64,000 bases of DNA from positions 124,001 to 188,000 of the forward strand of contig NW_026782134.1 in the NCBI RefSeq assembly GCF_031769215.1. The letters run 5' to 3'. How positions within the stretch are numbered: the first letter of the stretch is position 1; the number at the start of each line of letters is the position of its first letter. Under the pieces are notes generated by a model, which saw nothing but the letters and a program-made list of their open reading frames with translations, made no database searches and was not told where the DNA came from. Below, piece by piece: positions 1 through 64,000 of the stretch. The position numbers were made by a program, and so were the translations under genes. Origin of the DNA: Ylistrum balloti (taxonomy: Eukaryota).

Positions 1-3000
1 ACATTAGTGCAATATCTCTATAAAACAGATATAAACAGGAGTATTTAAACGGACATGGTTAGATATTGCCCCCAACTCCTTGTTATGATTATATATACCA
101 TATATCAATCTTGTCAGCATTGATGAGTGTTTCTGTTGTCCATTAAAGATAAATAAGGTCGTTAACTTTCGCTGGAAGATTTAATGATGAATGAGTGTAT
201 GATTGTGACCATTTTATCGATCGTGTTTCAATAAAGGTATGAATACAACAGACTATAGTAACCTTTTTACTTATGACGTGGAGTAATTACAGCTACAAGC
301 CTCAGCAAAGAAACATATCCGGGATCTACTTCTCCGTGAAGTCATATAAATGATTCAGATCACGTTATAAAAAATTATATAAATAATAAATAATTATAAA
401 TAAAATAAAGAAATTAATTTATTGAAAAGAAACTATATATTTCATTTGTTAATCTAAATTTTCCAATAAAAAAAAACAACTGAATTGAGCATCGTTAATT
501 CAATGATAACGAAGAAAGGTGATATGTCGCTCTTTGATGAAATCTTGTCTGATCTTATATCTAGTTTTATAATTTCCATGAAAAGATATTAACCAAACAG
601 TGCAATGACAATACAATAATACGTCCATTCGTACTGAGAACTTAAAATTGGTTGACGAAAAAAAAACTGGAACTGATCAAAATGAATTGAATTGAATACC
701 TGTTATCATTGCCTCTTACATTCTATAAGAATCACTATTTTTAACAGACGACTATATTCCTCCTGAAGTGATATCACAACCCCTTGAAAGTGATATTATA
801 CTCCCTTGAATGTGATGTAACGCCTCTCTTCATTTTTCACATTTTGCTACTTCCGCTTATCGATGTCTTATTTGAACATAAATATTGTTGGTTTGGAAGA
901 AATGTGTTTTTTTTCCTTACGAAAAAGAATCTGGGATAAAAACTCAAATTTTCTGGATGGTGCCGTTTCCGGTTTGGTTTCCCGTATTTGTGATACACCT
1001 GCAGCTGCCGTCTGCAAACGTAAACAACAAAGCATGACGGATAAGACTGACGATGGTGAAGAATTAAGGAAAAACAAAATTGTCAACTTTGATTAGTCAA
1101 AGAAAAAAACTTCTGATGAAAAGCCTATTGTATGACCATTTTGATATCACACCCTTTCGGCCCCCTGACTGATCGGGTCAGTTTAAATCAATACAAAGTA
1201 TTCATAAGTATTAGAGGAAAGACAAAACCTAGATTACAATATGTATTTTTGAATTGCGGTACAGTCAAACTTGAGAAATACCTTTGGTACATTAAAAATG
1301 ACAACTTCCGGTTTATGTAAAATGACTTTATGTTTGACTATGAACCTCTGGTTAAGGATAATTGGATATAATCGCGACAGTTTAGTATGGTAAATTGCAA
1401 AATACAGTGTGAAATAGTATTTTTAAAGTTATGATGACTGGTTACATCAAATTGGTCACATATGCGTTTGTTATCTTTGGATTTCGGATGTTATGGATTG
1501 GAGGGAGGAAGGAAAAGAGCAGATATGGCTCTAGATAAGGATATATTAAATTTTTTATCGAAAGCAGGTTGGTCAAAAATATAAATACTAAAAAACTTTA
1601 TCTTTTTTATAAACCAAAAGGCCTATTCCAAACATTTAGATTCTTGAAAGGTATAAAATTTGAATTTTGGAAACAAAATTGCAAGTAAGCTACCGTAATT
1701 AAAAAAATAATTTGAAAGTCTTAAGATCACAAAAATTTTGAGAGGGAAACTACAATTCCTAACAAAGTTGCTATTTACAAAACATTGATGTATTGCAAAT
1801 ACCGTTCAAAATAAGCATATCAATAACCATATAATAGTCTCATACAAATAAATATAGATACTCGTACTGGCACGTGTTCCATGTAATCTGCGTGCTAGGC
1901 GCGTGGATGACGCACGAGAGCTTCTCGGCCAGTCCGTAATAATTCCGACCTAGTTACTGCGGGTTACCTGTTTGCCACAAGCATGATACTTATAGGTCCG
2001 CATTGTGTTAAGATGCCACTATTGTGAATCAAGAAAGATGGCGAAGGCCGCGACAGAGCTATACTTGTCATCTAATGATGCTCGATTAAATCTGAATACG
2101 CTCTTAATTCTTCAAACTGAAACTGAAAACTGAAGGAATTCCTTTGAGGGGACTATTTCTTTCAGTTACAGCACGGTATAAACATTTTATGAGATCAAAA
2201 ATATATAGAGGTTTTGTCTTTCAGTGTTTATTGATTATTGAAATGTTTTTTCCCCATTCTTTTTGAAATGAGACCCATTATTGTTTTATTAGCTGGCATA
2301 TTTGCTTACCAAGTATTTGATAGTGAATGCTTTGACTGTAGTTAATAACGTCTGGGAACTGCCTTATTTCGATATTTGATAGCTCGTCAGGACTGATGGA
2401 TCATGTTCTTTATATACAATGAAATTCTTGTTTCTTTCAAATAGTTTCATCTCTACTGAAAATAATAACAACAAAAGCATTACGGTTATTCTGACCGTAT
2501 ACTTCCTTACGTGTAGGTCCCTGCTTACATTTGAAAGGTAAATTTTCTGTTTGAATTGTGTTATTACTTAACAAATGAGACAAGATCAATTTTACTTCAT
2601 ATATACAACGTAGATATTCAACAAGTGATTTTTGATTTGTATATTATGAAGTTTTCATTCAGTAGAAGAAATAGGTTTGTAGTATCAACACCTGCCCGCA
2701 AGTCGCCCGAAAGGATGCCTGCCACTGACACATACTGGTGCCACATGGTCACTGACCCACGACCAACGTCAGCAACTGCTCAGGAGCAAGTTTTGAGCAT
2801 GTTAAAAACTTCCCTGTGGACCTCTCTGACTTCCATGCGCACCAGCGGGCATGAAATATTGGTGTTACTAGGTTTTTATTTCGGAAAGCTATCAATGAAG
2901 AACAAAAATCGAATAAGAAAAAAACACATTCCAGTTACGTACCTTTCGAGGTCAGGACATGACAGTCTTGATTATATATAGCGACCACGATAAGCTATGC

Positions 3001-5769
3001 GTATGGGCATTCACATATGTTCTATCTCAGTTGTATAGGCCAATAGTTCCGCAGTTCTCCTTGAAAACTTATTATCCAGTTAAACATGTCACTCATTACA
3101 CGAATGCAGTTTCGCATGAATCGTGTAACTATAAGTTATCATATGAATATTTACACTTACCCTTATCACACGTATGCGGTTCCACATGCACTGTTTACAC
3201 ATGATACTACTGAGACAGTGACGAAGGAGGATGTATATTGTTATGTGGTTGAGCGGGCCAAGCACTGCATTCCGGTATAGGACTTGTATTTATTATGTAC
3301 ATAGAAAAAGCACATACACAGAAAATTGTGATGATATATCCAGACTGCGGATAATAGTAATAACTATCTTTTAGTTTTCCATTGTATTACCGTTGCTGCC
3401 ATTACAAAACAATATAAATTAATTAATTAAAATTGGTTTTCAATGTTTATTTACCTTCCTTACAATACATCTATTTACTGTTTAGTAAATGTAATATATA
3501 CTTCATTGGAACAAGTTTTCATTTCAAAAGTCGTTTTTTGGTCAATTGGTCAAAAAGGTACAAAAAAATGAACTGCACCAACACCGTTTAAGTTGAATAT
3601 ATTTAATTTAAAACAGATGCGCTATTTGATAGGAGGATACTTTCCTAACAACAGCAAGAAGAGCAAAAGCCGTGTTCCATTCGCCATACAGACTAAACAG
3701 ATCAAAAACAGGGTAGGGGAGGAAGGGGAAGGTCCAATGCGCTCACAGTACATGCTTGGTGACCACGTCTGAAGTAAACATTCAAATGTGCAATAGTCGG
3801 CGGTTGGCATATAACGAAATTGAACAGATGTATTTTTGATAAACCTGGCGGCTTCTGATAGGTGGGAGCAATAGAAGATATTCTTCTGATCACGAATTAT
3901 GCAATATTTCACACTAACGTCGGTCACCGTGCTTTACAGGGTGCATTCCACCATGTCGGAACCTGGGCACCTCATGAGATATTACTGCGCTCGCATCTGA
4001 AATATAAAAAAAAACTATGAAGATATGTATAAATATATCATTAATTCTATTTCATATTTTCGTGAACAGATGAGAGTGAAAGAATAAATTTCAACCAGGT
4101 GTTGGAAGGCCTTAAAAGTAGTTTTTGGTAAGTATATAACGCAATCAAAACCTAATTATATTTTTAACATTATGGTCGCTAATATACTTACAACAAATTT
4201 ACGACTGCAAGCTGCCAAGATTGAATGAAACAATGTATCAGAATGCACCCAAATGCGTATTTAGGTTACGGCTCCCGAACTGTCAAACACATGTCTCATT
4301 CGCTTTTTGTAGGCTATTTACGGAATGAATGTATTCTCATTGCTTCTATATAACCCATTAAATGATTGAGATTTTTATTTCTCGTTTTCTCGTTTGGAAA
4401 TGAAAAATATATTTCGCCAGGTTTTAGATTTATACTGAAGATTTAAGTTTTAAGATTTAACCCAAATTTTGTCAGTCTGAATGGACACGTCGTTACGTAC
4501 GGTAGCTCATGCACCAACACATTAGTAAAGTGAAATATAAGGAGACTTAAACCAAATATAAAGGAATACAGAGACATTTGGTTAGAAAATAGCAAATTAT
4601 GTGGAAGAAGACAGAAATGTCAGACTACTCTGAAGTTTGTGGTGGAACGGCTGAAGATCTTGGGAGTCCAAAGTTTAAAGTCCATCACTTTAGTGCAAAG
4701 GCAACAATGTTCTCGGTCATGGCTTAAGAAGAATCACTACCTGATAGTTATTGAATCCTCGATGCAAGTATATGTAACTTGTAACATAATATGGCTGAGG
4801 TATGTTCACACTATACTGTATGCCGAAGTGCTAGAAAATTGGTAGTACTTGGGGGGAAACCTGTGTCTGTTACCAGAGAGACTACCACAATGCACTTGCA
4901 TCTTTACTGAAATTAGCAATAAACTTTGCATTATCCTTCATTTATGGAATCATCATGAGATCATTATGGGGATCCATGGTAATTCGTGATGGAGTGTTTG
5001 CGACAAATAAAATGTTAGCAACGAATGAAGAATCTGGTATAAGACGGGCTTTGTACACTTCAATATAGCATCATATCAGAGATCTGTAGCATGCTATTGT
5101 AGAAAAATATATGCGGCCGGAGCAAAAGACAAATGACTAGCGATTGAACGGAAAGACTTTAACTATAGCATTACAGTTATTTAAATATTATGGAGGACGG
5201 TCTAAGCAGTCACATAAACACACATACTGTAACAGGTGCATGTCTGATTCTAAGACAAACATTGTTTAGGGTTCTTGGTTTTTATTGTACTAAAGGTGGA
5301 TATAAACTCCCACGGGATTATGTGGGAGTTTAAAGTAAAAAAATCTCCAACAGGGACGGGACGGGCTAAGCGACGACGCATCTACAAGGAAAACCAATCT
5401 TCTCCGGCGGACAAACAGGTTCTACACCCAAGAAGGGAAAGGTGTGAAGTGCCAAGAAAGCAAGACAAGAAAGTCCGAAGAAAACCAGAGATGTTATTTG
5501 GTACTGTCCAATCAGATGTCTAATGTCAAGTCACATGTCATTACATGAATAATTAAAACACAATAGTGCAAAATGTCACTACTTGACCTTTACACAACTT
5601 GCATAACAGACTTACATTAAGGTGACATGCACCATCATATTCTATTTATTTTCATACACCATCCACACACTTATTACGAACATAAATATGACAAAATACA
5701 AATATATACAATATAAACCAATAACAAACAGTCATAAAATATTAACCTGCTACAATACAATAGTAGCGT

Positions 5770-6620
5770 GGCTGTAATGTTTGGTGCATATAGGTATTCG
5801 TGGCAAGCATTATCATATCCGTTCTTTAGCTCAATCTCGTCATTGTGAAACTCGGCATCATCAGTGCTTCCGCAACTGAAATGAAAGTTATCAGGAAATG
5901 CAAGCAGCTGTAATTATCGAGGGATTTTTACTACTGATAAAGCCCACGGTGTGCGTTACATGAGGTTGAATGCTGATATTGACAGCTTCGTTTATGCCAG
6001 AAGTTTGCAAGAAGTACAAATCTAGGAAGCTGATGTCCTGAGGTGGAATGTGTTAATCATGCATTCAAGTGTTTGTGGACAAGTTTAGAGAAGCTGGCGA
6101 ATCCTCATTGCAATCCTGGTAATCTTACAAAGTGGGTAAAAGTTAGACTTACAAAGGATATAAGATGTACCATTCGTATGAAGTCCAAGGAACCTGATAG
6201 ATCTGTTGCCATGCGAAAGTTAGAACATGATATAAGAAATTCTGTGCACCACGTGTTTTGGTAACAACTCTTAGTGTGGTGATTATTTTATTAAAAAGGC
6301 AAAATATACAAGTTGAAGCTACACGCCCATAGGAAAGTGATACTACATCTGAGACAACACTTTGTGTTCTTGCTGATCAGCAAGTGATACACTGATTATG
6401 GGCTCGGCCTGAAAAACATTACAATTAAGTAATGTATCCATAAGAAGAAGCGGAGTGGACGGTGGCATGACCTTAAAAGTGTCAGCGGGATTGATTGTGA
6501 CCATACACATCTCTTCATAAATGGTGCATTGAGGCTTTTTATCAGAGGGCTTGTTTGCAAAAGTTGGCTGTACCAAGAAATCACACCAGGACTGGAATAC
6601 GCAAGCCAGATAAACCAATA
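5770..6620 (+). mobile_element. Degenerate Mutator-like (MULE-type) DNA transposase relic
   Basis: Interrupted + strand reading frames give HQCFRN*, HGVRYMRLNADIDS (compare GDGDS), ECVNHAFK and DIRNSVHHVF, in the order I recall for metazoan Mutator-like transposases. Multiple stops and frameshifts. Boundaries approximate; no TIRs identified. Confidence 0.55.
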
Positions 6621-6732
6621 GGAACGCCATTGACATTTGATTCCCACTGAAGTCGTATTTATAAGTTTCGTATATTAATCTACATGTGATATTGCATAAT
6701 AAGTTATCCAGGTAATTTGGTATTACATCTTA

Positions 6733-6850
6733 TCGATGCGCTCAACATTAGCTTACCTTTTCCCCATTTTGTCGATGCATTCAACATATTTTTACCTTTT
6801 CCCATTTTGTGGATGTACTCAATATATTTTTCCCTTTTTCCCCATTTTGT
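6733..6850. repeat. Degenerate 38-39 bp tandem repeat, about 3 copies
   Basis: Unit approximately TCGATGCATTCAACATATTTTTACCTTTTCCCCATTTTG starting at 6733, 6772 and 6810. Confidence 0.7.
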
Positions 6851-7680
6851 ACCCAAAAACCTCCCCAGGATCAGCTGTTCAGTAAATCATCATAAGAAGT
6901 TCAAAGGAGTGAAACGAGATTCCGCCGAACAAAATACAGCTTATAAAACAGCTTGGTCATTTATGCTTGCATACAGCTATAATGAAAATTAATTAGAATC
7001 TTCTAGAATGGTCCGAGATTCGTTGATGATAATGAAATTATGATTAATTGCATTTTGATAAGAAACAATCATATCTAAAATGCTTTATTTTTATAACTCT
7101 AATATTTGGCTGATATAACCGTAATCAGGAAATTTGTGGGAGAGTGCTCAGCAAGCCGTAGATGTATAAGTTAGTTTTAATATAATGGTTATGATTACAT
7201 ATTCAGTTCAAGGAACCCCCAGGACGCAGGTGAGCGGACTATCAGACGGCGCAGACGTAGATTTTTGGAACGTCTTCGAATCATACACAAATGGACCAAT
7301 TAAAGAAGTAGTTGGAGGTAAAACCAAGTAAAATTAAGGCACGGTGTTAGAGTATGTAAAGGGCAGGAACGGCTAGGAAGGATAAGTGTCGGAGGTCGAG
7401 TCTAAAGGAGAGAAGAAGAAATATTTGTTGTGGATAACTTGCAAGAAGACCTAGGCAGTAGGAGCTTGAAATTTATGGATCTATAGGTAATTATTTTGAA
7501 TTGATAAATCTAATAATAAATATAGAGTCATATCAAATAATTTGTTACACCTATCGCATTATAAGTGGATTAAATTTTGGTAAGCTATTGTTGTGCTAAT
7601 TATAGATATGTTTTTGTGAAATCGTCAACCTTATTTTGGACACTGAGTCGAAATTCGAATATGTCGGATTATTTTCCACT

Positions 7681-7712
7681 GTCCCATGGATTTTGAGATA
7701 ACGAATTTCGAC
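7681..7712. mobile_element. Isolated terminus of a MITE related to the 8404-9234 element
   Basis: GTCCCATGGATTTTGAGATAACGAATTTCGAC resembles the reverse complement of the left end of the 8404 element (GTCCCATCGACTTCGAGTTAACGAGGTTTGAC). Confidence 0.5.
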
Positions 7713-8403
7713 GGAAGTGTTGAATGTGGGAAAAATGCTGATAAAAACATGAAAACTTTCCACACTTGTTTGACCCTCGACGTTAAGGCGAAGTTACAGC
7801 TAACCGCTCACTTCCTGGGGTGAGCAAGTTTCTAGTTTTCACTCTAATAAATACAGTAAAAAGCACTTATTTGTCCTTTGACCTTAAGGTAAAGCTCACA
7901 CTGACCCACTTATCTTGTGATGCCCGGTACATTGGGTTGAGGTATATGATGCAAATTTCATTAATTAATTTTCAATGCTTCAAAAGTATTCTGGACAAGG
8001 TTGTATTAGAACACAAATAATTTTGCCCCTCCCCTCTTCAATCGAAGGACTTGGTTTTAAACTAAAGTTGACGTTACTTCATTATATTCTTTAACACCAA
8101 AATGTGAAGACGAATTCAATATTTCATATTTTGCAGAAGCAACATGTAAGCCTGGGAACAATTAGTTCCCCTCTGGGGACATCCATACCATAGTTCGGCA
8201 TACTAGAGGGACTACTATAACCCTGTAATATGGCTGACAAAGTTGACAATTATTTTGTTGATTTGTGGATTTAATTCACTGGTGGATTGATAGTGTTCCT
8301 TTCTAACTATATATGTCCGTTTAAATCGGGAATGTGAAATGAGGCGTACAATTTCTATAAGAATATTAGTAGATTCTTATGTGAAATTTAAATATCTAAA
8401 ATA

Positions 8404-9234
8404 CAGTCAAACCTCGTTAACTCGAAGTCGATGGGACCACGAAAATACTTCGAGTTATCCGAGTCTTCGAGATAGCCGAGTTCATGAGTTTTGGTGCAAA
8501 GATTTTTTATGTTTCGAAACGGGTATGATTTCGGTGAGAAACACCCCTGCTTTTATCCCTATGTGACACTCATGACATCTCCTCACTAATTCTGCCCTAA
8601 GTAATTCGACGCTAATTAAATAATTGTTTCACTCATTTGTCGGTTTAATTGAGCACAGGTGACCGTTTCATGCGTACTCCTGTAAAAACATTAAGCCTAG
8701 TACCGGGCCAGTGTTGTGATTGTTTTCTATAGCTTAGTTCCGCTTCACTGAGTGTATACACAGGTCGGTGTTTGTTAATGCTGACAGACACGTAAATTAC
8801 GCAATGTGAGTAGAACTTCACTTTTTATCGCCGATATCTATCAATTATAAGATCTAACGGTTACCTTTTATCATTCAATTAAATAACAATAAACACTTTT
8901 CTAAAACATGAATATTGTTAATTACAGTATTGTTCATTAATATTCACTTGTAAAGCCTATTGTCGGTAAAATTGCAAAACGGCGTAGCGCATCAGCAATG
9001 TAATTGACCGGCACAAAATTTATACTTCGAGTTTTCCGATCATATTCAGTATATGTTTTGTTGTTGGGACCAAATTTTTACTTCGAATTAACAGAGTTTT
9101 TCGAGTTTTCCGAATTCGAGTTTTCCGAGTTTTGATTACTAGAATAAAGAGAAGATTTTGCCGGGACCGACAAAGTGCTTCGAGTTAAACGGGGTCTTCG
9201 AGTTTTCCGAGTTCGAGTTAACGAAGTTCGACTG
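8404..9234. mobile_element. Non-autonomous Tc1/mariner-pogo-type MITE, 831 bp, TA target-site duplication
   Basis: Left end CAGTCAAACCTCGTTAACTCGAA and right end TTCGAGTTAACGAAGTTCGACTG are inverted repeats (21/23 match). Flanked by TA at 8402-8403 and 9235-9236. Subterminal TTCGAG-rich repeats; no transposase ORF. Confidence 0.88.
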
Positions 9235-12200
9235 TAATATTACTTTAATTCCTCGCCACAAATTATTCATTAATACTCCACACTTATTTTGTGTAAAGTT
9301 TGTGGAGTAACGATACTACTTTATTGTTGAGAACATATAATCCTTCTAAATACTGCTATTAAATAGTCTTTTCTGTCTGATATGTAGATTAAAGCGTCTC
9401 AGTAATTCGACCTAGTCGTTTCAGAAAACATTTCTCTATACAAAACAATGCCGTCACACTTGCTATCTCCTTACGTATGTTATGCATATAAATAGTTTAG
9501 CTTACTTTGAAGAATATAAACTTTAACCTAGCAAGCATTCAGATAAAATTTTACTTTTTTTACTAGACGACATTGTCCTGTCAAGGACAAGCTTGAGTAT
9601 GTTAGAAGATACCCACAACTTGTGACATGTGCAGTATGTTTACCTTACAGAAACAAGATTACTTTAAATCAATTTAACTTAATCTACTTTATAGCTACAA
9701 CTTACTTTTTAACAGTGTATAATGAATATCATGCACAAATCCACACATAGTTAAATTTCACTATTAAAATAGCCATGGGGGTTGGACAAAAGTGGACTTA
9801 ATATCTGAGTGTTCTTAATAACGAAATGACTAAAACTCCCCTACGGCCACGTTTGTCCATTTTTCATAGCATTGTCTGGAAGGCATTGTTTCAATCCATT
9901 TTAAAGGTACATGAACACGAAATAGATCAGAGCAAGTTGTTCCGAATGACAAATCATTCGAGGGGTTCAAGGGCGTTAGTTGCTATATGTTGCTATCAGC
10001 CATTGGTGCAAAGCACTACAGGGACCTTTCACTTCCGTGTCTGTTGGGCTTCCTATAACGTTCAACACGACGTTATTCTTGGAAAGCAAGTTTGACAACT
10101 ATATCGCCTACTGTTCTGACATCAAGCAAAGTAGAAGACACACACGGTAACTTTGTTCGGTTTTCTGATTGGTCAGTGACATTCAATGTAAAATTAGTCT
10201 GAGCGACTTATTTTTTTTTTTAATTTTAATTTTTTTTAATTTTTATTTTTTCCCCTTTTTTATAATTTAATTGCGAAACAGTGAGGTGGCCTTAATGTTT
10301 AAGCTTACAATACAAAAACACATAGAAGACATCTTGGGACTGAAATGGTGGCGGCGAGATGTTTTTGATTTTGAGGTGCTTTTTTAAGCCAGTATTTTCT
10401 AAATGTCACAAAGCCCTTTGATCACTTAGACATTTTCATACTGATAAGAAAGTACACATTTCACAGGCATGTTGTTTATTTACCATGTCATGTTGTACCG
10501 AACTCAATATATTGAAGTTTTATGGCGACATTGTAAGAATTAAGGATTTATTCTTGAATAATGAAGTTACTTTGTGAGATAAGGAGTGATTTTATAATAT
10601 GGGTACTTTACATTGGAGTTTAAGGTCTCTGTTTTTAAAGGTTTTCGTTAATTATTTCAGCTTTGTAATTGTTTTTCTCCAGATTTGCTTTTGGTATCTC
10701 ATGCAAATCAACAACATAAAGTGAACAGCTATGTCCATTCTTTTGTTTTGTCTTCTTACATTAACTCAGGAATTTAAGTGTTTTCAGAGTTGTTTTTTGC
10801 ATTCACGATCCAAATAACCCGTGCTTTCGGAACTTTATTTTTCGAATCAGAGAGTTTAGCATAGACGTTAATTCCAACATAGATTTCTCAGAACCGTCAG
10901 TTACTACAGATGCATTATAGCGTGAATGAAAGTGACTTTGGGCAATTGCCTATTTTATTAAACGTTGCGATCTGATCATCAGACGAACGCCAATTTGCAT
11001 ATTAAAAAAGTTTTCTTCTAAGCTATTGTTGCCCTGATATTATTTAACTTATTACAAAACCATAAATAAAAAGATAACAAAAATAAAATCTTTTATTAAA
11101 AACAATATGTCTATGACTTTAGATTATCTGTTTTGTTTTGTCTTTTTGTTTTTTTTTTGGTTTTGAATTTTTTTTCCAAGTTGCAGTAGTAAGAAATTGT
11201 TTTTACCTGAACATGTACAAGTATAGATAAAAAGACGATTGTTGTATTGGTTGTAATTGGTTGTAAACTGAATTCCAACATTAGGTATGTTTGATAAGTG
11301 ATCAAAGTGAAATACCGGAAGGCACACAATTCATTTTCATTTTACTATATATCTTTTTCAATATAATTAAATATTTCATCCTTAAATAAACATTTTGTTA
11401 AATGTTCAAACAAATTTACTTGTGTTTTAAATTAGGAACATCTTAGGGATATTGAAAAATATGATTGGTCTGAGCTTTACCCATGTTCTATGTTTCATTT
11501 TATGGAATTGGAATTGAATTATTTTTAACATGATAAAAAAACTATGCATACCTGTGATAGCGTATTACTCTTCATCCCTGTGTATTTTTTCAAGTTCCTA
11601 TATAGTTTCCTAAAATGTCAATGAATAAAGTTAAGAATAAATGCTAGCCTCAAAGTTATTGATTTGTTTGTCACTGTTATCATAATAGGATATCATGGTC
11701 TACATCTAAGTAAATATCGCCTTAAAGAATTACATTCACACGTACGCACATATGTTGACATAAGAAATGTCAAATGTTAGCCCGGGGCTCATATTACTGC
11801 TGTCTTCAAACTGCTTCGGGGGAAAATAGCATAAGAAATTCAGATATCAATTAAATTGAACCGACGTATAAATGACTTTTTAACACATTCATTGACATGG
11901 CCAAAAGTTAAAAAAGAGAACAACAAACAAGCACAAGAGTTCGAAAAAACTTAAAGAATGACAACACATTTTTTTTTATTAGAAAAGCGTCATAATTTTC
12001 CATCTCTCAGAGTTACTTCCCTTCCCTTTCACTCTATCAGAGAGTTTAGTGATTTCCTTGGCAGCCGAGGAAGGACGTGAGTACCTCAGGTATGTGATTT
12101 TCTCGGAGCATCCCTAATCGATAATGTAATTGACCTATAGCCAAAATGATTAATATTGAAGCGAAGGGGAAAATATTCACGTATTGATGGTTATCAGGCT

Positions 12201-12814
12201 TTGAAATGTGCTTCACCTTAAAAAAAAAACACAAAAAAACAATTGATATGTCAGTGATCAAACATGCTAGATATAAATGATCTGATCGATAGAGATGAAA
12301 TATAAGTTAAAGCAGATAAGTGATAGATTTTAAATAGGTGAATAGTATAGTGATATAAATTACAACTAAGAATAAACCATATTAAAGATATATCTGGCAT
12401 CAACATAGTTATCATATATAATAAGTTCAATATATTTATAACAGAATGACTAAGGTAAAACCTTTTATCGGTTCAGGGTCAACACCGACACCCATATCAA
12501 ATACACATTACGTGATCATGAGTCCGTCGTTCAGTGTTAACGTGAGATTAGCGTCTATACATGGTATTGTATACATAACAGTGGATAATCTTACCACGTT
12601 AAGGCACTGACAGGTAGTTACCAAACTTGTCATAACATAAACTGCTCATATCACAGGTCAGGTTTGGTCAGCAGACATAGCATTTCCGTAAAGGTTATTG
12701 TATAATATATTTGTACTGACGAAGATGCATATGAAAATTTTTTAAGTTTCAAATTACTTACACGTATGATTATCTGCTTGAATTATATAGAAATTTGTAA
12801 TAGAAATAGAAAAC

Positions 12815-13360
12815 GGAGACTCATGAAAAAGCACAGGAGTAAGAGTCTTCTGCTTCATCGGAGGCATCCTCCATGTAAATATTGGTCAACCAAAATGTGT
12901 AACGTCAAATGATAATAATGCATACACTTGGAACCAACAGGCAAACTAACCAGTCTCAAACACACCCAATTTCATATTGTACAAGAAATATTATGACAAC
13001 CGCACAGCTTCCCCATAATTTTCATCAACCTTCATCTTTTGAAAATCCTGTGTTATGAGTTTGCCTGTCAGCTGACGACATCTTGCATGCAATTCGTGAT
13101 ATTGGGAACACATCCTTGATTATCGAATCCACTGCGTTATGTCAATACCATAGATGCAATTTGTTTGTCTCTACTATATCTAACTCTAAAACTTGTACTA
13201 AAAGCATGAAGCATATCATATAGCTTGGTATTTTCGCTGTAAAATAAAGATCGCGATAAGCGGCCGTTGTGGAAAAGTCTGGCGTGTTTTTGATTTCCAA
13301 ATCCTGGTTTGTATATGCAATTGACGATGTCAATAAACCTTGTGATATTAAAGGCAATAC
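12815..13360 (-). mobile_element. Degenerate Penelope-like retroelement 3' fragment (RT C-terminus and 3' region)
   Basis: Minus-strand translation contains DLEIKNTPDFSTTAAYRDL, homologous to ELEIKYSTDSAT in the 31730-32600 copy. Shares ACGGAGACTCATGAAAA and GAGTAA..GTCTTCTGCTTCAT with that copy. Confidence 0.6.
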
Positions 13361-13624
13361 GTATTTGATATATCTGTCGAGTCCGAGCTTTAAAATTTAG
13401 GCTCTCGACATCACTGACGAGTCCTAGAATCGAACTGAGAGTGAACTATTAGTCCCAGAACTTTGCTGTCGCGTGTATACCACGTTTTAATTCATTCGAT
13501 TACAAATATCAAATTTACGAAATTTACTGAAATGATACGGCCTTCTCATCGATATCGTTGTACAACCATATCCGCAAGGATGGTAAATGTCTCTAGATTC
13601 CTATATATATACACCATATCATTT

Positions 13625-13845
13625 GTGTTAGCATGGTAACCCAGCTTAGAGACTGCAGCTTGTTATTTGTTGTACATATCTTATAAACAAAAAACAACAG
13701 AGAAAAGAAATGTTGTCAAATGATCATTTATTCAATGACAGGAACATTTCAAATACAACCATAATATCAATCACTGTTGTTATATAATATATAGATCTGA
13801 ATGACATTAACTTCAGTCTATATGTACAACAAAAAGGTGGGGTAC
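13625..13845. repeat. About 220-bp dispersed repeat, copy 1 (copy 2 at 50419-50635)
   Basis: High-identity direct copy of 50419-50635. Contains a 14-bp internal inverted repeat (TTTGTTGTACATAT / ATATGTACAACAAA). Flanked by ATATCATTT at 13616-13624 and 13846-13854. Confidence 0.9.
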
Positions 13846-14726
13846 ATATCATTTATGGAATTTCGATTATATACTAAACACATCATATCGTGCAAGTTGT
13901 TCCTTTGTATGGTGCAGATTCATCCATTGTCTCTATTAGAAGATTATCTTGTTTGTGTTGTACAATATAGTGCGTTCTAGTAAAACTCATTTTATGAATA
14001 TATAGTTTATAACACAGCTGTTTATCAAGCAAAAACCTATACATACGTATAAAAAAAATCAATATCTAAACTTCGTTGTCACATATACATGCTAAACATG
14101 TGTATTTGAATCAAACTTATATGATTGAGATACATCGATGCTATACAAGTTCACATAGTTTCTATATTGTGTATCATGTTGTTATTGTAATGTCGATATT
14201 TTGATTGTCTTTAAACATTTGTTTACAACTAATCACTCATTGTACTTCAAACTGACAAGAAGAATCAGATAGTAATGATCCCTGTTAGGCGTTGGTTCTT
14301 TGGATGGGTTTATCTTTCCCGCGCTCACCTTACAATCATTTAGTTTAATTCCATTCATGTACAGTCTTGACAAAGAACGAGGTTCTTATCTGAAAAACGA
14401 CTAAAAGATTTTCTTTCTGTTTTATACCGTTGATGTTGATGTTGTACTTAATTTTTTCTTCCTTTTCTTCTCTGTTTTTGTTTGTTTTGTTTTTTATGGA
14501 CAGTATGATCTGAGCTTAGGCTTGATATAAAATCCTCTTCTACTCTTTACATATACATTAATTGCTATACTCACCTTCTGTTCCCTAATGTTGGTGGTTT
14601 AAGATGATGCAGTATTCTGTGTCGAAGGCATCCTGGCCTTTTTTTTAAAATCCCAAATGAAGTCGCCATACCCCAAATGAACTAACTCGTGATATGCTTG
14701 TTTTTTAGTTTCTAATAGGGACAAGC

Positions 14727-17700
14727 ATGGCTGTTAATTTTGACGAGACATTGAGGAAGATTGGCGAGTTTGGTCCGTACCAAAGACGTGTATATTTCCT
14801 ATTGTGTCTACTGGTCGTTTTTATCGGCTTGTCAGATGTAGTCAACGCATTCCTCCTTTTTACGCCGAATTACAGGTAAAAATCAATGTTTCCTGTTATC
14901 TCAATTCTTTAAAACTGCTTGATGTATAAGATCAAATGGAGCGGATACACTGGCAGCGTCAGATCCGCTATTTGTAACGAACTTTGGTTAATTATCTCAT
15001 CTGTATTGCTTTTATGTCCAAAGAGTGGGTTGGAATGTTTGTTGGATGTATGAGGATATAATATCTGGGAAGTAACAATTAAATTGTACACCGTCAACCA
15101 AAAATATCTGTCCAGTTGTAGAGTGTTACTAGCCCTATTCACAAAATATATACAATTACATAACATTAGGGAATGAAAAGATGGGGAAATAGTAGGCCTG
15201 ACTGTAAGCCTGCGCCACATAACAGAAAATGATCTAAAAACAACAAACTGGAAGGATTATGCTTACAATTATAACAAACAACTGACCGGAGAGATAACGC
15301 ACACAATTATAGGAAACCACATACCGGGGAAAATAAAACTAACAAATATAGGAAACCACATACCGGGGAAAATAAAACTCACAAATATAGGAAACCACAT
15401 ACCGGGGAAAATAAAACTCACAAATATTGGAAACCACATACCGGGGAAAATAAAACTCACAAATATAGGAAACCACGTACCGGGGAAAATAAAACTCACA
15501 AATGACAAACGCGTATCGGCAAAGATACAGCTCACAAATATGACAAACGCGTATCAATACAGCTCATAAAATATAGGAAACCACGTACCGGGGAAAATAA
15601 AACTCACAAATATAGGAAACCACGTACCGAGGAAAATAAAACTCACAAATATAGGAAACCACGTACCGAGGAAAATAAAACTCACAAATATAGGAAACCA
15701 CGTACCGGGGAAAATAAAACTCACAAATATAGGAAACCACGTACCGGGGAAAGTAAAACTCACAAATATAGGAAACAACTAACAGGAGAAGAAAAAGCTC
15801 ATAAATATGACAAACGCGTATCGGGAAAGATACAGCTCATAAATATGACAAACGCGTATCGGCAAAGATACAGCTCACAAATATGACAAACGCGTATCGG
15901 GAAAGATACAGCTCATAAATATGACAAACGCGTATCGGGAAAGATACAGCTCACAAATATGACAAACGCGTATCGGCAAAGATACAGCTCACAAATATGA
16001 CAAACGCGTATCGGCAAAGATACAGCTCATAAATATGACAAACGCGTATCGGGAAAGATACAGCTCATAAATATGACAAACGCGTATCGGCAAAGATACA
16101 GCTCATAAATATGACAAACGCGTATCGGCAAAGATACAGCTCACAAATATGACAAACGCGTATCGGCAAAGATACAGCTCACAAATATGACAAACGCGTA
16201 TCGGCAAAGATACAGCTCACAAATATGACAAACGCGTATCGGCAAAGATACAGCTCACAAATATGACAAACGCGTATCGGCAAAGATACAGCTCACAAAT
16301 ATGACAAGCAACATACGGGAGAAAATTAAACTCACATACATTAAATCGTCTTTCTATTGCAGTCTAAAGCTGATCACAACAATCGGTAGTTCAAAAGTGT
16401 GTATTGTCCTATATTATAATTAATGAGGAATAAAGAGGGTTTTCTTATTGGACTTATAACCTTCAGAACTACATCAATTAATGGAGGTGTTCACTATGAT
16501 GTTAAGTCATGTAGTGATGAACAATCTCATACCCCATGACATTACCGAGCTGATCCAAATGGTTCTATTACAGTGTAAATGTATATAATGATATATGCTT
16601 ATGTATCATTATAATTTTCTAAATACACTCACCAGATGTTTTGGATTGAACGAGAATACCTTAGCTAACTTTACAAATGGAACAGTTGATAACGAGGAAC
16701 CGAAGTGCACACAAAGTCTGGAAATAATCAATTCGTCTGGACATGAAGAAAATACAGTCGATATCTGTACATCTTGGAAATATGATAAGTCAGTTTTCGT
16801 GGAGTCAATAGTCACTGAGGTATGTTGTTATAGGAATATAGAAAATTACACATGTATTATTTGTCAGACAAAAATCACCCTCACTGAGAAGAGACTAATA
16901 TAATAAATACATATCTTTTGAAATTCAATAACGATAATAAGATAATAAAAGCTATGTGTAAGGGAGTTGTAAGAGAGCATTGATCTCGTTAGCCTATCAT
17001 AAGTATCTTTAATCTCTAATCTGTGGTTGTAAGGATATCACACGTATATAAATATCTATGTCTTTATACATTCCAGAATGACCTCGTGTGTGATAATGAC
17101 CTTATCCCTACCTATATCCAAATGATAGTGTATGTAGGATCATTCTGTGGATCACTGGTTCAGGGAGTACTAGCGGACTGGTATGTTTATCTCAGTACAC
17201 ATAATAAAAGGATATGTACTGTAATGTGTTACATTTTCTCGATGAAACTTTCCTCTCGGTGATGACTTGATATCACAAGTCTTCTGATTCAGGAAAGATA
17301 ACTCGTACACGATTTCTCGGAATTTAATTTACGTTTTGCAAGTTTTATCGTATTTTCAGCGTTATTGCACATAAATGTAAACAGTGTATATGTTTTTCAG
17401 AAATATTTCGATGAATGTAAATAAACACAGAAAAAACATTTCGAAGTTTACATGTTTGTAGCGTTTAATTTATTTTCCATTTAGTATTAATCGTTCAAAT
17501 TATCATTTGCAATTTGACTAATAATTCCTTTCAGCATTGGAAGACAAAAGACGATATGTATCAGTCTAGTCATGTTTTTCCTTTCTGGAATGGCGTCAGC
17601 ATGGTCATCAAACTATTATGCGTTTACAGCCTTTCGATTTCTTCAAGGCTTTTCGTCAAGGGGAGTGTTCATCCCTACTTTTGTCTTAGGTGAGAGTAAA

Positions 17701-20700
17701 ATTGTCACATGGAAACCGACGTTTTAGTTATGGAATATATTTTATTAACTGAATAAATGGCTCGATATACACCAATTACTATTGTTGGTGTCTACCTTTC
17801 TACTATGCTTTTTGTATAAGGACCGCCTTCAAAGTAAGCCACGTTGCGAGTTTATCGGAAATCATAAGTAAATTATATAAACCACTTCCAATAAATTATG
17901 CAATTTGTTGCTATGGTATTGTATCTCCAATTTCCAATTTCTTTGTTGTTTGTCTCTAGCATCGCTGTCAATTAATAATACAAAACGGACAAAATATACA
18001 GAATTTCTGGGATTTTTTTATTATCATTATTATTGAAACGAATTTTTTCTCTTGTGTGTCAAACCTTCCAAATTATTTATCAGATTGTCAAATGCATTAT
18101 GATCCTATTTAGATATCTCTACTTAGTGTAGTGGGCGTGAACCGGCTGGGGAATCGAGGGGTATTAGGTTTTGCATATGACATATGACAACTCTTAATTA
18201 ATGAGACGAGCTGTTCTATTGAAATGAAGATAGACTCCGGATTGAAAACAAATGTTTTTGATCAAGCAGAATCATTTGGATTTTATTCATATCAGAAAAA
18301 ATACAACTGCTAAACTAATCTGGATGCATTTGATTATATCTACGTATATCTAAATGTATCTTTTATTACATGTTATAATTTATAACACTATATATTGAAT
18401 ATGATATGAGATAGAAATGTTATTTTAACTAACTGTGTTGATACTGTCACATGTGATTTTTGGTATTTTTATATTTAAGGTGTGGAAATGGTCGGCCCAT
18501 CAAAAAGACAGTATGCTGGATTCCTCTTGAATTATTTCTACTCGGGGGGAGTCGTATTATTGGCAGGGATCGGATACGGATTTCGGCATTGGAAATATAT
18601 CCAAATTGTTTCCTCAGCACCAGTTATTATATTCCTAATGTATTGGTGGTATGTGCTAATACTATTATCTTAGTTAACTATTTTCTTGCTGCCTTCCGGA
18701 CGCCATTCAATAAAAGAAGCATTTATTCTCATATAAGTTTTGATTTTAGCCCTATACATGTTATCTATTTCAGGATCCTACCCGAGTCCCCAAGATGGCT
18801 GATTAGTAGAGGTAGAAAAACAGAATATAAAGCAGTACTTATGAAAATAGCAAAATCCAACAACAAAGAGAGTTGTGTCCCTTTGAATGATGATTGCTTT
18901 GAAGAAAGTGAGAACGTTGTTTCGACGAAAACCTACCATTTTGAAAATCTTGTTTCAAGCCGTTCACTTCTGTGTCATTCACTTGTCATATGTTTTAACG
19001 TGTAAGTAGTTATTTCAGATATCTTATTTGGATATTGATAAAATATTTGATGTCGACATGCACCAATCAAAATAATGTGAGAAAAAAAATAAGAATTATT
19101 ACAATTACGTTATTGTTACGGCAAAATTACATAAAAAACGCAATTCGATCGACGTAAAAATGAATAACAGTTTAGTGATAACCAAATTTTGTATGCTATT
19201 CCAATTGGTCATAATTTATTTGCAGTTTCGTGGTATATCACTGCTATTTTGGATTCGCACTTAATACCGAAAACCTAAGTGGGAACTTTTATATGAACTT
19301 CTTGATAAACGGACTCGTTGAATTTCCTGCCAACACAATCGCCCTAGTCTTCAGTAACAGGATTGGTCGAAAGAAACTCTACATATCGGCCATGTTTTTA
19401 GCAGGAATCATGTTGTTATGCAGCGCAGGGACGACCGTATTTCTTATAAAAGGTACACGACTCACAAATACATACTATCTTGCTTATACATTTGTAAATT
19501 AACATGAAGATTATGTAACCATTAATGTGTCTCAAAATCTCTTTTAATACCCGGGACAAACATTTTTATTGATGCTGTGACCGAAAAGAATTTTGACGGC
19601 TTATCGTTCGGCAGTTTTTATCAAGAGAGGTTAAAGATTAACGGGGATGTGTTTTTTTATTATTGAAATCGTTTACGACCTTTATTTTTTCTCCAATTAA
19701 CAGCTCAATGGGCTGTAGTATTAAAATTCGCGGGCAACACGCTGAATTCTGGATCATTGGAAAATATTAGTAATAAAGGTCTTATTATCACTTAAGTTTG
19801 ATGTTGACAGATTAACGGTGTTAAGATTTCAGAAATGTGACGCTCGCCATGGCAATGATGGGGAAGTTAGGGGTAACTGTCGGATACTGTGTAATTTATC
19901 TCTGGGCTGCAGAAATATTTCCCACGGTATTTCGTAACAGTGGCATGGGTTTAAGTTTGGCTTGTGGAAACATCGGATATATTGTTGCTCCTTTCATCGC
20001 ACAATTGGTATGTATTTTTTGTATTTAGATTAAGTAAAGAAGTACTGATTAATTTTCCTTGTGTTATAATATTAAAGAGTGTAGACACCAAACACGTGCA
20101 TATGCAGTGCATGTCAATAATAAGATAAGATGTAATTACTACTGGTCAAAGTATGTATTGGCGAGAATCTAACAATGAAAATGAAAATAACTTCAGAGAG
20201 ACCCAATCAATAGCAAGAACATATCCGGAAGTAAACTTTTGCCATAGTTCTTACGGTTTCTTTAGTTTTGGTGCAGTGTAGCTACAACTGTATATTCTAT
20301 GCTTCCTCTGGTAAATAGCAGTAAGTTAACGTGATCACGACTGATGAGAAATAGATTGTTAGCATTGAACTTGCTTCATTCAGATTGATAACAATGAGCT
20401 AGTTTCACTTTGGTCGATGGAGGTGAGTAAGCTTCACTACGATAGATAAAGGTTCATTGTAGCTTTACTGAAGTTGCTAAATAGCAAGTTCGCTTAGTCG
20501 TTACAAAACAGAAAAAAAGAACAAAATTGCAGAGAATATACAATAAATGAACAATAAGCTTAACTGAAGCTTAATGATGGGATTCGATAAAAGAATATAT
20601 ATTCAAGTTTGAAAGATTGAACAAAGCCACCAAGTGATCACATATATATGTCTTTTATATTCAGATTTTTTTGTGCTTCATCAACTCTCCAAAACCCAGC

Positions 20701-21145
20701 AAAGTAAACGATTCTACGATGATGACAAAAATCTTAGAGGCTATTATAATTTCTTTTTTACCTCCTTGGCCTGTATGAATGTTGCATTTCTTCAATTTTA
20801 ACGGCATTTCTATAGGTATAAAGCTATCAAATTACTCTATGTGTTTAACAATTTACATAATATTTATTTGATTTTCTCAAATTATGTTTTCCTTGAGGAT
20901 ATGTGTATGTCAAGTAAGATTTAATTAATTTTCGTGTTCGTTTTACCTTTCAGGCAACAAATGCTACCAGTGCCATTAGTCAGGCGGCTCCTTTGATTGT
21001 GTTTGGAACATTCTCTCTTGCTGCATCCTTACTTACTTTACTGTTACCAGAAACAAATAAAGAACAACTTCCAGAAACCGTGCATTACATAGAAAACGCA
21101 CCAAAGCATTTAAACACTGTTATAAATGCCCAGGATATATCTTGA
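14727..21145 (+). CDS. SLC22-family (MFS) organic ion transporter, paralog 1; 9 coding exons, 529 aa
   Basis: Exons 14727-14875, 16636-16819, 17077-17180, 17535-17689, 18480-18648, 18774-19001, 19226-19452, 19826-20007, 20954-21145. All introns are GT-AG and phases join to 1590 nt without internal stops. Motifs: [49 protein letters not shown]. Exon sizes of 104 and 155 nt are typical of SLC22. The exon 8 acceptor (19825) has a weak pyrimidine tract and the C-terminal end is less certain. Confidence 0.9.
15311..16337. repeat. Compound minisatellite of 39-bp (A) and 38-bp (B) units in intron 1 of SLC22 paralog 1
   Basis: A = AGGAAACCAC(A/G)TACCGGGGAAAATAAAACTCACAAATAT at 15311-15502 (about 5 copies) and 15575-15777 (5 copies plus a partial). 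B = TGACAAACGCGTATCGGCAAAGATACAGCTCACAAATA at 15503-15574 (1 full, 1 deleted) and 15808-16301 (13 copies). Degenerate terminal unit after 16302. Confidence 0.97.
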
Positions 21146-22845
21146 TATGTTGTCTACGTGTCAACACATTGATCGACTACCTGTTGTCACCATTATCCTA
21201 TTCAGTATGTAGGTCATTGATCGAGAATACGTGTGGGCCCAGACTGATAGATGACAGATTGTTCATAAAGCGGTTAATATATGTCATTTTGACATACTTT
21301 TGTTCTACATTGTATATAATTATTGTGTATTATACATTGTTTTTTTCCATTGCTTACTTATTTCTTGTGGCAAATAAATATTCATTGAAATCATTTGCTC
21401 TCATTGAATTTATAATAACATGTTTTATGTGTGTTCAATTTCTGAACAATAGTGGTTCCAGTGATATATACAAAGATTATGTCATATTTGATGGAAGACG
21501 CACATTCTAAGATGGATGATTTAAATATCTATGTAATGACAATAAACCATTACGAGACTTCATTAGCATATTTTTTATTTGTTTCTTCAGTGCAGGGTTT
21601 TTCTCTTGCGTCTCAGCAAAATAGTTGGGAAGATGTCATTAACCACGGACCTGCTCTGTATGGTAGTGAAAGAATATATACATAATGTTACTAAAACATC
21701 TCCATAATTGATCCTGACTCACATTCCGATACCCGGTGGGAGGCATGTTCAAGATAACATGTGTCTCAAACGAGCAAAACATAAAAAAAACTATCGACAA
21801 ATCAACAGAATCTTCATTCAGTCTCAGATTCGATGAAATAAATGAGCAAAAGAAAATTTACACGGAGACCCCTGATGGTAATACTTTTGGTCAAATTTCA
21901 AATTCATTAAACTGCTTATGTTGTGGTTCACATATTCGTATGTGGAAAAGCTAAAGCTATATACCGCTGAGGTTGTGAAGTCGACTTCAAATAAATATAA
22001 ACTTTCTCAATGAGATTATTGCTTGACTTTTTTAATTGAGGCTAGCGAACTCCACATTTACATTTCTAGGTTTCAATATTTTCTCACATATCAATAGCTA
22101 TGTGAGGCAGTTTAATTTTTCTCTTTTGTTTCTATTTCAAATTTTGTTTTTAAAGGTTCACTTCACATGTGTGTCATTTACACAATACATGGATCAGGAA
22201 TGATTCTTTCCGAAAAAAAATAGTGTATCAATGAGTAGAACGAAATAGCTGGTTACAGAAAAAACGGGTCGTTGACTTCCTTTTGTTAGCTGTTCTGGAT
22301 TATACCAAAAGATGTCGACTCGTATAAATGGAAGTAGAGCACGCGCGATGACATGAGGCAATTATATAAAATAAATAAAAAACACCAGATATTTACATGT
22401 ACTGCAGCAGACCATATGACACGACCTAATATAACATGTCGCAAGTTTGTAACACATTGAATAGTTTAAACATTAAAGTCCAATGTGATCAATCTTTTTT
22501 TTAATTTAATGGACATCTTCTATAATTGATGAGTTATATTATGGACGCAGATAATTAATGGAGCTACGACAGGTGATTCTTCTTGCATTTCTTGGATAAA
22601 TTAACAGTCACAATACATTATATTGTTTATCGAAGCATCCAATCAACGTGTTGTTAAGTTGATGGCTATCGATCCCTGATATGTAAAAGGATGTGTCTTT
22701 TACGTGATTTTTATATTAATAAGAAACATATGTTATTCAGTGAACGTCGCTTGTAAGGTTAAGTGTTATACTTGTAAGGTCGGTTCACTTGTAAGGAAAA
22801 TATCGGATCGGCGGTTTATTTACTTTCTACTCCAAGTAGAAAGCA

Positions 22846-25800
22846 ATGTTTCGTCAGGTGATCGATGTGTTGCTGTGGTCATTCCTCCTTATTGGAATGG
22901 TTGGTGGTCATACTTTGCAGCAGAGATCTGGATTCACCAGAAATCCTAATCCATTTATCAAAACTTTGATAACAATGTTGGGTCGGCAAGCGGTAAGTTT
23001 AATCAGCACTATCAGACACTCGTCAATATTTATGAATTTAATAATCTCATAAACTACATAAACTATATTTGTACGAAATGTTAATCTAGATAAAACCTAA
23101 ATTCGAAGTTGAAGACACAAAACGAAGAAATACCATTATACAATGACCTTGTGATCCGTCTGAAAAATTAGTGTTCCGTGTATGATCTATGACCAGTACT
23201 TGTTTACAGCCGATATAACAGCAAAATGGCTGAACATCTAGCATCTTGTTTTATTTATGTCTCTGAGTTAGGACTATTGAAAAGTAGTTTTATGTCTGTC
23301 CAATCAACTTGTTAATAATTTACTCACCTTTCACAAAGTAAATGCACATATCCTCATCTCAAAGAGCATCACCCTCTAGATTGCTTAAACAATTGTATTG
23401 TCACGTCCACGTACTAAATATAGGTGTATCTTTCCAACCTATCATAAAACTTAGATTTAATCTTCAAAGCTGATTTCAGTGCATTTTTATACATTAAAAA
23501 ATATACTTAATACTGGATGCATTTCTTCTGGAAAAAAATGAGATAGTAATAATAAATTGGAATATTTCAATTATCGATGTTTCTGGTGAATATTGAATAT
23601 TATAAATTGGTTTCCGTTGTCATAATTTTATGCGAATTGTGAAGAATAAATTTGGTTTAACTTATGTTACATAAAAGGGAAATACAATTCCTGAATGTAG
23701 GTATATATTCATTCCTGTACCACACAACAAGTCCCGTTACTAATACATGTTAGTAAACCATTATTATTGTATTGGATTAAGAGGAAAACTTCTGTTCAAC
23801 AACTTTATAATTAGAACTGGGGGTAACTTGCGATAACTCTCTGTTTTATCCACAACGTCCCGGAGATATCTGTTAGAGCCCTAGTCCATTGCCTTATACA
23901 TGCACACCTTCTGGCGGGAACCTGGCTCGACATAATTAGTTGATTGGACTATCAATTCATTAGATATCTTTCATGATGGCAAACTATTTCAGAAGTTTTA
24001 GTTAATCAGTTGTCTAGGTAAATCATTCTCATCTTTATATCGAACCCATGATTAATAAACTGGTCAAAGTCGTACGATATTTTCACAGATGCACCATTCA
24101 CTTTTCATCCCGGCCTTCACAATTCAGAGGCTGTTTTTGCTTTACATTCGATTACAACAGAGTCATTCATTGGAAGTATTATTGCTGTTTTGTTGATCTT
24201 AACAAAGCGTTTGATAATGTTGAAACGATTAATTTATGGTATAAATTGTCTAAATTAGGAGTTAGAAGTGCGATATTGCAGGTTGTAAAGTCAATATATA
24301 AAATGGAAGATCATGTGTGAAAACAGATGGTGGTTATTCGTTTTTTTTTTCGCCGTATTGATATCGGATTGACGCAAGAGGAATGTCATCCCTTTTACTT
24401 TTACCAAATGACTTTAAATAATTTTTTAATTAAAATTGTAATAGTCAGTATGATATTGATGAATTGAGTCTGCGGACGACCTACACAGACACAGTGGAAA
24501 GTTTACAAGAGTTGTTAGATAATGTTACAGAGCAATAGAAACTTACATTACATGTCGACAAGTCAAAAATTAAAGTATTTCGCATCGTGAGGAATACCTA
24601 ATGATGAAATAATATGGACTTACAATGGCAAATCAGTGTCTTGTATTGGTCAGGTTATATATCTTGGAGTTTCATTTAAGTACATTTAAGTATGACAATA
24701 CATATAACAGTATTCAAAAACAATTATTTGATCAGGGACGCAAAGCAATGTTCGTTTTATTTTCAAAGTAATCAAACCTAGGCTGAAACTGTAAAACGAT
24801 GTTACATTATTTGAGCAGTATATGTGTTATGCCTGTGAATTATTGGTGTCTTCAAAAGGAGTGATAATTGAAAATGTTCATTTAATTTTTTGTAAGAGAT
24901 CACTTAAAGTAAAGAAATTTACATGTAATGTCATATTTTGAACTTAGGCAATTACTACATTTAAATTGTAACAGAAAATATAGAATAATTAGAAATTGCT
25001 GACAATTACTTGATTCTAAAAACTACATTTTGAATAGTCAAAATATTTTCTACGAAAACTGTTTCAACTGGTTGCATTATGTGAAAAATCAATTGTTTGT
25101 TTCAGAATTTAGTGATGTATAGTAAAGTCACCAAACTTGACATTTGAAAAGCATGTTACCATTAACTTTAACTTTTAGGTAAATTTGATATTTGACTAAA
25201 TATATTATACAGAATTTTAGAATTCATTTAACAAGATAACGTCTGTCTTCACATTCTTTAGCAATAGAGGCAGACAGGTTCCATTATGTCGTTATCGAAC
25301 TCAAAGCTACTGTACAGCTTGTTATTCAACCACCGAAGTAGAAGATGAATGTGATACCTAGAGGATTTAAGACAATTTTACAGGATAAGTCACGTGAAAA
25401 ACCGTCTGTGTTCAAATTCATACAGCTGCTTTCAGCGGAAATACCAAGGAATTATGAATTAAGTAAATCAATTTTTGAGTCAAATAAGTTATGGAATTGA
25501 TTTCGTACTTCGTTCTCCACACCTTTGCATTGTTTTCTTGTAATCCAATCTTGTACTAGTGTGTACAGGGTCATGTTTTACTGGTGGTCCGTTTGGCCAA
25601 ATGTTACTAAAATGAAATGAAGTAATGGCCAGATCTTCCTGTATTATGTGAATGAATCAAATTAATAATTACTTTAACCTTTACGGCAAACTTTCTATGG
25701 CATTTTACAAGTGGATTAGGATAACAAATTCCGGTATTTCTAACGGAATATTTGGCTAACGTAGCATAGGTTGACAACCTTAGGAGATATTTATTGTTTC

Positions 25801-28800
25801 AGTGCCTAAGCAACACCTCGATTTTTTTTACACCAGAAACGTTATTCATAGGCTCGTATGAGTATTAAAGGTAAAACGCAAAACCGGCATTACATACTCT
25901 GTTAACATGCTGTTGTCTTTCCTAAGTAATGTGATGATGTTATTAAAATTGATAAGGAACTGCATAGTACTTGTGTTGCGTTTAAATTAGAAGTTGTTGG
26001 ACTTGTTTACATGAGTTCACTACTGGCACCTAGATCTCGAAGTCGTAGCATCGGCTTTCCTTTACATCACTTTAACAAAACATGTTTTGGCTTGATCTCT
26101 TAGCAGAGAACAGGTGGGACTAACAGGAGACAAACTGGTCCGTTACGTGCGTCTTTTCGTGGGTCGAATGAAGTGGAGAGTGTTTTCCTACCAAAGCCGA
26201 TAGATGAAGTCATCGAGGAGGCCGTGTCGAGTTAGTATTTCAGGTTCGGTTTTATTTCTCAAAAGGTACAGTTGTCTTTATAAAGCAGACTATTCATTCG
26301 TCACTTATCAGTTTTTTTTTATAAAAGATACATTTCTAAAGATAAAATAGCTGTAGAAATACATACGTTTATACAATTACATACAGACACACAACAATAT
26401 GTTGTGACTGATAAGGTAGCTTCACTTAATTTCCTATCTTCCTGGATTGAGAAGTGATCTGTTATCCAATAAAATTATTGTTGAGCCAAAACGTTGACAG
26501 ACAACAAATTATCTAAACAGCGTCCTTTCCATACATAGAAAGACGATTTCGACTATTTCGTACTCCTACATGCTGACTCCAGATTCTTCTAACCGCCAGC
26601 GTTTTTTTGTCAAATGCATTATCTATTTTAACCATGTTTTCGTATTGAGGTGGTAGATATATTTGCAGATTTATCAATTTTATTTCCTGCTATTGTAATT
26701 CATTCACATAGCAGACATTCAGGTAAGTTTTAAAGCAATCATGTATCTATATTTATTAAGACAAATCACCAATAGCTAATCACCATACACATAAAACAGT
26801 CTCGGTTCACCACTTGTATACACCAGTTACTCGTATTTAAAATATGAATAAAATTAATTAAAATAAAGAAAAAATATCAAACGGACATCAACATATTATC
26901 AGGTATATTTTTCAACCTTGATGTCACTTAACGTTGGCCATCTATTAACAACAAGGTACCCAAAATGATTGCTCTATTTTTGAGAGGCGAAGTCTTCATA
27001 TAACTTATCTTTTTTAAATCCTTTAATATTTAGATAGATTTATTAACACGGTGAAAAAAGAAATCATTTGGTAGGTTCTCATATGAGAACGTGACAGTTA
27101 ATATTGACTTCAGCTAAGTTTACATGTGATGGAGCAGAAGACGCTTACTTCTCCGGAACACCTAATCTCATTCTCTTTTTACACTTTTTAATATTTGTCT
27201 AATTCATATTTCGCTTTAGTTTTGTTGAATTTGAGTTTGGATTACGAAAACGAAAATAAAAGAAATAAAACAAAATAAAATTAAAAGAACGCTTTATCTA
27301 ATATAGTTTTTGTTGGTTCATTACAGGGTCTGCCGTTGCACGGATTGCTGATCAACGACAATTAAAGAGCCAATCAAGTGTTGTGATTGAAGGGGATATT
27401 CTTCTTGATCAGTCAGAATTGAATGATTTAAACAAACAAATGTAATAACTTGATTAATCAGTTATCCAATTATAACAAATCCGAGTTCGTTATTTAAAAG
27501 GCCAATCTTTTATGGATTATTGGCTCTCTTGAACAAATGAACTTAACTATACGTCCATAGTGTCTCGAAACATAGGAAGAATAGATAGACACTTCCTATA
27601 AAATGTCTACATCTTAGACTGACATGAAGAAGGCACGAATACAAATTGTAAAATGGCATGTCATGTTTAATCCAATTTTTCTTGATTATGTAATTTATTT
27701 TCAGACGTCTTGATCTATTGGAAGAGATAATATTGAAGAAACTCCCTAGAGAACGTGAAAACGACATAGCCTTCCGAGATCTCCTACGTTCAAGGTTAGA
27801 ACGACGGGCATATCCAGTAAGACGGAAGCGAGCTGCAAGGCGAAGCCGGAGAAAACGATGGCCAGACGGTGTAGTTGGAATTCGAATAGCTAGCTCTGGA
27901 TTTAGTAAGTAATTATTTCTATTTCAAAATTTAATTTTGTTAAAAAAGAAATCATTTAAATGAATTAGCCTTTTTTCCAAAGGAGTATTATTTATCAGAC
28001 GAAGATTTAATTGCGGTTTATTGGCATGCTTTTTTTATAAAGCACGATCACAGAAAAATAGAATAGCTGATTCCATGGACGAGATATCGGAGAAAACCTG
28101 CATCTGTTTCAACATCATTAGCAGAACACAGGCACTCGACCGCGTTCCTCATGTACGAATTGTAGATGGCAATGGGTACGTATATAGTATCAGCATTCTT
28201 TTGTACTGTATTGTACATCATACATAAACCGATCAGGAAACAATATGATTTCTACTTCAGATTTTACTAGGAATATAACAATGTGTCCATTTTGATTATC
28301 TTATTATTTAAAGTAATCAGGTCAATGTTGTACTTTCTGTCATATGATATTTTACGAAAGTATGATCAGACAGAGCATAGGATGAACTGTTTTATGTTCA
28401 CATTTAGATAATCTATGATTTCGTTCGTAATGTTATTTCATTTATGAACCATCTAATGCAGATGTCGATCCCGTGTGGGCAGATCTCTACGTAATCAGGG
28501 TGGCACTCGTTCTCAAGATCTGACCTTGGCATCTCGATGTAGAGTTGTGAGTATATAGCAGATATTTCTGTGTGTCTAATTTTGGCTCCCTTTTAATCAA
28601 GAAGTTTACTTTATGTGCATTTCTAGGAAATTAAATGTTCATTTTTTATTGTATTTTTAAGGGGGGGGGGATGTATCTTCCGTCATGATCGAATACTTAA
28701 TTGTTGTTTGTTTTCATGCAAATATGTACCTTCAATTTTTTTTTACATCACAACAAAAACATTTATGATATATGGCGTTTGTAAAATATTTCAAAGCAAC

Positions 28801-30814
28801 CACTAAGTTAACGAACAAATTTTCAGTGATTCCTTAGTCTTATTTGAAAATGTTTTACTATGGTCCAAAGTTGTTGCAATACCACTGGCATTAACACCAT
28901 TAAACAAAATCTTAGGGCTACGTGCTTAATAGTCCACAGTAAATACCGGCCACTTGGAACAAAGGGATTTTAAGACTGATATTCCCAGTTCAACAAAAGT
29001 GTTATTTCTTATTTGTTATTTTTGGTCTGTTAAATATTTCCGGATCAAAAGTATTTGCAAAAATTAAACAAAACTTTCCCATTTTACGGTTAGATATTAC
29101 GTCAGTATCAAAAATATGGAAGAACATATAAAGCGACATCGCGGTAAAACCATTTTTCTTAATCAGTTATATGATATAATAGTTTTTACAAGTACGAAGT
29201 ATATTTAATTTTATCCTGTGTTATACATCAACAAAAAAAATTGAACAACTTATATCATTACATTTTTACTTTTATCATTTAGAATTTTCCTCAGTTATTA
29301 TTATTTTTTTCACAATTATATTACTGAAAGAGATCTCCGTTATATATTCCTATGGTATGGTTAACAATATAGAGATATGGATTTGCATGTACGTCTGAGA
29401 GAAAAATCAGCGATTTTTAATTCCATTAAACGAAAGGTATAGAAATCACACGTACATATGCATGCAAATCTATTGTGTCTGATTTCTCAATTCAGACACG
29501 CGTCGCTACCCACGAGCTTCTCCATGCACTAGGTCTGCATCATGAGCAATCTAGACCAGACAGAAATAAATTTGTAGATGTCATCCGAAGAAATGTGGAG
29601 CGTGGCAAACGTGGGAATTTCAAGCGATACAGCAGAACAATCATCGACTCCAGAAACATTCCATATGACTATTACAGCATCATGCATTACGGCAACAAAG
29701 TAAGAATCCTGGGTATAATCACAGATGAAGTNNNNNNNNNNNNNNNNNNNNNNNNNNNNNNNNNNNNNNNNNNNNNNNNNNNNNNNNNNNNNNNNNNNNN
29801 NNNNNNNNNNNNNNNNNNNNNNNNNNNNNNNNNNNNNNNNNNNNNNNNNNNNNNNNNNNNNNNNAAGTATGATTGACGGTATGGTCCAATATTGGATCCC
29901 AACAAATAAATGAATGCGTATCACTGGAATAGATATATCATCAATGAAGTAATAACGACGCTACGGACAAATGAATTGTCAAATTTTCGAGGTAATCTGC
30001 ATGATATGCAGGTGGTACCCATTGACCACTGCAGGAGTTGGGATGACCAGAAACCTAAGTATCGATCGACACTACGTCAACCAACTCCAAACCTGCTACT
30101 CACGACAGATGATCTTGCTACATCGAACGGGTCATGTCAGTCATACATGGCAGTCGCTACCTCTTACTCCACCTTAAGGTAACTCGTATAGGATTATATA
30201 TTATAAAGGGCTTTCGGCGTCCATCGACCGACGGGATTATCGAGATACATAAATTATAACTTTGTATATGTTTTATGTTCTATGTATGTGGTGTAATTTG
30301 TATAATATCTATGTCTTGAAAAAGGGGCAGATTGCGTCGAAAATTTGACAATTCACTTGTAGTGTCGTTATTACTTCATTGATCATATGATATATATATA
30401 TTAATGTATATTGCATTATTGTAGGGTAGGGGAATATAGTTCATCTCTCTAATGAATAAAGACATATATGGTATTAAGATAATTATGTACATGTGTCAGC
30501 AATATGAAGTGGAACATTATAGATTACGTTCGTGTCTGATAAAAGCACATTACGTACCTCTTATGAAGACGTAAAATTACTATGTTTGGTAGAACCATGG
30601 TTATACACTAGTTTGAAATTTTCAGGCATTTAGCCGGAATGGTGACTTCACCGTAATACCAAGACCAGAAGAAAATAGACGCATTTTCCTTAATAGGATA
30701 GGACGATCCAATAGGATGAGTAGTAGAGATGCACAAGTGATAAACCGGATGTATAATTGCCCAACTGTTGCCAGTCAGCCAACATGTTCAGAATATCCAT
30801 ACAGATTTCCATAA
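22846..30814 (+). CDS. Secreted astacin-family (M12A) zinc metalloprotease, single catalytic domain; 8 coding exons, 399 aa
   Basis: Exons 22846-22992, 26104-26230, 27327-27441, 27705-27904, 28043-28175, 28462-28546, 29496-29699, 30626-30814. GT-AG, phases consistent, 1200 nt. Signal-peptide-like N-terminus MFRQVIDVLLWSFLLIGMVGG, prodomain EGDI motif, furin-type RRKR|AA site, WPDGVV, TCICF, GCRSRVG, zinc motif HELLHALGLHHEQSRPDR, Met-turn SIMHY, and terminal INRMYNC. The first two exons are assigned on phase and peptide plausibility only. Confidence 0.88.
24150..25490 (+). mobile_element. Degraded 5'-truncated LINE (CR1/L2-like RT and C-terminus) in astacin intron 1
   Basis: Peptide YCCFVDLNKAFDNVETINLWYKLSKLGV is a non-LTR RT motif (FVD..KAFD). 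Downstream relics SSHSLAIEA and KPSVFKFIQLL. Many stops and frameshifts; boundaries approximate. Confidence 0.7.
29732..29865. other. Assembly gap (134 N) inside the last astacin intron
   Basis: Run of N in the sequence. The flanking exons join in phase 0, so no coding exon is required in the gap. Confidence 1.
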
Positions 30815-31729
30815 TAGTAGGTCGTGGAGAGATGTGTCCACAATGTGTTTATGCAAAACAAAACATGCATAAAGTTATAACTCACTATTATATAAAAACT
30901 ACAATAATGTCATATTCTGTTCACTTGTTTGTGTTTTGTACTATCCCACAACATTTCATGGAGTTTGAGCGGTTAGCTATTGTTGAAATCGTCTTGTTGC
31001 CCTTATTTCTTTAAAAAAAACAAGATAAAAATATGCATAGAGAGATTATCCCTCTAGATTCTGAAAACATATACACACCTTTAAACGATCAGACATGCTA
31101 CATGTAATATCATAAGCAATTATTTATATCAAATTAAATTAACACCTGCATCCATGTATCTATATTCATTTTTCAAATAGCAATAAAACATAGTGGTTTA
31201 TTTTATGATGGAAAATGTTACTGCAGTAGTTGTTTAAGGCATCAGGCGTGAAAAATGCAGCTCATCGATGCTGCAAAACGTTTTTGTATGGTTAAGGAAT
31301 TTTTTACATCTCTTCTATTTCAAGAAAGTCTCCAAATAAAAAAAATAAAGTAACAGTACGATATTGACTGACCAAATCATATAGCTTTACATCATTCTTG
31401 ATGTATTTGTTAGATTGCTGTACTCAGTCCATGTTTTATAATTCCAGGAAATAGTCTTCGGAACGGGAAGTAGAATATACACATAAAGAGTTAATTAATA
31501 ATTATAAAAAGAAACTAATTATCCGTTGATTAACATTCTGGGTATGTACATTTTTGCGTCATACACGAAAACGCATGCACCGTCGGTCGAGACAATGTTG
31601 GTGATTAATGCCAGTTAGTTAGTAATTCTGAAAGGACTAAGGGTTATCAAAAGATATCAAGAAAATACCAATATGGCATAACAAGTCAAACTCAAATTTC
31701 ATAAAACTAGAGTTGAAAAAGGAAAAATT

Positions 31730-32600
31730 TACACGGAGACTCATGAAAACGTACAAGAAGAATAAAACCAGGTGATCAGGAAGAGTAAACGTCTTCTGCT
31801 TCATTGCCGACTCCTGCCATTTAAACCTTGGTCAATCCAAGTATGTAATATTACGTTCTCAAATGAGAACAAGGTATACAACAACGGAACCAATAGGCAC
31901 TCTAACGAGCATCAAATACGTCCAGCCTAATGTCACACAAAGAAATAGAATATTTCTCTAGGAGATCACTACGGAGACCATATAACTCCCCCATGATTTT
32001 ATCAACCTGTATCTTTTGAACCCTTTTGTTACGAGTCTGTTGACGACTTCTTGAATGAAAATGGAAACAAGCCCTTGAATATCGAATCAATTGTGACAAA
32101 TAAATATCATAGCTTGGAGATGCAGAAATATTGGAAAATTTACAATAGGGAAATTGAAATCATCACGTTTATCATATAGCTTGATGGGAAGCTGTCAGTA
32201 TTAGTTTCGTGGTAGGAAAAGATCGAGATTAGCAGTTTATGTAGCAGAGTCTGTCGAATATTTGATTTCCAGTTCTGGTGAATATATGTGATGGGTGTAC
32301 TCAACAAATTTCTAGTTATTTAAAGACAAGACGTCATTAATATATCTGATGGTGAAGATAAACGACTTTTGAAAGGTTTTTGTGGTCTGTTTTGAAAAGC
32401 TCTTTAATAAATTCAGCTTCGTGTGAAAATAAAAAACAAGTCAGCCAACAGAGGGGAGAAGTTGGTTCCCATAGGTATACCAATAGTATGTTGGAAGATT
32501 TTACCATCAATAATATTTGCCACATCCAAAAAAAGTACGGTACTTAAAAACAGGATTGTGCTTACTGTACCACTATTCCCGCTCTCATATCTGCCCGTCA
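31730..32600 (-). mobile_element. Degenerate Penelope-like retroelement fragment (RT core and thumb)
   Basis: Minus-strand peptides IFQHTIGIPMGTNFSPLLADLF, TIRYINDVLSL (YIDD site mutated to YIND), ELEIKYSTDS and SQLIRYSRAC, in RT order. Frameshifted. Confidence 0.8.
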
Positions 32601-34600
32601 TCATGTGTTCGTGTTTACAAAATGAACTGCCTCGTTTTCAAGACTATAACATAAGGTTATCGGCGGTAAATTTGAGAGGGTTTCCCGAATAAAAGAGACG
32701 GTCAAGCTGTAAATCGACTGTGGATATCCCGGATAACATAGAAATTAAATTTTGTTTGTATAAAACACATACAATTAACAAACTTGATGTTTCTACCTTG
32801 ATGTTCCTTTAATCAAATAGTTTATCATAACCAAATATGATATAAAAAGGGTTCGAACGCTGTATTGTTATCCCATTTTCTTTTAGCTTCAGGATAAAAG
32901 TTACAAAGTGGATGTTATGTTTCAAGATATTCACGAGGTTTACAGGATTAACTGGTAATATCACGATTACTAAATACATAATTGCGATCATACTATATCA
33001 CATATGTTTTAGGATATAAGTGAGACGAGAATGTATCAAAATCGCAAAGTGTACCTTAAACTTATTGAGATCATGCGATGGTTGTTGGTAAGATCTCTTG
33101 GTAAAATCTTTTTTTTTTTAATTTTTTCCTTTTCGGTGGTGGTAACATCACGTTAAGTATTATTAGCTTGCATTGGTAATATACTGCCTATAAAAACAGA
33201 TTGGGATCGAGATAATTGCAAATCAGTTGAGTCGGTTAATACTTATCAGTCAAAGTAAAACCCTGTTACGACCCCCGTCAAATTGACTTTCTTTCTGTGT
33301 TTATTAATAAGTTTTTTTTGTAAAAACAAACAAACAAATAAGAAAACAAACACCATTGACACCTTGAACACGACCCGCATTAATAAAGTGTAGGCGTTGG
33401 ATGAGCCTTTCCGTGATATGATATTCATCAGGTATTTTCAGAGAGCAATGCAAGAAGTGAGACAGATTTTTTAAAAAAATCACCAAAAATGATGTTATTC
33501 GCCGAAGAGAGAGAAAGAGAGAAAGAACAAATTTCTGAGTATGGTCAGTTCCGCATGTACACATTATATCAAGTATTCAAAAACACTTATAGTGAAACCT
33601 TATCTTACAATTGCTCTACACCAAGAAATAACAATAATAAACATGTTTTCCTTTTTTAATTGCAAAATGAAGAGTGCGTAACGAAATTATCGTTCCCTCT
33701 GACAATCCACTTGACATAAAAATAAACTACATCATGCAACCTCTTCTCAATTTTCATGTCATTATTTCACCAAAGATAAAAAAAGTGTGTCCTAACAGAG
33801 GAAAGACAGCCAGCGTCCTAGTCATCATCATCGGTCATAGATGTTTTCTCGTAGTAACGGATACCCAACAATATTCAATACAGAAGCATCACGGATTTAA
33901 GGTAAATACAAAAGATATAGGAGATGGTATATCGAAATCGGGATTCCGAAGTTTTATTACTAATTTACATATTTCGACTTGCTACGCTTGACGTCATCAG
34001 AACAACTGTGTACACATTTGGGGAGCTAAGCGTCACCTGATAATAGCTATACAGTAGAGATGTACATCGCGAAATGATAAAAGTATAGAGCTCTGTTCTG
34101 TATCGTGGGAAATGCATTCGTGCATCTACAAGTATAATGTTATTAAAGTGTTTAAATCATTAACTTTTTCATTACCTTAATATCACATTCATCATGTGTA
34201 CCTTTTCTTCCATTAACGGCAGTATGACTTAAGGCATATTTTGAGATTTTAAAGAGTTGATACATTAATATGATAAAGTTTCATAAGTCTTCAAGGATTG
34301 TGGATAGAGAAATTTCTTATATAATGTGACTTGTGATACAGGGCGGTTCTGATTTCTCCTTTCGTTCTACTACTTACGTTGACCTCTTATATTTGTTACA
34401 AAGACCTTGTGTCGTCTATGAAAAAAACTTAAGGGAGTTTTGCATAACATTCACGTACAAATTTTAATTAGTTTGTGCTTGGTGAAACTGGGTACTTCAC
34501 TACTAGAGACACCAGGTTCTATACAAGCCAAAGAAATAATACTTACTCCAATTCCTCTCAGTCACAAATATGACGGAAGCTTATTATAAAGGGTTCCAAA

Positions 34601-35066
34601 TGTAACCCTTCAGCTCTTTAGTGATGAGACGACTCAAAAGTTTGGTACTTCCATTTAATCAATAATTAAGAAAACCTACAACATAATAAATACGAAACTA
34701 AGGAACTTACTTTTACTTTCGTTGTAGGGACACATGATATACATTTAACTGTCGCGACAATATAAATTGGTTTGGAATATTTGATTATTTCCTAAGACTT
34801 ACCAGAGACCCATGAGGTACGTGGCACAGCTGTCTCTAAGAGTCTTGATCATGATCGTCCAGCAGTCAGATGGAAAGTGACTGGTAGTGGACGTGAACAG
34901 GGCTTTGGTATGTGTGCAGGGTGGCGTGAGTACGTAGTAAATACCCGTGCAACATACACTCTTCATACAAACTTCGTACTAGTTATGACACGAGCACAGG
35001 ACAGATATTATGTACGTAAACATAAATAGCTTAGTGCATTGAGTACATTGAGTAGACCCTGTTACA
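34601..35066 (-). repeat. 3' LTR of the Gypsy element (466 bp, TGTAAC...GTTACA)
   Basis: 6-bp terminal inverted repeat. By eye it differs from 42967-43429 by G/A at 34775 vs 43141, G/A at 34976 vs 43339, one 3-bp indel near 34935, and the terminal 3 nt. Confidence 0.98.
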
Positions 35067-35082
35067 TATTCCCCCACTTTCC
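35067..35082 (-). promoter_or_regulatory. Polypurine tract
   Basis: Minus strand GGAAAGTGGGGGAATA directly abuts the 3' LTR. Confidence 0.9.
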
Positions 35083-35598
35083 TGAATGGCACCCGACATT
35101 CCAATTGGTAAACCCACTATAACTTAGAGGGAATCCATAAATTAAGGAACTTGTACACAATTTTATCACATATAGGATAAATAGTGCATAGCATCATTGC
35201 ACTAGTAACAATGAAGTTCAGGTGAAGTTCAACTCCTGATACCAAATTAAGGCATCCATTATATTCAAAATATAATAACTAGTCTATTTTACAATAGAAA
35301 AGGAGATTTGGGGACAGGAGTGGATATAGCCAAATCGAATTGATCGATTGGACCCACTCCATTTCCTACCGGAAGTCAAACCTAATGATTGTCAAACAAA
35401 GTAAAACAATATACTAATAAAAACAACAAAGAACAGATAACGACATAACTCACTGCTGGAGTGGTTGGGGAACCCCCTACCTACTCGCAGGAGAACATTC
35501 TACATTGTCCCTTGCTATGCAAGCGCAAAAATAAAACAATATTCATTAAAAACTGGATAAACTGGATTTGAAACAGTAAAATCATATCACAGACTAGA

Positions 35599-38500
35599 TC
35601 ACACAAATATTTCATGTTCACCAGATCTCATCAGCTCTGCCTGTTGAGAATAGGCCCACTGACCATACCTATCAGGTGGTTTACGTGTCCTGGTGGACCT
35701 CCGGAATGGTGGGTCAGGTGACTGATCCCTGACGGGGTCTGCAACCTCGGGGTTACCCACATTAGAGGCAGAATGGTCATCGCTATGACCAGTATTTTCA
35801 GTAGCAGACTCTATATCAGAGCCACCGATTATTGTATCAGGTGCTACTGAAGTGGTACCAACACCAGGGGTTGTACTGGCTTCCACAGATAATGGTTCGG
35901 AAGCATCTATGGTCAGGTTACCTTGGGGCTTTCTCAGTGACTTTTTCCTGGAACTCCTGAGCCGTACTACAGGTTCCTCATCAGAATCTGACTCTGAAGA
36001 GTCTACAGATTCAGAGGTTTCGTCATGGTGAGTACGGGAAGGTGGCTTTGTAGACCTTGCCTTGCAGCAAGTCTCCACGATGGGAACATCTACATGTATA
36101 GCATTGAAGTACATCAACATATTCCGGTGTAAGGTACGTTTACGTCCCTTTCCGGTTTCTAACTGTACCTCATATACAGGAATATCACTATTGGGTATAC
36201 GGGTTACCCGATAGGGTTCCTGCTCCCATCTATCAGCCAACTTACTTTTCCCTTTAAGACCGACCTTTCTCACAAGGACACGGTCACCAACTTCAAGTTT
36301 GGTCTCACGGACTGACCTGTCATAACGACTTTTGTTGCGAGCAGATAATTTAGAGGCCTCAGTACTAGCAACCTTATAGGCATGTTTCATCCTATCACGA
36401 AGTTTACTCACGTATGAGGTGTGGTCTGCTGTACCTTGCTCACAGGGATCTGTTCCGAGGAAAGCGTCCACGGACAGGCGGGGATGCCAACCAAACATAA
36501 GAAAGTGAGGCGAGTATCCGGTGGCATCGCTTTTCGAAGCATTGTAGGCTTGGACCAGTGGAGCAACATAGGACTTCCAATCCGTTTTTTTTCTCCTCAA
36601 GGGTTGCGAGCATGCCCAGAAGGGTACGGTTGAAGCGCTCTGCAGCCCCATTTCCCATAGGATGGTAGGGAGTTGTTCTGGTTTTCTGAACTCCAGCGAT
36701 CTTACAGAGTTCACGGATAACTTTACTTTCAAAGTTACGACCCTGATCACTGTGGAGACGTTCAGGAAAACTGTAGAAGGCTATGAAGTTTTCATATAAC
36801 GCCTTTGCAGTTGTATGGGCCGTCTGATTGCGACATGGCACCGCCTGAGCGTACCTAGTAAAATGGTCAGTGATCACCAGAATGTTTTCACAACCACCTT
36901 TTGAGGGCTCCAATGTGAGGAAGTCAATACAGACCAACTTCATTGGCCGTGTGGATTGAATTGGAACCAGTTCAGCCTGAGGCTTCACCGGAGTCTTGCG
37001 TCTTATGCAGCGTCCACAGTTCTCAACTCTCTCGTCTACATCCTTCTCCATACCTGGCCAGTAAAACCTCTGTCTGGCTAACCAAAGGGTTTTCTCCTTC
37101 CCCTGATGACCGACATCATCATGGACTCCCTTAAGAGCCAGGGCATGGTATCGCTTTGGTAGCACCAGCTGTTTCACTGCCTGACCGTCTAGAGAAGCGG
37201 TTCTGTACAATACACCATTATGTAGACAAAATCTTTTCCAAGTCCTCATGAACTTTTGCACATATGGGGATTCCTGCTTGCGGTTTTTCCCCCTGGGATG
37301 AAAACCGGTTCTCTTGAGTTCTATAACCCTGGCAATATCTTCATCCTCTTGTTGTTGCTGCCGCCAATCAATTGAGCTCAGATCATCATCCGGGTTTCCA
37401 CCCTCATTGGCCAGATAAGAAGCTAACCCCACATGGTCTGTTACACTGTCAATCAGAGGTGCATCAACAACTGAGGACTGACATACTGCTTTGACAACGT
37501 CAGAGTTACAGAATGAGATGCGTGAGAGACCGTCTGCATCAGCATTATTCTTCCCAGCTCGGTATGTCAAGGTAAAGTTGTAGTTTGCTAGAGCGGCAAC
37601 CCACCGATGACTGGTGGCATCCAGTTTAGCTTTACTCAGCACATATGTAAGCGGATTATTATCTGTGACAACTTCGAAGGTATTACCATAGAGGTAATCA
37701 TGAAATTTATCAGTGATAGCCCACTTAAGTGCTAAAAACTCAAGCTTATGAGCTGGGTAATTGCGCTCACTTGGTCTAAGCCCTCGACTTGCATATGCAA
37801 TAACTCTCTTCTTACCTTCATGCGTCTGGTAGAGTACTGCTCCTAAACCAGTACTACTAGCATCAGTATGTAGTATAAAAGGTTTCGAGTAATCCGCATA
37901 GGCAAGTACGGGAGGACTAATAAGCTTCTCCTTCACAGAATCAAAGCACTCTGCTGAGCTTCGCCCCAGACCCATTTAGATTTTTGAGTCTGTTTTGACT
38001 TACCTGACTTGATCTTACCAGACTTTGCAGTCTTACTAGACTTAGAAGCCTCTTTAGTTAAGTCATGACCCTGCAGAAGCTTATTCAAGGGTTGTACTAT
38101 CTTAGCATAGTCTTTAACAAACCTTCGATAGTATCCACTAAATCCTAAAAACTGACGCAGCTCCTTTAAATTTGTAGGTGCTGGCCAAGACTTGACCGCA
38201 GATACCTTCTCTGGGTCTGTAGCTATACCTTGATCTGATATGACATGACCGAGATACGTTACTCTTGATTTGAGGAACTCACACTTGGACGGTTTGAGTT
38301 TCAAGCCATGTTGGATGAGTCTGGCGAATACTGATTCTAGTCTATCCAAGTGTTCGTCAAAGGTGCGCGAAAAGATTAGGATGTCATCAAGGAAGATGAG
38401 ACATTCCTTAAGATGCATATCTCCCATGCACTTTTCCATTAAGCGCTGGAAGGTAGCTGGGGCACAAGTAAGACCAAACCCCATTCTATTGGTTTCCCAG

Positions 38501-39837
38501 AATCCCAGGTTGCCAACAGAAAATGCAGTCTTTTCCTTATCGCTTTCCTCGACCTCAACCTGCCAGTAACCGGACCGGAGGTCTAACTTTGAAAAATAAC
38601 GGGCACCATTAAGGGTATCTACCGTGTCATCAAAGCGAGGAAGCATGTACGCATCTTTTCTTGTGCGTGAATTCAGCATACGGTAGTCGATGCAAAATCT
38701 AAGGCTCCCATCTTTTTTTCGTACAAGTACGACATTTGAAGAGAAGGGACTTGTAGATTCGCGTATCACGCCACCATCAAGCATTTCCTTGATGTGCTGT
38801 CGAACTTCTTCGTACATACCGGGTGGTATTTTACGATACGGCTGTTTAAATGGCCGCTCATCAAGAAGTTCGATCTTGTGTTTAACAACGTTCGTCGCAC
38901 CCAAGTCAAATTGGCTTTTGGAGAACGCTTGTTCCCAATTACCCAACACTTGCCGAACCCGTAACAACTGCTCTTCGGTGAGGTTTGTTTTGTCGATGTA
39001 ACAGCCAAGTTCTTCAGGCAATGACAACTTTTCTTCCCTAACAGTAGGGAGATCTGAGGCCAGATTATCGACTACTTTCACTTGTTGGACAGTACAAAGT
39101 ACAGTACGTAGACTCAACACAACTGGTTTAGCTGAGGTATTACACAGCTTAACCGGTACTTTAACATTAACTGAATTTTGTTTAAACTTCACCACACGAG
39201 GACAAACAGTATATCTAAGAGCAGAGTTATCCTGGTTCTCTGTGACTAGATCAGTAATATTTGGATCCAATCCTCGTGCTATACCGTTTAAAACAATAGT
39301 GGCATACGGAGCGATAGTAACAGGCTTTTTACTTAACATTCTCACTGCATACGAGCAAGAAACACTGTTTACTGCAGCTCTCCATTCATTAGGTAACAAC
39401 GAATCACCAATGGTAACCTCCTTAACTAGGCGGATAACATTAGTACCTAGTATAACAGGACATTTACTGTTGTAGTCAGTATCAGGCACAACCAGCATAA
39501 GCACATTAAACACTTGATTTGACATGAATGGTATTGTAATTTCACATTCAATATAGCCTAAGTAGTTCAAGTTAGAACCATTAGCTACTGTGACTTGTAA
39601 TCCAAGTGTCTCTAATTCCTTAAGTTCAGGTCTGTCATGTAAAGTTTTGTAAAATCTTTGTGACATAGTAGATACCATAGATCCACTGTCAATCAAGGCT
39701 TTGACCTTTTGACCTTCAACAAAAACTTGGCTCTCATTTGATACACCTAATAATCTATCTAATATTTCGTGACCTTGGCCTTTTGACTTTTGTGAAGTCT
39801 CTGCGTGGCCAGTGGCAGAGACTAGTCCAAGTTTTTT
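35599..39837 (-). CDS. pol: Gypsy pol (protease, RT, RNase H, integrase), split by two single-site frameshifts in homopolymers
   Basis: Protease ALIDSGS; RT FCIDYR, KLDLRSGYWQ, FLDD; RNase H LHTDAS, KLEFLAL, TDNNPL; integrase HDDVGH..CGRC, CIDF, HSDQG, GAAERFNR, EPYRV. The frame opens at 39837, right after TGA 39840-39838. Frameshifts at 37943-37945 and 36585-36592 join ORFs 37933-39696, 36440-37975 and 35599-36750. Confidence 0.95.
39776..39837 (-). promoter_or_regulatory. -1 programmed ribosomal frameshift signal between gag and pol
   Basis: Slippery heptamer A AAA AAC at 39837-39831, 7-nt spacer, and a 9-bp stem AGTCTCTGC/GCAGAGACT. Pol is in the -1 frame relative to gag. Confidence 0.9.
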
Positions 39838-41000
39838 TCACTATTCTTAGCCTTGTCTTTTTTATTCCAGCGGCCTCGAGACTTGTTATAACCACCGCGA
39901 CCTTGACCTTTGTTATGACCTGACCCTTGACCAGATTTCTTACCTTGACCTTGACCTGAGGACTGACCAAGTTTGTTTAAAATTTTATCAAGCTTACCCT
40001 GTATTTGGGAGCTAAGCTTGTCTTCCAAGTTTTTCAGTTTTTTATCAAACTGTTTTTCTATCTCAGCTATGGAAGCTGTTTGCTGGTCAGATTCAACACT
40101 AACTGAATGCTGGTGTCCTTTCTTACCATGACTAGAACCAGAAGAAGTATTAGAGATATTTAACTCTTTCTCTACCAGCCGGATTTCTCTTAACAGTGTG
40201 TCAAAACTGGCTATTGCGTCATACTTATGACGAGTTTGGCTTTTTAGTTTGTCTGAACTTAACGAAGTCCAAAACTTATGACGTAATAGGTCATTTTTAG
40301 CCGACTTGTGCAATGAGCCATCTTCCACTGCAATCTGGAGTAAAGACTCCAATCTGCAACCAAATGCAGTTGCCGATTCACCGGACTTCTGTTTAGAATT
40401 TAAAAATTCTTGCATGATCATGCCATGCGTAGAAATGTCCTTAAAAAGAGAATCTAATTTATTTAAAATTTCATCAGGAGAAGCCTTCTCGCCCACAGTG
40501 AGTAAAATTCTCCGTGCTGTACCACGGAGAGATCTCCTAATTGCCTGTACAATACTGCCCTGAGATATATCTGGGTCCCTAAGCAGACATCTAATCTCAA
40601 AACGCCATTCAGCGTATGACACATCGGCTTTGAGAGGTGGTTCCTCCCCAGAAAATTGGGGTATTTTAGGAACATGGTGTGTACCATAGGTGACAGATGA
40701 ACTCGAGGCTGATGTGTGGTTGGGGTTTGCCAACTCCTCATAGGGAGTGGCCTGACTAGTACCCACAAATTTAAATTCATGTTTAACAGGATTGGGAGGC
40801 TTGGGTGTACTAGCCGGGGGTACAATTTTGTATTTTCCCAGCTTGGCTAAAGCCTCTATCATTTGTTCCTCAGTCATTGTGAGGTCACCCTCGTGTACAT
40901 CACCCTCCTCCTTCAAATCCTTATCCCCTATAGGGGCTTGATCCGTAGGAGTTTTAGCCTTAGGGATTTCTTTTGTAGGGGGTACTCCGTTAGCAGCCAT
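39822..41000 (-). CDS. gag: Gypsy gag, PNMA/Ma-like capsid, 392 aa, no CCHC knuckle
   Basis: ATG at 41000 (the ORF-track start at 41048 is TTG). IPQFSGEE..SYAEWRFEIRCLL and IRRSLRGTA resemble PNMA-type capsid motifs. Coiled-coil-like segment followed by a Gly/Gln/Lys/Arg-rich tail. Confidence 0.9.
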   Translation of the reverse strand: MAANGVPPTKEIPKAKTPTDQAPIGDKDLKEEGDVHEGDLTMTEEQMIEALAKLGKYKIVPPASTPKPPNPVKHEFKFVGTSQATPYEELANPNHTSASSSSVTYGTHHVPKIPQFSGEEPPLKADVSYAEWRFEIRCLLRDPDISQGSIVQAIRRSLRGTARRILLTVGEKASPDEILNKLDSLFKDISTHGMIMQEFLNSKQKSGESATAFGCRLESLLQIAVEDGSLHKSAKNDLLRHKFWTSLSSDKLKSQTRHKYDAIASFDTLLREIRLVEKELNISNTSSGSSHGKKGHQHSVSVESDQQTASIAEIEKQFDKKLKNLEDKLSSQIQGKLDKILNKLGQSSGQGQGKKSGQGSGHNKGQGRGGYNKSRGRWNKKDKAKNSEKNLD

Positions 41001-41233
41001 AACTACCAGGTATGTGATAATGAACAATAAAATAACACCAGTAAACAACTACCAGTGTATAATGTTACTACACAAGTAATGAAATACGGTAGAAGTAAGG
41101 AAGTGAATGAGCTACTGTTCAGTGCATTCATAATACAAATTGCATAATAAGAAAAACATACAATAGAAAATTCAGAACACTGTGGTTGGGGAGCCCCCTA
41201 CCTACAAGTGCACATGAATGTAAATAAATGATC

Positions 41234-41932
41234 TCAACAACAATCACTGAACACTTTGGTAACGAGTCGCTTCATCCAAAACCTTGCTAATACCGGTTTC
41301 GGGTGGATCCCATCTTTAAATAAAGAAAAATTAACACTAGGCTTGCGACCTGCTCGCTTATACTGGAGCAAATCACATTTAAAATTGAGTGAGTGCACAC
41401 CTTCCTTGATATATGCGTTCAAATACTCGATACGCCGTTCTAAAATCACATCAAGTTGTGCAAAAGATTCAGGGTTTGCATGGCCCTTGTAAGTATTCCA
41501 AATTTGAATGGAGTATGGTGGTATCTCCAAAAATACAAGTTTGACTGTTTTAAATTTAGAAACAAATGAAACAAATTTATCGATATTAAATTTTAAATAT
41601 GTAAAACATTCCTCATCAGTACTGTGACTCAAATCAATGAATGGACCAGTTTTTGTAGTAATATCACAAGTACCCAACCAAATGTAAAGTAAAATAGAAC
41701 CATGCTTGTGAACAATACCTGATAAATTTCTGGTAAGCCAATTATAGGTTTGATCAAATCGAGCACCAGCTTTACAATAAAAGTCAATTGAAAATCCGAA
41801 ATTTTCAATAATATCCAAATGAGGCCTTAAAGAAAATCCTTTGCTACTCGACACTAAAACTGGTTGGTATTTTAGTGAACCCGGTGCTTCCAAAGGCTTA
41901 TCAATAAACTGTTTAAGTTTACTCAAACTCAT
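41234..41932 (-). CDS. Element-borne 232-aa protein with SGNH/GDSL hydrolase-like motifs
   Basis: Intact ATG-to-TGA ORF inside the LTRs, same strand as gag-pol. Block I-like VLVSSSKG (Ser30), block II KAGA (Gly56), block III IWLGTCD (Cys89 in place of Asn), block V DGIH (Asp207/His210). The fold assignment is from motifs only. Confidence 0.8.
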   Translation of the reverse strand: MSLSKLKQFIDKPLEAPGSLKYQPVLVSSSKGFSLRPHLDIIENFGFSIDFYCKAGARFDQTYNWLTRNLSGIVHKHGSILLYIWLGTCDITTKTGPFIDLSHSTDEECFTYLKFNIDKFVSFVSKFKTVKLVFLEIPPYSIQIWNTYKGHANPESFAQLDVILERRIEYLNAYIKEGVHSLNFKCDLLQYKRAGRKPSVNFSLFKDGIHPKPVLARFWMKRLVTKVFSDCC

Positions 41933-42952
41933 TAATGAAATTAATATATGGTATAATATAAAAAGTTTTTACAGCACAACTGAACGAGTAGAACTTCAAA
42001 CTTTAAATCTATAATATCCTCCCAGCAAGATGTACTGAACACTTCAGTAATGAAATGCACTAGTAATGAAATAATGACCGTAATTCACATGGACAATCAC
42101 AAACAAATGACAAGACACTAATTACTCACTGTACCTTGATCTCTCATTCTGATGATTGCGAAGGTGGGGAAAAAGCGTGCAGGGAAACACAATAATGAAT
42201 ATAATGGCAGAGTCAACAGGTCCTATTGCTACACAGGTGTCCCTCACAGGTCCCTGGTACTTACAAACATCTTGCTTCTTTCACTTTTCCAGATGTACAA
42301 AATACATGCAGATATAGCCTACAATACAATTACATAAATTAGAAATAAATTCATGAAATTATACATTATCAAGGAGAAAATTGATGAAACTATGCGAAAT
42401 TCAGTAAAATTATAAAATGTCCAATGGAATGATTATTTGACTACAATTACCAGACTGATTACATATACATATAGAAATTCATTATATAGAGTCCTTTAAA
42501 ATTATTAGAAGCACATTTCAACAAATTTGACAATATCTAGTCCTTTAGTCTCAAAGAAACTTTAAAGATGAATGTTTTTCACAACAATGACGAATTAAAC
42601 AGCCTTCCGACGTCGAATCTACTCGAAGTTAGCAGTTTAGTCAAAGCACAAACACACACAGGTACATGTACACATTGACATCCCATGGCCTGGCCGGTAC
42701 AAATGTTAATTATTACCAGTAACCAAGAATTTTAAAATTCGGCTCACAAGCAGGCATCTAATTTTGGTTTTTACCACAATCCGTATAGGCACACAGCGCT
42801 TGACATCCTATTCTAGGTACATCTTGTACACCAATATTGCAACGTTAGCGTACACGCGTACGTGTGTCGCAGGTCGCACATATGGCCATCTTACGAGGCT
42901 ACTTCCCATACCATCCATTACAGTCTCTGGTTCCTAATTACAATGGAAATTT

Positions 42953-42965
42953 ACGTTGGGCGCCA
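42953..42965 (-). promoter_or_regulatory. Primer-binding site complementary to the 3' end of tRNA-Lys(CUU) (Lys1,2 type)
   Basis: Minus strand TGGCGCCCAACGT lies 1 nt inside the 5' LTR and equals the first 13 nt of the known Lys1,2 PBS TGGCGCCCAACGTGGGGC. Confidence 0.9.
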
Positions 42966-42966
42966 T

Positions 42967-43429
42967 TGTAACCCTTCAGCTCTTTAGTGATGAGACGACT
43001 CAAAAGTTTGGTACTTCCATTTAATCAATAATTAAGAAAACCTACAACATAATAAATACGAAACTAAGGAACTTACTTTTACTTTCGTTGTAGGGACACA
43101 TGATATACATTTAACTGTCGCGACAATATAAATTGGTTTGAAATATTTGATTATTTCCTAAGACTTACCAGAGACCCATGAGGTACGTGGCACAGCTGTC
43201 TCTAAGAGTCTTGATCATGATCGTCCAGCAGTCAGATGGAAAGTGACTGGTAGTGGACGTGAACAGGGCTTTGGTATGTGTGCAGGGTGGCGTGAGTACG
43301 TAAATACCCGTGCAACATACACTCTTCATACAAACTTCATACTAGTTATGACACGAGCACAGGACAGATATTATGTACGTAAACATAAATAGCTTAGTGC
43401 ATTGAGTACATTGAGTAGACCCTGTTTTC
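42967..43429 (-). repeat. 5' LTR of the Gypsy element (463 bp; outer end altered)
   Basis: Near-identical to 34601-35066. Ends CCCTGTTTTC on the + strand instead of CCCTGTTACA. Confidence 0.97.
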
Positions 43430-43915
43430 AAAACAGTATACAGGATTGATTCAGATCATGGTGCTGAGTATGTCTTCAACAGAATTGCGGGATTTTTAAA
43501 TCGAAGCTTTCAGGTTTTAAATTGATCAGTTTTATTTAATCAATATGTTATGAGAATAAGAAGACACAACTTACACTCCATAATGTGTATTAAGTATCTA
43601 GATGTCTCTCTGCTGTTCAATTTAGAACTATTATACATTATAAAGAAGTTATCATCGGATGCTTATCAAATACATCTAAGTAAACAATCTGTTAAATCAA
43701 CTAAGATGAAAACGCTTTTACATGATTTATCAAACAAAATTATAGTTAATGTGGTTTTCGGCAACCGTGCTTCAGCCGATTAGATCTCCACCACTATGTT
43801 CTCTCAAGCGTCTCACCAGTACAATATTTCTTATGACCTGCTGTTTCCAGACGAGGCTAACGGAGTTATCCTACTGATACTGAAAACAGCAAGGCGTTGC
43901 ACAGATCACCTCAAA

Positions 43916-46900
43916 ATGAGTCTAGACAATATTTTGATAAAGCTTGGAGAATTCGGCAAGTACCAAAAGCTTGTTTTGACATTAACATGCGTTAGTTCCG
44001 TGTCTGTTGGATTGTATGGCGTGATGTCAGTGATATTTCTGAATACTCCACAGCACAGGTATGTTGTTATAGCAGTCCATATACATCTCGCATCGATAAT
44101 GAATGCCCTATTTTTCTACAAGGCTGTACGAACTTAGTGAACTGTATCGCATTCATTTTAGCTTCGTTATGATATCTTTTATTGAATGGAAAAGATTGTA
44201 GGTACAAAACATAAAATGTGGTATTTTAATATAGTATTGGATCAAATATACTAAATAGAACAGTTTTTCCCCAAGCCATGGTGGCTGGTTATCATGGAAA
44301 AATACACTTAAACGAGAGAGGAGAGGAGGAAATCTACTGGGAAAGTTGTCAAATTTATTCGATATAGGTTCCTGATAGAATTATATATAATAGCAAGTTA
44401 TACGAAAGTTCTATCATTGATCATCTTTGTCAGTTATGAAAATTGTCACCATTTTATTACTGTAGGTAATGGTGACATCACGTTATTACAAGTATTTGAA
44501 TACACCCGCTGGATTGATCGCTTTGCATCGTTCCATATAGTTCCCACATCAATTATATTAAAAGTCTATCAAGAAAAGGCACGATTGCAAATTCGTTTTT
44601 TATTTTTCAGTATCAATATATATTTCCTATGTTGTTGAAATATATGTGATTTAACAGGTGTAAAATTCCTGGTCTTGGGAATGACACGTACGATATACAC
44701 AGTGCCTATCAACAGAATCTCGTCAACAACTACATACCCCCATCGGATGATGCCTCCCATGACTATGATCAGTGCCATCTGTACTCGTTTGATTACAACA
44801 ATGTCAAGTTCGACAACTCCAGCAGACCGATCAATGCTTCACTAGTTAAATGCAATGAATGGGTATACAGCGAATCCATATTTGTAGAAACGTTCACGTC
44901 AAAGGTAGTATCTCCTTGAATGTAATTGTTGTTTTCAATATAATATATATCAGCTTCCATATAGAATATAATGTTTTAATCCAATTTCTAAATTACATCT
45001 GCAATAGCATATTCTCCATGTCTTCAAACACCTATGTATTACTGATGGTTAAAATTGACGTTGACCTAAAGACCGATTCTTCATCAGTTACTTGCAGATA
45101 GATAAATAATTTATATCATACATATAGATAAGTGTTAATTTCAGTATATGGGACATTTGTGTGTATACATCACAACAATGCCCGTGGACGTCACATATCC
45201 ACGTACAACTAGGTTTATTTTATATTGCAGTATAATATCGTGTGTGAAAATGCCCACATAACTTCGTTAATCAAGTCTCTCTTCTTCGTCGGCAAATTCC
45301 TAGGAGCTTTCGTGTTTGGTACTCTCTCAGATTCGTAAGTGGTTGTCTTTTTCACCTTGTGTTAATGGATCTAAGTCAATTCCATTTCATTTCATTTGCA
45401 TTGACGTCTCAAGAACATTTCATTAGAATACTATATCATTTCCTTATGAAAGTTCCTTATTTTTCAGAATTGGACGGAAAAAGACATTTTACATCTCGTT
45501 GTTGATGTTTTTCGGCATTGCATTCGGTTCTTCGTGGTCTTCCTCACACATCATATACGCGGTCCTAACTGTGGGGATTGGTGCTACTACACAGGGTGTC
45601 TTTATTGTGGGGTTTGTTCTCGGTAAAGCATATATTATACACTTTATAAATGGTTTGTGTCCCTCGTTTTCTGTTTTCTGTCGACTTATTTTTTTTTAAA
45701 ACAAGAGCTTATCAATTTGACAATGTCCTTTTCTTTATGACTGTAAACATATATTTTTACACCAAATTATTTCAGGAATATTGGATATATTTGCGGTAAA
45801 CATGTTTTTTTTACGTTTGCAGGTGTGGAAGTAGTTGGTCCATCAAAAAGGAAATTAGCTGGTATGATTATGCAGTATTCTTTCGCCATTGGGTTAGTGG
45901 CCCTAGCTTGTGTGAGCTACTTAGCCAGACATTGGTTTTACATCAATATTATTTGTTCGGCGCCTGCTGCAATCTTCCTGTTTTACTGGTGGTATGTATA
46001 TGAAGAATAGCCATCTTCATATAGCATTTTGTGTTTGTTTAAATGAAGAATTACATAGTAACAAGTGAAACAATTGTTTAAAACCGCATCCATCAAGAGT
46101 TGTTGCTTTATGTTTAACAATGTTTACTGTTCACTTAATATGTTTTTATAAATAGGCTTATTCCCGAGTCCCCTCGTTGGTTGATTACTAAACAGCGGTA
46201 TGAAGAAGCCAACGTTATTCTGCAGAAGATAGCTAAGATCAACAAAGTTGCAATAAAACGGGACATGTTCGATAATATCATGGAGACTGAACCAGCCGGA
46301 AGGATATGGCAACTTTTCTCTTCAAGGGTCATGTTTCTGCGTACAATCATCATCCTCTTCAATTGGCAAGTGAAAAAATATAAAGGGACATCACGGTATA
46401 AACATTAATTATGTGATTGATTGAACGTGTTTTATACTTTTCCATTTACGTTTTTATGATATCCCGATATTCACAGTCGATTTTCAATGGCCAGCTTCAA
46501 CACTTCTTTGGTTTGGGAAACCTTCCTCAATTTCAACAATGATAACGTAATAGTTTTTAAAACGAGGCAGTTTATTTTGTAAATACGAACACATGATGGC
46601 GCGCAGTTATGACAACGGCAGTAGAGATGCAGTAATTAAAATCCCGTTTTCAACACCGCATTTTCTTATGGGTATGACAAATGTTATTTGATAAATCTAA
46701 GCTATTCAGCACTATTACGAAATAAGTGACATGAATAACTAACATTCCACGACGAGTAGGGCGGGCGACGGATTTATCTTTTATAATTATTGTTTATGCC
46801 CTTAATGCGCATGTTCCAGCGAAAACAAATTGTTATTGTTCATAAGGTGATAATGAAAAAGATCAGTAAATCGTTATTGTTTCACCGTGATGTCGCTTTA

Positions 46901-49900
46901 ATATAGTTTGAGAAATGTTCTGAGGAATGTGCTAGAAACTGTTAGATATAGAATTCGCTAGAACCTGAATCCACTAAATGAACTCTAAACATACAGTTGT
47001 CAGACTTAATTAATTCACTAAATACGTTGAAATTTGAAACGTGACACACAAAATATCTTTTTATTTACAAATTGTTGTATGTTAATCAAAACTGTTAAGC
47101 AATATTTACGTGTTTCTTATAGACAACAGCCTATCGTAACATACTACACGATTTTGGCTTCATAGCATGTTATATCCTCATATCAAACTTTTGAAATTTT
47201 TACTCTTTTTCTTTGTCCCTTTGTAAAACCCAAACTGTTGTTGTTTTTGCTGCTGTTGTTGTTGTTGTTGTTGGGCATAAGTATGATTATCGACCTCCCT
47301 AATTGTGAAATGTATGTTACGAAATGATCAGATTCCCTCCCTCGCTGTAAATAAAACTAGTGTTATCTGATTTTGGATACATACGTGTGCCATCAATTTA
47401 CATAGAAATATTATTGAAACACAATTGCTATACTAACCAAATATAGGTTATTCATTTTTACTATATATAGTTACACACTGACTCCATGTGAGATAGTAAT
47501 GACATCAACGTTATCGAGTTTACAACCATTGAATACATTTTAGGACTCATTGGAGATATTTTTATTGTGAAAATTGTTTGAATAAATATATTTCTTCTGT
47601 ACTCAGGTGTATAGTAAGCATGACTTACTACGGGTTGTATCTCAATGCTGGAAACCTCGGCGGAAATTTCTTCCTAAATATGTTCTTATCTGGGCTGGTA
47701 GAATTTCCAGGTGATACCCTGATCATACTTTTGGTTGATCGCATTGGCCGGAAGACACTTTACTGTCTCAGTATGGTATTAGGAGGATGTGCATGTGCAT
47801 CGACAATAATCCCTATTATGTATGGTGAAATAGGTAGGTTGTAACATCAGTTATCATTTACAAGCCTCCAGATGGATCTGAACGGGTATAATTTGTAAAA
47901 CGAATTTATTATTGCTAAGAAAGATGACCATATGAAGAAGATCTCGAAATAAATTTAATTTATCACTTTATATCAAGTTATTTTAATCACGAATCACGAG
48001 TTGTATATGTTGCAATGGTGTCTATTTATATTCCTATTTTATGATTCTATAAATTGTTTTAATTAATTTGGTTCAACTATATATAGTTATAAATTTGTAT
48101 TGGAAAGTGCTATTCACGTTTGCCTTTAGCAATCTTTAGATAGTTTATTTCATTTCAGAGAACCAGATCATAATAGTCGTACTTGCCATGATTGGCAAAT
48201 TCGGTGTGTCGATGGCTTTCAATACACTTTATCTTTTTTCCGCTGAGTTATTTCCTACCGTGGTCAGGAATGCTGGGATGGGTGCAAGTTGTTGTTCTTC
48301 TAGAATAGGAGGAATTCTGGCGCCTTATATAGCTGACTCGGTGAGAGTTCATTAATGTTTCCAGTAAAACAAAATCGCATATTATTTGATAAGAGACAAC
48401 TCATAATGCAATTATCTATCAATGTTTCGCACGACAATTTGTAAAAATCCCTTTCATTATAGTTATGCAGTAGGGAGGGAAATATCAACTTTACACGAAA
48501 CAACAAAAATATCAACATGGCAACATCATCGTGATCATAACTCATATTCAATAAAAGAAAGATTTATATGGAGACGCCCAAAAAAGTGCAAGAATTACAT
48601 CTTGCGTTCCGGAAGAGTAAGCATCGTAATCTGCTTCATCGACGATGGTGAGATAAAAAGATATGAATACTCTTTAAATTGTGAAACACCACACGCAGAA
48701 ATTTATTTTAACACTGCTGGAAAAGACATATTACACCTGAAATGAATTTTGATGCCGAAGATAAAAGGTTGGCTTTGTCCTATCTTAAGAGGTATTCGAA
48801 TTGTATACATAGGCAATTAGGTAGCAGAAATGCAAAGGACATAGGGTCACCTCTCAGCCAAGACTGTGCAAAAGACATAAAAAATCAGAGTTAGCCAAAC
48901 AACTAGGACTTGTCAGTGATGTTAATGGTCTAACGTTTGAAGCCTAGAAGGCGACATCGTTTAATCTAAAGTGATCGAAATAAAAGTTAAAATCAAGACG
49001 GGAAGATACAAAAGCCCAATAATTAATTACATGTCGTAATTCTCATACATCTGGTGATTTTAGAACAGCGTCGAATAGATGTGTTTATTCTGATCTGCGT
49101 TCGAATGAATTTAAGCATGGCATGCTGATTACAATTTTGCAAAACCTTATAACAATTTTTTTTGTATTTTACAGGCAATGTTTATAGGTGGCATGGTAGG
49201 GAAAGTGTTTCCTTTGGCGGTATTTGGAGTGATGTCTATCTTAGCTGGATTGTCATCCTTACATTTACCGGAAACTTTGAACATGGAATTGCCAGAAACA
49301 ATCAAAGACGGCATTATGTTCGGAAAGTAAGTTACCCTTTTAAGTGTTCATTAGTGAAGAATGGTTGAAATATTTTGTTTCATATATCGAGAACAGGAAG
49401 ACATAGAGTTACATATGAATATGCGCACAGTATGAACAATTTTAGCTTTTTGTACAAAATCGCGAAATACTTAACACCAGATGTGAGGCATGTTAAATTG
49501 TCTACTTTATCTAAACCAATGTGTTAATGAAAACACGATAACACGTATTATAGTAAACAAAAAACAAGGATTTTTTTTATTTCACGTCGTATATAATGTA
49601 AACAGTCGACATTAGCGATGAAGCGCTTTTCTTACAAAGTCATCAGTACTATTAGATACATTAGCAATGACTAATATTGTCAACAAGTTCAAATTATCAT
49701 AATGCACAGAAGCAATTTCAAACGATAAAAGTTCTAATCACTATGTGATATCAGTATGATAAAACAGACTTCTTAGAAGTTTAGGAAATAAATAATTCTT
49801 TAGGGCATAACGATGAAGATCTCAATACAACAGAAACATGAAAATTCCCCCCAAAATGATTATCCTCTATAAATTAAAATATCATATACTTTTTAGTGAT

Positions 49901-50340
49901 AATCACAACTGATTTAATGCACAACGTTACATAACGGGAAATATGTGAATGCTACGTAACCGAACATCGATAGTGTTCGAAAATAGACGCACGCGTTGAA
50001 CGATGAAACGAACTTGGTTTTGAAAACAGCAAAATGACTCCATTATATACCATAGTATACCTGTATATTGAACAAACATAAAGTTTGTTTATTACTTTAT
50101 TATTTTGACTGTTCACGATGATTCATGGCATTTAATTTAGACAAATGTATGTAAAATAACCCGTCTTAGTACACATGAAATGAAGGGTATGGATAATTTG
50201 AGTAATTTTGCATGTATCATTTTTTTATTCTTTTCAGAAGACGGGTACCAATTTGTGAAAGTGAAAACACACTCCTCGAAAGTACCACAAACGGACAACC
50301 AATTCCCAGAAATAATCATGTATCAAGCACATGTATGTGA
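43916..50340 (+). CDS. SLC22-family (MFS) organic ion transporter, paralog 2; 10 coding exons, 563 aa
   Basis: Exons 43916-44058, 44658-44904, 45231-45334, 45468-45622, 45823-45991, 46156-46365, 47607-47833, 48159-48340, 49175-49326, 50238-50340. 1692 nt, phases consistent, one GC-AG intron after exon 6. Motifs: [48 protein letters not shown]. Exon sizes 104/155/169/227/182 are identical to paralog 1. Confidence 0.93.
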
Positions 50341-50418
50341 TATTTTAATGATATAATCGGTAATTATGGTTTGCAATAATTACATTGAAGTTAAACACTT
50401 ATTAAAAGAATAAAATTT

Positions 50419-50635
50419 GTGTAAGCATGGTAACCCAGCTCAGAGACTGCAGCTTGTTATTTGTTGTACATATCTTATAAACAAAAAACAACAGAGAAAA
50501 GAAATGTTGTCAAATGGTTATTTATTAAATGACAAGAACATTTCAAATACAACCATAACATCAATCACTGTTATAATATATAGATCTGAATGACATTAAC
50601 TTCAGTCTATATGTACAACAAAAAAGGTGGGGTAC
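50419..50635. repeat. About 220-bp dispersed repeat, copy 2, just 3' of the SLC22 paralog 2 stop codon
   Basis: Direct copy of 13625-13845 with scattered substitutions and small indels. Confidence 0.9.
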
Positions 50636-52210
50636 AAATTATCGGCATACAAACATAAGTTTGAATAACACACACAAAAAATACCAAAAAACATTGATAT
50701 ATAAGCGGGCTCAAGACAAAATGTGGGAGTGTGATGAGGGTGGGACTTCGAAAGATATTAAACGTAATCACAGCAGCAGAAAAAATTATGATGAGTGATG
50801 AAAATATGACGCGGTCAAAATCATGAGGAGGTGCGCGCCTCGCTGATTGGTCAATCCAGGTCCTGACCGCATAGCATTACGACTACTGCCGCTGGTCACA
50901 TGAACAGCCCCTGCTGACTGGTCAAGCTAAAACTGTGACCGCATGGCGAGTTGCCCTACATGGCCCTCGCTAACACGTGCACACATAACATCCAAATAAC
51001 AAGAGATACAAACAACATAGGGTAACAGATGGTCACCAGGTGGTCAGAGTTCAAAATCTTAAGAGCCAACTTACATAACCTTATAATGTGAAAAACATCT
51101 GCAGGATTTTGACAATTATACATATATATATACAGGAATATATAAAGTAACCATCTAACACAAATGTATTTATTTCATGAAATAAATTATATATATATAT
51201 ACTTAATTGGTGACTTCGCGAAACCAAAATGGAAACTGTGAGGCAGATTACGAAGAGAATTCTGTACTATGAGTTACTTAATTTTAGCATTAGGTTTAAC
51301 AAAGGTTGACCGAATTGATGGCTACGGGAAACAATATTGGTGATAATGAGATATGAGATTAAAAGGTGGGAGACCAGAATGAACTCTCCTCTTCGATTAA
51401 ACACTATTTTTTTCACTTCCAGCTCCATCATCAAAGTCCCGAATTATTTCTGGAAATAATGGAATAATGAGAAAAAATAATAGATATTGATACCGCCCTG
51501 ACACTTCACACCTTACACAATGTCTTTGTTTTAATAAATGCTTATCATAAAAGAGATACTCATCCGCATAAACGCCAGTGCCTTCTCAAACCTTCTACAA
51601 GTATGTGTGGGCATGTTAATTACGTTATAATGATATTCCTGAGTTATGTTTCACAGAAAATGTAGCAAGTTGCTTATTGATTATTGTATAGCTAATCTGT
51701 CTACTTAATAGAGTGATATACATAGATTTTTGTTATTCATAATTATAACTTTTTTAAAATAACGTTTCCATTTCTGTGCGTGCGCTATTTTGATAGTGTA
51801 AGTAGTATATGAAGTTAACACTGAATTATAAAGTCACATATTGCTTTTATGTGTGTCAAGCAACCAAACCTGACCAACGTCCCTGTGAGTGTTAAAAACA
51901 GTACATTTCATCACTGGATATAACGTGTGCGAATGAAATTTCTTATTTGAAGTATTAACTAATATGCATTTTCAATACACGCACATATCAAATATTACAC
52001 GTGATAAAATATTAGTATATATCTTTCCTGAAATTCCAAAATCAAGTAAACTGCGCATATTTCTTAGCATATCTGCCTCGTAAGTAATAGCTAAATAATC
52101 TTAAAAATTCCAAAAAAAATAATAAGTAGTATATTATCATCGTTAGATATGTTTCATAATTTAACATAGCTACACTATATTATCTCTCCTTGTTTTAAAA
52201 CTGCAATGCA

Positions 52211-52435
52211 ATATTGCAAACGAATGTTGTTATATGTATAGAATAATATTCTATGTGTACCTTAGGCTTGAAGCAAACAAGGAATATATTGCAAACGAAT
52301 GTTGTTATATGTATAGAATAATATTCTATGTGTACCTTAGGCTTGAAGCAAACAAGGAATATATTGCAAACGAATGTTGTTATATGTATAGAATAATATT
52401 CTATGTGTACCTTAGGCTTGAAGCAAACAAGGAAT
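52211..52435. repeat. Perfect 75-bp tandem repeat, 3 copies
   Basis: Unit ATATTGCAAACGAATGTTGTTATATGTATAGAATAATATTCTATGTGTACCTTAGGCTTGAAGCAAACAAGGAAT at 52211, 52286 and 52361. Confidence 0.98.
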
Positions 52436-52945
52436 ACAAAATTTCAACGATAGAAGAAATTCAGTGAAACAGAAATACAGGAAATAAAACGAAAGAACTA
52501 ACCTGATGTGCTACACAAGGTGGTCGTCACTAATGTGTATAGATGCTAAAAATAGAATCTGAAAACCTCACCATAAGTGTTTGTTTACACAGGGACAATG
52601 AACAATTTACGGAATTTCCGGATATTGATAGGTCCTAAATATAGATTATCGGTATTATAATTGTTAACATTGACATTGACACGACAAATGGAGTTTTGTT
52701 TTATTTACCGAAAATCCCTGACTTAAATCCCCATATGCCTACAACTTCCTATTTTCGTAATTTTTAAATATCCGTCCGTTATATTTGAAAATACCTTCCT
52801 TTTAAACGGCAAAAGTTTAGAAAAAATAAGAAAGAAAGACAAAATGAAAAACAGGGGATATTCATGCATGAGAAAACAAAGAAAGAAAGAGCGGAGGAAC
52901 AGTAAAAATATTTAAATGTCGTGAATAACAAGTGAAATATTGTTT

Positions 52946-52946
<1 letters not shown>

Positions 52947-52978
<32 letters not shown>
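52947..52978. repeat. Poly-T tract (32 nt)
   Basis: Uninterrupted T run. Confidence 0.95.
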
Positions 52979-52983
<5 letters not shown>

Positions 52984-55900
52984 AAACACATGTAATGGAT
53001 TGGTTGGTAGTGTATGATCAATATACAGAGTATAGGTTATCATTAAAAATGTACTTGTCTGATGTTTTGACAGGGAATAAGACACAATTCAATATAAAAC
53101 GACGTTTGTGTTTTTATATATTTTGTCATCTAAAGCAATCTATTTGACGCTTTGACGAAGTTTCGCTCGTGGAGTACATTTTTGACTGAACCAACTTTTA
53201 TGGAAGAGGAGACTAATGATGTAACGTATCTTTGGCAGGAAAGATAAAAACGGTAAAAACTATCACCTGGTTCCTGATGATGTAATACCTGTAAACAAAA
53301 ACTAATAATACTAATAATGATGTCATGTTTTGCTGCATAAAGTTAGAATATATTTCCTTTTTTGCCCTGGTCGAAATCAATTTAATCTGAATACCGTAAA
53401 AATAAAACATTTAATTTTTTTATTTGATAGGAAAAAAACTATATAACCTATAAGATGTTGTTCTGTACACGGTTCAAAAATCAAATGACTTCGGTTGTTT
53501 TACTGATAATAAGACAATTCTTTGAATATTCTGTGTAGAAAATAGCCCGTTTTACCTATAGGGGTTAATCATACAACCAATTTAGTCCAATATAAGGTTT
53601 CTTTTATTCTAAATTGAATAATTCAACGAAGCAAAAACACAAAGGAAGTGGAAGCCGAACACCCTTTAGGATAACGTGAACAAAACGTTTCAACAGTATT
53701 TATCACACAGTCAATTTACCTGCACCACTTATCATGATTCACAGGACTGTAAAAGGAAACCATGAGTGGGTCATGAGGTTGAACAACTAATAGCTGAATG
53801 GTGTGTATTACATGTGAATCATTTTTGGAAGTGATTCACTTTACTATCGAAGTCTACAAAATGACCAATATTGCTATTTACATTTGGTATGTAATACATA
53901 GGGCCTCTGAACGTTCTCTTACTCTTTGACAAAAAACTTTCTTTATCGTTTATAAGCATGCTGAAATCCTTCATATAGCACACAAAGCTTTTGTTACATC
54001 TGTGTCCCATACCTGGTGTAATTTTATCCATGACGCTAACAACATACCTCTGTTTGCCGATGATGTTATCTTTGTCAACTGGCTGGAAATATTGGAACAT
54101 ATACCTACCAACAGAGTTTACATTTGATTTTTTTGTGATACATTGGAATGTAAACAGTGATTGTCTTGCCATTCTCATGATGTCAAGGTATCAAACTGGT
54201 TAATATTGCTCAGATTTTGGTAGATACTTATGAGCAGTGTCGATAACGTCGTTGCTCTATTTTTTTGCTACAAGGTTACTATGTTTAGTGTTAATGGCAC
54301 AACTCATCTACACACAATATTAAGACATGTATTTATTCATGTCCATTAAACGTAATACAAAATATCCAAGAATGATCTGATATTAATACAAAGTTTTTAA
54401 TTTTAAATAATATCAAACATTCAGGTCTATGTGTACTCTTTAAGAAAATAAGAGTATGTATGAATAGGTGTCCAACACTAGTCTAAAATGTTTAAGAATG
54501 ATACATATCAGTTGAACAGCAAACATTTTATTCATAGTGTGAATTAGATATCACAGATCAAAGCAAAGGTCATGAGCCATACTTAGATATATCTATTACA
54601 CATTGCTCTATTTATCATTACAACATACGTGTGTTTTAGTATTTCAGTGTACATCATTACCTTGATGGTTAGTACGTGCAGGTGTGATCTACAGATGTGT
54701 TGTTCTTGTGATCTTATCTTAATGCACACGTGGTAGGTGATCGGTGATTTGTATAAAGTGCGTATGAAAACCAGTGTGTTGATCAATTCTGCTTGTCAAA
54801 AATAATGAGTTATTATAGAGAAAGAAATCTTGTATAAACAAATAAGAGATTCAATAGTAGCATGTTAATCTATCAAATCCCTTGAATAATCATCTATTTT
54901 TATAACTGTGTTGGCTACCTCTAGTGCTAGTAACTAACACGAATGGTGTAGGTATTCGTGATGTAATATTTCAGTTACATAACTTACCGTATGAAATGTA
55001 TTCTCGAGTTATCCTGTAAGTAATACACATATAAATATTCATTTTTCACGTGTACTTTATAGCACAAATCATTGTGACAGCAAAGACTTAATCAACTATG
55101 ACGAGAGTATTTCCATCGGGGTTTTTCCATGTGTGTCTATTTATAGCACATACTTTACAAGGTCAATAATATCATTGACATGGCCGATATTCATAGACTA
55201 AGCGAGGTCAAATCACGCTAAACTAGTGCATCATGGTGCTTTCAAGAGCACAGGTCTATAATAGATTCAAGTTTATGTAAATATGAATATAACAGGCGGG
55301 ATTTAGATTTATTTGTTTCATAAGTAATTGGTTTGCTTTTAAATAAACGATGCATCTTTAGTTCTAATACATAGGTAATCAAATCGGATTTAGACCAAAA
55401 CACTAAATTGATTGTTCTGCTGATTCATGTTTATGCTTGTTATGATCCCGTGTAAACTCGATTAAGTCAGTATATAAAGTCAGGATGTCAGAAATATTGA
55501 TTTGTAGATATAATAGGTATTTGTTAACTAGACCTAATTTGTTCAATATTGACCACTTTTGTTAGTGTAAAATTACTTTGCTCGTTATTGAATTATGTAA
55601 ATTGAACCATTTTATCAAATAAGTTATGATAAAGAGTTCTTGTTCCCATAATTTGACTTTTTAAGGGTAAGTGTACAAAACAAAACGAAAAGGAGGATTC
55701 AGGGAATTCACAAGGGCCTAAATGTTATCATGATTATTTTGGGGGCATTGATTCACCAACGTTAAACGAAACAATATAGAAGAACACAAATGTTTAACGC
55801 AAATCGGCGAGGAAGCTTCTCTGTTAGCTGTTTCAGTATCTCGAAGTTTCGGAAAAGCATTCTAGTAATAGGTAGGTAAACATCTGTGGTATAATAAGCA

Positions 55901-56734
55901 GCAATTTATCGTAATTAATAAATTACCTATACTGACGTAAACTTGACCTGTATGTTACATATGCTGGTGCCGATGATTGCATGTCAGTCATTATCAGTAC
56001 CATCACGAATGTAGTATTTAAAGAATATTATAATTACATTTCTTGTCTCTACAGTATATACATATACATGTATATCCATTAAATTCTTAATATATGTGAT
56101 GTATGTGTTATATTGAATCACATTTTTTTCTTACATTAAATTTGCATATATGTAAAGCAATTACTTAAATGATGGATATATATATATATAGTAACATTGT
56201 AATAAATCTCCCAGTTATGAATACTGATTTGGACTGATATGAAACAATAGTGGATATGGAGTTCATCACTTCCGGCGTTTCATCTTACGTGACCTAAGGG
56301 TATCTATGTGACCTAAGGGTTAGGCAACATATCTGATACATGTATGGGAATCTTAATGTCATCTGTTTAATGCTTCATTCATTCTATCTACATAAATATT
56401 TCAACAAGACGTTTTTAATACAAACGATTAAACCAATTTTTTTTATTCATTTCAAGTTTTGGCATTTAAAAAATTGCATCTATGAAATTGCCTGACTCGC
56501 CTGTGTATATACAAGTTCGCACAGCATGTATTCAAGACTAGAACTCACTTTGTTTTGTTTGTACCCCTCCAAAGTCACTACCTTTGCATTCGTGATAAAG
56601 TGTTGTCTGCTCAATGACGTAATTATCTGATGCGACGCAAAGTAATGACGTACAACACGCAATACTTTCTCATGAGAGTGTGTAACTCTACACAACGAAA
56701 AGACATGTTTTTTATGAATAATGAATCCACTGAA

Positions 56735-56737
<3 letters not shown>

Positions 56738-56783
<46 letters not shown>
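56738..56783. repeat. (TA)23 microsatellite
   Basis: Uninterrupted TA dinucleotide run. Confidence 0.97.
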
Positions 56784-56786
<3 letters not shown>

Positions 56787-56832
56787 ATAACGTCTGTTAT
56801 TAATTTAATTCTATTATTAAAATAATAGAATA

Positions 56833-56884
56833 ACTGATTACTTTCCATTGTATGATGATCACTGATTACTTTCCATTGTATGAT
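56833..56884. repeat. Short tandem duplication, 24-bp core, period 28
   Basis: ACTGATTACTTTCCATTGTATGAT at 56833 and 56861. Confidence 0.9.
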
Positions 56885-58371
56885 AACATGCATTGTCATT
56901 GGTCTGTGTTTGGTTATAGTAGCCAAATGTATTGAAATAGCATTTTGCATTTTTAGTTCCTTTCATTTGAATGTGTTCAGCTTGGCAGGCGCACGCTATG
57001 TAGGATAATATTACGTCTGAGGTATTTTCTGTGAATATTTTTGAGTGACTTTCTTTTGTTTGAGCTTCTCACCAGTGCCCATTATTTCTTGTTGGTGATT
57101 GAATAACAAGATAGATATAAACTCAGGGTTCTGGTGAAACATTTTCACAGCATGGTCCATATGTGTGATATTTTGTGATCTCAACCGGACAAATGACACG
57201 TGTGAAGTGTTATTGAATCGAGATATACAGTGTACGAAATGATAATGGATTAGACAGGACTTTTCGGCTGTACAATAACAGTATGAACACCAGGTTGGAA
57301 AATAGTGTGACAAAATTGCAACCAGATTATAACGAAAACATATCGAATAGGTAATCTTTTATACATCCATTAGTTAGTTACAATGTCATAACACGTTAAA
57401 TTCGATTCGGAGTCTCGTTGTTTTGTAATGGTTATTTTGATAAGATAAACTGATTCTGAATTCAAACGTCTTCAATTCAATAGTAGAAGTAAATACTCTT
57501 TGTATATCGACGCGTCTTAGAATGCATTACCAAAATTGTGAATTTCATGACCCATGGGTCGCACAGTTCCCCGTTTTCTCTAAGTCTCAAGTCTATTATG
57601 ATTTTGACAACTTCAGGGTCTTACATTTTCTCCGCAGACCGCAACTGATGTCATGCATAGTTTACATTTGTCCTAGTATACAATTTAGTTGAAGTCATCT
57701 TACTCTGTTAACCGGATGGTTTTATGACATTAGTTTTAAGAACAATGTAAGCTTTTATAGAACCCAGCTGATCGTTAAGGCCCGTGGTTTCTTGTTGGAA
57801 ATGAGAAAATTATCGAATAATCATTTTAAGATAACATAAAAGGAACAAGAATAATAGAAAAGAAGAATAAAAAATAATAACATAATATAAGATCTGGAGG
57901 CATGATTTATTTTCGTTTGAGAAACAGACCTATCTAAGTAAGTGAATTATCAATTTTTACCTTTTTTCTCTACAGGTCAAAATATGTCAACGACATCAAA
58001 CGTTTGTATAAGGAAATTATTTGACAACGGATCAACAAACTCAGAGCTGAAGGATCTGAATGGAGATCCGTTAAGGACAAAATGTGTCAAAAGGTATCAA
58101 AGATTGATATCTTATCGAAAGTAAAATATTTGTTCAATGCGCGTTGCCTTTGAATCATAGGGCATAAACATCGCTTGCATTTCTTAAAAGTGCTTCTCTC
58201 TGCATTTCTCTGTATTAACTTGTCATCTGAAAAATGACCACAAATTAACTTCTAGTAATCAAAACTTCCTTTGCCTAATTATATGGAATCTTTTAACGAA
58301 CTAAAGAAATATTTATTATGTAAATCACACTGACTGGATAATATTTCCTGGTTGCGACAAATAAGATAATC

Positions 58372-60912
58372 ATGGATGTCTTCCCAGCCAGTCTAACACT
58401 TTACTTTGAAAATGCAGAGAACGGGGACGAATCGCTACCCATGAATATTGAATGGTTGCGGTTGCAGTCATTTGCATCTGTTCGCAAAATAAATGTTCGA
58501 CCAATACAATTGGCGAGGGCTGGATTTTTTCATACAGGTGCCTCTGATGAGGTACGGTGCTTTTCTTGTGGTGCCCGACGATCTGGTTGGAAGATTGGAG
58601 ACAATCTTGATGAAATTCACAGACAAATCTCACCTTTCTGCAAACATGCGAATGATACAGACAATACAAATGTTGCCGTACCTCGAGAAACAGGAACAGG
58701 CTCTTCTTCAGGTCACCAGGAAACTCAAAAGACAAAACAAGAAACTCGTCCTGTGAAGGAAAATGGACTAAATACATGTTGTCATGGCTATAAGACAAAA
58801 AGGTTCGTAGGTGACAGGTTTCTAGAAAGAATGGAAACCCAGCACCAGCCCAAAATGCAAGCCCAAAATATGGCGACGAACACAGTTCATTCTTCAGTCA
58901 AACAAATCCCAAATGGGATGATCGCTCAACAAAAGTCAATCTCTCATGGTATCTCCGTGTCAGAATCCTCTACTGAACAAATACATCACTCAATGGTTTC
59001 CACTGTTTCATCTTCAGCAACTAACGGTCATTCGATATACAGGAGGTCATGTAAACGATCCGAAAGCAATTCAAACTTCATTATACCTGTTCAGAATGGA
59101 AATGGATCTTTTCCTGAACAAAGACGGTCTGAAAACGAAAGCAACGTTGCACATAATACAAACGAAACTTCCCAACCGAGCACATACATTAATCCGCTCT
59201 CAAATCACCCCATTCAAGATACAGCAAATCCAACATGCACTGTCAGCGCTGATTCTTGCCCCGTTGGTGCTTCAGTAGTCCAGAGGTTATCTCCACTCGG
59301 TGTTAACTTCGAAAAACCGAAGTACCCAGTATATGCAGTATTGACTGTGAGGATAAGTTCCTTCAGTGGTTGGTCAGGTTCACAGACACCAAAACTGATG
59401 GCTGAGGCAGGTTTTGTGTACGCAGGATACACAGATTATACCAGGTGTTTTTTCTGTGGAGGAGGACTTAAAAACTGGGAGGATGGGGATGATCCATGGA
59501 TTGAGCATGCGCGATGGTTTCCAAAATGCGTTTACTTACGACAAAACAAGGGAGTCGTTTTCATACAGCTGGTACAAGAAACACTCGATACCGAAGAAAA
59601 GGTACGGATTCATGTAACTGCAATACATGTTTATTTATGCAAAATAATTAATGACAGAATTTTATGACACTCAATACAACCTGATCTGGCTTCTAACAGT
59701 TCGTTTCTGTTTGCCTTTAGTTATACCGATGGCTGATTTACGAATCAACCTTACTATTTTTATATAAATCAATGAGCTGTGTAAATGTGACTTGTTTTCC
59801 CAGAACAAAAACTTTATGTTTAAGCTTCAATCGAACCCACAATTTATCATAAAATAAAATATTCAACAGTATCTTATTTATGCTTATGCCCTCAAAGGTA
59901 CAAGACAACACCAAATTCAGCTTGGAAAAAGTAGCCTTGTTTGAGAAGGATATTGAGGAGCTGCCAGTTGTCCAGAGTGTTGTACAGCTAGGATACTCCC
60001 CAGAACGTGTCAAACAAGTCGTTAAGCAGCTATCGGCAAAAGGTACACATTTCTTTTAAACGGTACATGCTATCTGCCAATTATCTAATTCTCTACTGAT
60101 ATGTGATAAGAACTGCGGTGGGAGACTTTACTTAAAATACAAGTGTAGACAAGTGCGAGTGTTTATACCAAATTGTTCAGTAGATACATATATACCATTA
60201 ATAGTGTGCACTTTTTTGTGTATGTAGAAATCGCAGGTATTCACAGTACAGATGTTCTTCTAAAACTGATCACCGACAAAAGAAGCACAGATTCCTATGG
60301 GCATGGATCCACGATTAGTGGGGGCGTTGCGAGCACAAACACGACAGAAACTGAAGGTATGACAGGTCTTTATTCTTCTTAAACTATTTTTAGTAGTTTG
60401 TGTCTACTGAAAGTTTCTTTATTTACCACGGAAATCCTTTTCAATCAAAATGAGACTAAATTGAAAATCTAAATGTTCTGATTTTATTATTTCTATCAAT
60501 ATAATCCTTTCAATTCGATTTTGAGATAATATAATCTGTAGATATTGTTGGAGAAATAAAATACAAAACAATGAATAAAAAAACCGGCCATTATACTTGT
60601 TGACCTACTTTGTACATCTCAAAGTGTAAAGTCGGAGTACATGAATACAAAGGCAAATTTATGTCCATGTTTTACCTAGAAAAATACTTTTATGTTTATT
60701 CTTTTACAGAGTGCAAGAAACGACAGTTATTGGAAGAAAACCGCCGACTGAGAAGAAATAAAATGTGTAGAATATGTGAGGAGGAAGACGCCTCAATCAC
60801 GTTTCTCCCTTGCGCGCATCTCGTGTGTTGTGACGTATGCTCTCAAGCTATGAGACGCTGTCCTGTATGCAGGGTCACTATACAGGGCAGCATCAAAACC
60901 TGGCTCACGTGA
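58372..60912 (+). CDS. Inhibitor of apoptosis protein (BIR-BIR-UBA-RING), 4 coding exons, 568 aa
   Basis: Exons 58372-59601, 59898-60042, 60228-60356, 60710-60912; GT-AG, 1707 nt. BIR1 LARAGFF..VRCFSC..H..SPFC; BIR2 [38 protein letters not shown]; UBA-like [11 protein letters not shown]; C3HC4 [23 protein letters not shown] at the C-terminus. Confidence 0.93.
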
Positions 60913-61924
60913 CCTCTTTTGTTTAAATGGTGGCATTATCGTGTCGAGTTTGCTTTCTCCAAAACCAAAAGTTTCCTTTGTAATGTAGTGCTGCCTCGAC
61001 CGGTCCCGCCATCAAACGAGTTAATGGACAAAGTGAGATCCTAATTGTCTTCACAGTAAGGTTTCTCGAACTTTAGAAATACTTTCTCAAATATTCCTGT
61101 TCATTCCGAAACTAAATTTTATATTGCAGTGTTGTATTTTTGAGGTTTTGATGTTTCTAATCATACTCTTACAACACTACACCATTCCAATGAGTTCATG
61201 TCATGTGGTTGATCCAGGTAACAATACTGCCAGAGGTCTAGACCTTACATGCATCGTATTCGATGACTTTTCATAATGACTACCTTAATGACATTTGTGT
61301 TCACTTACTTGATGAAGTTCTCCGGTTGATTTATCTACATCCGGTGAAGGATAGTAACTATTGCATTGAAAAACACTGTCAAAATTGCTACATTACCATT
61401 TATCAATTCTGCGTATCCATCTTTAATTTTATTTTCAACACATTTTGTGTCAGTTGCTGTCACTTCCACAGCGAAACCAACTCCATGTATTTTAACTTTT
61501 CCTCCTAGAATATGGAAAAAAATCCCGAAGAGTAGTTGTTTCGTGATTATAACGAATTATATATAATTATTGTATTTATATAAAACATAATCCTGATAGG
61601 CTCAATCTACAAATACAAGTATATTAACTATCAGCTATATGAATACTTGCCGGTATTGTTACATAATTATTACACTTTCTGTTTATAAAAGAGAGACATG
61701 ATCGCTTTATTTGAGTTTTGTTGTGTTTTATCTTACACATTTAATACAAAATAATCCGCAACGTACATGTAAATACATTGTACACTAAACGTATTATCAG
61801 TATCGTAAAACAAAATGGTGTTTTCATCGTTGATAATGGAAAGACATTGCCAACATGTCAATAGAATCATAATCGTTACTCAGATTTCAAAAAGAAAAAA
61901 AAAGTAAGAACAAAAGAAAGATTT

Positions 61925-62165
61925 ATATGAAGACTCCTGAAAACGTACAAGGATAATAAGACCAGGTGTTCCGGAAGAGTAAGCTTCAACTACTTTATCG
62001 ACGATACCCGTCATTTAAATCTTGGTGAATCCAAATAAGTAATGTTACGTTCTCAAATGAGGTATACAACAACGGAATCAACAGGCTAATTTCCGAGCAT
62101 CACATACACCCAGTTTCATTCCCCACAGTGAACTAGAACATTTTTCAATGAGATCACTATCACCT
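61925..62165 (-). mobile_element. Short 3'-end relic of the Penelope-like family found at 31730-32600
   Basis: Shares GAAAACGTACAAG, ACCAGGTG..C.GGAAGAGTAA, TTACGTTCTCAAATGAG, GGTATACAACAACGGAA and GAGATCACTA with 31745-31975. Confidence 0.75.
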
Positions 62166-64000
62166 AAAGACTACTGGATAATTAAGTGTTATAGATATAC
62201 TTAGCCTATTGGATTATTGGACATTTGTATACAATTTGAAACATGTCTCTATATAGAAGGAGAGAGATCGATATAAACAATTTATTTTATTATCACTTCT
62301 TAATTGATGGCTTAATACAACAGAGCTAAACACAAGACTAATTATGATTGCGAAACATAATCATCGTGGTCGACGTTGCTGTCGATGACGTTGAAGTCAT
62401 AATTGATGTGAATATCAAAGTTCATCAAGAAGTATTGGTGATTAAGAAAACAAACAGAAAAACAAACAAATAAACATACTCGAAACAGATGTATTGCATT
62501 AATGTAACGTTTGGCGACGTCCATAACAGTTTCTGTATTTTACACTGTAACATACGTGACAGTGAGCGAATTCAACGAGACTTCGACTCTAATAAATTAA
62601 TACCTGCATACAATTTGCTAGCACTAAATATTCTTTTCATTTTTGATTATTAGACTATATATGTTACAGAAAATGAGAGATCGATATAAACAGTCCAATT
62701 CCTTTGTCAGCATCTTTACAGCAATTTTTATCAACAAGGATTTATCTTCTAATAACATTGAGGTAAGTCTCCTGGCAACATGTAAGAAAAGTATGATCAT
62801 CACGTCCGTATTGATTTTTTCATGAAAATTTTACTGTGTTCGACAAAACGGTTTCCCAATACTTCCGTAACAGACGTCGTCAGATGACGATTTAAAAAAA
62901 AATCTCTGTGGTTCTATAGGCATCACTTTGTTCGCAAGATGTGAATGCATGATGGTTTTGCCGTTCTTATCGTTCGAAATGCTGTCGATGTTGAAACAGA
63001 ATACCCTTTCTTTCGGCATATCTGTTCTCCTTTTTCGTATTCTTTTTGTGTGTATGTTTACAAATGTTTCTTTCGTCCTGTTTTTTTTATTGAAAGTATC
63101 ACCAAACAAATCAGTAAACCGAAAACAAAAGCGTGAAACGGGACCCATTATGTGCTAGTTGATGACTACTCTTCTTTTAACCTTGACGTAGACTCTTCTT
63201 GGACTTCACCCTGTCTTTTACTTTGAGATTGGTATTAAATCGATTACTAACCGTGTTTTGAATTTTCTCATAAATAAGACGATGAAGTATAAGTGAAATA
63301 TTGTAATGGAGTAACGAAAAGATTATGAATAATAATAAATAATGTTCATGTGTAGGTATGGCTCTTATTTTGATAACGCGACATTATTTGAATTGATGCA
63401 ATCAGGCGTGGTCGGTTGATCAACTAATGTTCATTTTCCTCATTTTTTTTTTTTTTTTTTTTGTCCAAATGTGAATCTTTACTTTGTATATATTTGATTT
63501 TGTATCTATCTTGAGGTTAACTTATACTTACCTAAGCATGTATGTATTGTGTTTTCTTGCTGTTCATATAAATAATATCGTGTCAACATAATATTATTAA
63601 TGGTATAAGGTGAAATATATTGTTTTTGTTTGTTGTTATAGGTGTTTATTTCTGCAATATATATAGACGTTTTATACTACTAAAGGGAGATTAATCGTGC
63701 TGTTATACACAGATAATGCAGAGGAACAGTACAAGAAACTAGGCTTTGATAAGTTAATGAACGCACATATCCTTTAGTGGACCAGTGTCCTATTGAATTG
63801 TTTTCTCCTATATCATATCACAGTAAAACGTTGAATCACCGTCTGTCTAAATCTCAACACTTTTTCGTTGATTCTGATCTTCTTCACTTGGCTATATAAG
63901 GTAACGTGTTCAAGAAGGACGAAATAATTGCACTATACATTTGAATCATCTATAATCATACATAATCTGTTGTACAGACATATTGTCTATTACGTAAACA

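What the first reader, a model, noticed from the sequence alone, without database searches (positions are those of the whole stretch)
35461..41205. The same 24-nt hairpin follows both the SGNH ORF and pol inside the element
Seen: minus-strand GTAGGTAGGGGG(C/T)TCCCCAACCAC occurs at 41205-41182, 28 nt after the SGNH stop, and at 35484-35461, 114 nt after the pol stop. The copies match at 23/24 nt while their flanks do not align. The motif folds as GU(A)GGU-A-GGGG-[GYU loop]-CCCC-A-ACC-AC, and the single difference falls in the loop. Both copies are followed by U-rich RNA. Inference: this is a conserved cis-acting RNA element (3'-end formation, stability, export, packaging or splicing control) that makes the SGNH ORF a self-contained expression unit. 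Alternatively it is a footprint of how the cassette was acquired, by duplication of the 3' UTR.
Basis: partly seen in the sequence, partly recalled or inferred. Interest (0 to 1): 0.72.

Follow-up and report, generated by a model that had tools for sequence, protein, structure and literature searches.

The report
Hairpin shared by unrelated jumping genes
A short sequence predicted to fold into an RNA hairpin sits twice in this shellfish retrotransposon, is kept almost unchanged in its relatives and recurs in the tails of unrelated retrotransposons, so it is likely a docking site for a host protein that would move these RNAs inside the cell.

Summary
They lie in a Ty3/gypsy element (LTR-SGNH-gag-pol-LTR) of a scallop-like bivalve. 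The 24-mer is the tip of a longer predicted hairpin and is under selection. A related element from another record keeps both copies at both places (23/24 each), while its fourfold-degenerate sites are only 37-50% identical. Pair-preserving changes occur. 14 of 19 members of one gypsy clade carry it, against 0 of 31 other gypsy rows.

It is not tied to SGNH. Several families put both copies after pol, a distant SGNH lineage lacks it, and SGNH-free LINEs of at least four unrelated families carry it in sense in their 3' UTRs. At least one LINE got it by capturing another LINE's 3' end; 0 of 40 related LINE ends have it.

Best reading (0.5): a portable docking site for a host RNA-transport or export protein. 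An Egalitarian-like host gene is a candidate, but two fly criteria fail. No RNA data were available, and there is no Rfam or literature match. The scan noted an analogous shared cassette in fungal elements, not this motif.

The parts
42967..43426 (-). 5' LTR (first bases differ from the 3' LTR; target-site duplication ambiguous); holds a splice-donor-like site at about 43163-43169
   Evidence: (98.9% identical to 3' LTR)
42953..42965 (-). Primer-binding site (tRNA-Lys type; assignment recalled, not from a call)
   Evidence: sequence
41234..41932 (-). SGNH-hydrolase-fold ORF, 232 aa, Ser/Asp/His invariant in 36 aligned proteins, Asn of block III replaced by Cys
41170..41219 (-). Hairpin copy 1: predicted extended stem-loop between SGNH and gag; conserved 24-nt tip at 41182-41205
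39822..41000 (-). gag ORF (PNMA-type capsid domain)
35599..39837 (-). pol (protease, RT, RNase H, integrase); in this copy interrupted by two frameshifts, near 37.95 kb and near 36.6 kb
35435..35510 (-). Hairpin copy 2: predicted extended stem-loop in the 3' UTR; conserved 24-nt tip at 35461-35484
35067..35083 (-). Polypurine tract
   Evidence: sequence
34601..35066 (-). 3' LTR

Best explanation
The 24-mer is the conserved tip of a predicted 50-75-nt RNA hairpin that one clade of Ty3/gypsy elements and several unrelated LINE families carry in sense in their untranslated regions, and it is likely a docking site for a host RNA-binding protein that would route the element's RNA (microtubule transport or nuclear export). 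Shown: the sequence, its conservation, its spread and its position-independence. Predicted: the fold (long variable lower stem; G-C and U-A pairs; 5' bulge; G-C, G-C/G-U/A-U, U-A; an A.A or A.G mismatch; 3-4 G-C pairs; a free 3-6-nt loop). Inferred: a protein reads the stem, since the loop letters are free; the protein belongs to the host, since elements with unrelated Gag, ORF1p and with or without SGNH share it; elements gain it by capturing 3' pieces of one another and often keep two copies. Named candidates, both untested: the host's Egalitarian-like dynein adaptor (about 0.2 in absolute terms) and an NXF1-type export route (about 0.2).
For: Selection: window versus L129 (NSIT01000175.1), motif 23/24 at both sites, fourfold sites 21/57 (SGNH) and 115/228 (pol), flanks 56-58% over the alignment length. 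Pairing: 80.9% of cells paired, 15 cells changed on both sides, 0/500 shuffles (A1, 15 rows); 91.8%, 0/500, covariation score 1/500 (A3, 35 rows). Swaps seen: G-C to A-U (L083), G-C to G-U (L077, L078, L152b), U-A to C-G (both copies in L137), G-C to U-A (L069b). Flanks, which the search pattern did not select, close a lower stem: median z -2.65 (19 gypsy copies) and -2.95 (9 LINE or unassigned copies) against 0.01 for 24 chance phage matches with the same core, p 2e-7; z below -2 in 17 of 28 against 2 of 24; the sense strand is the more stable in 19 of 28, p 0.006. Spread: genome pattern 171 hits against 34 for the reversed control; 14 of 19 rows of a starred gypsy clade, 0 of 31 outside; 3' UTRs of APE-RT LINEs L152, L223/L224, L153, L126 and L210; sense orientation in all 20 of the 40 classified loci that have coding evidence. 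Capture: the L224 family 3' UTR holds a duplicated 76-77% copy of the 3' end of the unrelated L126 family, including its last codons; in that stem a C-G/U-A swap keeps the pair. Egl lead: near-invariant U-A (26 of 28, else C-G) followed by a 5' A, with 12-14 nt between U and A against 12 in the fly TLS; C-G is the best tolerated change and two elements per RNA are needed (PMC13186709); the host has an Egl-like gene that keeps the ED2 Ser/Gln. Precedent for retrotransposons using host transport stem-loops: PMC6719617; for export elements in LTR and LINE 3' UTRs: PMC4588558.
Against: No RNA data, binding data or reporter data: function is inferred from sequence alone. No host-gene 3' UTR was found to carry it among 40 loci classified (25 retroelement or LINE-like, 5 unassigned, 10 judged chance), and the genome is unannotated. 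Fly Egl criteria fail in part: bulges are mainly on the 5' strand (19 of 28), net 3' bulges at steps 6-10 occur 11 times in 28 hairpins, and U-A is not enriched 8-9 pairs lower (6 and 5 of 27). The host Egl-like protein lacks the exonuclease module and has Ser/Gly in place of ED1 His31/Cys35. Fly signals lack the strong letter conservation seen here. Two copies are common but not the rule (one only in L077, L078, L082, L119, L126, L153). Five clade members have no significant match (L075, L138, L143 only weak look-alikes, L117 and L118 incomplete). Some copies have weak lower stems (L129 first copy z -0.43, L148 0.01, L217 -0.31). The covariation rests on few independent events, and the core of pattern-found copies is conserved by construction.
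Confidence: 0.5

Rival explanations
1. It is a stability or translation element that shields RNA downstream of a stop codon (for example from nonsense-mediated decay), acting through a host protein but not moving the RNA.
For: Every placed copy lies 28 to about 400 nt downstream of a stop codon and ahead of U-rich sequence. The SGNH stop is followed by 6 kb of further RNA.
Against: Families L069, L072, L082 and L149 have the same SGNH-first layout with no copy after SGNH, and L077 and L078 have none after pol. Lying after a stop is what any UTR element does.
Confidence: 0.18
2. It is bound by an element-encoded protein (SGNH, Gag or ORF1p) as a packaging or RNP-assembly signal; LINEs carry it to borrow the gypsy SGNH protein in trans, or as passengers.
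For: Within gypsy it is confined to a clade whose complete members carry SGNH. LINEs in other records carry the same SGNH family upstream of ORF1, some with look-alike A.R-mismatch hairpins after it (L135, L144). Esterases of retroelements are proposed to act in RNP assembly (PMC5408684).
Against: The distant SGNH lineage (L086, L112-L114) lacks it. The LINEs that carry it here have ORF1 without SGNH by profile and Pfam, yet keep pairing through substitutions. Their proteins share only 25-27% RT identity or none detectable.
Confidence: 0.15
3. It acts as DNA: an NF-kB-like palindromic factor site, or an extra polypurine tract for plus-strand priming.
For: 16 of 33 cores fit a recalled kB consensus. 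The 5' arm is purine-rich like the element's own PPT. Multiple PPTs are known in Sireviruses (PMC2829016, abstract).
Against: 17 of 33 do not fit. Orientation is always sense. G-U swaps, long variable lower stems and the sense-strand stability bias are RNA signatures. LINEs use no PPT (established knowledge), and a PPT would not need the 3' arm.
Confidence: 0.06
4. It is part of a small self-cleaving ribozyme or a nuclease (Dicer/Drosha-type) substrate.
For: Retroelements often carry ribozymes (recalled). The hairpins are 50-75 nt with conserved non-canonical positions.
Against: No Rfam match. An HDV-like P3 pairing is broken in several copies (read by eye). There is no conserved loop or pseudoknot partner.
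Confidence: 0.05
5. One reading: a 3'-end or splicing signal that makes the SGNH ORF its own expression unit.
For: It follows SGNH in the window, L129, L077, L078, L081, L083, L122, L137, L159 and L213 (for L213 the place before gag; its SGNH part was not detected); in several of these an acceptor-like pyrimidine-AG overlaps its 5' foot.
Against: It is absent after SGNH in at least five families, has no poly(A) hexamer nearby, and is present in SGNH-free LINEs.
Confidence: 0.04
6. It is a neutral footprint of duplication or capture.
For: Captures and tandem duplications do spread it.
Against: 23/24 identity at both sites against 37-50% at fourfold sites, and pair-preserving changes.
Confidence: 0.02

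Closest known systems
Egalitarian-BicD localisation signals of Drosophila (K10 TLS, I-factor ILS, gurken GLS); stem-loops shared by the I, G2 and jockey retrotransposons (PMC13186709; PMC6719617)
   Same: Free loop; two helices split by a bulge; a U-A pair at a similar distance from the loop (12 nt enclosed in TLS, 12-14 here) followed by a 5' A; often two per RNA; independent of position; used by retrotransposons.
   Different: Bulge mostly on the 5' strand, no second U-A site, G-C-rich conserved letters, an A.R mismatch. It spans LTR and non-LTR classes. The host Egl-like protein lacks the exonuclease module.
Post-transcriptional export elements of retroelements (MPMV CTE, musD MTE, IAP, LINE-1 3' UTR element; PMC4588558)
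   Same: Structured cis element in the untranslated region after the last ORF, found in both LTR and LINE elements, read by host factors.
   Different: Those are large multi-stem RNAs (most about 500 nt per the paper), with no shared motif between classes reported there. There is no Rfam match here, and this hairpin also sits between ORFs.
GDSL/SGNH esterase ORFs shared among retroelement classes (bdelloid LTR elements, Athena, CR1/L2/RTEX; PMC5408684)
   Same: An SGNH ORF in an LTR retrotransposon; module exchange between classes.
   Different: Here SGNH precedes gag rather than being ORF3, and the shared module described is a non-coding RNA structure that does not track SGNH.
Conserved non-coding motifs of Sireviruses (PMC2829016, abstract)
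   Same: Short motifs kept in otherwise divergent non-coding regions of one retrotransposon lineage, also beside the extra ORF.
   Different: Those are DNA-like repeats and PPT arrays in one copia genus; this is a base-paired hairpin shared across classes.

Membership tests
Ty3/gypsy LTR retrotransposon | Two LTRs, PBS and PPT | tested here: met
Ty3/gypsy LTR retrotransposon | Domain order PR-RT-RH-IN | tested here: met
SGNH hydrolase (the extra ORF) | SGNH fold | tested here: met
   model pLDDT 92.5, 68 PDB matches at E<=0.001, top ones GDSL/SGNH esterases; no Pfam hit
SGNH hydrolase (the extra ORF) | Catalytic Ser, Gly, Asn, Asp-x-x-His | tested here: inconclusive
   S30, G56, D207 and H210 invariant in 36 rows; Asn replaced by Cys89; activity untested
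Egl-BicD localisation signal | U-A pair at the ED2 site at a set distance from the loop | tested here: met
   U-A in 26 of 28, C-G in 2; 12-14 nt enclosed in 33 of 33; compared with TLS numbering only
Egl-BicD localisation signal | Bend made by 3'-strand bulges between upper and lower helix | tested here: not met
   5' bulge in 19 of 28; net 3' bulges at steps 6-10 only 11 times in 28
Egl-BicD localisation signal | Second U-A site 8 bp below the first | tested here: not met
   U-A in 6 of 27 at step 8 and 5 of 27 at step 9; host ED1 lacks the His/Cys that read it
Egl-BicD localisation signal | Two elements per transcript | tested here: inconclusive
   two in window, L129, L069, L072, L088, L149, L137, L152, L224; one in L077, L078, L082, L119, L126, L153
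Egl-BicD localisation signal | Host Egl with ED1, ED2 and ExoHD-XAD | tested here: not met
   three WH_Egal domains and a C-terminal stretch aligned to the fly C-terminus are present; no exonuclease family hit on that contig, and molluscan homologues of about 590 aa list none
Egl-BicD localisation signal | Binding and dynein-driven transport | not testable with these tools
   no protein-RNA tool
Retroelement nuclear export element (CTE/MTE type) | Lies between the last ORF and the 3' end | tested here: met
   copy 2 and most family and LINE copies; copy 1 does not
Retroelement nuclear export element (CTE/MTE type) | Confers export on an unspliced reporter through NXF1 | not testable with these tools
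   no RNA data
Any Rfam family (ribozymes, IRE, SECIS, histone stem-loop and others) | Covariance-model match | tested here: not met
   4 matches at E 0.59-9.2 in 9 kb, all far below gathering score; the only one touching the motif is SprD at E 9.2
Poly(A)/3'-end signal | AAUAAA or AUUAAA near the element | tested here: not met
   none in the 234-nt or 536-nt stretches; one in the LTR
NF-kB DNA site | Fit to the kB consensus (recalled), in either orientation | tested here: not met
   16 of 33 fit; orientation always sense

The most novel reading that the evidence does not exclude
Bivalve retrotransposons trade a portable RNA address label across the LTR/non-LTR divide: a letter-defined hairpin read by the molluscan, exonuclease-less Egalitarian, which hitches element RNA to dynein and delivers it to the oocyte nucleus or the germ-line founder cells. 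It would be the first defined RNA target for a lophotrochozoan Egl.
Probability: 0.2. Interest if true: 0.85.

Novelty: new variant of a known kind. Interest (0 to 1): 0.63.

Why it matters
Cis-acting RNA signals of retrotransposons are usually specific to one family and read by that family's own proteins. Here one 24-nt structured motif is held under selection by a gypsy clade and by several unrelated LINE families of one animal group, and it moves between them by capture of 3' ends. That points to a host pathway worth hijacking. It also gives a small, defined bait with natural compensatory variants for finding it, in a phylum for which my searches found no description of such signals.

Tried and rejected
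Rfam: nothing. RNA runs: no RNA holder listed. The one run, X1 (contigs, kind unknown, possibly the source sample), covers the element and shows no listed difference in either hairpin, though 29 rows were not shown; it is not evidence on expression.

Virus collection: the SGNH family was not found. The 32 motif matches behave as chance and served as the control; 24 of the 32 were used, the rest dropped for short flanks or duplication.

Other collections: of 19 SGNH loci only L129 matched model R1. L137 was seen by eye and missed by R1; 17 showed no clear match, many being short or distant.

My tree labels marked L075 and L143 as carriers on look-alikes; model R2 did not support this (E 1.4 and 0.28 or worse), so they are counted as negative. 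Row L087 was left out of the tree as too short. An earlier count gave 24/24 for the first L129 copy; the alignment shows 23/24.

An HDV-like ribozyme fold was dropped because its P3 pairing is broken in several copies. A Musashi-type UAG reading was dropped because L069b lacks UAG (recalled motif). A SECIS or readthrough role was dropped because the stops vary between TGA, TAG and TAA. The ESM Atlas gave only sub-0.9 hits for the L152 ORF1.

Paper searches with no hit; one search gave 7 papers, of which only PMC5408684 was read (no hairpin or stem-loop mention). Two recalled papers (ENEs in transposons; RNA2DSearch) are not held and are not relied on. The RNA sequence table and figures of PMC13186709 were not among the supplements searched, so the Egl comparison uses TLS numbering only.
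Full report
Observation. No shuffle of the window gives even one match with three mismatches allowed. They lie in a Ty3/gypsy element at 34601-43426: LTRs 98.9% identical, PBS, a 1-kb leader, a 232-aa ORF, PNMA-type gag, a pol of order PR-RT-RH-IN that is broken by two frameshifts in this copy, and a PPT. The extra ORF has no Pfam hit, but it folds confidently as an SGNH hydrolase with invariant Ser, Asp and His. The host is a scallop-like bivalve: one host protein is 95% identical to a Mizuhopecten protein, in line with an earlier unchecked note.

The motif is under selection. A related element in an independent record (L129, NSIT01000175.1, 75% SGNH identity) has both copies at both places, each 23/24 identical to the window. 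Fourfold-degenerate sites, by contrast, agree at 21 of 57 (SGNH) and 115 of 228 (pol), and the flanking non-coding DNA at 56-58% of the alignment. The flanks of the two window copies are unrelated, so each copy has been kept on its own.

It behaves as RNA structure. Across families the tip reads as a 3-bp stem, an A.A or A.G mismatch, 3-4 G-C pairs and a loop of 3-6 free letters, standing on a 5' bulge and a long lower stem of variable sequence. Pair counts exceed all 500 shuffles in both alignments. That control ignores relatedness, and the number of independent compensatory events is small. A stronger test uses the flanks, which no pattern selected. With the core held fixed, real flanks beat their shuffles in 17 of 28 element copies (median z -2.65 gypsy, -2.95 LINE or unassigned) but in only 2 of 24 chance phage matches with the same core (median 0.01, p 2e-7). 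The sense strand folds better than the antisense in 19 of 28 (p 0.006).

Distribution in gypsy. On a tree of 50 integrase segments a well-supported clade of 19 rows holds every carrier. 14 of the 19 match by model or exact pattern. L075, L138 and L143 show only weak look-alikes; L117 and L118 are incomplete. None of the 31 rows outside matches, including four rows of a distant lineage that also carries SGNH. Position is free. The window and L129 have one copy after SGNH and one after pol. L069, L072, L088 and L149 have both after pol and none after SGNH. L077 and L078 have one after SGNH only. L137 (MOXH01004201.1) has two after SGNH, both with U-A changed to C-G. There is no poly(A) hexamer near either window copy. 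The motif therefore does not define an SGNH expression unit.

Distribution in LINEs. A genome pattern gives 171 hits against 34 for the reversed control. Of 40 loci fetched to classify hits, 7 belong to the gypsy clade, 13 to LINE families with coding evidence, 5 to a repeat with a LINE-like tail, 5 are unassigned and 10 look like chance. All 20 with coding evidence have the motif in sense. The LINE carriers include the L152 family (two copies 191 nt apart), L223/L224 (two), L153 (one, before a poly(A) tail), L126 (one) and L210 (one plus a degenerate second). Endonuclease and RT are confirmed by Pfam for L152, L223 and L153, the endonuclease for L126. Their RTs share 25-27% identity or nothing detectable. 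I call them RTEX-like, CR1-like and Tx1-like from recalled hallmarks, not from a tree. The ORF1 proteins of L152 and L224 show no SGNH. The trait is patchy: 0 of 40 3' ends from 20 clusters of related LINEs carry it. It spreads by capture. The L224 3' UTR contains a duplicated, 76-77% identical copy of the 3' end of L126, last codons included. L152's second copy shares flanks with the unrelated L166/L210 family (z 6.9). A gypsy-LINE flank likeness (L069a with L153, z 4.1 among 528 pairs) is suggestive only.

Mechanism. Conserved stem letters with a free loop point to a protein that reads a helix with a mismatch and a bulge. Sharing by elements with unrelated proteins points to a host reader. 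Position-independence and frequent doubling fit a routing signal on the full-length RNA. Known parallels are export elements in the 3' UTRs of LTR and LINE elements (PMC4588558, first 10,000 of 15,107 characters read) and the transport stem-loops of the fly I, G2 and jockey elements (PMC6719617, passages).

I tested the Egalitarian rules of PMC13186709 (abstract, passages, sections 7, 11, 15 and the first part of 8 read). Met: a U-A pair at about the right distance from the loop, followed by a 5' A, whose only natural replacement is the best tolerated C-G. Not met: 3' bulges and a second U-A site. The host has an Egl-like gene that keeps the ED2 Ser/Gln but lacks the ED1 His/Cys and the exonuclease module, so its rules may differ from the fly's. 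The motif is thus not a member of the fly family as defined, though it may work like one. I put host-protein routing at 0.5 (Egl about 0.2, export about 0.2), stability or translation at 0.18, an element-encoded reader at 0.15, DNA-level roles at 0.06, a ribozyme or nuclease substrate at 0.05, SGNH 3'-end formation at 0.04 and neutrality at 0.02. None of the functional steps is shown; no RNA run was listed.

Novelty. There is no Rfam family. Searches of the held literature found no description; subscription papers and repeat databases were not searched. SGNH ORFs shared between retroelement classes are known (PMC5408684, passages), as are conserved non-coding motifs within one lineage (PMC2829016, abstract). 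The scan holds an analogous, unchecked note on a cassette shared by fungal gypsy and copia elements, and none on this motif. A letter-defined hairpin held by both LTR and non-LTR elements and passed on by capture is a new variant of a known kind: real, selected and easy to test, with its reader unknown. Interest 0.63.

Noticed in passing
G000:C580:199901-202170 (-); L240-L242: Host Egalitarian-like gene with three WH_Egal domains and no exonuclease domain; molluscan homologues of about 590 aa list the same content. ED2 Ser/Gln are kept; ED1 His31/Cys35 are replaced by Ser/Gly.
   Followed up: partly
L222-L229 (for example L224, sense 2851-9500): Young full-length LINE family (98-99% identical copies) whose ORF2 starts with a 2A-like peptide (motif recalled) and whose 3' UTR holds a duplicated piece captured from the 3' end of an unrelated LINE.
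   Followed up: partly
L130, L135, L142, L144: Loci in other records carry a stand-alone SGNH ORF of the same family as the gypsy one. In L135, L142 and L144 it lies upstream of APE-type LINE genes; in L130 it precedes a PHD-finger ORF.
   Followed up: partly
L135:1210-1260, L144:1165-1290 (two copies), L131:3160-3200, L134:680-710: Look-alike hairpins after SGNH with other letters but a similar A.R mismatch under a 4-bp stem; seen by eye, not matched by the models.
   Followed up: partly
L122:1767-2480: The post-SGNH hairpin region of a decayed copy has expanded into a tandem array.
   Followed up: no
L112 3' end of pol; L086, L113, L114: A second, distant gypsy lineage also has SGNH before gag but no hairpin; L112 pol ends in a Cys/His-rich stretch that looks like a PHD finger (read by eye).
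   Followed up: no
window 42967-41933: About 1-kb leader between the LTR and SGNH, with a donor-like site in the LTR and several acceptor-like sites; SGNH and gag are probably expressed from spliced RNAs.
   Followed up: no
window 15188-16421; 52211-52436: Tandem arrays of 38-39 nt and of 75 nt, unrelated to the element.
   Followed up: no
window 58342-59667 (+): A 441-codon open frame that was not examined.
   Followed up: no

What the first reader, a model, noticed from the sequence alone, without database searches (positions are those of the whole stretch)
41234..41932. Gypsy retrotransposon carrying an intact SGNH-hydrolase-like ORF upstream of gag
Seen: a clean 232-aa ORF sits between the PBS leader and gag, on the element's sense strand. 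It has the four SGNH blocks in order (SSSKG, KAGA, WLGTCD, DGIH), so a Ser30-His210-Asp207 triad appears retained and the oxyanion Asn is replaced by Cys. Known: SGNH esterase domains occur in ORF1 of CR1/L2/RTEX non-LTR elements (for example zebrafish ZfL2-1) and in viral hemagglutinin-esterases. They are not part of the standard Ty3/Gypsy gag-pol(-env) plan, and extra Gypsy ORFs usually lie 3' of pol. Inference: an env-less LTR lineage may have recruited a lipid or acetyl esterase as a dedicated first cistron, possibly for membrane or glycan interaction, particle release or cell-to-cell spread. This is the best candidate for an undescribed system here; I cannot tell without a search whether it is already catalogued.
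Basis: partly seen in the sequence, partly recalled or inferred. Interest (0 to 1): 0.88.

Follow-up and report, generated by a model that had tools for sequence, protein, structure and literature searches.

The report
Esterase gene leading a scallop retrotransposon
A jumping-gene of the Gypsy type in a scallop genome carries, ahead of its usual genes, an intact and strongly conserved esterase gene that it shares with a different class of jumping genes (LINEs) in bivalves; the enzyme type was known in such elements, but not at this position or with this kinship.

Summary
A 232-codon ORF (41234..41932, minus strand) lies between the PBS/leader and a PNMA-type gag of an 8.8-kb Ty3/Gypsy element (34601..43430) in Ylistrum balloti (scallop) DNA. 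Pfam and PDB sequence searches find nothing for it. An AlphaFold model (pLDDT 95) matches 82 PDB SGNH/GDSL structures at E<=1e-3. In 107 family representatives Ser30, Gly56, Asp207 and His210 are 93-99% conserved, and Cys replaces the oxyanion Asn in 104. It is not a one-off. The family has 546 clusters at 50% identity, nearly all stand-alone proteins of about 240 aa. In 12 distinct LTR-type loci, spanning two gag types, the esterase is the 5' cistron. In 9 loci it heads CR1-like LINEs (PHD ORF, APE, RT). Gypsy-borne and LINE-borne esterases separate in the tree (99/100 bootstraps). ORF0 is as constrained as PR-RT (pN/pS 0.18 vs 0.16; gag 0.26-0.32). Nucleotide similarity to relatives starts at its ATG. 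SGNH ORFs are already known in LINEs, Penelope-like elements, Ngaro and bdelloid Vesta LTR elements (there 3' of pol). This is therefore a new variant: 5' position, kinship with LINE esterases, Cys variant. Catalysis, substrate and mode of expression are untested. This copy's pol is broken.

The parts
34601..43430 (-). Whole Ty3/Gypsy-type LTR retrotransposon (about 8.83 kb), sense strand = minus
   Evidence: Direct repeats 8.36 kb apart. LTR alignment. Ends read. Gene order is ORF0-gag-PR-RT-RH-IN.
42967..43430 (-). 5' LTR (about 464 nt; ends ...CA; its first bases differ from the 3' LTR)
   Evidence: The two LTRs differ by 2 substitutions and a 3-nt indel, plus a small difference at the very start.
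42953..42965 (-). Primer-binding site (begins TGG, 1 nt after the 5' LTR); the 3' limit is approximate and the tRNA is not identified
   Evidence: Read directly. No tRNA gene lies in the window for comparison.
41933..42952 (-). Long leader: 1,034 nt from the LTR end to the ORF0 ATG, with 24 upstream ATGs. It does not align with the leaders of the closest relatives.
   Evidence: A similarly long leader is present in L002.
41234..41932 (-). ORF0: intact 232-aa stand-alone SGNH-fold esterase-like protein. Ser30, Gly56, Cys89 (in place of Asn), Asp207, His210; pI 9.3; no signal peptide or TM segment.
41001..41233 (-). Spacer between the ORF0 stop and the first ATG of the gag frame (233 nt, 5 ATGs)
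   Evidence: Spacers of about 200-620 nt occur in related PNMA-gag elements.
39822..41000 (-). gag, open, PNMA-type capsid domain
   Evidence: Pfam PNMA 4.9e-12. First ATG at 41000. Matches the gag of L001, L002 and L007.
35602..39744 (-). pol (PR-RT-RNase H-integrase plus a C-terminal extension), BROKEN in this copy: 2 frame changes and 1 stop within the aligned stretches, relative to the uninterrupted 1372-aa pol of L001 (80% identical)
   Evidence: Pfam RVT_1 3e-35, RT_RNaseH 6.8e-34, Integrase_H2C2 2.8e-17, rve 4.3e-16. Counts and outer bounds.
35069..35083 (-). Polypurine tract just upstream of the 3' LTR
   Evidence: Read. This region is 90% identical to L001 over 62 nt.
34601..35066 (-). 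3' LTR (about 466 nt). It starts TGTAAC and ends GTTACA, a 6-nt terminal inverted repeat.

Best explanation
ORF0 encodes a small, basic, cytosolic, stand-alone SGNH-fold serine esterase or acyl-hydrolase. It is a genuine, selected gene of this Ty3/Gypsy lineage, placed as a separate first cistron 5' of gag. It belongs to a large retroelement-borne esterase family of bivalves whose members head either LTR (Gypsy) elements or CR1-like LINEs. The module was therefore shared between the two retroelement classes and then descended with its carrier. Shown: fold, conserved Ser/Gly/Asp/His positions, family-wide Cys in place of the oxyanion Asn, conserved position and orientation, purifying selection, the carrier split in the tree, and bivalve hosts. 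Inferred: by analogy with the catalytically active, lipid-directed esterase of the zebrafish ZfL2-1 LINE ORF1p (PMC3905857), the protein acts in trans as an accessory factor. It would hydrolyse (or transfer) an acyl ester on a lipid or membrane-associated substrate at a step that LINE ribonucleoprotein particles (RNPs) and Gypsy virus-like particles (VLPs) share, such as assembly on or passage along endomembranes or the nuclear envelope. Cys89 would alter the oxyanion hole rather than abolish it. Also inferred: because the leader has 24 upstream ATGs and gag lies 233 nt downstream, ORF0 and gag are probably not both read by simple scanning of one mRNA. A spliced or internally started transcript, or reinitiation/internal entry, is needed. 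This particular copy is pol-defective and could only be a passenger.
For: ORF and anatomy. Fold: AlphaFold2 pLDDT 95, pTM 0.90. Foldseek PDB gives 82 hits at E<=1e-3, led by PatB O-acetyltransferase, GDSL esterases, sialate O-acetylesterases and PAF-AH. Motif residues fall where the SGNH topology expects them: Ser30 after strand 1, Gly56 after strand 2, G-T-C-D after strand 3, D-x-x-H before the last helix. Conservation in 107 representatives: Ser 106, Gly 99, Cys 104 (Asn 3), Asp 106, His 106. Weak, co-linear, sub-threshold Pfam Lipase_GDSL hits occur in 17 of 107 members. Family size. LTR-type context with the esterase 5' of gag/pol: window, L001, L002/L003/L005, L007, L009 (all three genes uninterrupted), L020, L025, L029/L030, L023, L032, L033. 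LINE context: L006, L008, L011, L016, L017, L021, L024, L026 and L028 (Mytilus coruscus). Carrier split in the neighbour-joining tree: 99/100 bootstraps. ORF0 and pol identities co-vary, r=0.79. Selection: pN/pS is 0.18-0.21 for ORF0, 0.16 for PR-RT and 0.26-0.32 for gag. Nucleotide similarity to L001 and L031 begins at the ORF0 ATG, and the leader does not align. No TM or signal peptide; pI 9.3, family median 9.4. Host. Precedents: PMC3905857, PMC5408684.
Against: There is no biochemical or expression evidence. The window protein gets no Pfam hit and no PDB hit by sequence. The third oxyanion-hole donor (Asn, conserved in all 30 structures surveyed in PMC10792757) is replaced by Cys, which could weaken or change catalysis. 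Triad geometry could not be measured because no model coordinates were available. The ZfL2-1 esterase (PDB 4C1B) did not come back in any sequence search, nor among the 50 listed fold hits. The 'transposon-specific' His four residues before the block III Asn (PMC3905857) is Trp here. Kinship to the classical CR1/L2 esterases therefore rests on the carrier architecture of the bivalve LINE relatives, not on sequence. The long uATG-rich leader argues against efficient translation from a full-length transcript. This copy's pol is broken, and its exact ORF0 protein is recorded nowhere else. Some esterase copies elsewhere are themselves broken. L020 and L025 show esterase/pol discordance.
Confidence: 0.75

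Rival explanations
1. A non-catalytic SGNH-like scaffold. The fold would be kept as a basic nucleic-acid- or lipid-binding accessory protein of the particle, like the OSK domain of Oskar, with the Asn-to-Cys change marking loss of esterase chemistry.
For: Basic pI throughout the family (median 9.4). The oxyanion Asn is replaced in 104 of 107 members. A non-catalytic RNA-binding SGNH domain (Oskar) is a known precedent (PMC3905857, PMC10792757).
Against: Ser30, Asp207 and His210 are each kept in 106 of 107 representatives at 24% mean column identity. Such retention is not expected without catalysis. Oskar itself has lost the Ser (PMC10792757). Two of three oxyanion donors are main-chain NH groups and are unaffected.
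Confidence: 0.12
2. An acyl- (acetyl-) transferase rather than a hydrolase. The enzyme would move an acyl group onto a host or element component, with Cys89 tuning the active site against water.
For: The best PDB fold matches are peptidoglycan O-acetyltransferases PatB (7tjb 8.8e-8, 8tlb, 7tlv, 7trr) and a perhydrolytic acyltransferase 8zbc. The atypical, invariant block III residue fits.
Against: The E-value margin over ordinary esterases in the same list is negligible, and sequence identity is 13-19%. No acceptor-binding feature was identified. The nearest functional precedent in retroelements is a hydrolase (PMC3905857).
Confidence: 0.1
3. An env substitute or receptor-destroying enzyme used for particle release or cell-to-cell spread, in the manner of viral hemagglutinin-esterases.
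For: The element has no env. Reviews have speculated that GDSL esterases help retroelements cross membranes (PMC5408684, PMC6431247). Sialate O-acetylesterases are among the fold hits.
Against: There is no signal peptide and no TM segment; the maximal 19-residue hydropathy is 1.11. The protein is a single 232-aa globular domain with no lectin insertion. The 50 best hits in the viral structure library are all phage esterases, with no animal-virus esterase among them. The same module serves LINEs, which have no extracellular phase.
Confidence: 0.05
4. A one-off capture: a host gene fragment or a nested LINE piece that happens to lie in this copy's leader, with no role for the element.
For: The exact protein is not on record elsewhere. 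The leader is unusually long.
Against: The same order and orientation recur in 12 distinct LTR-type loci at 30-77% protein identity, including two gag types. pN/pS is 0.18-0.21, equal to PR-RT. Co-divergence with pol.
Confidence: 0.02

Closest known systems
Esterase of CR1/L2/RTEX non-LTR retrotransposon ORF1p (zebrafish ZfL2-1; PDB 4C1B; Kapitonov & Jurka 2003; Schneider et al. 2013, PMC3905857)
   Same: SGNH fold with a Ser-Asp-His set. Encoded by a retroelement upstream of the RT gene, in a 'gag-like' first position. Scattered across element clades. The bivalve LINE relatives found here carry the PHD-finger ORF, APE and RT typical of CR1-like elements.
   Different: Here it is a stand-alone 232-aa ORF without a coiled-coil domain, carried by an LTR element that also has a true gag. 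Cys stands in place of the oxyanion Asn, and Trp in place of the 'transposon-specific' His four residues upstream. No detectable sequence match to 4C1B.
GDSL esterase/lipase ORF3 of Vesta LTR retrotransposons of bdelloid rotifers (Rodriguez, Kenefick & Arkhipova 2017, PMC5408684)
   Same: An SGNH/GDSL esterase as an extra ORF of an env-less LTR retrotransposon, with catalytic residues intact and no CC or TM domains. The module is also shared with another retroelement class (there Athena Penelope-like elements).
   Different: Vesta's ORF lies 3' of pol, has the canonical S-G-N-H residues, did not cluster with LINE esterases, and showed no clear departure from neutrality within the genome. Here the ORF is 5' of gag, is related to LINE-borne esterases, has Cys for Asn and is under strong purifying selection. 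The two were not compared by sequence here.
SGNH-hydrolase ORF of Ngaro (tyrosine-recombinase) retrotransposons, and GDSL ORFs of Terminons and Penelope-like elements (PMC9210276, PMC6431247, PMC3905857)
   Same: Further cases of retroelements carrying an SGNH ORF of unproven function.
   Different: Different element classes. In Ngaro the ORF follows the recombinase at the 3' end. Not compared by sequence here.
Cellular and bacterial SGNH hydrolases/acyltransferases (PatB, sialate O-acetylesterases, PAF-AH Ib, TAP)
   Same: Same fold at Foldseek probability 1.00, TM-score 0.5-0.6.
   Different: Only 8-19% identity. The block III Asn is replaced. It is retroelement-borne.

Membership tests
SGNH/GDSL hydrolase superfamily | Three-layer alpha/beta/alpha SGNH fold | tested here: met
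   AlphaFold2 model with pLDDT 95 and pTM 0.90. 82 PDB matches at E<=1e-3, and the 50 listed are SGNH/GDSL proteins or designs built on that scaffold.
SGNH/GDSL hydrolase superfamily | Block I nucleophile Ser | tested here: met
   Ser30, directly after strand 1. Conserved in 50/50 and 106/107.
SGNH/GDSL hydrolase superfamily | Block II Gly (oxyanion hole) | tested here: met
   Gly56, conserved in 50/50 and 99/107.
SGNH/GDSL hydrolase superfamily | Block III Asn (side-chain oxyanion donor) | tested here: not met
   Cys89 in the window. Cys in 104/107 representatives and Asn in only 3. The flanking Gly and Asp of the block are kept.
SGNH/GDSL hydrolase superfamily | Block V Asp-x-x-His | tested here: met
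   Asp207 and His210, each 106/107, in the loop before the C-terminal helix.
SGNH/GDSL hydrolase superfamily | Curated sequence-model membership (Pfam Lipase_GDSL / Lipase_GDSL_2 gathering score) | tested here: not met
   No hit for the window protein even at E<=1. 17 and 8 of 107 relatives give sub-threshold, co-linear hits; the bit scores seen were 16.7-18.7, against cut-offs of 23.6 and 32.9.
SGNH/GDSL hydrolase superfamily | Esterase or acyl-transfer activity; triad geometry | not testable with these tools
   No model coordinates are returned and no assay is possible.
Retroelement ORF1p-type esterase (CR1/L2/RTEX, ZfL2-1-like) | Encoded by the element as a first cistron upstream of the RT gene | tested here: met
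   Window. 12 LTR-type and 9 LINE-type loci.
Retroelement ORF1p-type esterase (CR1/L2/RTEX, ZfL2-1-like) | Sequence kinship with LINE-borne esterases | tested here: inconclusive
   Clear kinship to stand-alone esterases of bivalve CR1-like LINEs: P0062 at 1.5e-28, tblastn 1e-22 to 1e-48. The ZfL2-1 esterase (4C1B) itself was never returned.
Retroelement ORF1p-type esterase (CR1/L2/RTEX, ZfL2-1-like) | Esterase fused to a coiled-coil multimerisation domain within ORF1p | tested here: not met
   A single globular 232-aa protein. Family members are nearly all 230-270 aa and stand-alone.
Retroelement ORF1p-type esterase (CR1/L2/RTEX, ZfL2-1-like) | 'Transposon-specific' His four residues before the block III Asn (H191 of ZfL2-1, PMC3905857) | tested here: not met
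   The position is Trp85 in 97/107 and His in 1/107.
Ty3/Gypsy LTR retrotransposon (the carrier) | LTRs, PBS, PPT, gag, and pol in the order PR-RT-RNase H-IN | tested here: met
   The target-site duplication is not clean: a 4-nt TTTG repeat flanks the element only if the first bases of the 5' LTR are taken as altered.
Vesta-type GDSL ORF3 of bdelloid LTR elements | Esterase ORF located 3' of pol | tested here: not met
   The ORF is 5' of gag. No ORF lies between pol and the 3' LTR.
Vesta-type GDSL ORF3 of bdelloid LTR elements | Sequence relatedness to the Vesta/Athena GDSL ORFs | not tested
   No Vesta sequence was on hand, and none appeared as a named hit.
Viral hemagglutinin-esterase-type receptor-destroying enzymes | Secreted or membrane-anchored glycoprotein with an esterase domain | tested here: not met
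   No signal peptide or TM segment. Only phage esterases appear among the 50 best viral-library matches. No comparator was fetched.

The most novel reading that the evidence does not exclude
Bivalve Ty3/Gypsy elements of at least two gag lineages and CR1-like LINEs draw on one common pool of stand-alone 'S-G-C-H' esterase genes, each used as a dedicated 5' cistron. That would be the first case of an accessory enzyme exchanged between LINE and LTR retrotransposons and kept by selection in both. It would imply that RNP-based and capsid-based retrotransposition share a lipid- or acyl-dependent host bottleneck. It would also mean that these Gypsy elements use a polycistronic or spliced expression scheme not described for the family.
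Probability: 0.4. Interest if true: 0.75.

Novelty: new variant of a known kind. Interest (0 to 1): 0.62.

Why it matters
Accessory enzymes in retroelements are rare and poorly understood, and the role of the LINE ORF1p esterase has been open since 2003. Here the same kind of esterase sits under strong purifying selection as the first cistron of both capsid-forming LTR elements and gag-less LINEs in one animal class. This gives a natural comparative system: whatever the esterase does must be useful to two mechanistically different replication cycles. It also extends the 'gene sharing between retroelement classes' picture (PMC5408684) from rotifers to molluscs, and from 3' ORFs to a 5' cistron. 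It defines a large, unannotated SGNH subfamily that is invisible to Pfam and has Cys for the oxyanion Asn. And it flags an expression problem (a 1-kb uATG-rich leader, with two cistrons ahead of pol) that existing transcript data could resolve. Practically, these ORFs are annotated as 'uncharacterized' or mis-binned into symbiont MAGs, and they could now be annotated.

Tried and rejected
- Pfam on the ORF gave no family at E<=1.
- PDB sequence searches with the protein and with two family profiles gave no meaningful hit. The best was a designed SGNH-derived scaffold at E=0.088.
- The viral fold library returned phage esterases only, so the hemagglutinin-esterase lead was dropped.
- An Rfam scan and a tRNA scan of the window found nothing. 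The tRNA that primes at the PBS was therefore not identified.
- blastn of Gypsy leaders against LINE 5' UTRs, to look for a co-captured LINE promoter, gave no hit.
- The leader against the leaders of the closest relatives gave no alignment.
- An exact-protein look-up of the window's ORF0 found it not on record. P0198 was also not on record.
- The Kapitonov & Jurka 2003 paper is not held.
- dN=0 among L002-L005 was discarded as an ascertainment artefact, because those loci were found by identical protein.
- One Pfam call failed on a wrong frame and was corrected.
- The direction of transfer (LINE to Gypsy or the reverse) could not be decided, because there is no outgroup and the tree is midpoint-rooted. 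The three canonical-Asn members do not settle it: two are Gypsy-borne, and the third is merely closest in sequence to the LINE-borne set, its locus not examined.
- A one-off capture or a nested LINE fragment was rejected (see the rival explanations).
Full report
**1. Observation**

The ORF is real and exactly where stated, but on the minus strand. It spans 41234..41932 and has 232 codons, an ATG start and no internal stop. The plus-strand reading is full of stops.

The window is scallop DNA. A two-BIR-domain ORF at 58372..59667 is 100% identical to an annotated Ylistrum balloti protein.

**2. The carrier element**

Two near-identical direct repeats lie 8.36 kb apart. Aligned, they give LTRs of about 464-466 nt that differ by 2 substitutions and one 3-nt indel, plus a small difference at the very first bases. 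On the sense (minus) strand the order is:

- 5' LTR (42967..43430)
- a PBS beginning TGG, one base after the LTR
- a 1,034-nt leader
- ORF0
- a 233-nt spacer
- gag (39822..41000; Pfam PNMA 4.9e-12)
- pol (outer bounds 35602..39744; RVT_1 3e-35, RT_RNaseH 6.8e-34, Integrase_H2C2 2.8e-17, rve 4.3e-16)
- a polypurine tract
- 3' LTR (34601..35066)

The RT-RNase H-IN order and the PNMA-type capsid make it a Ty3/Gypsy-type element. There is no env-like ORF.

A clean target-site duplication is not seen. A 4-nt TTTG repeat flanks the element only if the first bases of the 5' LTR are taken as altered.

Relative to the uninterrupted 1372-aa pol of its closest relative (L001, 80% identity), this copy's pol shows 2 frame changes and 1 stop within the aligned stretches. 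ORF0 and gag are open. I cannot exclude that some of these breaks are assembly errors.

**3. What ORF0 encodes**

Sequence libraries are blind to it. There is no Pfam family at E<=1, and nothing meaningful in the PDB by phmmer or by two family profiles.

Structure is decisive. An AlphaFold2 model built on a 50-sequence alignment has mean pLDDT 95 and pTM 0.90. Foldseek finds 82 PDB matches at E<=1e-3, and all 50 listed are SGNH/GDSL proteins or designs built on that scaffold. They include PatB O-acetyltransferases, GDSL esterases, sialate O-acetylesterases and PAF acetylhydrolase.

The conserved residues sit where the SGNH topology expects them:

- Ser30 right after strand 1
- Gly56 after strand 2
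- G-T-C-D after strand 3
- D-G-I-H before the C-terminal helix

Across 107 cluster representatives, with mean column identity 24%, the counts are:

| Position | Conservation |
|---|---|
| Ser30 | 106/107 |
| Gly56 | 99/107 |
| Asp207 | 106/107 |
| His210 | 106/107 |
| Block III position | Cys in 104, canonical Asn in 3 |

Seventeen members give weak, co-linear, sub-threshold hits to Pfam Lipase_GDSL.

The protein has no signal peptide or TM segment and is basic, with pI 9.3 against a family median of 9.4. A Cys one or two residues from the C-terminus is present in 85/107.

In the viral structure library the 50 best matches are phage esterases. No animal-virus esterase appears.

**4. Is it a one-off?**

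No. The word-indexed search gave 66 full-length relatives of about 240 aa at 31-77% identity. The exhaustive search gave 546 clusters at 50% identity with E<=1e-3, of which 289 are at E<=1e-10, nearly all stand-alone.

I examined the genomic context of 31 loci.

*LTR-type context, with the esterase 5' of gag/pol in the same orientation:*

- the window
- L001 (= L010)
- L002/L003/L005
- L007
- L009, where ORF0 (239 aa), gag (350 aa, PNMA + CCHC) and pol (1509 aa, PR-RT-RH-IN) are all uninterrupted
- L020, a gag-less derivative
- L025, a circularly permuted assembly
- L029/L030
- L023, with a more distant LTR-type pol
- L032 and L033, where a canonical-Asn esterase lies 20 nt upstream of a different capsid type (Retrotrans_gag/Ty3_capsid + CCHC, with a Tf2-like integrase in L033)

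*LINE context, with esterase, then a PHD-finger or related ORF, then APE and RT (the CR1-like layout):*

- L006, L008, L011, L016, L017, L021, L024, L026
- L028 from Mytilus coruscus

In a neighbour-joining tree the Gypsy-borne and LINE-borne esterases separate in 99 of 100 bootstraps. Esterase and pol identities co-vary among Gypsy loci (r = 0.79, 18 pairs), with some discordance for L020/L025.

Hosts that could be named are all bivalves:

- Ylistrum
- Mytilus coruscus
- contigs binned into MAGs of clam symbionts, namely Ca. Thiodiazotropha taylori and Sedimenticola, which I read as host contamination

**5. Selection**

pN and pS are the proportions of non-synonymous and synonymous differences.

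| Comparison | pS | pN | pN/pS |
|---|---|---|---|
| ORF0, window vs L001 | 0.80 (saturated) | 0.147 | 0.18 |
| ORF0, window vs L031 | 0.63 | 0.120 | 0.19 |
| PR-RT open piece, window vs L001 | 0.66 | 0.107 | 0.16 |
| gag, window vs L001 (two pieces) | 0.68-0.74 | 0.175-0.236 | 0.26-0.32 |

. Because pS is saturated, true dN/dS is lower still.

Nucleotide similarity between the window and L001/L031 starts at the ORF0 ATG (within about 12 nt upstream). The whole leader does not align.

**6. How it probably works**

Shown: it is a conserved, selected, cytosolic SGNH-fold protein with a complete Ser/Asp/His set.

Inferred from the ZfL2-1 precedent: that esterase is catalytically active, lipid-directed and membrane-related, and it enhances retrotransposition but is dispensable in HeLa cells (PMC3905857). 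By analogy, ORF0 would be a trans-acting accessory esterase working on an acyl ester of a lipid or membrane-associated substrate. It would act at a step common to LINE RNPs and Gypsy particles.

The Cys would remodel the third oxyanion contact, which is normally the Asn side chain (PMC10792757), rather than abolish catalysis. The other two contacts are main-chain amides. Non-catalytic and acyltransferase readings remain possible.

Expression is unexplained. The leader carries 24 upstream ATGs and gag lies 233 nt (5 ATGs) downstream. A long leader is shared by L002. A spliced or internally initiated RNA, or reinitiation/internal entry, has to be assumed. Only transcript and footprint data can tell.

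**7. Comparison with what is known**

SGNH/GDSL ORFs are already described in:

- CR1/L2/RTEX LINE ORF1p (PMC3905857)
- Penelope-like elements and Terminons (PMC3905857, PMC6431247)
- Ngaro elements, as a 3' ORF (PMC9210276)
- Vesta LTR elements of bdelloid rotifers, as ORF3 3' of pol; these did not cluster with LINE esterases and showed no clear departure from neutrality (PMC5408684)

Six full-text searches found no description of an esterase 5' of gag in Ty3/Gypsy elements, or of such ORFs in molluscs. The library lacks Repbase and most subscription journals, so prior cataloguing cannot be excluded.

What appears new:

- the 5' first-cistron position in Gypsy elements of two gag types
- the sequence kinship with LINE-borne esterases of the same hosts
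- the family-wide Cys variant
- the strength of selection

Verdict: a new variant of a known kind.

**8. Rule compliance and slips**

- The N run at 29732..29864 was left alone.
- Consensus lines printed by the alignment tools were not used.
- First slip: early in my reasoning I recalled from memory short primer-binding-site strings of known retroelements.
- Second slip: my first notebook entry lists the coordinates of pol's three open pieces as the ORF listing returned them, and these bracket the frame changes. I cannot delete it and flag it here.

Noticed in passing
window 58372..59667 (+): A 431-aa ORF with two BIR (IAP) domains, 100% identical over 96% of its length to the 578-aa 'baculoviral IAP repeat-containing protein 7-like' of Ylistrum balloti. 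It identifies the host. The RING part of that protein must lie in a further exon.
   Followed up: partly
window 18460..19005 (+): A 181-aa ORF with a weak Sugar_tr (MFS transporter) match at 1.5e-5. It is probably an exon of a host transporter gene.
   Followed up: no
window 15302..16307; 52211..52436; 6726..6850: Minisatellites: a 38/39-nt unit in 17-21 copies, a 75-nt unit in 3 copies (100% identical), and a 39-nt unit in 3 copies.
   Followed up: no
window 29732..29864: A run of 133 N (assembly gap or masked). The two ORFs listed at 29475..29924 run across it and are artefacts. The run was left untouched.
   Followed up: no
window 36001..40000: A G+C bump (42-47% against about 33% background) coincides with the element's pol.
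   Followed up: partly
L032:121-2501 and L033:1-5301: The two distant family members that keep the canonical Asn (G-T-N-D) lie only 20 nt upstream of a different capsid type (Retrotrans_gag/Ty3_capsid + CCHC). L033 also shows a Tf2-like integrase with an SH3 domain. This is a second Ty3/Gypsy lineage with a 5' esterase, and it has a much shorter spacer.
   Followed up: partly
L020:442-5399; L023:3933-8720: L020 has a broken esterase followed directly by an open 1353-aa pol with no gag, so it is a gag-less derivative. In L023 an outlier esterase precedes a divergent, decayed LTR-type pol with RNase H.
   Followed up: partly
L009 (Sedimenticola MAG contig), P0017 (Ca. Thiodiazotropha taylori MAG), P0226 (Endozoicomonas): Bivalve retrotransposon and IAP genes are deposited under bacterial symbiont genomes. 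This is most simply host-DNA contamination of MAGs or isolate assemblies.
   Followed up: no
L003:5978-7260 and 19565-20667: 180-nt tandem arrays and 13.58-kb-spaced direct repeats surround the element in L003, which suggests a segmental duplication that includes the element.
   Followed up: no
P0144 (1005 aa): A long protein with 10 separate matched stretches to residues of about 94-169 of ORF0. It may be a tandem repeat of an esterase fragment or a mis-called gene across decayed copies.
   Followed up: no
window 41231..41239 region; family C-termini: A Cys one or two residues from the C-terminus is kept in 85 of 107 family members; the window protein ends in two Cys. It might be an acylation site or a partner of Cys89, but this could not be examined without model coordinates.
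   Followed up: no
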